This document shows positions 1-64,000 of a stretch of 64,000 bases of DNA, piece after piece. Both the position numbers and the translations under genes were made by a program. The notes beneath the pieces were generated by a model. The model was not told the DNA's origin and made no database searches. It saw nothing but the letters and a program-made list of their open reading frames with translations. Source of the stretch: Nageia nagi (taxonomy: Eukaryota > Plantae > Pinophyta). Positions within the stretch are counted from its first letter, which is position 1. The number at the start of each line of letters is the position of its first letter. The stretch spans positions 80,972,001 to 81,036,000 of the forward strand of contig JBITNC010000001.1 in NCBI GenBank assembly GCA_050084985.1, written 5' to 3'.

Positions 1-41
1 CCTATCCTTAAGAAGTGCAGGGATAGTTCAATTAACACCGT

Positions 42-59
42 TCCCCAGCAACAGCATCA
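42..59 (-). promoter_or_regulatory. Degenerate tRNA-Asp primer-binding site of an Athila-like Ty3/gypsy element
   Basis: Minus strand reads TGATGCTGTTGCTGGGGA versus the canonical TGGCGCCGTTGCCGGGGA (4 transitions). It follows the LTR end ...CTCATCA after a short T run. Confidence 0.7.
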
Positions 60-63
60 AAAA

Positions 64-1571
64 TGATGAGTAAAATAATGGTATTCCAAATTCCATCAAA
101 GCTATCACTACCCTTCCCCTAGTGATCCTTTCACCTGTTATCGTGAAGGGGCCAGTTAACTCGTAGAGCTGGTACTCCAACACTCACAGCAGATTTTAGT
201 TTCCTCTCACTAGTCTTGGAAGACAATATCTGACTCCTTCATTTAGTTAATCAATCCGGGCGGTGTTCAAGGCTATATGCTATTGAACTCTGTTCTCTCA
301 GCTGTATCTACTTCAAATAAACATTGTAGAAAGCAAATATGCAGAATGGAAAGTTGCAAAATTGAAAATACAGGAATCTTAAATGCTGAAAGAAATATAC
401 ACTTGAAATCATCACACTGAGTGTAAACTCACACCTAAATTAAAAGAACAATAAAATAAAAGTGTCTTCTACCATTTGGAGTGGGCCCTTGCTTCTCTTG
501 GTGGAAGACTTAGAACAACTCAGAACTGGAAACTCTTAACAGATCACTCTATTATTGCGTACAATTTGTCTTGCACAGAATGTGCTTGACGAATATAATA
601 CAAAGTTTTATTCTCAACAATCTACACACAATACTTCCTTAATTTTCTAACCCCTTCCCCCCCCCCACCGTCAACAACTGAGGTATAAATATCCTCTGTT
701 GTTTAACAATAGGCTGGCCAAGAATAACAATAATTTGAACAATATTCTGTTATAGAAAACAGAATCAGTTATTCCACCAGCTAGCTAATGCTAAAATTAA
801 CATGCTAACAGTGCCCACGTCTTATCTAAGGAGAGCTGCAATCTCTTAAGAAAAGGGTGGCTCATCTCAACAAGTCAACACTATCCTATTTACATCATAA
901 GTAGTTTATTATGCCTAATTTAGAGTCAAAAATACTCCATAAAACGAATCATATCTGACTATATCTAATGTGTTGGAGCCATGCTTCTATATACTATATC
1001 TAGAGCAGCTCACATCACATAAATATCTAGATTATACAAGGCTAGAATAGAGCTGACAATATAGTCAATACTGACAGTCAATTTCTCAAATTTGGGTTTG
1101 GAGCAGGAGCTCCGGACAAGTCTGGAATAGAAGCTTCGGACGAGTCTAAAATAGAAGCTCCAAATGAGTCTAGAATAGGAGCTCCGAGCAAGTATGGAAC
1201 AGAAGCTTCGGACGAGTCTGGAACAGAAGCTCCAGACAATACAACTCTACTTTACCAAATGAGGCGTCCAATGTGTCCGGAGCAATGTATACAAGTGCAG
1301 AATCTATTTAGAATACTTCCTAACAATACTTGCAACTCATCTGAGTTATCAACCATCATTCCGTGGAGCAAAGACAAGCATTTTGGTTCAAACAAACACA
1401 CAAAATAGAATCAGTATTAACAAAATACTAATATAAGGAAAGTATGCATTTAACCATATATGAAGCAACTAAATAGTCCAACAGTTACAATTAATTCATC
1501 CCATAATGTCCAAATATACAAAATGAACCATCAAACAGTACCAAAAACCAGGTAATTACTGAGACTCATCA
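64..1571 (-). mobile_element. 5' LTR (1,508 bp) of an Athila-like retrotransposon extending beyond the window start, inserted in a hAT transposase
   Basis: Perfect 8-bp terminal inverted repeat TGATGAGT (64-71) / ACTCATCA (1564-1571), PBS adjacent at 42-59, and the hAT reading frame resumes right after 1571. Confidence 0.75.
1102..1238. repeat. 24-bp minisatellite (~5.5 copies, consensus GAAGCTCCGGACGAGTCTGGAATA) inside the LTR
   Basis: Directly visible tandem units. Confidence 0.85.
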
Positions 1572-1990
1572 CATTACAGATGCAAGCCCTGTTTGTAAGA
1601 GAGAAGGTAAATTGGTAGAGTCCACTTTTAATCATATTTATTGGACTCCATGTTGTATGCATGCTTTGAACAATACTTTGAAAGATATTGGAAAGATAGA
1701 ATGTGTGAAGGATATAGTTCAAGAGGCTAGAAAGATGCAAATGTTTATTTGTAACCATCACACATCAATGGCCTTGTTTCGGTGTTTCTCAAAGAAGAAG
1801 TTCATCAAACCTGCTGAAACAAGATATGCCACATATTACTTTCTCTTGGAGAGGATGCTTGAGTTACAGCAGCCACTCCAATCCATGGTAGTGTCATCAG
1901 AATGGAAGAAGTGGAAGGAATCTAAGTCAGATAACGGAAAAGCACATAAATTGAAAATCTTAAATGATAGTTGGTGGGATGAAATTAGGT
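1572..1990 (+). pseudogene. hAT transposase fragment (DUF659/RNase H-like core)
   Basis: ITDASPVCKREGKLVESTFNHIYWTPCCMHALNNTLKDIG...KPAETRYATYYFLLERML...ILNDSWWDEIR has the typical hAT CxxH and TR(F/Y)AT motifs. It ends at an AG|GTAAAT donor at 1989 and is truncated on both sides. Confidence 0.85.
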
Positions 1991-3929
1991 AAATGAAGTT
2001 TCATTTTAAATTTTTTGTTATTGATTGTTTATCGGGATCTCCAGTTTGGGCCTACCTTTTGGGAGGCCCAAATTGGAGATCCCGATAATGATTGTGGGAA
2101 TCCCAAGACTCATATATGTATTAGAGAGTCACTTATATGCTAGAGCCAGGCCTGGATAGGCCCCCACACCCCCATGTTGGCTCAATTATTCTCCTAGACC
2201 CCACATCAGCCCTCTTCCACATCATGGGCATGCGTGGCACTCCCTGACCCAGTCGTTGGCACTTAATACCCTTGGGACCCCACGTTGGCATGTCTAGCCA
2301 TTAGACACCCATGTTGGGCATTTCGAGCCCCTAGGAAGCCAACGTTGGTATAAGAGTTGGATGGTGATTCCTAGACAAGACCTTGATAGGACAAAGTATA
2401 AATAGACACAAAGGGCTCATTATTGAACACACTTGATCATTACTACGTTAATTCTCCTATTTCGTCCAATGGACAAGACATTAACGGAGCGCTAATTGTA
2501 TTCCTTAGGTGGAGCACCTAAGAGGGTAGCCATGCGTTGGGATCTTGACTATCTACGGCTTTGGTGGAGCACCATAGCCCATCCAATGGTACTCGAGGGT
2601 TTATTCCTACCGTTTAGTTAGTTGACCAGAGATCGAGGAGAGCTCCTTTAGTGGGGAGGAATTGAGATTTGAGGGTATAGATCTATCCTATGGTTCTAAG
2701 GTAATTGCAGATTGTTATCATTGTGTTCAGCTTGGCTCTTAAGAAGCCCACGATTGCCCTAGGAGGGTTTGTATGATTTTGTACTACTCCATATTTGAAC
2801 ATACTCGATAAGGGTTCCTGGCTCTCATATTGTGTTGTCTTATGCATGCGTTGGCTCATTGTGATTTCTCATACTTGTATTTCTCCTACGTTGTGTTGTG
2901 CCCGCACAACACACCCCAAGAAGCAACATTTTGGGGACCCAATTTTTTCAAACGACAATGAGCAACATTGCTTGGGTATGATCAACTTATGACCGATATA
3001 AATACCCAGAACAGTGAATTGATCAAACAATGCACAAGCATGCCCAGGAGTCATGGAAACAGTTCAACTCAGCCATTGGCCAAGTCAAAGCGTGGTCTCG
3101 AGCAGTGTCTCAGAGGATGGAGTTGTGGATTGCAACAGCAACCAGACAGTGGAGTTTTGAGCGAATGGTCATTTGGGCAAAAAAGGTGTCGTTTTGGCAA
3201 AGTTGAGCAACAAAGGTGCCAAGACGACAAAAGGTGCATTTTTCGTTGAGTTTGCGCCCAAAAGCAATGGATACAGTTAAGATGACGAAAATGCGCGTTT
3301 TTGCACAAACTGAGCTCGGAAAAGGCATCTACAACCAAAAAATGCATTTTTGTCAATTTTGAGCCAAGGGAGCCAGAAAATGGTTAGTAGCACGGAAAAG
3401 TGCATTTAGGTCAATTTTGAGCCCAAAAGTGGTCACTATGCTCAAAATGTGCGTTTTTTGCATGATTGGAACCTGGAAAACTCGAAAATGACCAAAAATG
3501 CAAGTTTGAGCTCAAAGTGCTTGAAAATGCCCGGAAAGGCTAGAAATGAGCATTTTTGCATATCGAGTCCAGAAAGGCCAACAATAGACTTTGAGCTCAA
3601 AATGTCGGCAATGCCGGAAATAACCGTTGTTTCATCGTTCGAGCTCGAAAATGTCCGAAAATGGTCAAAATTCATACTTAGAGCCCGAAAATGCCGGAAA
3701 TGGCCGGAAATGCACCGTTTGGGCCCGTAAAAGATGAAGAAGGTCAAGAATGTACAGTATAGCCCGGGATGAATGAGGAAAACAAGTTTGAGCGCCCTTG
3801 TGGGCCAAGATCATGAAATGAGCATTTTGGCCTCCGAAAAGCTTTGATTTGAGCCCAAAAATTGAGTTTTTTCCAGAGTGCTCGAAATGAAAAGCCGAGA
3901 GAGAGGTGTGGTGCCAAATGACAAATTAA

Positions 3930-5470
3930 GGTCACTTTACTCTTGGAAATTTCGAAAAAACTCCATTTTTGACCCCCAAAAAGTTAGGGGGGAGTTTTGC
4001 AAGTTTTCCCTTAGTAAATTTCAAAAAATAGCCTATTCCCCTCAAAACCTACGCCTACCTTTTGGGAGGCCCAAATTGATTCGAAATGGCAATTTTTGAG
4101 CTCAGGAGAGTGGGGATCGCAATTCTACATCAAATTGGTCTTTCAAGTTCATGATTTCGATGAGATTTGCTCCACCGAAAGTAAGAAAAACAGGAAAATG
4201 AGCAAAAAGGCAGCCAATGAGAATGCTCCAAGATTTCCAAAATTCCCAAAAGTGTCAAAATGAAAATTTAAGAGTGAGGTAGGGTGGCAAATCAAAAACT
4301 AGGCACCTTGCCTCATGGAATTTTCGAAATTGAGCAAATTTTGACCCTCCTAGAGCTATGCACTGGTCTTGGGTGTTTTCCCTTATTTTTCAAAATCTTC
4401 AAAACACCCCAAACATCCTAAAACATGCACCTAGCCTTCTTGTGCCCTAAATTTGAAAAAAATTGAAAATTTTGACCTTCAAGGGGTATAGGATGGGATT
4501 CCACACAAGGTTGATGATTTGACTTTTCTAAAAAAATAAAATCTACCTCCTCAAATCATCAAATTTCGATTGACCAATGAGAGGGCTCAAAATTTTCCAA
4601 AATTGGTCAAATCAAAAAAGGAAAGTGAGGTAGGGTGCAAAATTCAAAGGAGATCAACATTGCCTCTTGCAATGTTGCAAAAAAATCAAGTTTACCCCCT
4701 CAAAAAGCTAGGCAGCAGTTTTGGCTTGTTTCCCCCATTTTCTAAATTTCCAAAAAAACATGCCAAAGCCCCTAAAACCTGTGCCTAGCTTGCAAGCCCT
4801 CATTCTTGCTCTAAAATCAAAATTTTTGAGCCTAAGAGTATGGGAAATCCAATTTTGCATCTCTTTCATGTTTTAAGTTTTTGGAAAAAAGTTGATCTAC
4901 TCCCTCAAAATCCCAAAATTTGGACCAACCAATGGGAGAGCTCCAAAAATTTCAAAAATCCCAAAAACAAAATTGGAAAGAAAGATAGGGTTGAAAATCC
5001 AAATGCAAGCATCTTTGCCTCTTGCAAATTTGCTCAAAAACTAATTTTCGCCCCTTAAAAGGTAGGCATTGGTTTTGCAAGTTATCCCCCATTTTTTCAT
5101 TTTTCAAAACTTGCCTAAACATCCTAAAACCTGCGCCTAGCCTCCTTGGTCCCTAAAAGTGCCCAAAATTGCAATTTTTCACTTCTATGAAGTAGGTGGT
5201 GCGATTCTACACCATTTTGATCTATCATTTGTACAATTTGGTTCACACAAACTCCTAAAAACCACCTTTTGCATTCAAAAAAGATCTAAGGGCAGAGAAA
5301 ATTAAAAAATCTCAAAATTCAAAATCCAAATCTGAAGCATGTAGGTTGTAGAGCATTCCAAGGCCATCATCTTTGTTTCCAAGACCCCCCATGTTGTTCC
5401 AAAACAGCCCCTTCCACACTTAGGTGCAGGTTTTGGGTTATTTCCCCATTTTCCTCCACTTTTCCAACGT
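3930..5470. repeat. Diverged ~355-360-bp tandem repeat, ~4.5 copies
   Basis: Recurring blocks (TTGCCTCTTGCAA...; CCTAAAACCTGCGCCTAGC; CCAATGAGAG..CTCCAAAATTTCCAAAAT) at about 3935, 4305, 4660, 5015 and partially 5370. Confidence 0.8.
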
Positions 5471-5560
5471 TGGGTTTGAGAGAGAATAGTCCAAAGTGCA
5501 AGTGTTGAGCTCTAGGGTTGATGTGGAAGTGACATGTGGCACTTTTAACACCCCTAGGTC

Positions 5561-5568
5561 TATAAATA
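5561..5568 (+). promoter_or_regulatory. Putative TATA box for the internal ORF of the 8-kb element
   Basis: CTATAAATA followed by a pyrimidine-rich initiator-like region, directly after the tandem array and ~860 bp upstream of the ORF ATG. Confidence 0.45.
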
Positions 5569-6419
5569 TGATCATAACCCCTCCACTTTGCTCACCTATC
5601 ATTTTTGCACCTTTATGCTACCCAAATTTTTGAGAATTTGAGAGCCAAGTGAGAAAAGAAGCCATTTTTCAGCTTTGGAGGATTTTTCAAACACTTAGCA
5701 TCTTGGCCATTTACCCAACCTCCATTAAAATTCGAAATCCATGCATCCTCCATCCACATGAACTCCATTTTTCCAAGTTTTGAGGATTTTTTTACAAAAA
5801 CCCATTTTTCAAACCCTCAAACACTTGAAAATTTATTTTTTCAGATTTCAAGTTTGATTACTTTTTTGGATACCCTTTATTCATGGAATCAACTTTTATT
5901 TCCAGCTAAAAAACACAAAAAAATTCATAAGATCCAAGATCTGAGTGCTCAAAGTTCTCATTTCTTGAAAAAAATCCAAAAAAATTTCAGAAAACTGTAA
6001 AAATGTTTCTGAAATCCGTTTTGTCCGTTTCAAAGTCTGAAATACCTTCCCCATTCATTCCCCATCCATCTAAATTGTTAGAACTTGATTCCGGCACCAT
6101 TTGCCAATTTTGCCAAATTTCACCATTTTTCTTGTTGAAAAAGTCAACTTTTTTTGAGAAAAACTTGAAAATTCTCCAATCATCTTAAATTTTTGCCAAG
6201 GCATTCCCCTTTGAGGCAGCTACCTTTGTGTCACCTTAAACTCACCTAGAAGGCTTTGAAAATTGAAAAATCTTGATATTTTTCAATGATGGCACACTTA
6301 AAGAAAAAAATGCCCAAAATCCCAATTTTTTGAAAAAAAATCTCTTAGCTTGCCTAGAAAGTGCCACAAGCTTCCCAAGACTCCTCTAACACTGTGTTGT
6401 TGTCTTAGACAGGAACAAG

Positions 6420-9400
6420 ATGGCATTAGTTTCTCAAAATATCAAAGATAGAAAGCAGAAAAGGCTCACAATGGATAGTCCCATCACTCTTGAACATACA
6501 TCAGAGCTTGTGATGCCCATCGCAAGAATCATTGACCAACTGAGTGAGATCGGAGATACAGATTGTAACTCCCTAGATCCAATTAAAACTCTAATGAAAA
6601 TACATACATTGGATTCAACTTCGATAGTGAAGGACACCTTGAAAACTTCCTTACTACTATCAGCTTCTATGGTGCCATTTGCCACCCCCTTCCCTGAGTT
6701 GTGCTACGAGCTAGGAAAGCATTGCGACATCCGAGAGTAGAGACTCCTTGATAGAAGAAACAAGGTAATCATGGACTTCTCTGAGGAAGGAATAGAAAGG
6801 GCATTCGCTTGAAAAGGCGAAGGCCTATCATACAGTGTGCAAGACTCCTTAAAGCTCTACAAGAGTCTGAAACCTCTAGCTGATTTGATCAAAGATTGGT
6901 TGGCCAATGACCGCAAGCATCTCACAGGGAGAGCCTTAGCAATGCCAAACAGATGAGAGTTCTATCCAGTAGTCTCCAGACAAATATCCATGCTTTCCAA
7001 AGTGACCGGACGGAAACATGATACCAAATTCTGGCCGGAATTCGCAAGGTTTATAGAGCTAATCAGTAGCGGTAAAGGTGTTAGGTGGAGCAAGGTAATT
7101 AGTGATTCCTTGGCTCAGCAACTGAAACACATTCAGAAGAGCAAGAAATTCTATATGAACTCCTACCTAGTTTTCCTACTACTTCATGGTAAGGAGAGGG
7201 TAACTTCAATCGCCAATACCCAGTATCTGTACAACCCTACACATCCAGTGTGGGAAAATTACCCCCGGTTCTATGCTCATAATAAATGGAATACTGGAAA
7301 CTGGATGATGATGATCGATAGTTTTGAAGGCAAAATTTACGAAGAGATCCTAGGCAGAGCCAACGTATTCAGAATATCCAAAGAGGTTGCTGCCCCTATC
7401 AAAGGACATGCGGACTTCTTTGCAGAAGACATAGAGTTCACCTACCTCAGGGTCTATGGCTCCAAAGAAGCCCCTTCAAGGCTACCCCGTTATGCAAGTG
7501 ATCGTATCATCCTTATGGAATTTTCAAGACACTTGCTAAATGTACATGGCAAGGTATGGGTAAAGAAGGCAGCGACTACTTACCAATTACCTATTGTCAT
7601 CGGGAATTATGAATGCACCACCTGGTGACAGATTGAAATGATCAAACAAGAACTAGTGTTGTATGAATTCCCGACAGAAGTAACGAATCACTATGATCCC
7701 GATGGAGTGATTGATGCATTCTTCCAAAAGACTTGGAGCTCATCATACCCACACCAGTCCCTTGGTAGCATCGAGAGGTACAGGAACATTCAAGATGCCC
7801 TGCAGGTTCAACGGATTCACAAGGAGCTAAAAAAAGAACAAAAACAGCATGAAGCAGAAGAAGCTGCCAGGTTAAGAGCCAATGCATGGGTCACCGTACC
7901 CCCAAGCCTCAGGTATGTTATTCCCATAATATCCCCTTCAGTAACCTTGGCTCAAGGACAGAACGGGTAGTATGCTACCAATAGCATCCCCGGACAAACC
8001 ATTGAAACAACTATCACGAGTATGAGGAATGAAATCCTAGACCTTAGAACAGCAAGCCTGATCTCTCAACCATTCAAACACTTGCAAAAAAAGATAAATC
8101 TCCCGCAAGGTTTGAATCGGAGTGGTGTGCGCCTAAATCAAAACCCCTGCACATCATCATTCAGTTCCGATAAATATGGACCGAGTGACTCGTCAGAGAC
8201 CAATGAAGAGATGGATTTTGTTGTGGAGTCATCAACACCGACATGGAGATAAACCAAGATACTACCTTTGAGCGGGTCAACACTGATCATTCAGTAGAGA
8301 TCCTTAGCAAAGGCCATCCCTCAGTCGATATGATTGTACAGCAAGCAGTAGGAATAAATACCCCAAGATCTGCTCCTCGGAAATAGGCATCGCAAACGCA
8401 ACCATCTCGGAGGACCACAACAACATCAGCTTAGAAGGGTACTTTAAGACCTAGGACAATGGCATCATCTTCAGGGGGAGATGATAGAAATCAGAAAGAT
8501 GAGGGAGAAAATGAAGAACAGAGGAGAAAAAGAAGACAAGTAGAGCATGACGTCGAGATCATCGAAGACGGAGAGATGGTTCCCTACAGAAAACAACCTA
8601 TGGAACCCCGCTTCGACATGGCTGCAGTGATGACCAGTTTGAGTTCAAATCATCTCTACGAAGGAGAAGATTCCGAAGATGAAAATGAGGAACTTCAGCA
8701 GATTGATACTCTTATGACCACTGTAGGAAAAGTCACCTACAGGGACAAGCTCTACTCAAGGAAAAACAAGGTTGGTACCGGAAAGTTTCCCCTCACCATC
8801 AAGAAAGAAGAGGCCCCTGCAGAGATTGTTGGCCCATTGGGAATGGAGCACAGCATCATCACAAATGCCCGGGCATTGAGGGAATCCGGTACATTATTGA
8901 AGTTAGAGAACCGAGAGCTGAAGAAGATAGTGGCGAGGCAGGAAATAATCAACAAAGAAGTTAGGGTTGCTAATTTGATAGTTGAAGACATCAAAAAGCA
9001 AGTTGACTTAAATATTGGAATCACCGCCCTGAAACAACGTGGACCAAGAACCTTATTGAGGCCATCAAAGCACTCCACTCAAGCATGGTAAATTTTTATA
9101 GTAAGGAGGAGGGCTCAGGAGGAGAAAATAGACCAATTGATACGCAAATGGAAGAATGGGTACCCTACAATGCTAGACCTACGGAGAAGGGAAACCCATC
9201 ATCCTTTCGTGTTGGATTTTTGTATAGATTGGTTCCAACTGTACGATTACTTGTTCTATATCAAAGCCAAGTCCACCGACTTCATATGCACCAAAACCCA
9301 ACTCAAAGTTGTCATCAGTGAACAGGCAAGGAAGTACGAATTCCTAGTACCCTTGTTTGAGGAAAACGACAGCATTAAGGAGTATATGACAATGATCCAC

Positions 9401-9559
9401 GCCACTATCGCAGAGCAAATATGTTCCGAGGATCCACACAGCTTGAAAATAGGAAAACAAATGATAGGAGGGATGAGACTGGCTGATTGGAGCAAAGAAA
9501 TGGTCAAAACCAATAAGGCCATCCTGGAGCACCTGCTATCAAATGAAGAAGCCCTCTAG
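6420..9559 (+). pseudogene. Decayed ~1,045-codon retrotransposon accessory ORF of unknown function
   Basis: Track ORFs 6420, 6990, 7638 and 8022 share one frame, and 8459 and 9137 share a second. They are separated only by isolated in-frame stops and one frameshift near 8200-8250. Architecture: globular N-half (WSKVISDSLAQQL..KKFYMNSYLVF; YLRVYGSKEAPSRLPRYASDRIILMEF; HYDPDGVI), acidic linker, coiled-coil-like segment and helical C-terminus. Confidence 0.8.
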
Positions 9560-9796
9560 ACAATCCACCATGCCATCAGGAATGGAGAAGCGTTCATGGG
9601 AGATGACTTTAAAACCAAAATCGCCACAAACGTGCAAGTCATCTTCCCACAATTGCCATAATAGAAAGGGGTCTATTCTAGCAAGTTTTTGATATGTAAG
9701 CCAAATATTTGGCCAATTTAGTGGATTTCCACTAGGTCCAATTGTAATCTCTATTTAGCATTTTTAATTAGCTTGTAATTAGCTTTTAATTTTGCA

Positions 9797-9870
9797 ATTA
9801 GGGTTAGGGTTTTGAAACTCATTTCTAGGGTTTCAAAAGTCATTTTTAGGGTTTCCAAACTCTATAAGTA
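9797..9870 (+). promoter_or_regulatory. Putative LTR promoter: three TAGGGTTT telo-box motifs followed by TATAAGTA
   Basis: The motifs are visible ~1 kb before the CAACA end, where the U3/R boundary would be expected. Confidence 0.5.
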
Positions 9871-12327
9871 AGAGACCAAGGGTCTCATTTTTGCAAGGAC
9901 TTCATTCTGAAGCAAAACACTTCAAGCTTGAAGAGAGAACTTTTGTAAGAGAGTAGCAAATTGATGTATCATTGCACAACTCTTTTTCAAATTAATACAA
10001 AGTGGTCAAAGCAAAGGCTTGAGTTTGAAACTTTTCACATTGGTGTTATTGATTTATTCTTTGAGGGCACTCATAGTGGGTTTGTGTACTTTCATTTTAT
10101 TGCTTTGAAAGCTCACGAGATTTAGGGAAGTCATCTCTAAAAAACTTTAAAAGTGCTTGAAGCCTACCTATGCTTGTTGCTTGATCCTTAACATGCAAGT
10201 TGATTGGGTATTCTATGTCAGATTCCTACTTCTATGACATCTTTTTAAGTCCATCCAAAGCCGTGATCCACCCACGTTGAAACTTTCCGTTTCCACCCAT
10301 TTGACGTTCATCCCGCTCCTCTTTGAAGCAATTCAAACATTAAGTTGTTGCTTGCAAGGTTGGATGAATTGGATGAAGAGTCTTTAACCGATTCAAAAGA
10401 GAGGCAACTCTTAGACAATTTCCCGTCAATGAACCTAAACCTCATACCTGACCAAGTATCCCTTCTTTCTCCAAGGTGTCGTCCTTCACCTTTTACAGTA
10501 TTACCTTTACGCTTTCTTTATGCTTTCATACAAAATATGATCGTTAAATCCACACACAAAAGTTTCGAACAAACTCCATACATCGAAGAATAAAACATTG
10601 TTGGTTAACTAAATACATACCTCTCATTCCATTCCATTGAGGCTAATTCCAAAGAGGTATACCGCACCTTTTTTATTTATCTATCCCTATTCAGAAAACA
10701 CACCAAGCGAACAAACCTTACGTCACGTCGTTGGGTCGCCGGGCAGGGTGTTTCAACAAGAGCCTTGGAGGTACGCAATCCTTTTCAACCGGGGGAATTG
10801 GTAACGCATTCCCAACTATGTTGTTTGGGATCTCCTAAGTTCCGCCTGCGATATCCAAAGTGTCTCGCACGGGAAAGAAAAGCATCCCAACACATTGGTG
10901 TTGTGTTGTTGAATGAATTGTACATTGCATGTTTAGGCCAAACGTTGGCATTCTGGCATTATAAATGTATTTGTGACTCACCCTAGCACTAACATTGGTA
11001 TCTGAAGAGTTTGATTGTGCATAGTGTTTGCCCAAGGCTTGACATCAGGGTTTGGCGGTTGTTGAGAGCTGTTTTTGAGTGGAGGTCCCTTTTGGATCAT
11101 CACAAGTGGTATCAAAGCCCAAGATCTTGCCACTTGGGGGATGAAGGCCAAATCTACAGTCAAAGTGAAGAAGTCTGAGTATGGCCAAAGGGTTTTCCGC
11201 CAGTTGCTTCAGAAATTTGACGAAGAGAAGATTCCTACAGAGGAAAGGGAGATGCTTGTTTGGTTCTTAGGAGAACGGCATGCAGCGAGGACGAGCAAGA
11301 AAAAAAGGGGAGGCATGGAAGCCCATAACAGAGTCACCACATAAAACACCACCAAGGATTGAGATCTTGCTCCGGATCTATCGCAATACTACCAAAGAAT
11401 TCCAAAGAGATGTCACTTTCTACATGTATCAAGATCTGTTAGGGTATGGAGTGGTTGCTTGGCAGAAGACCAACATTGGAGGGTTTAAGCCAGTCCAAAC
11501 CCCAACGTCTGAACCAGGAGGTATCCGAGATGGAGAGACCGCCCTGGATCGAAAGAAGATGGCCAAGAGGAAGCTAATGCTTCGATCCAACAAAACTAGC
11601 CGCAGATTAGAAGCCGTCACTGAGATAGTATCAGCTAGGAGAATGGACGCCATTATCCGGAAGAAGGATGTAGAATGGGCTTGCGTCTTCACGTTGGCTA
11701 AAGGAGGTCCCATGTTACACATTGGGGAGGCCAAAGGGCATCTGCCTGAGATCCAAGGCATTTTGGATCGGTATCCGGATGTTTTCGGTGATATTCCCAA
11801 GGGTTTGCCACTATCCAAAGGATTTGAGCATATGGTGGAGTTGGAGGCAGGAGCCAAGCCAGTCATGGTCACTCCTTATAGGCATCCGAACGTGTACTAG
11901 GATGAGATAGAGAAAGCAATTAAGGAATTGCTTGATATGGGTTTCATTCGACCTAGTTCCAGTCTGTTTGCCTCTTCGGTAGTGTTGGTGAATAAAAAGG
12001 ATGGGACGATGAGGATGTGCATAGACTACAGGCTGCTCAACAAGAAGACTATTAAAAATAGGTACCCGATCCCGAGAGTAGATGATCTCATTGATGAGTT
12101 GCATGGAGCAAATTACTTCTCCAAGATCGATTTGAGGTCCGGTTATCATCAAATCCGAATGGAGAAGGACGTCCACAAGACCACTTTTCGATGTCATTAT
12201 GGTCATTTCAAATTCTTGGTGATGTCGTTCGGATTGACCAATGCAGCAGCTACATTCCAGTCAACCATGAATCAAGTTTTCATAGATCAATTGCGAAAGT
12301 TTGTGTTGGTGTGCTTTGATGATATTC

Positions 12328-13551
12328 TGATCCATAAACTAAAAGATTAAAATTTCAATTTAACCTTTTCTTAGAATCAATTCACACTTAAAACAATTAA
12401 GTGCTTGTAAAGGAAAATCAGGAACAAATTTGTAAACACAGAGAAGAGAAAAGCATTCACCATAGAAAGAGACAAGCAAAATTTATCCTGGTTCACCCAG
12501 TGTGGGCTACATCCAGCTCAAAAGCTCTCTACTATCAATGGGTGGAATCACTTTACAAGGCCTCCATGGTCCTTCAAAACCTCCTCTCACATTCACAACA
12601 CACTCACAGCTCTTAAAATCACAACAAGAACTGAGAACAACCTTCCTGAAATCCTCCTTTTTTTTCACGTCCAATTTGCTCCCCTTTTATACAATTTTCG
12701 GAGCTAAAATTGGAGAGTATTACAACTAGGAAATTTGATAAAAAAAAAACCTATTTTCAGATACCCATTAACCTCCTTGATCTTCCTGTCAAATTTGGGC
12801 TCAAATGGTTGTAAAAATCTCCCAAAAACGAGCTCTGAAATCAAAACAATACGCTCTCTGGACTGTTTCAGGCTGACAGAATTACTCAGCCTAATAATAG
12901 GACCTTAGGCGAATCAAAAATCACCATAAACCTTTGAAAACGCCAAAATACGTTAAAAAAAACTTAAAATCGGGTGGGTGCACAATGGTGGCAACACGTG
13001 GCGCTTGCTGGGCAGAAGTCAACCTCCTGTTGACTGGCGGCTTGGCTGGCGATCAGGAGGTGGCATGGCAGTTTGGCTGGCGGCTTGGTCTGGCGTGGGC
13101 GGTCAGACGGCGATCAGACGCGGTTGGCGGTCGCATGGCGGTCTCGGCTGGCGACTTGCGTGGGCGGTCTCATCGGTCTCGTGGGCGGATTGGTAGCAAG
13201 CTGGCGGTCAACCTGCGGGCCCCTCTTTCCCCCGCCTCGTCCTCCACGCGGCACTCCACGCAGGCGGTCTCCATTCACCCATCAACCTTCCACGCACGCC
13301 TCATCGCCTCCGACGTGGTCCGGCAGGTCCTGCCACAATGGCCGCCAAAACATTTGAATAAATTTTATTATTATTTTTTTTCTTTTTTTTTTTTTCATCA
13401 AAATACTCAAACTGAATTAATACCATATCTTCCACATACGGACTCGGATTCTCGATCCGAAAGAAGCGTCGGAAAGCTGAAGACAAGACGATCACACTGA
13501 ACACACTAAATGGAGATTACTGAATGTTGAAGGGATCCAAATTTTGGATCA
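12328..13551 (-). mobile_element. Solo LTR (1,224 bp) inserted in the RT FDD-IL motif
   Basis: Termini TGATCCA...TGGATCA, TSD TATTC/TATCC, and the RT frame resumes afterwards. Minus orientation is inferred from GTATAAAAGGGG and the U5-type motif GGATGTAGCCCACACTGGGTGAACCA, which also occurs in the copia LTR at 34622. Confidence 0.85.
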
Positions 13552-14241
13552 TATCCTGATATACAGCCAAACTTGGAAGGAGCACCTTAGACATTTGGAT
13601 CACGTCTTGAAGGTACTACAGGAACAAAGGTTTTACGCCAAATTGTCCAAATGTGAGTTTGGTATGACAGAGATATTGTACCTAGGGCATGTCATCAGCC
13701 ATGAGGGAGTTAAGGTTGATGAGCAAAAGATATCAGCCATTCAGGAATGGCCAGCCCCCACGTCCCTCACATAGCTGAGAGAGTTCTTAGGGTTATGCAA
13801 CTACTACAGGCAATTCATCTGTGGTTTCTCCCACTTAGCTTCCCCCCTCATGCAGCTCACTAAGAAAGATGTATTCGTTTGGGGAAGAGAGGCTCAAGAA
13901 GCCTTTGAAAGACTAAAGACGGTCATGTGCTCTTGCCCCTGTTTGGCCATACCAGATTTCTCAGCCCCCTTCACCATGGAATGTGATGCCTCCAAGTTGG
14001 GCGTTGGAGCTATGTTGATGCACAATGGGCAGTGATTGCATTTAAGAGCCAGAAGTTGTCCAATGCAGAGCAGAGTTTCAGTGTTTATGACAAGGAGATG
14101 TTGGCCGTTATGCATGCACTGGAAAGGTTTAAGCAGTACTTGGTTTGTGGGCCTTTCACCATTAGAAGTGACCACAATAGCCTGAAGTATTTCCTCAGCC
14201 AGACAGACTTGAGTGAGAAGCAGCAAAGATGGGTAAGCAAA

Positions 14242-15216
14242 TGTAATGTCCCAAAATATTTTAATTTATGTTTTGTTGTGTTTCTAGGCTTCTAAGGGGT
14301 GGGTCAGTGTGTTTTGAGAAGTTTTATTTTTAGTATAAGTATTTAGAAAGTTGGTTGTGTATTTAGAATAGTTTTGGGATAAGAAAAATTGTATAAATTA
14401 ATGTCATTGACCTGGTACACATTTTTAGTTTGATGGTTGAGATGATAAGGCAGTATTAAATGTCTCTACTATTTGTAACTTCCATTTTGGCAAAAGTAAC
14501 TGTTATGAGGTCAAAGTCCAAGGTATTATTTAATGCTTTTGTAACTGCCATAGGAGAGGATTTGTAACTGTTATGAGGCAGAGAGGTTTGAATTAAGACT
14601 TCCATGGCTATATAAGAGGAAGAGCTGGTCATTTGGTGAGGGCTAATTTTGGTAGAGAACTTGAAGAGCTTGCATGCTCTTGGGCCTTACTATTTTGCTA
14701 AGGATTTTTAAGAGGGGTTCCCATTAAATCTGATCTAATGGAGATTGGAGGAGAGATCTGAAGACTATTTACCCATTTGATGACAAATCTATTCAATGTC
14801 TGTATTTGTGCTTGCATGTTTGAAGATTCAGTGTTTTGGACACCCATTTGCACTCAAAAATTAAGGGACTGTGAGTTAGGGCTTGGACCAATTGTTAGAG
14901 GAGAGCAGAATACAGAATCTGAAGACACAATATCCTTATACACCCAAATCTGAAGCTGTCTACATATAGCCAAGGTCCTGCAGTGATGTGTCTAATTGTG
15001 TAAGCAATATTTGTGTGTTCTCAAGTTTAATGAGAGATCTGTTTAGCATACTTTGATTGTGCCTTCACTTATACAAGTTGTAATGTTCTATTGTTTTGGA
15101 GTGTTGTGTGTGATTGCCATCTATATTCAACAAAAAACAAGTATGAAAGGCAAAAAAATCAGTCCTATTCCTATTATGTCTTAAAGTGATTGTGTATTTG
15201 CATTTGGTCTATTTCA
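14242..15216 (+). mobile_element. Solo LTR (975 bp) inserted at the RNase H end
   Basis: TGTAATG...ATTTCA, perfect TSD GCAAA (14237-14241 / 15217-15221), QQRWVSK|LHLFDFEIQYVKGKN rejoins across it, and CTATATAAG lies near 14608. Confidence 0.9.
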
Positions 15217-18200
15217 GCAAACTCCATTTGTTTGACTTTGAGATTCAGTATGTCAAGGGAAAGAACATAGCAGCTTATGCACTATCCAGAAATCCCTCTT
15301 TCTATTCTCTTTCCTTCATTGTGGCTGAATGGAAGAAGGACCTCATGGATGAATACGCCTAGGATGAGTTTGCCTCCGGTGTTCTTAGTGGTGCGGTGAA
15401 GAACAAGAGATATGTAGTTAGGGAGGGGCTGATCTTAAAAAGGAACTGGGTCTTCTTAACCCCAACGTCTGAGGTGAAGAAGAAGGTGTTGCATGCACTC
15501 TACAATACCCCTCTCACAAGACACGCAGGCATCACAAAGACCTATCAGGCTGTGAGGAAGAGATTCATGTGGAAAACGCTCAAGCAAGACGTCTTGAAGC
15601 ATGTCCAGGAGTGTACACAATGCCAGGAGAATAAGGAGGAACATACGAAGCAGGGAGGATTGCTTCAACCATTACCCATTCCTCATCAGAAATGGGAGGA
15701 CATCTCCATGGACTTTATCATCGGCCTACCCAAGGCCCAGGGCAAGGATAGTATCTTAGTAGTGATGGATAGGCTCACCAAGTTCGCCCATTTCCTTGCC
15801 ATCACCACCACCCATACGACTACACAAATAGCTAATCTATTCTTTAGGGAGATCTTCAGGTTGCACGGGTTGCCAAAGAGGATAGTGAGTGATCGGGACA
15901 ACAAGTTCATGAGTTTGTTCTGGCAGGAGTTGTTCCGGTTGAGTGGGACGAACCTCACCCTAGCACCAGCTACCACCCGCAGACAAATGGACAAATAGAG
16001 ATTGTCAACAAATGGGTAGAGGGGTACTTGAGACATTATGTGACAGGGCAACAACAAACATGGGTCAAGTGGCTCCACGTTGGGCAATATTGCTATAACA
16101 TTACTCACCATATGTCTATTAAGATGTCTCCTTTCCATGCTTTATATGATTATGACCCTCCTAACTTCACGGATCTGATTTTTAATGAAGGAAGGGCACC
16201 CAAGGCTAACGATTTCTTGTAGGAGTACCAAGACATTATGAGGGTGCTAAAGGGGAACCTGCATATGGCTCAAAATCGGCAAAATAAGTATTATGATTAG
16301 CACAAAACAGAGAGGAGTTTCGAGGTGGGAGATATGGTGTACTTACAGCTGCATCCATTCTGACAATCCTCACTCAAGAAGCAGAAGGCAAAGAAACTAC
16401 AGCCAAGGTTCTTCGGCCCATACAAGGTCCTACATAGGGTGGGAGATGTTGCCTACGAGTTGGAGTTGCCCAAGGGGAGTGGGATACATAACACCTTCCA
16501 CGTCTCACTTCTAAAGAAGGCCCTGGGGCAGCAGGACATCTCATCCATTATTCTTCCCCCACTTAATGATGAGGGGCAATTGGTTCTGATTCCGGAGAGG
16601 GTGTTGGAGACTAGAGTCAAGAAATTGAGGTCCAGAGAGATTCAGGAGTACCTCATCAAATGGAAGGATTTGCCAGATGAAGATTCAACATGGAAAGGAG
16701 CAAACATACTCACACATCCATCATTGAGTTGCTTGAGGGCAAGCACTCTTGAGAGGGGAGGCTTTGTGATGTCCCCCTTGTTCTCTAGTCATTAATTGTA
16801 CGATCCGGAAAGATCTACTTGTAATATACTCTTCTTATGTATTTCTCTTTATGTTGTAACTTAGGATAGGAGACTTAATGGGTCAATGGACCCCACTGTG
16901 AGCCCCAAGTGGGACGTCTCCCTCCTAAGGATAGATTAGGAGTATTTTTCATGCTTGGAGATCCCAATAATGATTGTGGGAATCCCAAGACTCATATATG
17001 TATTAGAGAGTCACTTATATGCTAGAGCCAGGCCTGGATAGGCCCCCACACCCCCATGTTGGCTCAATTATTCTCCTAGACCCCACATCAGCCCTCTTCC
17101 ACATCATGGGCATGCGTGGCACTCCCTGACCCAGTCGTTGGCACTTAATACCCTTGGGACCCCACGTTGGCATGTCTAGCCATTAGACACCCATGTTGGG
17201 CATTTCGAGCCCCTAGGAAGCCAACGTTGGTATAAGAGTTGGATGGTGATTCCTAGACAAGACCTTGATAGGACAAAGTATAAATAGACACAAAGGGCTC
17301 ATTATTGAACACACTTGATCATTACTACGTTAATTCTCCTATTTCGTCCAATGGACAAGACATTAACGGAGCGCTAATTGTATTCCTTAGGTGGAGCACC
17401 TAAGAGGGTAGCCATGCGTTGGGATCTTGACTATCTACGGCTTTGGTGGAGCACCATAGCCCATCCAATGGTACTCGAGGGTTTATTCCTACCGTTTAGT
17501 TAGTTGACCAGAGATCGAGGAGAGCTCCTTTAGTGGGGAGGAATTGAGATTTGAGGGTATAGATCTATCCTATGGTTCTAAGGTAATTGCAGATTGTTAT
17601 CATTGTGTTCAGCTTGGCTCTTAAGAAGCCCACGATTGCCCTAGGAGGGTTTGTATGATTTTGTACTACTCCATATTTGAACATACTCGATAAGGGTTCC
17701 TGGCTCTCATATTGTGTTGTCTTATGCATGCGTTGGCTCATTGTGATTTCTCATACTTGTATTTCTCCTACGTTGGTGTTGTGTTGTTGAATGAATTGTA
17801 CATTGCATGTTTAGGCCAGACGTTGGCATTCTGGCATTATAAATGTGTTTGTGACTCACCCTAGCACTAACGTTGGTATCTGAAGAGTTTGATTGTGCAT
17901 AGTGTGTGCCCTAGGCTTGACGTTAGGGTTTGGGGGTCGTTGAGAGCTGGTTTTGAGTGGAGATCCCTTTTGGATCATCGCAGGCGAGCCCTAGGTGGGT
18001 GAAATCTATTAGGACATTGCGGGCACATATTGTGGATTTGAAAGTGTAGACACCTAAAAATGATTTTCTATTTATCATAAAATCATATTTATGGTATCTA
18101 GAAATAAATAATGCAAATGTCAAGAAAAGGTGTAAAGCAAATGTATAAAACGAGGAGCATAGTGTGGCATTCCCTATCATATTCTTGGGTTATCATATCT

Positions 18201-18690
18201 ACACTCAATCTAGATAGATTGACATAGAGGTTGCATTCCCATATCACAAACAATCGATATCTATCCACACCTCATATCCAAGGATCTGTTATACTCTTTG
18301 CACATGATTAAATTGTTCTCGTTTGATCTCAATATCTTGCAGAAATAGAAATGTCGACAGTATCAGAAGCCCAAAAATGTCAACATTATTCTTCTAGCAT
18401 ATTTAGGTGGCCGGTCAGAGATCAATTTGTTGAGGAGCTAGAGGTACCAAATTGTACATATGTTCATCCTAGATCTTACCCAGTTTGAGAAATTGAGAGG
18501 AATATTGGTCCATCTGGTACAATTATTTGAGGGTGTGGATATTAAGGCAAATTATGAAACTAATTCATTTTTATTAGTCTATAGAAAGGATAAATTTTGT
18601 TGTCACTTTTCCCTATCTTGTAAAAGAGCTTAAACCTTCAGTACAATAGACACTTTGCCTGACATTTAGTACTGTTCTGATGGAGAATGA

Positions 18691-19620
18691 TGTTGAAAAC
18701 GCTTTGGAAATTGTAGATACTTAAAATTGCATTTTAACTATTTAAATTGACTTTATTTAAGTGATTTACTTGACCTACGCAAAAATGTCAATTTAGGTCC
18801 ATTTTAGGTTATTCTAGACTAACTTAAGTGAAATCCCATAAGTTACCATTATCTTTGATGCAAATTGCTCCAAATAAATTCACCTAGGTGAACCCAAAAT
18901 CTAATTTAACAAACATATATATATCACTCCCAAGTGCTCATTTATAAGAGAGGACAATAAAAAAAAGCAATACCAAAACGAAGGAAGCAATTATCATCGA
19001 TCATCTCCCATTATCGCAACAGGAATATAAAATCATCAAAGGAGCCAAAAGCTAAATCCCAAAGGAAGCGTAACCTAAAATAGGTAGTAGCCTTAAAATG
19101 CCTAGCATTTTCACACTTAGTCATAAAATGCCAAAAAATTTAGCCTATTGTCAAAAACGCCTAACGTTTTGGCATTGTTGGTCCAAAATGTGAGCACTCC
19201 AGCTCCAAGGTTTGAGAATTGCGACAATTGATCTAGATCACTCCAAAATGTTTATGCACCTATTGTAGCATGTTCTAGCATCATCAAAGGAGAATCAATC
19301 TCAAAATCATCTCCAAAATTATCACTTCAGAATCTTCACAATCATCAATCCAAAATCAAAATTATCCAAACCAATCATCTCGCTACATCCAAGGTTCACC
19401 CTCCAAGATCACAAATTGTCTATAAACAAGCCCCTTGTAACCACAATCCTATATAGGAGTAATAGTACGCACCCAAAAGATGGTTAAACATGTAGTTCAG
19501 GAAGCTGCATGTTTTTGGTCTGTATATTGTTGATGATGTAATTGTTTTACAAGTTCATTCCCACAAATGTATTCCTTCATTTCTCTACAATCCATCCTAG
19601 CCTAACAGTAGTATCAAAAA
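18691..19620 (+). mobile_element. Possible old LTR followed by a degenerate tRNA-Met PBS
   Basis: TGTTG at 18691, CTATAAA at 19420 and ...CCTAACA (19607) followed by GTAGTATCAAAA. There is no partner LTR or TSD, so the start is uncertain. Confidence 0.35.
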
Positions 19621-21159
19621 CCGGCCACTAATGCTGCTTAACTTGGGTGTGTGAATCATCTCAAGTTGAGTTTGAAATCCTCATGCTTTCATTCAACCTG
19701 GATATGAAACACATTCGTCCATAACTTGCCATTTTTTGTTGGTTTCCTCATTGTTACAATTGTTGTTATGACACTTTGAATTTATGGCAGTTTGTTGATG
19801 TAGGGCGAGTGAAAGAAGTAGTTGGTTAGAACCTTGCGCTGAAGAGGTGCCCTGCACAAACTAGTGGAAGAGGTATCCTGCACAAACTAGTCGCATGCTG
19901 CATGGTGCTTGGTTTTTGTCTCCACAACTAGGTGGGCAAGGGCATACGGTCACACACCTGCTTAGAAACACCTCATTTTCTGTGCACGAAATTCAGGCAT
20001 CTATTGGTGAACATAAAATGCAGACGTGGACATCACAAGAACCCCCAACACCGCTACCAAAAGCAACCAAATAGCTGAAGATTGTGATCATCATAAGCAG
20101 GCATAAACACCAACAAATGCAAAATATCATTCTCCAGCGATGTGACACTATCAACTTCGGAGGTAATAGGACTAGGAAGATCTCAAAGCGTCTCACCTAG
20201 CATGTTTGCAAGAAATGCTTGTTGTTTGCTTTGAATTGCCAAACAAGGAATGTTGTGTTTGATGTATCAAATCGAGCACAACATATTCAATGAGTAGGAA
20301 TGATGTTTTCTATCGTAGTAAAATAGCCAATGAAGAAGGCGAAAGGGTTATGTTGGCTGTAAAGTATTTGTTTTACGCTTTGTTGTTTCACCAAAAAATT
20401 GCCCACATCAGGAGGCAAGATTTCATTTGGTTGAGATTGCAAATAGCAAAGCAGTTTGAAATCAGCTATGTAAAGTGTGACGATTTTGTTGTGCATTGAA
20501 TAATTTTAAAGGCTTTACAAGGTATTGCACTTTTATAAACAAGTTGAATGGAAGTACGACAGTGGCAAAATCATTTAATTACTCCAAACGAGGTCATGAG
20601 TTCAAATTCTAATCTTGCAAATTCATAGGTGTTTTTTTTAGACACCTTATTTTTCAAAGATCTTTATAAAAGAGGGGCTACATAAGAAACCTAGATGTGA
20701 AGGTTTTTTTTAAGAAATTAATACCTTTTTATTAAAATTTAAGAGATTTTCAATTTCAAAGAATTTGAGAGACATTCGTAAAACATAAGATACCTTCAAC
20801 TACATCATTTTTACAACTTGAAGTTATATATCGCCTGTATTGGTGTTTCCTTTGCAAAATTGGTGATAAATATGCCTAATTTTTGACAAGAAGACTTCTT
20901 GGAAAGATAATTTTTTAGCCACTCCACAAATTTGAAAAATGCATCCACGAGATTTCTCTTTTGATTCCAACTGACCAACATTGGTCTCTAATGGATCATG
21001 GATGTTAATAAACAAACTTTCTAATTTCTAATAATTCCAAAATAATTAAATCCTATGAAAAGAGAAATGAGAAAAGAAGAGCAAATTTATTGATATCGTT
21101 GTTCTACAAATAAAAATCTAAAACCCTTAAAGGACAAGGAAATCACACACAAGACATAC

Positions 21160-21216
21160 CTTATAAAATTCATAAGCAAACAGTTGTACAGCACTGTATG
21201 GAATGACACGCACCAC
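21160..21216 (-). CDS. TAAC: Plastid ADP/ATP carrier (TAAC/EAAC-like) exon 4: VVRVIPYSAVQLFAYEFYK
   Basis: AG/GT flanked, 57 bp, matching the carrier motif VIRI(V/I)PYSAVQLFAYE.YK. Confidence 0.93.
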
Positions 21217-21329
21217 CTGAAAGAACAACAAGTCACCAGACAGTAGTACTAAAATTAGAGTCTACAGCATATAATGCCACGTGAAGAACACTATAAACTT
21301 CTATATGAAATCAACAAAAACATAAAACG

Positions 21330-21331
<2 letters not shown>

Positions 21332-21408
<77 letters not shown>
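21332..21408. repeat. (TA)n microsatellite in intron 3
   Basis: More than 30 TA units. Confidence 0.97.
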
Positions 21409-21440
21409 GTATGATGAGCTTTTAAATTTAATTAGAATAC

Positions 21441-21503
21441 CTGAGGAACATTCCCTTTCCAGTAACCTTTTAGTCCTTCTTCCTTTCCAATCTTTCCAAA
21501 AGC
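21441..21503 (-). CDS. TAAC: TAAC/EAAC-like exon 3: AFGKIGKEEGLKGYWKGNVPQ
   Basis: AG/GT flanked, 63 bp, carrier signature EG..GYWKGN.PQ. Confidence 0.93.
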
Positions 21504-23023
21504 CTGGAACCAAGTTTGTTGAACATCCATTAACTTTCAAAGTTACAAACAATATCAACAAACAATGAAAGAAACACAGCATAACTCAAAATGAGATAAT
21601 CATAGCTACTTCCATAATCATTTTGGAGTATAATGTAACTGACTTTCTATATTAAAATTGTACAAGCAATATTTATTACAAGAAAGTATGAATTTAAATT
21701 TTTTTTACTTCTGTACTATTTATTAAATCTCATTGAATTCCATTTCTATATGTTGTTTTATTTTCATTCTAGGAACTTTCTCTTTTACATTTCTCAAGGA
21801 CATTCTAGCCCTGTTCTTCATAGCAACATATTAATTGTAAAAGTATACATAGAAATTCGAGTATGTAAATTTCCTCTATTTTCTCATTGAAAGGAAGTAC
21901 TAACTTACTAAGTAGAAAGGTAGAATGCAGTAACAGATACTGTAAATACCACAAACGAAGAATATAAAAAAGGTGAAGAATAGGCATTTTAGGATTTCAC
22001 TCGGTTGTAAAAATATCAATGGATTGAAACCACTTGTGAGACCGAGTTTGACAATTAATTGTGTTCCAAGTCTTCGGAAGTCAAACGTGACAAAAAATGT
22101 GTTTCAAGAAAAGCATGTGACTACAAAAACTATTGGTGACAACCATTTGAGTTACAAGAAATGCCTTTATAATTAGATTCACTACTCAAAGTAGATATAT
22201 TTTAAGTGATTCAGAAGTTATAAATAAACCAAAGAGAAAAGATGATATCATATAGTTAACTAAAATATGGTTCAAGAAATAGGTTAGAATCAGAATCCAA
22301 ATTAGAATTAATATGTCCATTGGATTTTTCATGGATCTCACATTGTCTATAGAAATGTATTCTATTGCTCAAATAGGCACTCTTCGAGTTTTCGCTAGAG
22401 TACATTTCTGGGACTTGGTTGAAAATTATCTGCCTACTACACAGAGATTTCAGCCCTCATGAATGGACATTCCACAACTTTTCAGGGAATCCAAGAATAC
22501 TGCTAGTTCCATGATGAAACAAATGAGATAGTACTAAGTAACCAATATAGCAATGGTTAGACCGGAAATCATTGTGACTTGAAATTGTTGCAATATGATT
22601 AGATTTTATTCTCTGGTTTTGCTAGAATTAAAGAACATGCAACCTACTCTCTTAAATCAAGAAATTCACCAGGTTAGATGATCTAACAAAGACACACATG
22701 CGTTAGCACAGTCCAAGCAAAAAATATCAATAAAGATATAAAACTAGGTGTAATAAAATCATTTTGCATTCATCTGAAATGCAAATTGCAGCTTCAAGAA
22801 CAAGGAAATGTCTTCATGCTAAAAATCTAGTGTGCCAGACTCTGCAATAGTTTTAATTAAACCATTGTGCATTCACCAAAACTACACTGCAGCATCAAGA
22901 ACAAGGAAATATCATCATGCTAAAAATTTAATGTGACAGATTCTCGAATAACAAAGAATTGTAGATAAAAATCTAGAACATAAATATCTGGCAAATAGAA
23001 GACTGTAGAGGATTGCAACTTAC

Positions 23024-23080
23024 CTCAATAAAACCAATCCCTTTTTGCGCACTTTCTTGTGCTGCTCTTACTCCATGTGT
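23024..23080 (-). CDS. TAAC: TAAC/EAAC-like exon 2: THGVRAAQESAQKGIGFIE
   Basis: AG/GT flanked, 57 bp, continues ...KLLMQ|THGVR as in plant TAAC/EAAC. Confidence 0.92.
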
Positions 23081-25231
23081 CTACAAAAATGTAATATGCA
23101 AATAAATATTTGAATATATATTGTGCAGTCCTCAAATACCATCATAAAAAAGATAATAAATTATATACATGATAGTTGTACATTTATCTACATACAGAAA
23201 AGAATCAAATTCATGATTAAGTTGAAAGAAGAATGTAGTTATCAAATGTAATGCTCCTTATCTGGCCTACATCAGTTACAACTTATGTGAGGTGAGATCA
23301 TTATTAGAAATACTATCATTTAAATAAGACAACATGTAATAAAACATATCTTCATTGCTCAATCGCAATATTTGGAAGTTTCCCCTTGAAGTGGTTAGAG
23401 GTTCACCCCCTCCAAGCGGTGGAAGCTATCAACTTTGAACTTCTATTCATTGATATTCTAGATTTAGCTATTACAAATTATTCTCATTTAATATTATATG
23501 GTGATATTGTTCTTCAATTGCTCTTCAATTCTGCTATTTTGATATAAATGAAATGTTATTATGTTATTTTTATTAGCTGGTTCATAAAAAGTAGTATCAA
23601 AGCATTGATTTTGGATACTTGAAGGCAAAATCAATTGCTTTTCCTTTTGGAGACCTAAGTAAAACATTGATCTCACTCATCAATGCGAATTTTTTAATGA
23701 AATTGGAAGGGGTCATAGACAACATATTCAAGAAGTTGCAATCCAAAGTTCAAACAAATTGGATTTATATTCATTGAGTTATAAGCATTGGAAGTTTTGC
23801 AGAAAACTGTACCCTAGGGATGAAAAAAACCATTTTTTGGGAAGCAATGGTGATAATATGAGATCAAGTAAGAGACCAAATTTTAGATGGACTGAAACTA
23901 TATTGACCAAATTATTGCATAATTGCTCCCTATACAACAAATCAGTAAATTTTTCCAAAAAATTTGGTGAGAACTAGAAGATTAAAATCCAAACAAGCAT
24001 CCTATATTCAAAAATTTCAGTTCATTCTGATATATTTCAAGGAACTTAATGTAACTTTAGTATTTGGGTATTGTATGATTTTTAATTTTTTGAAGATTTG
24101 GCCACCAAATGTGCTTTCTAGGGCACAAAATAATATATTTTTCCAAGATTTTTTGTTAGTAATAAACCTTACCAAAAGAACTACATGTAAAATTTCAGCT
24201 TATTCTAATCTATTTCAAAAAAGTAATTACATTTTTAGGATTTGTGGATATCACTAGCCCCTAATTGTTTAGATTGGGTACAATTTTGGGAAAGCTAAAA
24301 ACACAGGAAATATGACTAATCTGAAATTTTGATCGGAATCTTAAATCACATTAAAATCTTTTTGAAAGAAAAGAGAAATTTGCTTAGGTATGATGACATA
24401 TTATAGATCTACGGAAGTGCAGCAACATTAGTGATTTAAGATCATGACTTGTAAGAAGAAAAAGTATGATGGTTTTGATATGATTATGATGAAGATACTC
24501 CCATAACTTTGGATTATAAATTTTATACACCTCAATTACAAATCAAGAGATTTGATGGCACAAATCCTTCAGGTTGGACATATAAAATTACAAAACAATT
24601 ATGACGGCTTTATATACCTCATGATAGAAGGCTTTGTTTAAATGTTGATTGTTTGAATGATAATATTAAGAAATGGATCATATGCAAGATGAATGAAATG
24701 GATAATGTACCTACTTGGAGGGAGTTTGTATATATGATCATTGAGAAGTATGATGAAACGAATATTAATGATGAGGAAATAAGGTATGATTTTGATTCCA
24801 ATTTTAATTTTGGGACTATCATGGTTTTTCAAAAAGACCTTCAAAGCTATGGTCTAAAATTTCCTAAAGAATTCAAGGAGTACAAAATTCAAAACAAAGT
24901 GAAAACACCAATGGCATACCTCAATAGATTTGATTGTGAATAAAAGAAAGCTAAGAATGTTTGGCTTCATTGTGATAACAAATTGCACAAAGGGCATAAA
25001 TGTAAAATGAAGGAGATTTCACTATTGACTTGAATGAATAGGACAATGAAAGATATAAAGAAATTATAAAATGGAAAAAAAGAAAAAGAGATTCAATAGA
25101 AAGAGAAAGAGCCAAGGACAAAGAATAATGAACGTCCTCTCATAGGTTCACAAAGAATCCAATAGACATATAAAAACAAGATATGATGTTAATTCTAATT
25201 TGAATTTTGATATTAACATGATGAAAGTTTG

Positions 25232-25475
25232 AGGCTTGAGGGCTTGGCCTGATGGTCAACCAACATACATGAAGAGGTAGCGACCCACATTCAAATCCCT
25301 CAAGCCTCGTAGAATCAAAAGGTGTCATGCTAGCGTCATTGGCTACGTTAAAAAGTTTACCTTGACACAACTGAAGGCTATAGTGGCATTAAAAGCAGGA
25401 TTTAAACCCACAATGTGGCGGAGAATAATGTAACTAGTTACTGATTCCTCTAGTCTAACATCAAAAAACAAACAG
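25232..25475 (+). mobile_element. tRNA-derived SINE
   Basis: A-box TGGCCTGATGG (25245-55), B-box-like ATTCAAATCC (25289-98), A-rich tail, and 12-bp TSD GATGAAAGTTTG/GATGAAAGATTG. Confidence 0.7.
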
Positions 25476-27444
25476 GATGAAAGATTGTGTACACCCAAAA
25501 AAACAGCGAAAGAATCTTGCAATCATTATAATGGAAAAAAGGTATAAAGATCAAGAGAAGGAATATTTAAATCAATTCCACAGACAAAACAAGTGTAAAG
25601 ATCAAGAATCTACTTGGACAGGAATTTAACATATGGAAAAATATAGCAAATGTGTTTTAAGAATGTACAAACCTAGATTGATTTGAGAAATTAAAAGTGA
25701 GAACAAGGTAGCAAAAATCATATTAATGGGCAAAATATACAAAGCAAGAAGAGCTACAATATGGGTGTAACTACACTTCAAAAGAAGAAGTTGGTAAAGC
25801 AGAAGAAAAAGAAGACTTACAAAAAGAGGAGCAAATTTTGAAACCTTATGACTATAAGGATTGATTAAATACCCTTGGCAATGAACATTTAAATGGTTTG
25901 TCTTTTACATCATCTTGACATTTTTTATTTCTAATGAAGCTAATAAAAATGCTTTTGAGGCTTTACGTCAGTGTGACTCCATGGGATCATATGTGGAGAA
26001 AATAGGTGATACTAATGTTGGAAAGTCACATATTGATATGACTTCTAATGGGGATCATTCTACTCTCCATCTACACACTATAATTTAATCATGATGATTA
26101 TTATGGTAAAGAGGAGTCCATATATGGTGCATATGAAACTAATTCCTTCATGCATATGGAGAATTTTGTTAATGATCTTGGTAGACAGTCACACGTGGCT
26201 ACTCCTTCAATTGATACAGAAATGGAAACTACTCATGAGATATGCTACAAAACAAATTCTTATAATGGTTCAGTTTCTTGTTCTCTCGATGAGCATTCTT
26301 TCCTCCATAAGAATTCTCTATTAAATCCATTAGTTGTGGTCTTACCTCTTACCATTTTAATTCAATTAATTCTGCAAAGAATGTTAGTTATGAGAACACT
26401 GGTGACAAGTCTTTTATGGGTAAGAATGTTGTTGAAAATTCTCTCACAAATGTTGAAAGAGATGTCTAGTGGAAGGCCCTTTTACAGTTAAGGATATAAT
26501 TATTGGATCATTATTTTCAACAAAATATTTCACTTCTGTCAACAATAAGAAGCTCTTCCAGGTACAAGATATTTGATCTTCTACTTGGAGAAGCTCTCTT
26601 GTTCAAGAATATTATGGAAGATATGGAATTGTAATTCATAATCCTATTGATACATTTGAAGGGATAACCATTTATGATACTGTAGAGAAAGAATGTAGAA
26701 ATCTTATCTCTCCTACATGGAAAAATGAGCATAAAAAGTATGTGGTTCTTGACTAAAGCACTACATTTAGCAATTCTTTTGAGTCTTTAGTTCATCTTGG
26801 AAAGGACAATCCAATTCTTCTCAAATTATTGACGTTCAAGATAAGGTTTGTAAAACTAATTCTCTTCCTTCCAATTTGGAGCATAATGATATTCATGAGA
26901 ATGTTCTTTATAATGTAGTTCACTTCATTGAACACAAAAACAATTCTTCAATATGAGGTTGATAAGCTCGAGCAAGTAATTCATGAGGATTCTTGTGTTG
27001 AAACCCTTTGTTATATTCCTTCTCTTCTAAAGGATTATACTAGCTGGGATGCTTTTCCTTTTCATATTGAGGTGGATGATATGGTTCTATATTCTTGTGC
27101 TTAAAAGTCTTGTGATGGTATTCCTATTGACGAATACATGATTTCTCATGGGGCTCTTTGTCATGATGCATTATTAGCGTGTTCAAGTCTCTAAGACCAC
27201 TCAAACATTTTAGCATCTATTCAAGGACATAAAATTCAGCATGAAAATAATAAGTATCAAAATTGTTATAAACAATTCATGGAAAATCGTATCTTTATTA
27301 GTCAATCGTAATATTTGGAATTTGTCCCCTCAAAGTGGCAAGAGGTTCACCACATCGAAGTGCTGGAAGCTATCATCTTTGGACTTCTATTCATCAATAT
27401 TCTAGATTTGGCTATTGCGAGTTATTCTTCATTTGACATTGTAT

Positions 27445-28272
27445 CAAGGCTCCACACAACCCTAGGAGTGGGGGAGCATGGAGTAGCGGGAACACGTTCC
27501 CAAGAAAGGGAACGATAGAGGTCATTTTTAGAGAGCGCCCCAAAAACAGCAGGGGGAGCGGCTAGTATAATACTCGTAAAAAATCCTAGAATTTTTAAAT
27601 TTCATTGTTTCTAATTCATTATTATTATCAATTCAATCATGTATACAACACTTGGAACTTAAATTAGAAATCAAGTATGAATCATAATATCAAAATGAAC
27701 CATAATCAATGATCATAACACCATAATGTCATTAAGTCTAAATCAGTCTAGTATATAATGAGAGATCTCAAATCAAAAATACTCAAATGACAAATATAGT
27801 AGTACTGAAAACATAGTAGCAAAATACCAAAATCACAACTATCAAACTATGGCTCTAAGGGCTCATGTGCTCCTAATATATCTTGATTGTAATCAATATC
27901 ATCCTCCTCCCCAAGAGAGTTATCTGATGAGCTGCCCTCATCATCCAATTATCAAACTATGGTTATGTTTTTCAATTGGGAATGCTTTATGGTTATGTTT
28001 TTAGAGTTTGGGTGGGATGGGTACATTAATGGGACCCACCCCATGTTTTTTTAAGTTAAAATGTCAAATTTTTAAGTTTTTTTTTCTGGTTGAGCACCCA
28101 TCTCTAGCTGGGAGTGGTCGAGGTGCATCCAACTGCTCATGGAAGCATCCAACCGCTCCAAGGACATTTGGAAACGCCTTCCCCTAGGCAAGAAATGCTC
28201 CCGAGAGTGTCTCCTTGTCGCTCCCCAAAAGGGAGCATATAGGAGTTACTCCCATGTCCGCTCCCAAGAGTG
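27445..28272. mobile_element. Non-autonomous hAT-type element inserted in the 3' LTR
   Basis: 8-bp TSD CATTGTAT/CATTATAT, start CAAGGCTCCACA, and an internal part that aligns with 40293-40800. The right TIR is not recognisable. Confidence 0.7.
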
Positions 28273-29134
28273 CATTATATGGTGATATTATTTTTCTATT
28301 GCTCTTCAATTCTTCTATTTTGATATGATTTGGATATTATTATGTTATTTCTATTAGTTGGTTCATAGCATCAAATTAGTAAGAACCATCTCTAAGACCA
28401 CTCAAACATTTTGGCATCAATTGAAGGGCATAAAATTAAGCATGAAAATATCAAAATTGGCATAAACAATCCATGATCAACCTGATTCATTGTTTGTGTC
28501 TTTTGTCCCAATAATGATCCCATGTATATTCTAGGTGAAGCTTCCATCCATACTATATAGCATGCAATGCCACTAGTTGCCAGATAAAAAAAAGGTCAAG
28601 AAAAAATAAGCCTCCATCAAAAAGAGTTTTTGTTGGCATCGTTTCCATTCTTTGTTAAAACAAGCTTGTTAATTAATTTAGAACCTCAAGCCTTCTATGG
28701 CTATCCAATCTGAAAAGTTGCTAATGTAGTGATGTGATGATTTTCCTAAAGCCACACCTAACCTGTATATTATGAGATTAAACCCAAAGAGATTGCATGT
28801 GCCATTGAATCCTAGTTTGCTTCCAACTTTTCTCAATTCTAGCTGCAATTTGCACAATTCATATGGCATGAAAAACAAAGGAATAAATCCTAGAGCAAGT
28901 TGCAAGGCACTTTAAAAGAACAAATATCTTTCAAATTCAAACATACTATCAAGCTAAATAAGCGGATTCTATACAGTGCAATCCCTCAAAGTTTATTTCT
29001 AGAAGCTTCTAAACACAATATCAATTAGTTGAAGAATATAGCGTACATATTCAACAAGTCTCTAGGAAACCCTCCATATCTCAAGTCTAGCAAACTTGAT
29101 TCACTAGACTCGCCAAGTTTCCCATAGTCTTACT

Positions 29135-32100
29135 CAGTGTTTGAAAGTTCGAGTACCAAATGTATACGTGTCGGGGCCAAATTTTAAAAATCGTCTGAAG
29201 TACGGGAAAATGGGAAAAAAACATGGTACATTAAAACGTGAACAAACACAAAAAAAATGCAAAAAAAATTGTGAAAAAACAACAAAACTGAGAAAATACG
29301 TGGTACATTAAAAAAACAAAAAGAATGCAATTTTTTTTATATTTTTTTTATTTTGCATAGAATATGCTTATCTAATTGCTATAAAACATTCTCATTGATC
29401 AAAATTCATATTCATACAACATAGACAAAAATGATAAATCATAAGTTCATAACATGGATCATCGATAATAGATATACAAAATCAAAATGTATGTCAAATC
29501 GTAAAATGTCTACTACATGGTGCCAACTTGCCAAGTCCTAACAAGTACTAAAAAAGTAATTGTGTAATACAATAATACAATGTCAATCAAGGCATCATGT
29601 AACACCCTCTCTTGTAAAAGAAAATTAATTGTAGAATCCTATGGATTCCCTCTTGTAAATATTTATTTATTTATTTATGTATTTGTTGTTAGTACTTGGG
29701 ATAGAAATAATAAAAGTCCGTTGGACCCCACTATGAGCCCCAAGTGGTACGTCTTCCTCCCAAGCGTAGGCTAGCATAATTTAATGTTGTTTTATGTACT
29801 TGGAGATCCCGAACATTGATTGTGGGAATCCCAAGGCCTTGTATGGACATGAAAATAGGATCTAGACACATGTATGACTCCTAGAAACCCAACACATGAC
29901 ATGGGGAACTTCTAGGACCCCAATGTTGGACTTGGAGGCATCCCATCACCCTTGGAGGTCCATGTCACACCTTAGAGAGGCTCTACACCCCACGCATGAG
30001 CATTTATGATATGTTTGAGGCATTTGAGTGCCCCTAGGAGGCTAATGTTGGATAGGGGAGACATGGATGATTTCAAGGTGATAATCTAGATCCAGGCTTG
30101 AGCTATATTAGGCGTTGGAGCATCATTGCATGGATAGACTGATTTGATATTATTTCTCCTACCATCCAGTGGACACAAGTCTTGGCGCAGTGTCAAACAA
30201 TCTTCCCCTAGGTCCAGCATCTAGGAGGGTTAGCAAGCTAACAGATCTTGCTAATCTACGGCTAAGGTGTAGCCTGTTAGTCCAACTAGTGGTATTCCAA
30301 GGTTGCAATCCTACCATTCAATTGGTTTCCAGGGTTTGGAGAGAGCTCCTTCGATAGAGAGGATTTAGATCTTGAGGGAGTGTAGCTATCCCATCCATTG
30401 TTCCAATAGTGATCACATTTGCATATTTGTATGCCCTAAATGTCTCTTTGGAGGCCAATGTTGAGCCCTATTAGGCCTGGTTTGTATTGTACTTCACATT
30501 CTACCATTAATTGAAGTCGTGGCATACTTGGATCTCATTCTTGTCTCATCATTGTGTGCATTTGGTGCAATATTGTTTCATTGTGCATGACGTTGGGCAT
30601 TTGAGTGTTATTCTGGCTTGTTAAGTAAGATGTTGGCATTCCTGTCCTGTATTTGAATGATTTTGATGCCCTACTCCAAACGTGGGTGCATGTTTGCTTG
30701 TATTTGATAATTAATTGGCTAATTTGCACTTGAGATTGTATTTGGAATCTTTCACATCAACGGCCTTTTCCCCTGTTATATCGACCACCATAACTATATG
30801 ATCTACTACAACTAGGAGAGGCTTCTATTCCTTTGCCACGAACATCCACAATCGGGAATGGATTGTGCTCCTTTGTGTGCACATGCTCCTTCTCCTGGGG
30901 TTGGACCTCCTCCTCTATGATTGGTAATATACTTATGCCTATGCCTGAGATTGCATCAATCTCCTCCCCCAACTCAATCCATTTAGTCTAAAACTCCTCA
31001 TCTAAATTGTCATCTTCTACGATGTCGCATGGAGGTGCATCGCTATATGGAGGATCAATGGAAGACAAATCAATGGGTTCCACACTATCTGTCTTTTGCA
31101 ATTGCTTCACATACTATCACAGGTTGACGTAGATGTCCACAATATCATCCAAGTATTGTTGTGTCAACCTAATAATAATTAAACAAATTTCACCATATCA
31201 ATTGGAAATTGAAACATAATTGCAAATTTGCAAGAACTAAGAATCAAAATTGAAATGAATCAAATTGCTAACATGTTGCGCCTCTTGGAGTGAATATTTT
31301 CAAAGGCACTCCAATTGTGCTCGCATTTAGGAGACGTACATGTTTGACTAAGGATGCAAATGGCTATGTTTAGAAATTCGGGTGTATCACCTCCAAAATT
31401 TATCCACCATACATCTAAAATATAAAACAAATTACAAAAAATTAAAATTGGCAAAAGTCTAAATGTATACAATAGTAATACTAAAAAAGTAAAAATCAAC
31501 AAAATAAAGTTCAACAATTTGAATTTTGAAATATTTATTATTTAGATTGAACTTTGAACTTGAAATTTCCTCACCTAAAGAGAGGTCCCCACATGTCTCT
31601 ATAGCTCCACCAAAACCAAAGACGCCATGTGACATCTTGTACATCTCCATGTCCTTTAAATTCGGGCACGCTTGGTGGAATCTCTCACCATAGTGCATAT
31701 GCATTTTGATACCTAAGTTAAAATTTAAATGCCATTAATAATATAAAATTAAAAATATTATATTATTAACCAAAACCAGAAAACCTTTAGAAATTTTGTT
31801 GCATTTCTGCATAAGTGGGATCCTTTAACAAACCCTGATCACACAAACTGCATCAAACATTGCTTGCCAATAAAGGCTCTTGGTAATGTTGATTGGCAAC
31901 TCTTCATAACATATCAGCTTGGCCACAAAAAAATCTGTTTTTTTCTTCTCATTCTTGTTTAATAAACATGTGATAGATGGTTGCTCTCCAAGTGTTGTTC
32001 ATGGCCCAAAGCAAGTAGAGATTCCAACAACTCTAGTAGCACCAGTACTAGAAGCTTAAGATTAACTATGACTTAAACTTCCACCACTAGAAGACATCCA

Positions 32101-32885
32101 TGCTCGTAGCTCATTTGAACTGCAACCTTCCTAGCTTTTTTCTCTCCTATAGAGTCCAAGTCTCTGTTTGACTCAAGAATAAGGTCTGCACTTGCACCTG
32201 AGCAGATTTCCACACCTCTCGTTGTATGTTGAGAAAAATGGACCTTGACCCTATTAATCCCTCCAACAAAAGTATTTTGACACAAGTTACATTGTAGCTT
32301 CCCTAAAGTACCCGGTTTACATACTGCAAATTATAATGATCTAGTTGCAGCCCCAAAAATCTTCTCCTTTCAGCTCCAAAACACCAAATGATCTTGGAAA
32401 ATGCTCCCCTCAGCTTCTATCTTGCTCCCCTCAGCCCTTGTCTTACTCCCTTTAGCTCAAATGACCAAATGAGAAGGGGCTTTTTCTATTTAACCCCAAA
32501 ACTCACGTTTTGTCCCTTTCCAGCAGCGAGTAAGAGGTGCAGTTTGCATATTTTTCTGAGTATATCCATATTTTTACCTAGAGCATGTATTTTTTTCCTG
32601 TTTTCTATCCTCTGTGAATTCGTGCATAAAGTCACCTTTTTTCCAAGTATATACGTGAATATTTGCATTTCTTTCCTTTTACACTAAAAAATTGCCAGTC
32701 ACAGATTTGATGCATTTTTTTGAGAAAATTTGTGTTTTTCTTGGGAAAAATTCATGAGAATAAACATGAAAAAAACGTGAGAAAAAAGCGTGAAAGTACA
32801 CGTTTTTTTTGTGGAAAATTCGGCAGTTTTTAAAAATGCATATATTCACGAATTTGACATTTAATCGGTGTTTTTTTAAACACTG
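29135..32885 (-). mobile_element. Internally deleted hAT transposon
   Basis: TIR CAGTGTTT(G/A)AAA at both ends and 8-bp TSD GTCTTACT/GTCTTATT. BED finger (CNLCQNTFVGGINRVKVHF, ~32200-32300) and dimerisation domain (WWINFGGDTPEF...ILSQTCTSPKCEHNWSAFENIHSKRRN, ~31270-31415). Confidence 0.9.
29598..30754 (+). mobile_element. Solo LTR (1,157 bp) related to the chromovirus LTR at 16765
   Basis: TGTAAC...TTTCA with perfect TSD CATCA. Shares GGACCCCACT.TGAGCCCCAAGTGG.ACGTC and TTGGAGATCCC..A.ATTGATTGTGGGAATCCCAAG-like blocks with 16890-16990. Confidence 0.88.
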
Positions 32886-34253
32886 GTCTTATTAGTGAAA
32901 CCTGTGAGTTGCCCAATCTGATGAATCTGTCAACAAGTCTCTGGGAAATATCCATATTTCAAGTCTAGCAGACTTGACTCACTGGACTTGCCAACTTTCC
33001 CATAGTCTTACTAGTGAAACCCGTGAGTTGCCAAGTCTGAAGAATTTGTATCATAGAAAGGGTGAACTTTGTAATGTCCAACAGGAAAAATTTGAAAAAC
33101 AAAAAACTGTCAATTCCAAGCATTTCTTGCTGGTAGAAAAAATTGAAAAGTTTTTCAATTATGCCCTTTAAGGTTAGTTTTGTATCGATATTTGAATTTA
33201 ATTTTTAAGGAATGTATAAAATTGCAAAATTTGTATTTTATTTATTGGATCTTGTAGCCAAGAATTTTGCCCAGTCCAAGTCAAAAATACACCTGCCAAT
33301 TCTAAGCCTCATTGCTATGCCAAAGAATTAGGACCATACTATTGAGCATGTAATTAAACTTGAACTTGACAAGCATTTAGCTTGGTAAGAACTCATGCTA
33401 GGGAAAAACACAACTAAAAACTTGCAAAATCATAAATTTTTATTCGAATAACTTGATAAAATCATAAAACTCAGGACTTGTCAAAATACTTGGCAAGAAC
33501 TCATGAGTCAGCTACAAAATTGGCAAAAAACTCAATCAAAACTTGGTCAACCTCAAGAACTAGTGAGTTGAATGTGAGTACTCATTTTGATCAATTCGGC
33601 AAGATTACTCATGAGTACTTGCCACTGTCATGAAATCAACAATTATTCAGTTTGTTCAATTGAATATTCAGCAAACAGGGGTAAACACAAGGTTGATTAC
33701 TCAACTACATGGTTGTGCTAGCAAAAATGTAGCGACATATTTAAATTTAATTTTTTCTCCTTTGCTTTCATTTCAAAGTTGTCAAAGACTCCAAAGCTAA
33801 GAAGATAAGTGAAGGAGAGTGAACTTTAACCCTATAGGCATCAAAATCATACGTCCAAATCCTAGCAGGTAACAAATACAAGGGAGTTTTTGTTTTAAGT
33901 TTGTAAAAAATATTATACGGCTGAGTTTTTTTCTAAGCTAAGTTTGTAAATTTTTGCTTTTTTTAATGATGCAGTTTCCAATTTAGGAGGAGACAATGAG
34001 TGTAAGAAGAGATCTTGGATGTAAGCATTGCAATGAAGTGGGTGGACAATTGGAATGCAACTACTATGGTAAATTTATACATGGTAGGATTAAGTTTTAA
34101 CTGCATGAAATACCATCCTACTCACATTGTAGCGATGTGATGTGAATACATGCCCTAGCACAGAACTACAAGTAGCGTTGGAGATAAGTGCCTATTTCAA
34201 GAGTTTCTTCAAGGAGGAACATAAGCAAGAAACGAAGGTAGAAATGGGTAGCA

Positions 34254-37200
34254 TGTTAGAAAATGGAGACTACAACCGGCTAGAAAACAGAGAGCAGTTT
34301 CTTTCTCGTTTTTCAGTTGCCAAGAAGCCATGACACCTGGTTATTAGTTATAGAAGGGTTGGGGGTTACCTAACAACCTTCCTGATCCAACTTGGGTTTA
34401 AGTTGGGTTAGTTTATACCTATAAATAAGAGGCTTGAGTTGAGGCATGTAGTATTTGTAGTTTTGACAGCAATTGTGAAGTAGATTGTGATTATTGAGAG
34501 AGAGATTGTAGTGACGTTTTGTTGTAACTCCAAAGTGAAGATTGTAGCAAGGTTATGCTGCTGGTTTGTTACTTGGAGGACTTTGAAGAATGATATGCAA
34601 AAGGGTTGAAAGCTTCTCCGTGGATGTAGCCTACATTGGGTGAACCACGTTATCTCTTGTGTCTCTCTTTGTGTGATTGATGTTCATGGTTATTTGATTT
34701 CAGTAGTATGCTTTGAATCTTGTTTCTTTTGCTAAGGAGTAAGAGAATTATTGATGCTCTTGCTTATATAAACTTATTAAATCCTAACAAGTGGTATCAG
34801 AGCTTGTTGTTGTGTTGGGATTTTGTTGGTGAATCTTGTGTGTAGATTGGAAACCAGGAAGAGCACTATGGCAGAAGAAGGGAGGCTGAAGGTGGAAAGA
34901 TTTAATGGGCAAGGTTTTCAGTTTTGGAAAATGCAAATGGAAGACTACCTCTACCAAAAGGATCTCTATCAACCTCTAGAAGATAAGAGTAAGAAACCCA
35001 CTTCTATGAGTGATGAAGAATGGAACTTGTTGGATAGAAAGGCTTTGGGAGCTGTAAGACTTTGTTTAAGTTCTAGTGTAGCTTTCAATATTTCCAATGA
35101 AAAAACTACTAAAGGTGTAATGGATAAGCTTGCTAAAATGTATGAAAAACCATCTGCCTCAAACAAAGTATACTTAATGAAGAAATTGTTTAACATGAAG
35201 ATGAATGAAGGTAGTTCAGTTCAGGACCATGTTAATGAATTCAACACAATCACAAATCAATTAACTTCAGTAAGTTTAGAATTTGAAGATGAAGTAAGGG
35301 CTTTGTTAATTCTATGTTCACTTCCGGATAGTTGGAATAGCTTTGTTATGGCTGTTAGTAATTCTTCTTCTAATGCAAAATTGATCTTTGATGAAGTTGT
35401 TGGAACAATTCTAAGTGAGGACATGAGGAGAAAGTCCACGGGAGAATGCTCCAATGCTGCTCTCACAGTAGAGGCAAGAGGAAGATCAAAGGAAAGAAGG
35501 AGAAGCAAGTCAAGAAGCAAATCGCAAGGAAGGTCAAAATCAAAAGGTAAAACTAAATTGGAATGTTGGCATTGTGGTAAAAAGGGTCACATTAAAAGGG
35601 ATTGTTGGAATAGAAAAGGAAAAGAAAGTGAAAGTAGTAATTATAATAATGAAAGCACAAGTAACCAAGAGGCAAATATTGTTGGTGAATTAATTCAAGA
35701 TGCTTTAATCATGTCTAATGAAAAGAATGATGATTATTGGGTTCTTGATTCGGGTGCTTCATATCATGCTACTCCACATAAGAACTATTTTTCAAATTAC
35801 ACACATGGTGACTTTGGTCAAGTATTATTAGGTAATGAACACCCATGCAAGATTGTTGGTATTGGCAATATAACAATGAAATTACCTAATGGAACAAAAT
35901 GGACTCTTAATGAAGCTAGACACATTCCGGATCTTAAAAGAAATCTTATATCAACAAGTAAATTGGATAAGGAGGGCTATGTGATGACATTCGGGGATGC
36001 TAGTTGGAAAGTAACTAAAGGTTCAATGGTATTTGCAAAGGGAAATTTGGTGGGGTCTCTTTATTTGCTCACAAATGTCTTTGATTATTCATTGAATCTT
36101 GTTTCAATAGGCAATGATACATCACTATGGCATAATAGACTTGGACATATGAGTGAGAAAGGTATGAAAATGTTACACTCTAATGGTTCACTCCCTAATC
36201 TTAAAGAAGTTGATTTAGGATTTTGTGAAGATTGTGTGTATGGAAAACAAAAAAGGGTTAATTTTCTTAAAGTTGGCAAAGAAAAGAAGAGTCACAAATT
36301 AGAGCTTGTTCATACGGATGTGTGGGGTCCTGCACAGGTTTGCTCACTTGGGGGCTCATCTTATTTTGTCACTTTTATTGATGATTGTACCAGGAAGACA
36401 TGGGTATACTGTATTAAAAAGAAATCTGATGTGTTTGAAACATTTAAGAGGTGGAAGGCATTGGTTGAGAATGAAACTAATTCTAAGTTGAAATGTCTTA
36501 AGTCCGATAATGGTGGGGAATTTTGCAATAATGAGTTTGATTCATTTTGTTCACACAATGGCATTAGAAGGATTAAGGTGGTTCCTAGAACTCCACAGGA
36601 AAATGGGGTTGCAGAAAGAATGAATAGGACTATCTTGGAAAGGGCTAGAAGTATGAGGATACATGCTGGGTTTTCTTTGAATCTTTGGGCTGATGCTATT
36701 GACACTGCTGTTTATTTGATTAACAGGGGTCCATCTATGGCTTTAGATGGAGGCATTCCAGAGGAGATGTGGACAGGTAAAAAGGTGAATTACTCATTCT
36801 TGAGAGTCTTTGGTTGTGAGGCTTTTGCACATGTTGATAAAGAGGATAGAAAGAAACTTGATGCAAAATCACAAAAATGCTATTTTGTTGGATATGGTGT
36901 TAATGATTTGGGATATAGGTTATGGGATGTTGATAACCATAAAATCATTAGAAGTAGAGATGTTGTATTCAATGAGAAAAGCATGTATAAAGATAGATTG
37001 CAAAATGTTGAGGAACCCAAGTTTGTATCTCTAGAAGATGTTGATCAATATAAGGGTCCTGATAATAATAATGTTCAAGCACCTCCACCACAAACACCTC
37101 AAACTTTGTCACTTAGAAGGTCCTCAAGGAATAGAAATCCTCCTGAACGATACTCTCCTGCTCTTTATCATATTCTTTATACTGATGGTGGTGAACCTGA

Positions 37201-39342
37201 ATGTTTTGATGAAGCTATGCAGGGTGATACACAGATTAAGTGGGAGCATGCTATGAAGGAGGAGATGGACTCCTTACTTAAGAATCAAACTTGGAGTTTG
37301 GTTGAGCTTCCAGAGGGTAAGAAGGCACTTACTAACAAATGGGTGTATAGGATAAAGGAAGAGGTAGATGGGCGACAAAGGTACAAGGCAAGACTTGTGG
37401 TAAAAGGTTTTGAACAGAAAAAAGGTATAGATTATTATGAGATCTTTTCTCCAGTTGTTAAAATGACCTCGATTAGAGCAATATTGAGTCTTGTTGCTAC
37501 TGAAAACTTGTTTCTTGAACAATTGGATGTAAAGACAGCTTTCCTTCATGGGGATTTGGAGGAGGATATTTATATGCATCAACCCGAAGGTTTTGAGGTC
37601 AAAGGTAAAGAAGGGTATGTATGTAAATTGGAAAAGAGCTTGTACGGTTTGAAGCAAGCACCTAGGCAATGGTATCATAAGTTTGACACTTTCATGATAA
37701 TAAATAAATTTGTAAGATGTCAATCTGATCATTGTGTGTATGTAAGGAAGACAACAAATGGCAACTATGTAATCTTGCTTTTATATGTGGATGATATGTT
37801 GGTAGCAGGATCTAGTATGCAAGATATTGTTGATCTTAAGGAAAAGTTGGCTAATACTTTTGAAATGAAGGATTTGGGTGAAGCTAAACAAATACTTGGA
37901 ATGAAAATAACAAGAGATAAACAAAACCACTTGCTTAGACTAAGTCAAGAAGATTATATTGATAAGGTTCTTAAAAGGTTCAATATGAAAGATGCAAAAT
38001 CTGTAACTACACCATTGGCAAAGCATTTTAAACCCACCAAACATTTATGTCCTAAGATAGATAAGGAAAAGGAGTACATGACTAAGGTTCCTTATGCTTC
38101 AGCGGTTGGAAGTTTAATGTATGCAATGGTGTGCACTAGACCAGATATAGCACAAGCAGTGGGAGTGGTTAGTAGATTCATGAACAATCCAGGAAAAGGG
38201 CATTGGGAAGCAGTTAAATGGATCCTTAGGTATTTAAAGGGTACTTCTCATTACTCTTTATGTTTTGGTGGATCTAATTCTTGTTTGCAAGGTTATGTTG
38301 ATTCTGACATGGCAGGTGATATAGATGGTGGGAGAAGCACTACAGGATATGTGTTTACCATTGGAGGTACAGCGGTGAGTTGGATTTCAAAGCTCCAACA
38401 GGTTGTGGCTCTCTCCACTACTGAGGCAGAGTATGTTGCGATCACGGAGGCAAGTAAAGAATTGATTTGGTTAAAGAGATTGATGGAGGAACTGGGAAAG
38501 GTGCAGGAGGATGCGAAGCTATGGAGCGATAGCCAGAGTGCCATTCATCTTGCAAAGAACTCAGCCTTCCATTCGAGAACCAAGCATATCAAATTGAGGT
38601 ATCACTTCATCAGGGCAGTGTTGGAGGATGGTTCAGTCAGTTTGGGGAAGATTCACACGTCTCAAAATCCTGCGGACATGTTCACTAAAGTTGTTACAAA
38701 GGAGAAGTTGGGCTCTTGCTCAACTTGGATTGGTCTTAAGGAGTAAAGGCCAAGATGAGAAGCTTTTGACCCTTGTTGCAGAGGAAGAAGTCTCCAAGTG
38801 GGAGATTGTTAGAAAATGGAGACTACAACCGGCTAGAAAACAGAGAGCAGTTTCTTTCTCGTTTTTCAGTTGCCAAGAAGCCATGACACCTGGTTATCAG
38901 TTATAGAAGGGTTGGGGGTTACCTAACAACCTTCCTGATCCAACTTGGGTTTAAGTTGGGTTAGTTTGTACCTATAAATAAGAGGCTTGAGTTGAGGCAT
39001 GTAGTACTTGTAGTTTTGACAGCAATTGTGAAGTAGATTGTGATTATTGAGAGAGAGATTGTAGTGACGTTTTGTTGTAACTCCAAAGTGAAGATTGTAG
39101 CAAGGTTATGCTGCTGGTTTGTTACTTGGAGGACTTTGAAGAATGATATGCAAAAGGGTTGAAAGCTTCTCCGTGGATGTAGCCTACATTGGGTGAACCA
39201 CGTTATCTCTTGTGTCTCTCTTTGTGTGATTGATGTTCATGGTTATTTGATTTCAGTAGTATGCTTTGAATGTTGTTTCTTTTGCTAAGGAGTAAGAGAA
39301 TTATTGATGCTCTTGCTTATATAAACTTATTAAATCCTAACA
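34254..39342 (+). mobile_element. Intact Ty1/copia retrotransposon (Tnt1/Tork-like)
   Basis: 536-bp LTRs at 34254-34789 and 38807-39342 (TGTTAG..CTAACA, 4 mismatches seen), perfect TSD TAGCA, PBS TGGTATCAGAGC at 34792-34803, PPT AAGTGGGAGA at 38796-38805. Confidence 0.98.
34868..38746 (+). CDS. Copia gag-pol polyprotein (1,292 aa from the first ATG)
   Basis: Uninterrupted ORF with CWHCGKKGHIKRDC zinc knuckle, WVLDSGAS protease, WHNRLGH..CEDC plus D-D-E integrase, LYVDDML RT and YVDSD..NPADMFTK RNase H. Confidence 0.97.
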   Translation: MAEEGRLKVERFNGQGFQFWKMQMEDYLYQKDLYQPLEDKSKKPTSMSDEEWNLLDRKALGAVRLCLSSSVAFNISNEKTTKGVMDKLAKMYEKPSASNKVYLMKKLFNMKMNEGSSVQDHVNEFNTITNQLTSVSLEFEDEVRALLILCSLPDSWNSFVMAVSNSSSNAKLIFDEVVGTILSEDMRRKSTGECSNAALTVEARGRSKERRRSKSRSKSQGRSKSKGKTKLECWHCGKKGHIKRDCWNRKGKESESSNYNNESTSNQEANIVGELIQDALIMSNEKNDDYWVLDSGASYHATPHKNYFSNYTHGDFGQVLLGNEHPCKIVGIGNITMKLPNGTKWTLNEARHIPDLKRNLISTSKLDKEGYVMTFGDASWKVTKGSMVFAKGNLVGSLYLLTNVFDYSLNLVSIGNDTSLWHNRLGHMSEKGMKMLHSNGSLPNLKEVDLGFCEDCVYGKQKRVNFLKVGKEKKSHKLELVHTDVWGPAQVCSLGGSSYFVTFIDDCTRKTWVYCIKKKSDVFETFKRWKALVENETNSKLKCLKSDNGGEFCNNEFDSFCSHNGIRRIKVVPRTPQENGVAERMNRTILERARSMRIHAGFSLNLWADAIDTAVYLINRGPSMALDGGIPEEMWTGKKVNYSFLRVFGCEAFAHVDKEDRKKLDAKSQKCYFVGYGVNDLGYRLWDVDNHKIIRSRDVVFNEKSMYKDRLQNVEEPKFVSLEDVDQYKGPDNNNVQAPPPQTPQTLSLRRSSRNRNPPERYSPALYHILYTDGGEPECFDEAMQGDTQIKWEHAMKEEMDSLLKNQTWSLVELPEGKKALTNKWVYRIKEEVDGRQRYKARLVVKGFEQKKGIDYYEIFSPVVKMTSIRAILSLVATENLFLEQLDVKTAFLHGDLEEDIYMHQPEGFEVKGKEGYVCKLEKSLYGLKQAPRQWYHKFDTFMIINKFVRCQSDHCVYVRKTTNGNYVILLLYVDDMLVAGSSMQDIVDLKEKLANTFEMKDLGEAKQILGMKITRDKQNHLLRLSQEDYIDKVLKRFNMKDAKSVTTPLAKHFKPTKHLCPKIDKEKEYMTKVPYASAVGSLMYAMVCTRPDIAQAVGVVSRFMNNPGKGHWEAVKWILRYLKGTSHYSLCFGGSNSCLQGYVDSDMAGDIDGGRSTTGYVFTIGGTAVSWISKLQQVVALSTTEAEYVAITEASKELIWLKRLMEELGKVQEDAKLWSDSQSAIHLAKNSAFHSRTKHIKLRYHFIRAVLEDGSVSLGKIHTSQNPADMFTKVVTKEKLGSCSTWIGLKE

Positions 39343-40292
39343 TAGCATTCATGCCATTCCACCTTTTGTACCTACTTTCACTCGGTAGAATTAGGCCTAG
39401 GTCCCACTATGGCACTTTTGGAGTTGATTCTAGCCCATAGTCACAATCCGTTGCTAGTTCATTTTTTATTGCTCTTAACAATCCAAGCACAAAAAACCAA
39501 CTACAATAAGAAAAAACATGCAAAGGTGAGAAAAATGATGGCAAACGTTTGGAAGTTTTGCAACATTCCTAGTAATGTTGCAAGGTCACCATCCTACGAT
39601 GCTATGGTGAACACATTGACAGTTTGTTGTTCAAGATTCAAACCCCCAACATATGATGATTATCAAGAACCACTTCTTGCCCAACGTATAAAAGATGTGC
39701 ATCTACTTATTGAGTAGAAAAATATATAGGTGATGAAGGGCTACACAATTATGTTTGACAAATGGACTGATGGAAGAAGTTGAGCACTCATTAATTTCTT
39801 GGTTACTTCTACAAGGGGGTTAGTGTTCTTGAAGTATATGCCTCCAACAAGATAAAAATTGGACAAACATTGTTCGCCTTGGTAGAGGATGTAGTATTGG
39901 AGTTTGGCACAAAAAGTGGTCCAAGTTATCACAAACAACGCAACAATAGATGTGACAATAGGAAAACTTCTTAAATAGAGGTTTCCTACCACTTTTTTGA
40001 CTCCTTGCACAACCAGATATTGGAAAAATCAGTTGGGTCAATAAAGCAACAAATAATGCAAAACAAGGTTGCAAAGTACACAAGCAATCATTCATGGGCT
40101 CTCAATTTGATGAGGCAATATATGGATGGAAAGAAGATTGTTCAACGTAGTGTCACACAGTTTGCCACCAATTTCCTCACCTTACAAAACCTTCATGCCA
40201 GAAAAGGAGGGTTGAAGAGGGTGATTATTTGCCATGAATGGACAAAATAGGTTTTTTCTACTAAAAGCCATGCTTGTTACAAACATTATTTT

Positions 40293-40957
40293 CAAGGTTC
40301 CACAAGGCCGAGGAAAGAGGATACAGGGGAATGGGGGTCATGTATCTAGGAACAAGGGAACGTGTATCCAGGAACAAGGGAACGAGGGAGATCATTTTAG
40401 GGAACACTCCAAAAACGAAAAGTATAATATAAGTAAAAATTCCAAAAAAATTTAGATTTTTGATATTTCATTGTTTCAAATTTATTATCATTATCAATTC
40501 AATCATGTATACAAAACTTGGAACTGAAATTAGAAATCAAGTATGAATCAAAATATCAAAATGAGTCATAATCAATGATCATAAGACATGATGTCATTAA
40601 GTCCGAATCAAATCTAGTACATAATGATAGATGTGAAATAGTAAAATTGTAAAACTAAATACATAGACTAGACTTTGACATGAATATGTCAAATAGAAAA
40701 ATGCCAAAATCAAAACTATGGCTCTGTGGGCTCATGCACTACTGCTAGCATATCTTGCTCCTCTGCTGAGATATCTAAAGAGTTTCCCTCATCATCCAAT
40801 TGAAGAGCCTTCAATGGCACTCCAACCAACCCCTTCATATCATTTGTTAGGAGGTGAAGTCAATATCTAGATCTCCACAATTCTTCTACATGGTGGTAGA
40901 GTGGTACATAAAGATGCACCTACATGGTAGTGCACCCCTGATAACCGTGCAACCATA
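40293..40957. mobile_element. Non-autonomous hAT-type element (same family as 27445-28272)
   Basis: Starts CAAGGTTCCACA, ends with degenerate GTGCAACCATA, and shares ~300 bp with 27500-27870. The TSD is not clean. Confidence 0.6.
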
Positions 40958-43900
40958 CATTGCTATTTTTAATCTTTGTTTCTTTTATTTGAATCGTTGG
41001 TTAAAATCCTTTGTATTGTTGATATCCAAGACAAATCACCAAAAGGTTACTTTAATGAGGACATGGTCAAGGCCAAGAAGGCCATTGCAAGGTATTACAT
41101 AAACATAAGAGTCTACGTATCGCCTTTTTTGGGAGTTGATTGGCCGGAGATGATAAAGTCAACTTCATAAGGTCGATTCATGCAACAGGCTACTACATGA
41201 ACCCAAAATATTTTAACGAGGCATTCATGGCTAATGAGAAGGTTCTCAATGGCCTTTATATCTGCTTCAAGAGGATGGTCCAAGATGAGCTAAAGATGGA
41301 TGACATACAAAAAGAGTTGCAAATCTACAATATCATAGAGTGCACTTTGCATTAGGTCTTCAACAACTCCAATCCATGTAACATTTATTTTATCTTTTAT
41401 TTTTGTTTGAAGTTTTCTAAAAAGTGGTTGATCTTTGAATCAGGATTTTTTTTGTTTGTTTTCAACAATATGGTGGGAGCCCTTTGGAACAACTCTCCTC
41501 CAACAAATAAAAGTTTGGATTCTATCCCAACCTTGTAGCTCTTTTGGATGTGAGCACGATTGGAGTATGTTTGAACACATACACTTCAAAAAGCACAATA
41601 GGTTAGCTCAAGAATTATTGGTATATGTCCATTATAATCTCATACTCTACATAAACAAATAGATGGGAGGCAATCATGACGTGATTGATTTGGAAAAGAT
41701 TGATCCCATTTTGAATGGATAACAGAACTTGGAACTGAGAACCAACAGAAGGGGATGTATGGTTCTCTAAGGATGATTTTGCATGCATTTAAAACCAAGT
41801 AGCACAAGAACTTGAAGCCATGGAACAAAGCACAAGTGCAGGTCTAAACATCTGCCTAACAAAGGGAAACGGGAAAAAGAGGGCACATCATTGATGTATT
41901 TTGGATAAACAAAATTGCTATTTATTTTGATCAAACACTATATATTTTCATAGTAAATGCAAAAAAATATGCAATTCAGAATTTATATGTATTTTTTATC
42001 TATTGCTTTTTTGCCGAATAATTCCCAAATTGTCGAATTTTGAAACCTTCGACTCAAATGGATATTAGTTGAATATATATTTCACTTCCATGGTACTCCC
42101 CAAACTTGGAAAGTTGGACTACTATGATATTGAGACTCTTCCCAAGGATTCCCAAGCTTTGACCATGAAAAAGATTGTGCAAGTTTTAGAGGAGCGTGTA
42201 GATAGGCCAACGCTACAAGTCCTACTATAAAGCTACTTCAGAAAACTAGGAAGCAAGGAAGGAAAAAGTTAAGAACCTTCATATGTGCTTGGAGAAGCTG
42301 AAATCAATTGCTGGTAGGATTATACCTAGTTTTCAAGTTTAAGGGGATCAAGCAAAACTGCACTCAATTGATGAATGAGCCAAGAAAACCTATAAACCTA
42401 AACAAGAAATGGAGATAATCATATTCATGAATAAGTACTTTATTGTGATTTTTACTACGCAAACAACAATCACAAAATAAGGGTTTGAAAGGAAACCTTA
42501 TTTTTATTCGTGTGAAGGTCTCTTAGCAAAGCTTAACCATGTGAGTCATACCCATAGAGCAATCACCCTCCGAACTACCCATCTGACCTTTGTTGTTCTG
42601 TCTTCACAAGAAACTTTAGTAAGTGGATAAACTTTTAACGACAACACAAACAACATTATCAACCTATGAGGCACCTTTAGGATGAACAAAGGTAAGCACA
42701 CATTTGTGTTGGAAATGGACCCCTTCCAACCTCTTCTAGTGAATATGGAAATCCAATTGGGATAGCATATCTAGGAGTACTAAATTGCCCTATCTATTTA
42801 TATGTAGATATTTCTGCATAAATGGGCACTTGCAACGTAACTGTGTCCACAAAATGAACTGATGCTCCTATGACCCACTCTTAGTTGAAGAATGGTCAAC
42901 GACTCCAACAAACCAAACAACCCAACACAATAGCAAACATATTGTGGCCACAAAAAGCTAGGGAGATTCGATGGTCAAAGGAACAAGATAGAGAAGAAAA
43001 CAAAATCATGAGAACATATAGAAAATCATCAAACAAATTGTTGAATACCAAAATACAAGAAATTGAATAGTAGTAAGGGAGGAAAACAAGCCTACGATTA
43101 AGATGAAAAGCTTTACATGCTAGAGATACACTTTGACAGGACCCAAAGCCATCTTAAGTAATCCAAAGAGAAATCCGTTATTTCTGGGTACCAACCTCTT
43201 TCTCTTACCACAACTATTGCTAAATGTGATTTTTTATCTCACACTTTATGAGAGGTAGCCATTGACTCCTGTTTACATACACTCCACCAATATAAAAAAG
43301 ACTCGTGCCTTTGGTTCTTGTTCCATAAATTGTTCGTATAACAATAAGCGTACAATCATGTTCTAACTCTATTTTTAATTAGCCCATGAGACATCCTCCA
43401 TCCCTTCCAACCATAAAGAATATCAATGATTCTTGTTGCTTTTGGCTTAGAAACCCATGAGACAAAAGCCAAATATAAAGGTGCCAAGGACAAACTCAGC
43501 ACACACACTAGGTAGGGCAACAACAGATGATTTCAGACTTGATTTCAGCTAAGAAATCAGGTCTGATATGCAATTTCATGGACTATTCAAAATTGTTCAC
43601 TAATACACCTTGTACACAGGCAAATGGAGGTTTTAGCAAAGAAAATCACAAACAAATGTGGTTTTTATAGTTCCAATTTGTCTAAAACATGTCAAATAAA
43701 TAATATCAAAAGTGATAAGACACCAAAAATTAGCTGTGAAACATAAACTTTATTTAGTGAACATCTTGCTATTACAGATAATTACAACCAGCTTACACTC
43801 AAATGTAGTAACAATATCTCAAATGTACAACAAAAACTACTCATGACTACTGCTTAGCTCACAATTCCTAACTGTAATCTACCATGATATATAATACTAT

Positions 43901-46900
43901 GCTCAAAGATCTCAAATTGATGAACCAAAACAGATCTGCACTATGGATGCCAAAACTGGGATGTGTCAATTCTGCAACAATGTAGTAACAAGAATTTTCA
44001 GTTACAGAAGCCAGCCATCATTTTGACACTTCTGAGGGATTCTCCAACATATAAATCACCTTTTATTAAATTTTCAGTCTAAGTTTAATCAAATTTGGCA
44101 GTTATGGAGTACACACTGTTTAGTTGGGTAGTTACAAAAACTATCACCCAGCAAGTGTAGTTTTGCCATCCGGCTAGTTCTGGTCAAATTCTTCATGCTG
44201 AACACATTGAGCAAACATGTAAGATAATTCGGCATCCACCTTGGATAAATTTTGCCTGATCTGAATGATCTCATGGACAGTTAGAGCTTGAACACTTGGC
44301 AGCATACTCTAAAAAATATCGTGCATGTTGTCATTCACATCATTCCATTGTACATAATATGAATAAAGTGATAATTTGAAACCTAAAGTAAGATTAAGAG
44401 GGGCACAATTATTTCTGTTATGATGGTAGTTGGTGGAGTTCACCATCAAATGCTGCACTCTTTCGTGTTATGATGCTTTTCATAACACTTATTTCAGCTC
44501 GACAGGGGAACAAGTTATCATCATAGGACAGGAGAGAAATGTGCAAGAGACTATGTTGCAAAGCAAGATGATGATAATCCTTCTCTTCACAAGTCAAGAA
44601 TGTAAATGTTCTTGGTGATGATGATATACACATAATAAAGATGTATTATGCTGTGTCCTGTCTGTTGCGTATTATTGAAAATCAAACTCACACGACCATT
44701 TTTTGAACTTGGACTTGGACTTGGCCAAACCTCAGCTAGAATTGGCATACAAAAATTGTATAATTTTACAAAAATAAATGTTATTTCTATATATTCCTCA
44801 ACAAACTAACATCAATGTTATAAAAAAACTAATCAAATTTATTATTTAAATGGTAGCAAAATGGTTATACAAAAATTGTGGATTGAGATAGGCTTATAAA
44901 ATGTAAATTTAAACCCACCAGACTCACAGAATTTAAACCCACCAGACTCACAGAATTTGAAAACATTAATAGCTTGTAAAAATTTGCAGAAGCTTGGAAG
45001 GACTTGAGAGTCTTGTCCGTTAAGGTTGGTAGCCCTTATCAACTCATTATTTCGAGAGTCTTTCTAAGACTCGCAAAGATTCAGCAATAGAATGTGCTAT
45101 ATTTAAGTAGGTTGCAATGTATTATTGTACATTGTTTGTGCATATTATTATGTGTTTTACTAATTTAGTTTCAGAATACACACAATCTATGATCCTTATT
45201 CAAACTGTTCATTCCCCATTCGGAGACTCTATACACATTGACGTTGGAGTTCTTTATTGCTATGGCTTAAGAATATTTTTTTACTGTTTGACGCTATTTA
45301 TTGTCATATTGCTAAGTGCATGCATGAAATGATCATAGTTCTAAGTTAACTGATTTTGGGACCGCATGAAAAATTTAAACTTCAGGTTGGAGCTGCATGA
45401 ACTTGCACCCTCGGCCCTAGAAAATCAAAACCATCTCAGCTTCATGCTTCAGCTCCTTGTGATTGAGTTCCCATCCAATCGATCACTTTGTGTTTCTTGA
45501 CCCCCATGTGATCAATCATTATAGTAAAGGAATGTCAGTGCTTACTTGCCATCACTGGGACAATCATTTTTGTTCGCTTCTAGGTGTTTCCCAATCATTT
45601 AGTGGCATGGTCAGAACAGCATATTGCAAGTTTCAATCTAGTGTTCCCAGTGCCAACAGTAGAGGCAAGGTAAAAAGTTACAGGAGAATTTTTGGGATGG
45701 CATTTTGGAAAAATGTAAGAAACTAAATAGTTAAAATGAGAGTAAAAAGAAGAGAAGCAATTGGAGCTTCAAAAGGTATGAATTTCAGGAGGACGAATTG
45801 GAGCATTTTATATTATAATGATCAGGGTGGAAATGGTGCAGAAGCTAGTGGAGATCACTTAAGAGGTGGTGAACAATATAGTTTGGTTGGCTGCTGTTGT
45901 GTTAGTGATGGATGTTTAGTGGCACAATCCAACGGCTTCCTGATTTATTGGAATTAGTTTGCCTTCCATCAGTTCTGGGATTTTGTTTGGAAGAAGATCT
46001 GTAACAATTTTGAAAGAAAATGGTTTAAAAAGGTTGTTTTGTGGGAACTATGGAATTCCTGTATATATTTTTAAGATAAAGAGAATGTTAAAGCCTGGTT
46101 GGTTAAAAACTTCAAGCCCTTTATAGGCATCATGTTCTGGAAAACTGCTGGTAAAGATCATATGTACAATAATTATCTAATAAATAATAGAGTATTTTTT
46201 CACCTAAAATGATTCTGTATATAACCTGTGTACAAAGAAACAACTACAATATCAATCTTTGAATCACACTCACTGATCCATCATAATGATCTTATCTTTG
46301 ATATGAACTCAGTTCAGCTATATGCCTATTAAATATGTCTAATGACAGGATAGGCCCAGTAAGATTTTTAAATCTGGTACAAAGTGCAATCGATATTCTA
46401 CCTGACTGCAGACAACATCACAAACCAAATAACAATAATGATACTTTGGCTGAACATCCCTCAATTCAAAAAATGAATCCAGTGGAACTGATAGTGAATT
46501 TCAGAGCGTAAATTAAAGCGCTATTACATTCACGGAAGTTTTTCTTTCCAAACACTTCCCAAAACAAATAACAATCAAATTGGAGGACCATCTAAGCCAT
46601 TATTTAGGGAGGCCCTAGTCTAAAGTTCTAGGAATCTGTTTTGGTTCATCATTCCATGGAGTGTATTCAAAATGAATGCATAGGTCTTACGGAGCCAAAT
46701 TAAATTTTAAAAAACAATTAAATGAAAATCCAATAACAGAGCTTTCCATAGTTCAAGTTTCAAATTCTCAATACACATCTGAATGTGTGTGAAAACTGGG
46801 TGAATTACAGCATGCAACCGGTTAAAAATAGAAGACTTGCCCTAGGTCATGGAATTTATGGAGAATGTTATGGATTCAAAACTAATATATATATATACAC

Positions 46901-46965
46901 ATACATATATATTTCAATTTTGTCACATCACCTATCTTAAAAAATGGTACTGTGCTTCTTCCTAC

Positions 46966-47400
46966 CTGCATGAGGAGCTTGATTCTGTCAAGGGGTGCAG
47001 TGACAGTCTTGGCAGCAGCACCAGAAGCTGCACCAGCAATGAACAATGACACATCCTTAGGAACGAGGGCCAACAATGCCAACGGGTGTTTCATCACTTT
47101 TTCCATGGGAGGCCATCTCACTTCCTCCTCCTCATCTGGGCTCCTTACACTCATCAGTGACTTCTCCTCAACAGAAACAGGCACAGTTCTCTCTGAAACA
47201 GAAGCCCAACATCCCCTTGAACGTCTTTCCTTCCAATATTTTCTCCTCCTCCTCCCCAGATGACCCACAAAAACAAATTCAGGAGTCTTTAATCCACCAA
47301 ATTCATCATTCCCATAACTGTCATCAAGGCCTCTGATCTCCCTCAGCACCAATTTCGCCCTGCATGGTGCTGCTGCAGCGCCCTCCTCAATCTCTCTCAT
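46966..47400 (-). CDS. TAAC: TAAC/EAAC-like plastid ADP/ATP carrier exon 1 (145 aa, N-terminal extension plus first carrier helix)
   Basis: KHPLALLALVPKDVSLFIAGAASGAAAKTVTAPLDRIKLLMQ with the PxDxxK carrier motif, followed by a GTAGG donor; ATG at 47400. Confidence 0.93.
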
Positions 47401-49557
47401 TGTATACACCTCAATGAATCCAAAAACCAAGAGGGCTTAAATATATTAGAATTGGAATGGACTACCAATGCAATGCCAAAGGTGGGTATAAATCCAAATT
47501 CAAGCTCAATTTAACAACAAACAGAACTACAAAGGGTAGCTGAATATCCAATGAGAGGATTTACCAGTCAATTAATGGTGTTCATTCACTCGTGGGTAGG
47601 ATTTCGTTGAAGGCCTCTCACCTGCTGTGTCAAAATCCACTAGGCTTCAGAAATACCGGTCGTTAATTTTGGATTTCCAAACGTGGCTAGAAAGGTTTTG
47701 TGGGTCCATTTTTGGGATATTTAATTATTTCCACGTAAAAAGATTTGATCTTGACATTTCCTTGGCCGTTTAATTCCTTACTACTTGATCTTCTTTCAAA
47801 TCAAGTTTTGATAGGAGTTGTTTAGTTAGGAAATTTTTGGTTCGATAATTTGAGAAATTTTGATAGATTTTTGATAAGTTGAAAAAAAAATTTGATGGTT
47901 TTTTTTATAAAATTAATTTGTAAAAATAGTTTTGCGAAGTTATATTGTTGAAGGGAATGTTGGTATAGTGGTTAGGATATTGAATTTTAATCTAAGTGAT
48001 ATGTGTTCAAAATAAAATATCATTTTGAAAAATTTCGGGAATCTATGTTTTTGGGACTTAGTTTTTTTAGTTTTTTTTTCACATTCACAAAGCTAACATG
48101 TTTAAGCATATTCATGAAATTAACATGCAAAAATAGTTTTGTAAATTTGCTTATGTGAAATAGTTTTATGAATATGTCCATTGAAAAAAAAAAAATAGTT
48201 AATGAAAAAATGCACGAGTATGTCAGCAATTGTCTAGCATGTCAGGTTGTCACGACTTTGTTTTGATATTCAGTTATGAGTCAACTTATATCAACAAGCT
48301 TGACTACAAAAAATGAAAAGTTTATTTCAAGTTTTAAATTGATATTTGTGTAAAATACAACGGTAGGGGAGTTGGAGATTAGAGAGGTTGAACTCTCTTG
48401 AAGTTTCAAGTTCAAATCTCTCTACCTTTAGTTGGGTGTTCACAAGAGTTATAATAGTTGTTGTCAAGTCTAGTGGAAGTTTTGGGTAATTTAATGAAAG
48501 AGAAACCCAAATTAAAGATAAATTTTTCAAAATGATGGTTTCCATACAACAACAATAAAAATATATATATTGTTTCTTTAAATATTATAACAATTTTCAA
48601 GATATATATTTTACAATCACATATATTAATTTGTGTTCATATATCTTGGTCTCTAGTGGACATTAATATAATTTACCTTTACCTTTAAACAATCGATTAA
48701 ATAGAGTTATACATGTACAATTTGATGAATATAAATGTTGAAGGTCAAATTTATTATAATTAATAAATGTATGCAATATTATAAATTACTGAATGATCTT
48801 TATTAATATATGATTTGAAAAATTATGATCTTATTGTTTATATATATATATATATAAGCATACAATGGAGATGAGATATTTAGAGCAAAAAATCTTTTTT
48901 TTAACACATCAAAAGAATATCATTTATGAATTTTAGTTGTTATCAATGCAATGATTTATTTTTTAATTCAATATTTTTCTATAAATAAATTTATAATTTT
49001 CATTTTACTAATTCATTTATATTGATAACTTATAGAGATTTTTGCTATTCTTTATTGCTCGCAATGATAATGTAACATTTTATTTTATGGCAAATATGTA
49101 TAATACATTTTTTCTCTTTCTAACATCTCTCATCTTTGATGTTACTTTTAAATGTACTATTATATATCTTTACAATTATACTAGGTTATTACAATTTTTT
49201 TTTAAGTAATTAAAAATAATTGTACCAAGGTGGTTCAACATAAGGATTAAGAAAGCATCTAGATTTAATAATGTGGTAGGGTGGTCAAATTATAGTACAT
49301 GGCCTTAGTTGATGAGGTTGGTGGATAGTCGTTTCATTGATTACAAAATATTGGAGATCGCTTGGGGCTCATGTGTCATGTTTAACATGGCAAGCTCAAG
49401 AGTGTAAGGGGAATTATTGATAAGACTTTTAACATCACCTACTTTGAGAACTAGGAGTGGCAATGGTTATTCTGCGTGTGGGAGGAGATCTTGGATTTAT
49501 TTCCAATATTTAATGGGTACTTTAGGGGGATATGGTCCTGTAGATGTTACTTATTTC

Positions 49558-50240
49558 TGTAGACCCTAAATAATGCAATGGTGTAATTAATTAGGGGAAT
49601 TAACACATGTATTATTTGGTCTATTAGTTAGTTGACATAAAGCAGGAATATGACAACAAATGATTAAGCATACAAGTTTGTTTCATTAATATGCATATTC
49701 AATTGATCAAGGAAAGACATACATCAAGAACGAGCAATATCATATACATTAGTATAGCGTTAATGCCCTAGTAATAGTACGTTGTCGATGTCATGTTAAT
49801 GATCAAATTAAAGATTTGATGAAAGATGAAATGATAAGCAAATAAATGATTTATCAATATAACGAAAGTATGATGATTCTTGAGATAAGAGATTCGTTTG
49901 TTACAAATAATAAGAGCTTACAAAGGTTTACTTTGCAAATGATGTTCGAGTCCTTGATTCTCTATCCAATCTTCAGTTGATAGAAGCCTTGGGTCTTCTA
50001 TAATCTACCCCTTATCTAGTCTCCTCCTGACAATAATCCCATTCCCTGTCTTTGTATGTCTTTAACACCTTTATATAGGGATACTTCTATTATAGGATTT
50101 GACCCCTTGTATAATCCACAAGTGTCAAATATATGGCCTACACCTTTTTTATACATTTTAAATCCCTTTTTAAATAATACATTGTTAAGGGATTAAAATG
50201 ATTTATTAAATACATAAAGGTTCATTTTGAGGCATCTACA
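49558..50240. mobile_element. Old solo LTR (~680 bp)
   Basis: TGTAGA...TCTACA termini and CCTTTATATAGG inside. Flanks ATTTC/ATCAC only partly match, and an alternative start at 49539 is possible. Confidence 0.5.
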
Positions 50241-50289
50241 ATCACCATTGTTGTTCCTTGGTTTGCAATGCAAATTGATTCTTTTTTCT

Positions 50290-50900
50290 AAGAAGGATAG
50301 TTATTATCTGGAGCTCGTGGTGCTACAAGTGGATGAGGGCATGAGGAGTATTTCAGAGAAGGTTGGATGGATGCCCTTGTTGGATCTCTTCCAAGAGGTA
50401 GATAAGATTTTGGAAATTACCTTGGCTTACTCTTGGGAGGATGGAGTGGTGGAAGCTAATGGAATTAGCTTTATCATCAATCTAGAGTTGATTGCTAAGG
50501 TGACATGTTTACAATTGAGGGGGAAAATTAATTAAGGAGAAGCATTCATTGGCCATCGAGCTCTAGCTTTTCAATGCAAAGAATGATAATCTATTGAAGA
50601 TGCAGGGGAGGATTAATAGAGAATCTCTTCCCCAAAAATGGAAGGGGATGTCATGGTAATAATGTAGTATTTGACTTTGGATAACCATCTTTCCATCCTA
50701 CATAGTTTCTATTTTGCTATCATAAAAGTGTTCAAATGAGGAAAACAAGTGAATATCTTACTTTTTTGTTCAACTCTCTTCACAAATCCATTTTGTAAGT
50801 TAAATAAGGTAAGTTAGAGGATCCTTACCATCAGGACTTATTATGTGCATTATTCAATCATGTGGTGATGGAGAGATCGAATCTGGTAAAGAGGCTTGGG
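50290..50900 (+). pseudogene. Decayed retroelement accessory ORF
   Basis: KVGWMPLLDLFQ...WEDGVVEANGISFIINLELIAKVTCL followed by broken INRESLPQKW, YLTLD, FNSLHKSI and YHQDLL pieces. It resembles uncharacterised gymnosperm TE proteins as I recall them; no search was run. Confidence 0.45.
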
Positions 50901-53900
50901 TTAGGGATTGCTTATGTAGATTCTGAAGACAGTGATGAGAAAAGAATAAAGTAAGATGATCTTAAGGATGGGGAGGATGAAGACTTCATCCTAGTGATTG
51001 ACAAACCATCTCCATTGAAAGAGACCAAATTAATGTTCACGCAGGGTGTGCTACATGGTTGTAGCAACATTGCATCAATGGTGGTTTGTAAAGCAATTTA
51101 AGTGGGTGGACATAAGAAGAAGAGCAAGGTTGAGGAGGTTTTCAAGGATTCAAATCCCCCTCTTCAACCTAAAATAAATAAGGCCCTGAATTTTGGTACA
51201 TCTTCAAGTTTGAAAGAGATGAAGGTTATGAGAAACCCTCCTTAGGAGGTGCCTATGAATCATGAGAACTATAGGGAACTCTTGTATGCTTAGATTTGTT
51301 ATATAATAGTATCTCTATTTTATGTTAATCAGGAGTATAAATAAAGGGTGGATGACCATTTGAGGAAGAATAATGTGAAGATATCCCCATATTTAGGTAG
51401 CTCTAAGGGGAAGGTAAAGTTAGTGGAGAGCCCATCTCTAGGAAGTTGCAAAGGGAAGGGAAAGGTGACCTTCTATATCATATTTCAGACCATCTTTGTC
51501 ACCTATTATCCTATTTATTTTATGGTATTTTATATATGTTGTATTTAGGGTGTCTTGAAGATCCTATTTGATGATTTTATCATTAAACTTTTTGTGTTGG
51601 GTGTATTGAAAATGTGACTAATTGTACAAGGTATAGGATCCTTTAAAAACCCATGTTTTTACCTTTTATATATATAAATAAGCAATTAAAATTACAATTA
51701 GTAATATCTAAAAGGATAATGAATATTTTTTTCTACTAAGTATTATATTTTTAGTTTATGATGTTATATCTAATTAGTTATTATATTTTATATTTTTGAC
51801 AATCACTATAGGTTGCTTTATGACATCTACTATGATGTTTGATATATGCATTTTATTTTTATTTTTTTTATAAAATATGATGCATTTTCTTATTTCTTAT
51901 TTCATTATTCTCTCATCTCCTTTGTCTTCTTTCTTTCCTTTCCTTTGGGACTTGGAACTTTGGCAAGCACAATGATTACTTAAGGTTCTAACCTTTGAAG
52001 TAAATGCATGCTCCATTATTTTCTTTCTCACTCTCTTTGGGAAAAAATGATCCAATCAAATTATCGAATGTGAGCTTTTTCAAATCTTTGATTTTGTTTA
52101 TGATGGCAGCAATGTAATACCTAGTTCCACTTTCTCATTATACATACTAATTTTGTACAAAATATTATTCACCTATACATAATCTCCCTTTTTCGATGTT
52201 TGTAACTTGAAAAACTTTACTTGAGTAGATAATTTATTTATCTTATGTAAATTAGACTAATAAATTTATTTGTATGTTCTCGTAAAGGGGATGTGTTACA
52301 TGTTGTAGGGAGTTTACAGGTTCTCAAAGACAAAGGATTATATTATTTTAAGAAGGATTTGACTATGTTGTTTTATTTATTTATTATAGATGCCAATGAA
52401 TTATTTTCTTTTAACAACCATAATGAAGTGGTGGGAGCTATACATTAACATGTTTCATCTTCCTATAGGTGAAAATAATTATGACTTAAATATGATTATG
52501 ACCTGAGGATGTTTATAGGATAATTTTCTCCCTCCTTTGAAGTAAGCAAGTGATTTTATAAGATTATATATGATATAAAGGTGAGCACATAGTATATCAC
52601 TCATTTAATTATTATTTAGCCAATTAAGAAGTCAATCAATAGTGTTACATATATGATACATAATAAGTACATCCTTTGAGAATAACTTAAATTTATCTAA
52701 TTTTGGTTGAATTGATTCATTATCACACCCTCCCTAACATGAGAGATAAAACTTTACAAATGGATCTTAGATATATAGTCTAATATATGATCGACCATAA
52801 GGTTGCATATACATGTTTAATGTTATGCTTATATATATATACCATGATATATATAGGTTTTATTTATACTAAAAAATAAACATTAAAGATGTTATAAGTA
52901 TAGGCTTAAGATTACATATCTTTGTGTAAGCCCATTATCTTACCTATGAACATAATTTTTATAAATTTTCCATTCATTTTTTGTTAGGGCCATGATGTTA
53001 AGATTGGATGGAATTAGATACATAAATTAATTAATTTCATGAGGATATAATAGATTACTTGGAGGTGGATATAATTACTTGAAGGCCATGGAGGGACCAT
53101 AGAAGATGGTTAAAGGATACTTAGGAGTTGTGAGGGGTTAAAAGGCTTAGGTGTCTTTATAAAAAAATGGAGGATTTTGAGTGATACCATCTCAATAAGA
53201 TCCTTCATTAGTTTAGGATATACTAATAGATCATGATTTTATGTATCACTCCTTGATGAAGTTGAGGTTGGTATCAATGTCGAATATGAGGATACATGCA
53301 TATAATGAGAATATCAATAAGAGGAGAGAATGAGACCCCACCATAAATTAGGTAGGATGATGTTGGTGTATTCTGATGATGAGTTCTAGTGGTAAGTCAC
53401 ACAAATTCCCTACATTATCAATCATACAAAGTAATGAGGATAAGCATGGTACATGCCCCAAGTAAAGTCAAAGGAGGAGGCCCCAATGAGTATTAAGGAG
53501 GCAATTTTCACCTTATAAACATTGAGGGAGAAGAGGGATCAATATGACCATTAGTATAGATACATGATCCCATATGGATCCTTGAAGATCCTAATGAGTA
53601 TGTTTTCAAATTAATATTTCATTTATTTATATTATGTTTACATTTATTTAATGAGATACTAATCTACTTTATTCATTTTTATGTTTGTAATATCAATAAA
53701 TCAATAGCAAGAACTCATATAGGATGTGTATGATATCATTAGGGATAATGAGTTTGATACTTATCTAGGATAACTATCATTACTAAGGTTAATTCATATT
53801 TTTTTATTTGTATTAATGACTATGAGAGAGGTATCATGCAATATGATAATACATTATTTCATTGTATAGCATTAATATGAGTTGACCATGACACTAATGA

Positions 53901-56900
53901 TAATTATAATATGTGGAGATATAATAGTGAGTAGAGTAGTAATGCACCCACATTTAGTAAATGTTGGGGATGCCTTCGCTAGATTGTTAACCCAACAATT
54001 GGTATATCATGAGAGGAATCATAATTGCAATGATGAAGAAGAGTTAGCATATATAAAGAATAACTATGAGTAATAACAAGCATTATAGAAGGTAGTTATC
54101 CCTTGTAACTAAAGGGCAATGAGTTCTATGTACAAAATACTGCTACATATTTTAAGAGACCAATATCTCCAATGAAGTAAATGGACTTCAATATGTACTA
54201 TTTTTCATTTATGTGTACTTATATTTATTTTTATATATGTTTTCATACAAGCTATACATAAATAAATTAACAAAAAATAAAAAATAATAAGTAAATAATA
54301 AAATTTATGTGTTACTATTTTTTTTCACTTCATAATATGTGTTTATAGATTTGAAACTTATGTATACTTATTTTGGTTTATCTATGTATATACATGAGCT
54401 ATAAATATACAAATTAATAAAAAATAATAAATATAAGTGAATAGTAAGTGTTATAACTGAAATAATAATTTATTAGGATTATTTAAGATATTCAATTTAA
54501 CCAAATAATAATTAAATTATAGTGAATGATAATAACATGAAAGATGATAATGATTCAAGTATAACTAATTGATCTTAGCCTATCAAACCTAGATTTATGA
54601 AAGATACAAACCTGTACTTTACCTATCACAATGATCGAAAGTGATGTTCAACCTAAAAGGTGTTAACGATAACCTTCTCTGAAAAATGGAGCCACCAAAC
54701 CGTCCTCAGCCTAGCGACCTCACTAGAAACCCAACATCATCATCCAATTATCTTTATAGAAAGCCTCACAATTTTGCTCAATGTCATCAACATACCTTTG
54801 AAGCTCATAATATTGTGCATAATTAGTTTTGAAATATTGCAGTAATGCAAAACTCAAAGTATAACAAAATCCAAATATGATAGGCTACCAAAATATGTTA
54901 CCACCTATCAAGGATTCCAAATCATATCATAATTTCTCATGCATAACCCTTCCATATTTATAGATAATAGGTCTAATGCCAAGGCTTCTCTTTGGACTTA
55001 TGGTGCACATGGACAAGACTCCTTCTTGGGCTTATCTTTGGATCAACATGTTATCATAAAATACAAAGGTAGATGAGTGTGCACAAATAAAAGAGCATTA
55101 AATCACTTAAATAAATAAATCATTTCAAATACTTAAAAGGTGTATTTTAATTAAATTAAAATTCTTTTTTAGGTGTTAACAATAAGGGATAATTATTAAT
55201 TATCCATCCACGTTAAGGAATTAATGGAAACGCTCCATAGGAGTTCCAGGTTCAAATCTTCCAATCCATACATGGTAGAATACATAAAATATTGTAGAAA
55301 AATAAAAGTATAGTTAGGGCTAGATGCAAGTCTTGAGTGATTTTGATGAAATATATACGATTATACACCCCAATCGCCACACCTAAGTCAAAGAAAACCC
55401 TTGAAAGGGGTTTTTTATCATATCAAAAAAAATATAATTACTATTTTACATATAAAAATTACTAATGATACAATATTATGATAAAACGATAAATGGTAAG
55501 TAAAAAATTCAATAAATTGAAAAATATTAAGATAATAATAAGTAAATGATAAAATTTATAATATTTTGATAAATGATAAATTAGTTGCATTTAACTAGTA
55601 AACAATAAAGTGTTATAATGATATGAGAATGACAAGTTTTTAAGTAAGAATAAAATTGTATCCTACTTTAATAAGTAATATTTTTAATGTAAAGGAAAAT
55701 TTAGGAAGTACGTCATAAAAATCCATTTGTTATATGTAATTAAATTTAAATTGAACTTTTGATGTAATTATAATATTCTAAAAACTCCATGTAAGTTAAA
55801 ATAAAAATCATTAAATTCTATCACTTGCAAATTATATTAGCATTTTTCAACAAGTGTAGTAACACTTTTTTTTAATTCACAAAGCTTGTACGTATGAGGA
55901 ACTATTATATTGTTGAAATTAACATAGAGATCATTATTATATGATGCCAAAAAAAAAAATCACGCTGTATTATTTGTGGTGGAATAATTACTTCTATTAT
56001 GAAATACATTTATTTTTAATATACTATATCATATATTTTATTTTATCTCGGTTCATATATCGAGTTTGATTTACCTCAAAATCATTTTTTTAGATGTATG
56101 CATTATATTCATGGTTTAGGTTCAATTAGAATTTTCATGAGTTATTTCTTAAAATATTACTTTGTAGTTTTAATTACTATCACTTTATCTTCATAAAGAT
56201 ATTTATGTATGGTAGAAGATATTGTTTTTATTTGATATTAGGAGTGAGATACATGGTGAGCTTCTTGCCATACTAAAATATTAATAAATTCTCTTGAGTA
56301 ATATTAAGATTCTTCGGGTAATAATTTTGATAGTATTATGAATAATATTGTCAAAACATTTTATTTGTGCATTTATTTATTTTATAGTCTTCTATGATAT
56401 AACTAAGGTATATGAGGAAATTTGTATTTCATATATTAAATTCATATATGCTATCAATCATAATGTTAATCTTTAACTTTAAATTAATATAAGTTTTTTA
56501 CGAGGAGTAGAAGTGTATTAATCTTACCTACAATGTTATATTCATGAGATACATTGTTTATTTACAATGATTGAGAACTTTACCCCTTATTTATCATAAT
56601 AACAACCAATTTATAATTTTCATTATCCTTTTGAATTGTTTAATAGTTAAGAGAGAGAATTCTTGAAAATTTTCATTATCCTTTCGAATTATCATTAGTA
56701 ATTAGTAAGTATAATTGTTTACTTACCCATCGCCTATAAGCCCACCACCAAAAGTCCCCTCTCTACGATGAAGACTACATACCATCGGTATATGGCATCT
56801 GAAATCACCTTCTAATATCATACAAAGGCAGTTATAAACTCTCTCTATATTAACTAATATGGATGGCTATAACTGCCCCTTAACTTACTCCATTATTTTT

Positions 56901-56974
56901 TAAAAGTAATGATGTTAACTATAATTTTATGGATATATGCGATGATTTACTTATCACATTTTTAAAAAAATAAG

Positions 56975-57113
56975 GCGTAGCCTAGAAGCATTCTTCCAAA
57001 TTGAAGAATGCTTCCAAGCTACACCATCCTCAGTTACTTGAGGCACCCGAGCTCAATCATAGTGAGCCAATTATGATGTTGGCCATGGACTCCTGAATGA
57101 TGGCCTGGTGGAA

Positions 57114-57158
<45 letters not shown>

Positions 57159-57391
57159 CATACATATATATATAATTGAAGCACCTAAGCTCAATCATAA
57201 CACCCAACATCATAATTGGGCTCATTATGATTAAGCTCAGGTGCCTCGAGTGTATATATATATTAATGGTGACTGGTCAATTCCATTAGGACATCCTTCG
57301 GGATTCCATGGCCAATATCATAATTGGGCTTACTATGATTAAGCTCAAGTGCTTCAGCTAACTGAGGATGGTGTAGCTTGCAAGCATTCTT
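56975..57391. repeat. Nested fold-back (inverted-repeat) element with a central (TA)n tract
   Basis: ~95-bp arms 57004-57098 / 57297-57391, inner arms ~57178-57198 / 57227-57248, plus an extra small hairpin at 56977-57022. Confidence 0.85.
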
Positions 57392-57429
57392 TTATATATA
57401 ATATACAAATGATGAAAGATAAAGGTATA

Positions 57430-57715
57430 TTCATGATCAAGTGCACCATGTATGATATGAAATGATTCAATTGCACCAGCATATATATTATTCATGATCT
57501 AATTACACCATATCAGTTTGAAATTATGCTACTATACCATATGATATGAAGTGACAAGTGCACCATATGATATAAAATGATCCAAATGCACTGATATATG
57601 TTCATGATCAAGTGTACCATATGATATAAAATGATCTAAATGCACTAACATATGATATTAAATGATCTAATTATACCATATTGGTATGAAATGATGCTAT
57701 TATACCATATGATAT
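57430..57715. repeat. Degenerate ~25-bp minisatellite (TGATCAAGTGCACCATATGATATGAAA-like)
   Basis: About 10 recurring units ending at the CACTA terminus. Confidence 0.75.
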
Positions 57716-60700
57716 CACTACTAGACAATAGGGGTCAGGTGTCAAAAAATTATCAAGCCCCTTGTATTTTTTTTAAATTATGCCTTGACATTATTACTAA
57801 TAGCGAAGTATTCATCACACTCAACATCAAAATTTACATTAGGTCACATAAAGAATTATGTCATATATTTCATCATAAAATGAGGCAAACCGTCACATAT
57901 ATCATCAAAATATAGCATCAGACACGTCAAACATACTGATGGGTAAAACATTAGAAGAAATTTTTTCATCAATAATGCCATTAGATATAACATCAAGAAA
58001 ATTATTTAAAAAATATTTTTTTGTCAGGTTTGGCATTAGGCACGATGTCAGGAATAACATAGGAAGAATGTTAAAATCAACAAAAAAAAAATTGTATTTT
58101 AAAAAAATAATTTTTTTTAGCTATTTTTTTAATGTTATTTTTTAAATTTTTATATTAAATTGAATGAATTTTTAAATTAATTCATTATACTGAATTTTAA
58201 TTTATTTATTAAATTTAATTTAATTAAATAAATATAATTGAATTGAAATTTAATTATTATTAAATTTAATGGAAGCAAACAAACATTTAAAATTCAACAT
58301 AATTTGTAAACACATTAAAAAATAATATATAGACACTTCAAATGTGTAAATATATATAAATGTATGAAAATGTTATACAATGATAACAATCATCATTACT
58401 ATCATCTAATCTAGAAACCCTCACTACCCTCACTATCTACCACTCTATTTTGTTCACTATTAGATCCATGTTCTTCATCCTCCTCATTTACCCCCTCATC
58501 AACATGCACTCTAGAAGAACCCTGCAAATAATTAAATAAATGTTAGTAAATAATCATTAATTAAAATAATTTCATAAATATCAAATCCTATTAAATAATT
58601 AATTAATAACACATAAACTATTACGAATCAAAGATTTAATGTTATTAATGTATATTAAAAGAAATAAATCTAATCTAATCTAATAAATATAATCTAAGTT
58701 AATTTTTTACTAACCAAAAATTTTGATTTGAGTTAAAGTTTTAGGGTTATGGTTACAACTTAGATTTTAGGGTTAAGGTTAGTGTTAGTGGTAAAGGTTA
58801 GGGCTAAGTGTTTAGGGTTAGGATTAGTGTACATGCACATATATATATTTAGATATGGAATCATGTATAATGTATTCTATAATTTAAAAATTAATGATAA
58901 TCATGAGCTCGTATATTTTTGAATATTGTTACTACATGGGGCGATTGATAATTAATCTTAGAGGAAATTTTATAGTTTATTTTTGGTTCTTGGAATGGAA
59001 GTTAATGTCATTGGTCAAAGCTTGATGGACATAGTCTTCTAGGATTGATTTTCATTAACCACTACTAACCCTAACCAAGCACCCTAACCCTAAAAACCTT
59101 ATACCCTTACCCTTAACCCCTTAAAACCTTATACCTTAAACCTTAAAACCCTTAAGTTGGCCTTGAACCCTTAACTTTGAATGTTAAAGCCCTAAATGCC
59201 CTAAAATCATAAAATCTTAAACCATACACCCTAAATTGCAAATCTTAACAATTACTAACACTAACCTTAACCACTAACCCTAACTAATAACCCTTACCAT
59301 TAACCTTAACCCTAACTACTAACCATTAACCATGTTTAGCCCAAATTGTAACCTTTAACCCTAACCCTAACCCTAACCCTAACCACTACTAACCCTAACC
59401 CTAACCACTAATCCTAACTACTAACCCTACCCCTAACCCTAACCACTAACCACTAACCCTAATCGTAACCACTACTAACCCTAAATGTAACCACTACCAA
59501 CCCTAAAAACCTTATACCCTTACCCCTAAATCCTTAAAACCTTATACCTAAAACTTTAAAACCCTTATGTTGGCCTTGAATTGTAAACTTTGAATGCTAA
59601 AACCTTAAATACCCTAAAATCATAAAATCCTAAACCATACACCCTAAATTGTAAACCCTAACCATTATTAACACTAACTCTAACCCTAACCATTAACCCT
59701 AACTTCCAGACCTTACCACTAACCTTAACCCTAACTACTAACCACTAACCACATATAACTCTAACTATAACCTCTAACCCTAACCCTAACCCTAACCTTA
59801 ACCACTACAAAACCTAACCTTAACCCTAACCCTAATTAATAACATTAATCCTAACCCTAACTGTAATTGCTACCAACCTTAAGAACCATATGCCCTTATC
59901 CTAAACCCTTAAAACCTTATACCTAAAACCCTTAAGCTAGCCTTGAACCCTAAACTTTGAATGTTAAGACCCTAAATATCCTAAAATATTAAGATCCTAA
60001 ACCATACACCCTAAATTGTAAACCTTAAACATTTTTGACACTAACCCTAACCCTAACCCTAACCACTAACCCTAACCACTAAGCCTTACCACTAACCCTA
60101 ACTACTAAGCCTTACCACTAACCCTAACCCTAACTAATAACCATGTCTAACCCTAACTGTAATGTGTAACCCTAACCCTAACCACTACTAACCCTAACCC
60201 TAACCCTAACCATTAACCCTAACTGTAACCACTACTAACTTTAAAAAACCTATAGCCTTACCCCTAAACCCTTAAAACTTTATACCTAAAACCTTAAAAC
60301 CCTTAAGTTGGCCTTGAACCCTAAACTTTGAGTGTTAAAAACCTAAATGCCCTAAAATCATAAAATCCTAAACCATACACCCTAAATTATAAACCCCTAA
60401 ATCCTAAACTCTTAAACCCTTAAACCCCTAATACCCTAAACCTTTAAACCTAATAAATCTAATCTAAGTTAATTTTTTACTAACCAAAAAGTTTGATATG
60501 AGTTAAAGTTTTAGCGTTATGGTTACGATTTAGGGGTTAGGGTCAAGGTTAGTGTTAGTGGTAAGGGTTAAGGGTAAGAGTTTAGGGTTAGGGTTAATGT
60601 ACATACACATATATTTAGATATATAATCATGTACAATGTATTCTATGATTTAAAAAATAATGATAATCATGAGCTCATATATTTTTCAATATTGTTACTA

Positions 60701-63700
60701 CATGGGGTGATCAATAATTAAGCTTAGAGGGAATTTTATATTTTATTTTGGTTGTTAGCATGGTAGTTAATGTCATTGGTCAAATATTGATGGACACAAT
60801 CTTCTAGGATTGATTTTCATTATCTTTTTAATTTTTTTACTAACCTACGTGATATTTTAAAGAAACTAATTTAGTTTTTTATTAACTTAAGTCTAACCCA
60901 AGTTGTAACATAAGTTATTTTTTTACTAACTTAAGCCTGAAAATGTTTATCAAAACCCTAAACTCTTAAAACCTAAAAAACATAAACCCTAACCCCTAAA
61001 CACTTAAAATCCTATACCCTAAAACCCTTAAGCCCTTGAACCCTAACCCTATAAACCCTAAACCTTGAACCCTTGTAAATCTACAAACACTTAAATCCCC
61101 CAAGTTAACATTTATAACACTAAGTAAAATATGTAAAACATATATTAATATTTGAAAATTAAATGTAATTAATTAATTTAAAGTAGATAAGGTTTTTATA
61201 CTTGCTTACCATTTCAACATCCACCTTTTCAATAAGTTTTGCAAAACCTTATTTGAGTCCATATTTGCTTTCATATTTTGTTGGAAGGCATTTATATTTG
61301 GAAAACTATAAAAAAAATTAATAAATATTTAGTTGTGAAGTATAAATATTAAAGAATTTATTAAATTAGTATACTTACAAACTTGGCATCCAACCCTAGC
61401 TTTCTTGTTGAACCCATATGATGTGTATCCACAGATAACGATATGAAAAATCCACATGCTTACGAAGCTTTTTGCTGATGTGAGGGTTCCTATGTTGCTA
61501 CCTGATGCTCCTTAGATGCATTGACTTTTGCCACTAATTATTTCCACACTTTTGGATCATAGTCAACCTTTCTATGGTAATGATTACGCTAAAATGGGGG
61601 TAGATTCTTTATCAAGAACCTAAAATGGTCTCTCCTCCAATTGAGGGCCCTTGGACTGCCCTTCTTAATGCAAACTTTGAAGCAAACCCATCTCCAAAAT
61701 CTCCTTCAAGAGAAATTTTAATTTTTTTTTTAGCTAAAAAATACATAATTATAAAAATTAGTTTTGAATTTCTTATAAAATAAGATTTTTTTCAAAATAT
61801 TATTAATAATAACATAAAACAATGTACTACTTTCATCTTGATATTTCCAATCAACATCTAAGTTCTTTACAAAAAAAGTGCATGCATACTTCCTTAGATG
61901 GTCATAAAAAACTTTCCCTATAAAATATTTGAAAATAAGGGTAAATTATTGTATTGCAAATATATATTTAAATGGATTGATTTTCAAACATAAATATATT
62001 AATTCTATGTACCCACTTCATTCTCAATTACTTCACCTCCTGGTTTCACTCTTATCTCAACTCCAAGTGAATCGATTGATGTGAAGAAGGTAGAGGGTTC
62101 TTGATTCACTGACTCTGCAGTTTCAACACTCATATCACCTTAAATAAATTTTTAATTAATTATTAAACAAAATGAATAATAAATAAAAAATGATAATAAT
62201 TAAAATATTTTTACAAATTTAAATTATGTAAAAATATTGCCACATGGAGTGGTTGGAGGCATAGATGTGATAGTACGTCGGCTGCAACTAGCTGTACGAA
62301 AGGTCCCATTACCTTGCATCCTTTCTATTTCTTTTTTGTTAATATATTTACTTGCTTATTTCAACACTTGCTTAAGTGTTCTCATCTGTAAAAAATTTAA
62401 ATAAATAATATTATTTATCTTATGAAATAAGTAGCAATATAGAAAATAAATTGATAATAAAATAGTACATACTAATACTTACAAATATTTTTTTGTCAAC
62501 ATCAGGTTCAATTGATTATTTCTTTCCTCTTTTTTGTCTCGTCTCTTCTTCATCAATAGACCTCCTCCTCTCATCCTCTTCATTGCTCATGATATCTAAA
62601 TAAATAAAATAAATAACCCATTAATAAACATATAATAAATAATACCTTTTAAATTAAAATTAATAATTTAAAACAAAAATAATCTCTACAAATCTTAAAA
62701 AATCTATTTAAAAATATTAAAATGTATTTAAAAACAAAAACATATTAAGATCATTAACATGTAAAAATTTAGGTTAAAAATTTGAGTTAATTTTTTTGGT
62801 TAAATAGGGGGGTTAAAAAATTACGTTAGGGGGCTAGGGGGGGCGATTTATGGCTTAAGACTTTAGGTTAGAGGTCGGACGTTGAAAACATTTATGTTGG
62901 GGGGGTAAAAAATTTAGGTTATAAGGGGATGGTTAATTTTTTTTGGATATAAGGGTTAAAAATTTAGATGTTTTAAATTATATTAAACTTTTAATTTTAA
63001 ATTTATTTTATTAAATTTATTAATTAAGTTAGTTATGAAGATTAAAAAAATTATATTTTAAAAAATTATTAAAAATAAATGATAAAAAAAGTCTAATATA
63101 TAACATTTTAGTGTCTCTTTTTTCTAATAGGAATAGGAGGATCAAGATTGGAGAAGGTAATTTTCCTAAATTTTTATGCAATTATTTTCCTATATGTTTT
63201 CTTTTGGTGAATTTTCATTTTTTATTTGGTTTTGGTTATGATCTCTAGTAAAAATTTTCAAAATTGGAAAACATCCAAGATTTTTTTCCAATTTTTAGAG
63301 AATTTTGGTTAAAACCTTAAGGTTTTTTCTAATTTTTATAGTGTTTTTAATAAATTTGATAAAAACCCTAGGATTTTTTTCCAAATTCTTAAAAAACCTA
63401 GCGAAAACTCTAGGTTTTTTTCTAAATTGTTAAAAATCTAGTGAAAACCCTAAATTGTTTTCTAAATTCTTAAAATCCAATGAAAACCCTAAATTTTTTT
63501 CTAAATTCTTAAAAAAATTGGTGAAAACCCTAGGGTTTATTCCAAATTCTTAAAAAATCCTTCAAATTTACAAAAAAGCTTATAGTTTTTACTAGTTTCA
63601 TGTAGATTTAAGAAACACCATATTTGTTTGCCCAAATTTTTACATTTATTTGTAAAAACCTAAAAATATATAGGAAATAAATGAAAATTTGCTAGAATGT

Positions 63701-64000
63701 GGTAGAAAATTCTTATTTGGCTAAAACAAATCCATAAAAATGAGGTAGAATGTTGTAGAGTAACCCCCTTTTTGTTTGCACCTACCAAAATTCGAAGTAG
63801 AAATGGTTTTGAATGTGTTTGGAATGAAAGTGATGGGTGTGGGGTAGGCCCTTTTGTTATTTAGTTATTATGGGTGCCTCTTGATGGAATTCCTGACACC
63901 GATCAATGTCAAGCTCATTGTCAGGAATAACATTAGGTCTATTGTTAAGAAAAAATAAATATAATTAAAAAATTAAAAACTTATAAAATTTAAATAATAT
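57716..64000 (-). mobile_element. CACTA (En/Spm) element extending beyond the window end, with a decayed multi-exon TnpA-like gene on the minus strand
   Basis: Terminus CACTACTAGACAATAGGGG and subterminal TGTCAGG motifs at both sides (TGTCAGGAATAACAT at ~58047 and ~63919). GT/AG-bounded minus-strand exon remnants at ~58400-58522, 61210-61287, 61380-61710, 61800-61920, 62010-62140 and 62480-62595. Confidence 0.72.
59057..60450. repeat. Higher-order tandem repeat (~370-415-bp units, ~3.7 copies) built from CCCTAA/CCCTAAA/CCACTAA telomere-like motifs
   Basis: Anchor GCCTTGAA..CTAAACTTTGAATG at about 59160, 59573, 59940 and 60312, with (CCCTAA)3-4 runs between anchors. Confidence 0.9.

What the first reader, a model, noticed from the sequence alone, without database searches (positions are those of the whole stretch)
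2894..10892. 8-kb solo-LTR-like element that encodes a ~1,045-aa protein inside the LTR
Seen: TG..CA ends with a 5-bp inverted repeat, a 5-bp TSD, a clean insertion into another LTR, and no PBS, gag, pol or second copy of its own 5' end. Six separate track ORFs join into one reading frame (6420-9559) with a single frameshift and isolated TAG/TGA/TAA stops, each one transition from CAG/CGA/CAA/TGG. Established: TG..CA plus a 5-bp TSD without internal domains defines a solo LTR; plant Ty3 accessory ORFs (Ogre, Retand, Athila) normally lie in the internal region, whereas ORFs in U3 are known from some retroviruses (MMTV sag, HIV nef). Inference: a retrotransposon family whose giant LTR is a self-contained gene cassette, duplicated at each replication and retained after LTR-LTR recombination. 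Its function is unknown.
Basis: partly seen in the sequence, partly recalled or inferred. Interest (0 to 1): 0.88.

Follow-up and report, generated by a model that had tools for sequence, protein, structure and literature searches.

The report
Giant plant LTR carrying VANC-like gene
This 8-kb insertion in a likely conifer genome is a decayed member of a repeated family, likely the oversized end-repeat (LTR) of a jumping gene, and it carries a selected gene whose protein is predicted to fold like VANC21, a plant transposon protein that switches off host silencing, next to an array of short DNA words that the protein would bind to protect its own copies.

Summary
2894-10892 has TGTTG..CAACA ends and sits in the LTR of another Ty3 element. 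The target duplication is 4/5 (CGTTG/CATTG). No PBS-like word, gag/pol or second end copy was found. The 1,045-codon frame (8 stops, one frameshift) is a real gene: homologs read across the frameshift, and synonymous sites are saturated while pN is 0.32. 2894 is a family terminus in two public runs. An independent relative (47% protein identity) keeps the same layout: 5' region, tandem array, TATA, intron acceptor, ORF.

New here: AlphaFold models of the N-terminal domain (pLDDT 91-92) match only VANC21 among 48,161 solved chains (Z 7.0 and 6.5; next rows 2.7 and 2.8). The upstream array carries a convergent TAGGYRY word pair in both families. Best reading: a giant LTR whose U3 holds a VANC/PMD-like self-protection cassette.

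Not shown: a full-length element with two 8-kb LTRs, a PBS or PPT at the ends, expression, DNA binding. The fold match is middling (rmsd 4.4-5.0) and Foldseek did not list it.

The parts
2894..10892 (+). LTR-like element, 7,999 bp, TGTTG..CAACA
   Evidence: 5' boundary has unlike flanks in 22 and 15 contigs of two runs
2889..2893 (+). left target-site copy CGTTG
10893..10897 (+). right target-site copy CATTG (1 mismatch)
2894..2950 (+). highly shared terminal segment, starting with an 18-bp near-palindrome
   Evidence: depth 41,168 at 2907-2931 against 205-3,618 over 2957-3531 in run X1; fold z -2.2
3526..3799 (+). 5' segment homologous to L001:1-268
   Evidence: blastn 61-70% identity, E 4e-13 to 6e-8
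3869..5450 (.). degenerate tandem array, about 360-bp units, with convergent TAGGYRY word pairs; about 183-bp units in L001
5561..5568 (+). TATA-like box of the internal gene (same word at L001:2061)
   Evidence: function inferred
6386..6412 (+). branch-point-like CTAAC and 3' splice acceptor just before the ATG, same layout in L001
   Evidence: splicing not shown
6420..8240 (+). ORF, first frame (5 premature stops: 6738, 6810, 6954, 7626, 7968)
6528..7376 (+). part of the ORF whose model aligns to VANC21 (9lnk_A)
   Evidence: homolog model
8243..9559 (+). ORF, second frame (3 premature stops: 8384, 8432, 9089; may run on to 9661): low-complexity charged linker, then a conserved, likely helical C-terminal part
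9863..9870 (+). TATA-like box at the position expected for the LTR's own promoter; R and U5 would follow
   Evidence: inference from LTR anatomy
2073..2893 (+). host Ty3 5' LTR, left part (1 difference in 821 from the 3' LTR; likely recently converted)
10898..11104 (+). host Ty3 5' LTR, right part (12 differences in 207), followed by the host PBS at 11107

Best explanation
The 8-kb unit is likely a solo LTR of a gymnosperm retrotransposon family whose U3 region holds a complete gene cassette, and the encoded protein is predicted to be a VANC/PMD-type DNA-binding factor that would bind the word array in its own LTR and keep it free of host silencing.

Shown: ends, target duplication, family boundary at 2894, conserved cassette order in a distant relative, a selected ORF of about 1,050 codons without a transmembrane helix, and a conserved convergent word pair in the array.

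Predicted: the fold of the first 320 or so residues and its likeness to VANC21.

Inferred: (1) integrase placed a full-length element here and LTR-LTR recombination left one LTR; (2) the gene is transcribed from the TATA at 5561 with a 5' intron, upstream of the LTR's own promoter near 9863, so both LTRs and every solo LTR carry it; (3) the protein binds the paired words, probably as a dimer or oligomer through its C-terminal helices, and lowers repressive chromatin over the LTR promoter. This copy is dead by mutation.
For: - Boundary and family.
- Order conserved at 47% protein identity, no PBS.
- Selection: 473 codon pairs, identity by codon position 0.64/0.71/0.39, pS 0.78 (saturated), pN 0.32.
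- 155 homologs at E<=1e-3; one is named, from Taxus chinensis (1 named to species of 20 looked up).
- Fold: VANC21-DNA 9lnk_A is the only chain with Z>=5 of 48,161 for both models: Z 7.0, rmsd 4.4, 222 aligned; and Z 6.5, rmsd 5.0, 239 of 298 aligned; next rows 2.7 and 2.8.
- Weak separate lead to DUF1985, the VANC domain family (score 0.86, 13% of members).
- Word TAGG[CT][GA][CT]: 19 in the L001 array and 7 in the window array, shuffle means 0.38 and 0.33, 0 of 200 shuffles reach it.
- Literature: VANC binds short motifs amassed in tandem repeats (PMC5735166, passages); PMD resembles VANC/DUF1985 (bioRxiv 10.1101/2024.09.27.615353 and PMC13547354, passages); PMD-A is carried by Gypsy elements (PMC5418596, passages).
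Against: - No full-length element, PBS or PPT was seen; the loose-end letters before 2894 show no purine tract.
- The first 55 bp are far more abundant than what follows, so many elements share the end but not this U3.
- Z 6.5-7.0 lies in the range the tool reports as typical for best hits of unmatched models. Identity to VANC21 is 7%. Foldseek did not list 9lnk among the 50 rows shown for either model. The two models share most of their alignment, so they are not independent.
- No Pfam hit to PMD, DUF1985, Transposase_28 or ATHILA for 95 members.
- Any tandem array multiplies its words, and the pattern was chosen after seeing both arrays. The word is shared by two distant families, whereas VANC21 and VANC6 motifs differ.
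- The domain is basic in the window (pI 9.3) but near neutral in P0003 and P0061.
Confidence: 0.45

Rival explanations
1. Same giant-LTR anatomy, but the protein is a transactivator or other chromatin/RNA factor (in the manner of foamy-virus Tas/Bel1, recalled, or of MAIL1/MAIN opposing Polycomb) rather than a VANC-style remover of DNA methylation; or the VANC21 match is only a common helical arrangement.
For: A shared fold shows no function, and Z is middling. An acidic, low-complexity middle part could be an activation region (composition). The word pair is conserved across families, which also fits a host factor site.
Against: The match stands 4 Z units above all other rows and covers 80% of the domain. 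It pairs with the very feature VANC systems have, a motif-bearing tandem array in the non-coding part of the same element.
Confidence: 0.27
2. The unit is a deletion or recombination derivative of an ordinary Tat/Athila-type element with shorter LTRs and an internal extra ORF (as in Ogre, TatII, Retand), fused into a solo-like piece.
For: Internal extra ORFs with tandem arrays are the known rule (PMC6317226, PMC11963269, PMC7264820). The terminal 55 bp are much more abundant than the rest. The left flank was recently rearranged. L001 ends before the 3' part, so ORF-to-10892 order was not seen in one independent molecule.
Against: It needs two deletions that remove PBS, PPT, gag-pol and both inner LTR ends. 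Listed contigs tile 2893-3548 (16 of 3,111 listed; 3261-3279 is not bridged by the listed ones), and L001 continues from 3526 through the ORF. The best-supported joints shown have depth of 35 or less and none skips the ORF except the empty-site joint (104 joints not shown). The 5' region is not deeper than the ORF.
Confidence: 0.16
3. It is not an LTR but a single-unit, transposase-less element with TG..CA ends and 5-bp duplications, moved in trans by an integrase-type transposase and carrying its own VANC-like gene, as VANDAL DNA transposons do.
For: No PBS or PPT was seen at the ends. VANC plus motif arrays is so far a DNA-transposon system. The 5' end has a conserved palindrome.
Against: The terminal inverted repeat is only 5 bp. 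A second TATA-like box lies 1 kb from the 3' end, as in U3-R-U5. 5-bp TSD with TG..CA is the rule for plant LTR elements (PMC6317226, supplement 5).
Confidence: 0.1

Closest known systems
VANDAL/VANC anti-silencing system of Arabidopsis (VANC21, PDB 9lnk; Hosaka et al. 2017, PMC5735166)
   Same: Predicted fold of the N-terminal domain; short words amassed in tandem repeats in the non-coding part of the same element; gene separate from the transposition enzymes.
   Different: VANDALs are Mutator-type DNA transposons of dicots. Here the carrier has LTR-type ends and a 5-bp TSD in a gymnosperm. Identity is 7%, the word differs and lies in convergent pairs, and binding and demethylation are untested.
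PMD-A and other extra ORFs of plant Ty3 OTA elements (Ogre PMD, Retand TRP28, Athila ORF; PMC6317226, PMC5418596, PMC11963269)
   Same: Large accessory ORF of a retroelement, often beside tandem arrays, probable DNA binder, likely the same fold superfamily.
   Different: Those ORFs are described in the internal region, and LTRs there reach about 5 kb (0.3-1.2 kb in Retand). Here the ORF lies between the two termini of one 8-kb unit with no PBS. No Pfam match.
Host PMD-C proteins MAIN/MAIL1/MAIL2 (bioRxiv 10.1101/2024.09.27.615353)
   Same: PMD/VANC-like fold tied to promoter DNA motifs, one of them palindromic, opposing silencing.
   Different: Host genes acting against Polycomb at gene promoters; not element-borne.
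Retroviral genes in or overlapping U3 (MMTV sag, HIV nef, foamy-virus bel; recalled, not from a call)
   Same: Coding sequence inside the LTR.
   Different: Those are a few hundred codons, in animal viruses, and unrelated in sequence; here about 1,050 codons with its own promoter and array inside the LTR-like unit.

Membership tests
solo LTR | TG..CA ends with short inverted repeat | tested here: met
   TGTTG..CAACA
solo LTR | 4-6-bp target-site duplication | tested here: met
   5 bp with 1 mismatch; single copy in the uninterrupted host LTR; empty-site joints
solo LTR | no PBS, gag, pol or PPT inside | tested here: met
   motif scan with host control; ORF list and Pfam
solo LTR | same sequence occurs as both LTRs of full-length elements (PBS behind, PPT before) | tested here: inconclusive
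   no genome held; flanks before 2894 unlike each other, no PPT visible; 3' end not examined at close range
Ty3 OTA clade (Athila/Tat) | RT/RH/INT phylogeny, aRH position, PBS type | not testable with these tools
   no internal domain of this family was available; Ty3 versus Ty1 membership is itself inferred
internal extra ORF (eORF-5'/3') | ORF lies between PBS and PPT | tested here: not met
   no PBS-like word in 3.5 kb upstream in the window; in L001 only two array words and ORF-internal hits; no second terminus copy
env-like ORF | transmembrane helix | tested here: not met
   highest 19-residue Kyte-Doolittle mean 1.0-1.5 in four sequences
VANC / DUF1985 / PMD superfamily | profile match to PF09331 or PF10536 | tested here: inconclusive
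   0 of 95 members in the families shown (25 of 36 listed); Atlas lead 0.86 to a cluster with 13% DUF1985
VANC / DUF1985 / PMD superfamily | VANC21-like fold | tested here: inconclusive
   sole hit at Z>=5, Z 7.0 and 6.5, rmsd 4.4 and 5.0; not in the Foldseek rows shown; favoured but below Z 8
VANC-type anti-silencing system | short motif amassed in tandem repeats of the element's non-coding part | tested here: met
   in two families
VANC-type anti-silencing system | sequence-specific binding and loss of methylation on cognate copies | not testable with these tools
   needs DAP-seq/EMSA and methylome data
VANDAL (Mutator) transposon | MuDR transposase; longer (about 9-bp, recalled) TSD | tested here: not met
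   no transposase; 5-bp TSD

The most novel reading that the evidence does not exclude
Gymnosperm retrotransposons carry, inside 8-kb LTRs, a complete VANC-type anti-silencing module (protein plus its own target array), so that each LTR, solo LTRs included, can defend itself and its relatives. The PMD/VANC fold would then have served retroelements as a sequence-specific counter-silencing tool before dicot VANDALs arose, and such elements would be a major conifer repeat class missed by LTR finders capped at 6 kb.
Probability: 0.33. Interest if true: 0.88.

Novelty: new variant of a known kind. Interest (0 to 1): 0.76.

Why it matters
The function of plant retrotransposon extra ORFs and of the tandem arrays beside them is an open question (PMC7264820, PMC11963269). 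This family ties the two together through a VANC21-like fold and a conserved word pair, which makes the anti-silencing idea directly testable by binding assays. It would extend the VANC/PMD fold to gymnosperm retroelements, bearing on whether PMD began in transposons or hosts (left open in PMC5418596).

Tried and rejected
Genome and contig searches
- No genome is held for this window, so full-length copies could not be searched.
- Viral contigs gave no relatives; genome contigs gave no match to the end.
- The one metagenome scan gave a single locus, L001, from 296 pattern hits. Longer contigs with homologs exist (9-23 kb) but could not be fetched.
- L001 is not searchable by Pfam family as a record.

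Family and structure searches
- Pfam found no meaningful family for the window pieces, 23 homologs or 95 alignment members.
- PDB by sequence found nothing.
- Foldseek pdb and viral gave no match at E<=0.001.
- The Atlas gave nothing for P0003 1-480.
- The C-terminal part was not folded.

Expression: no RNA holder listed.

Readings rejected
- The 'one transition from sense' argument is a tautology.
- An env-like role: no transmembrane helix.
- A microhomology join at the left end: the junction falls exactly where the right-hand duplication predicts, and one host base expected from such a join is absent.

Other
- The sigma-70 promoter scan does not apply to a plant.
- No tRNA genes in the window.
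- No second copy of the ORF in the window.
- The VANC21 structure paper and Sasaki 2022 are not held.
- Additional files 1 and 3 of PMC6317226 were too large to read and may list gymnosperm extra ORFs related to this one.
Full report
1. Anatomy. The window is repeat-rich plant DNA. A Ty3 element (RT and integrase remnants) has its 3' LTR at about 16765-17982 and a PBS at 11107. Its 5' LTR is split by the 7,999-bp unit 2894-10892, which starts TGTTG and ends CAACA. The five bases present once in the intact LTR occur on both sides of the unit, as CGTTG and CATTG. Contigs from other host copies join across the site in 3 of 4 public runs. The first and last 300 bp have no second copy in the window. 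A scan with seven recalled PBS 10-mers found none in the unit and found the host PBS.

2. The flank is not pristine. The host LTR part left of the unit differs from the 3' LTR at 1 of 821 bases, the part on the right at 12 of 207 (p 3.7e-8). The left part begins at 2073 in a hairpin (z -13.4) that contains 26 bp identical to 4053-4078 of the unit. I read this as recent repair and gene conversion from the 3' LTR, which is common in conifers (PMC5751070, passages). It could also explain the mismatch in the duplication. The left junction still lies exactly where the right-hand duplication predicts, so I take it as the original integration end.

3. The ORF is a real, dead gene. It has two frames, 6420-8240 and 8243-9559, with 8 premature stops and 1,045 codons; the frame is open again to 9658. 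HMMER finds 155 relatives at E<=1e-3, mostly fragments, including a 1,010-aa intact protein at 22% identity. Of 20 looked up, one is named to species, Taxus chinensis; this is the basis for calling the host a likely gymnosperm. P0003 and P0170 read across the frameshift. Against L001, 473 codon pairs give identities of 0.64, 0.71 and 0.39 by codon position, pS 0.78 and pN 0.32: strong purifying selection. There is no transmembrane helix and no meaningful Pfam family.

4. It is a family unit. Four runs from four studies (contigs only, coded names) cover all 30 bins of 1500-12500. Depth is no copy number, but the 5' part is not deeper than the ORF. The best-supported joints shown (depth 35 or less; 104 not shown) do not skip the ORF, apart from the empty site. 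At close range, 22 and 15 contigs stop matching exactly at 2894 with unlike flanks (agreement 0.40 and 0.43), and the 16 listed pieces tile 2893-3548, leaving 3261-3279 unbridged among those listed. No polypurine tract shows in those flanks. The first 55 bp are over tenfold deeper than what follows, so many more elements share this end than share the next part. That fits diverged subfamilies, but also short-LTR relatives.

5. The cassette order is conserved. L001 (5,735 bp, 47% protein identity) starts with sequence homologous to window 3526-3799. It then has a tandem array (408-1943, about 183-bp units), TATAAATA at 2061, and a CTAAC..CAG acceptor just before the ATG. The window has the same series: array 3869-5450 (about 360-bp units), TATAAATA at 5561, acceptor ending 6412, ATG at 6420. 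A second TATA-like box lies at 9863, downstream of the ORF and 1 kb from the end, where an LTR promoter would be. By LTR anatomy everything upstream of it is U3 (inference). L001 ends inside the ORF, so the 3' part was not seen on one independent molecule.

6. The array carries a paired word. TAGG[CT][GA][CT] occurs 19 times in the L001 array and 7 times in the window array (shuffle means 0.38 and 0.33; 0 of 200 reach it). It occurs 0 times in the rest of L001, 2 times in 5451-10892, and 47 times in the 56 kb outside (0.84 per kb; shuffles 37). It stands as convergent pairs about 50-70 bp apart in the units. Tandem copying alone inflates such counts and I chose the pattern after seeing both arrays. 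The telling point is that the word and its paired layout persist between arrays that otherwise align poorly.

7. Fold. AlphaFold2 gave confident models for P0003 1-476 (pLDDT 91.8) and for window residues 30-327 read with X at stops (91.0). Foldseek found nothing at E<=0.001. The full alignment against 48,161 chains returned VANC21 bound to DNA (9lnk_A) as the only chain at Z>=5 for both: Z 7.0, rmsd 4.4, 222 residues; and Z 6.5, rmsd 5.0, 239 of 298. The next rows are 2.7 and 2.8. The tool warns that Z under 8 can be a common arrangement, and the two models share their alignment. In favour, the hit stands far above the rest, covers most of the domain, and agrees with a weak earlier lead to DUF1985. 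DUF1985 is the VANC domain and resembles PMD (bioRxiv 10.1101/2024.09.27.615353 and PMC13547354, passages). I put superfamily membership at about 0.7.

8. Mechanism. VANC proteins bind short motifs amassed by tandem repeats in their own elements and remove silencing (PMC5735166, passages). Here a VANC-like gene and a motif array sit in one LTR-like unit, upstream of the presumed LTR promoter. The likeliest reading is a self-protection cassette in U3, copied into both LTRs at each replication and kept in solo LTRs. My odds are about 0.72 for the giant LTR, and 0.45 for giant LTR together with VANC-like anti-silencing. Rivals are another regulatory role (0.27), a deletion derivative (0.16) and a non-LTR unit (0.10).

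9. Comparison and novelty. Extra ORFs of plant LTR elements are described in the internal region (PMC7264820, main text read; PMC6317226, passages and supplement 5; PMC11963269 and PMC3485330, passages). LTRs there reach about 5 kb, and that survey capped LTRs at 6 kb. PMD-A is known in angiosperm Gypsy elements (PMC5418596, passages), so a PMD-like gene in a retrotransposon is not new. Ten searches of the open library listed no paper on a plant LTR that encodes such a protein, or on a VANC-like system in gymnosperm retroelements; PMC12844716 (passages) treats the question as open. Subscription papers are mostly not held. Unchecked notes of this scan report ORFs inside fungal LTRs, so coding LTRs are not unique. 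Retroviral U3 genes are recalled, not looked up.

10. Verdict. This is a real feature and a new variant of a known kind. The fold-plus-array pairing is the most valuable result; the LTR status awaits one genome search.

Noticed in passing
window 2028-2090: Near-perfect 25-pair hairpin (z -13.4) at the junction between a hAT transposase fragment and the truncated host LTR; it contains 26 bp identical to 4053-4078 inside the element. It looks like a templated repair scar (or an assembly artefact).
   Followed up: partly
window 2073-2893 versus 16955-17775, and 10898-11104 versus 17776-17982: One LTR pair gives two ages (0.1% and 5.8% divergence); likely gene conversion that stops at the insertion, which would mislead LTR dating.
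   Followed up: partly
window 2894-2950: Terminal segment with an 18-bp near-palindrome, shared by far more copies than the sequence behind it; possible integrase or protein-binding site of a larger superfamily.
   Followed up: partly
window 14242-15216: Another apparent solo LTR (TG..CA, GCAAA on both sides) inside the host pol region.
   Followed up: no
window about 12335-13590: High-copy insertion in the host RT region, apparently an LTR on the minus strand.
   Followed up: no
window 34247-39342: Young Ty1/copia element with 99.3% identical LTRs and a 1,321-codon open gag-pol frame.
   Followed up: no
window 58677-61061: Array of degenerate telomere-like CCCTAA repeats with higher-order units of about 370-420 and 1,770 bp.
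   Followed up: no
window 1093-1258: 24-bp tandem repeat lying in a short open frame (1046-1408).
   Followed up: no
P0061 (1,010 aa), P0022, P0109: Distant homologs at 22-24% identity suggest several gymnosperm element lineages carry this domain; their genomic position is unknown.
   Followed up: no
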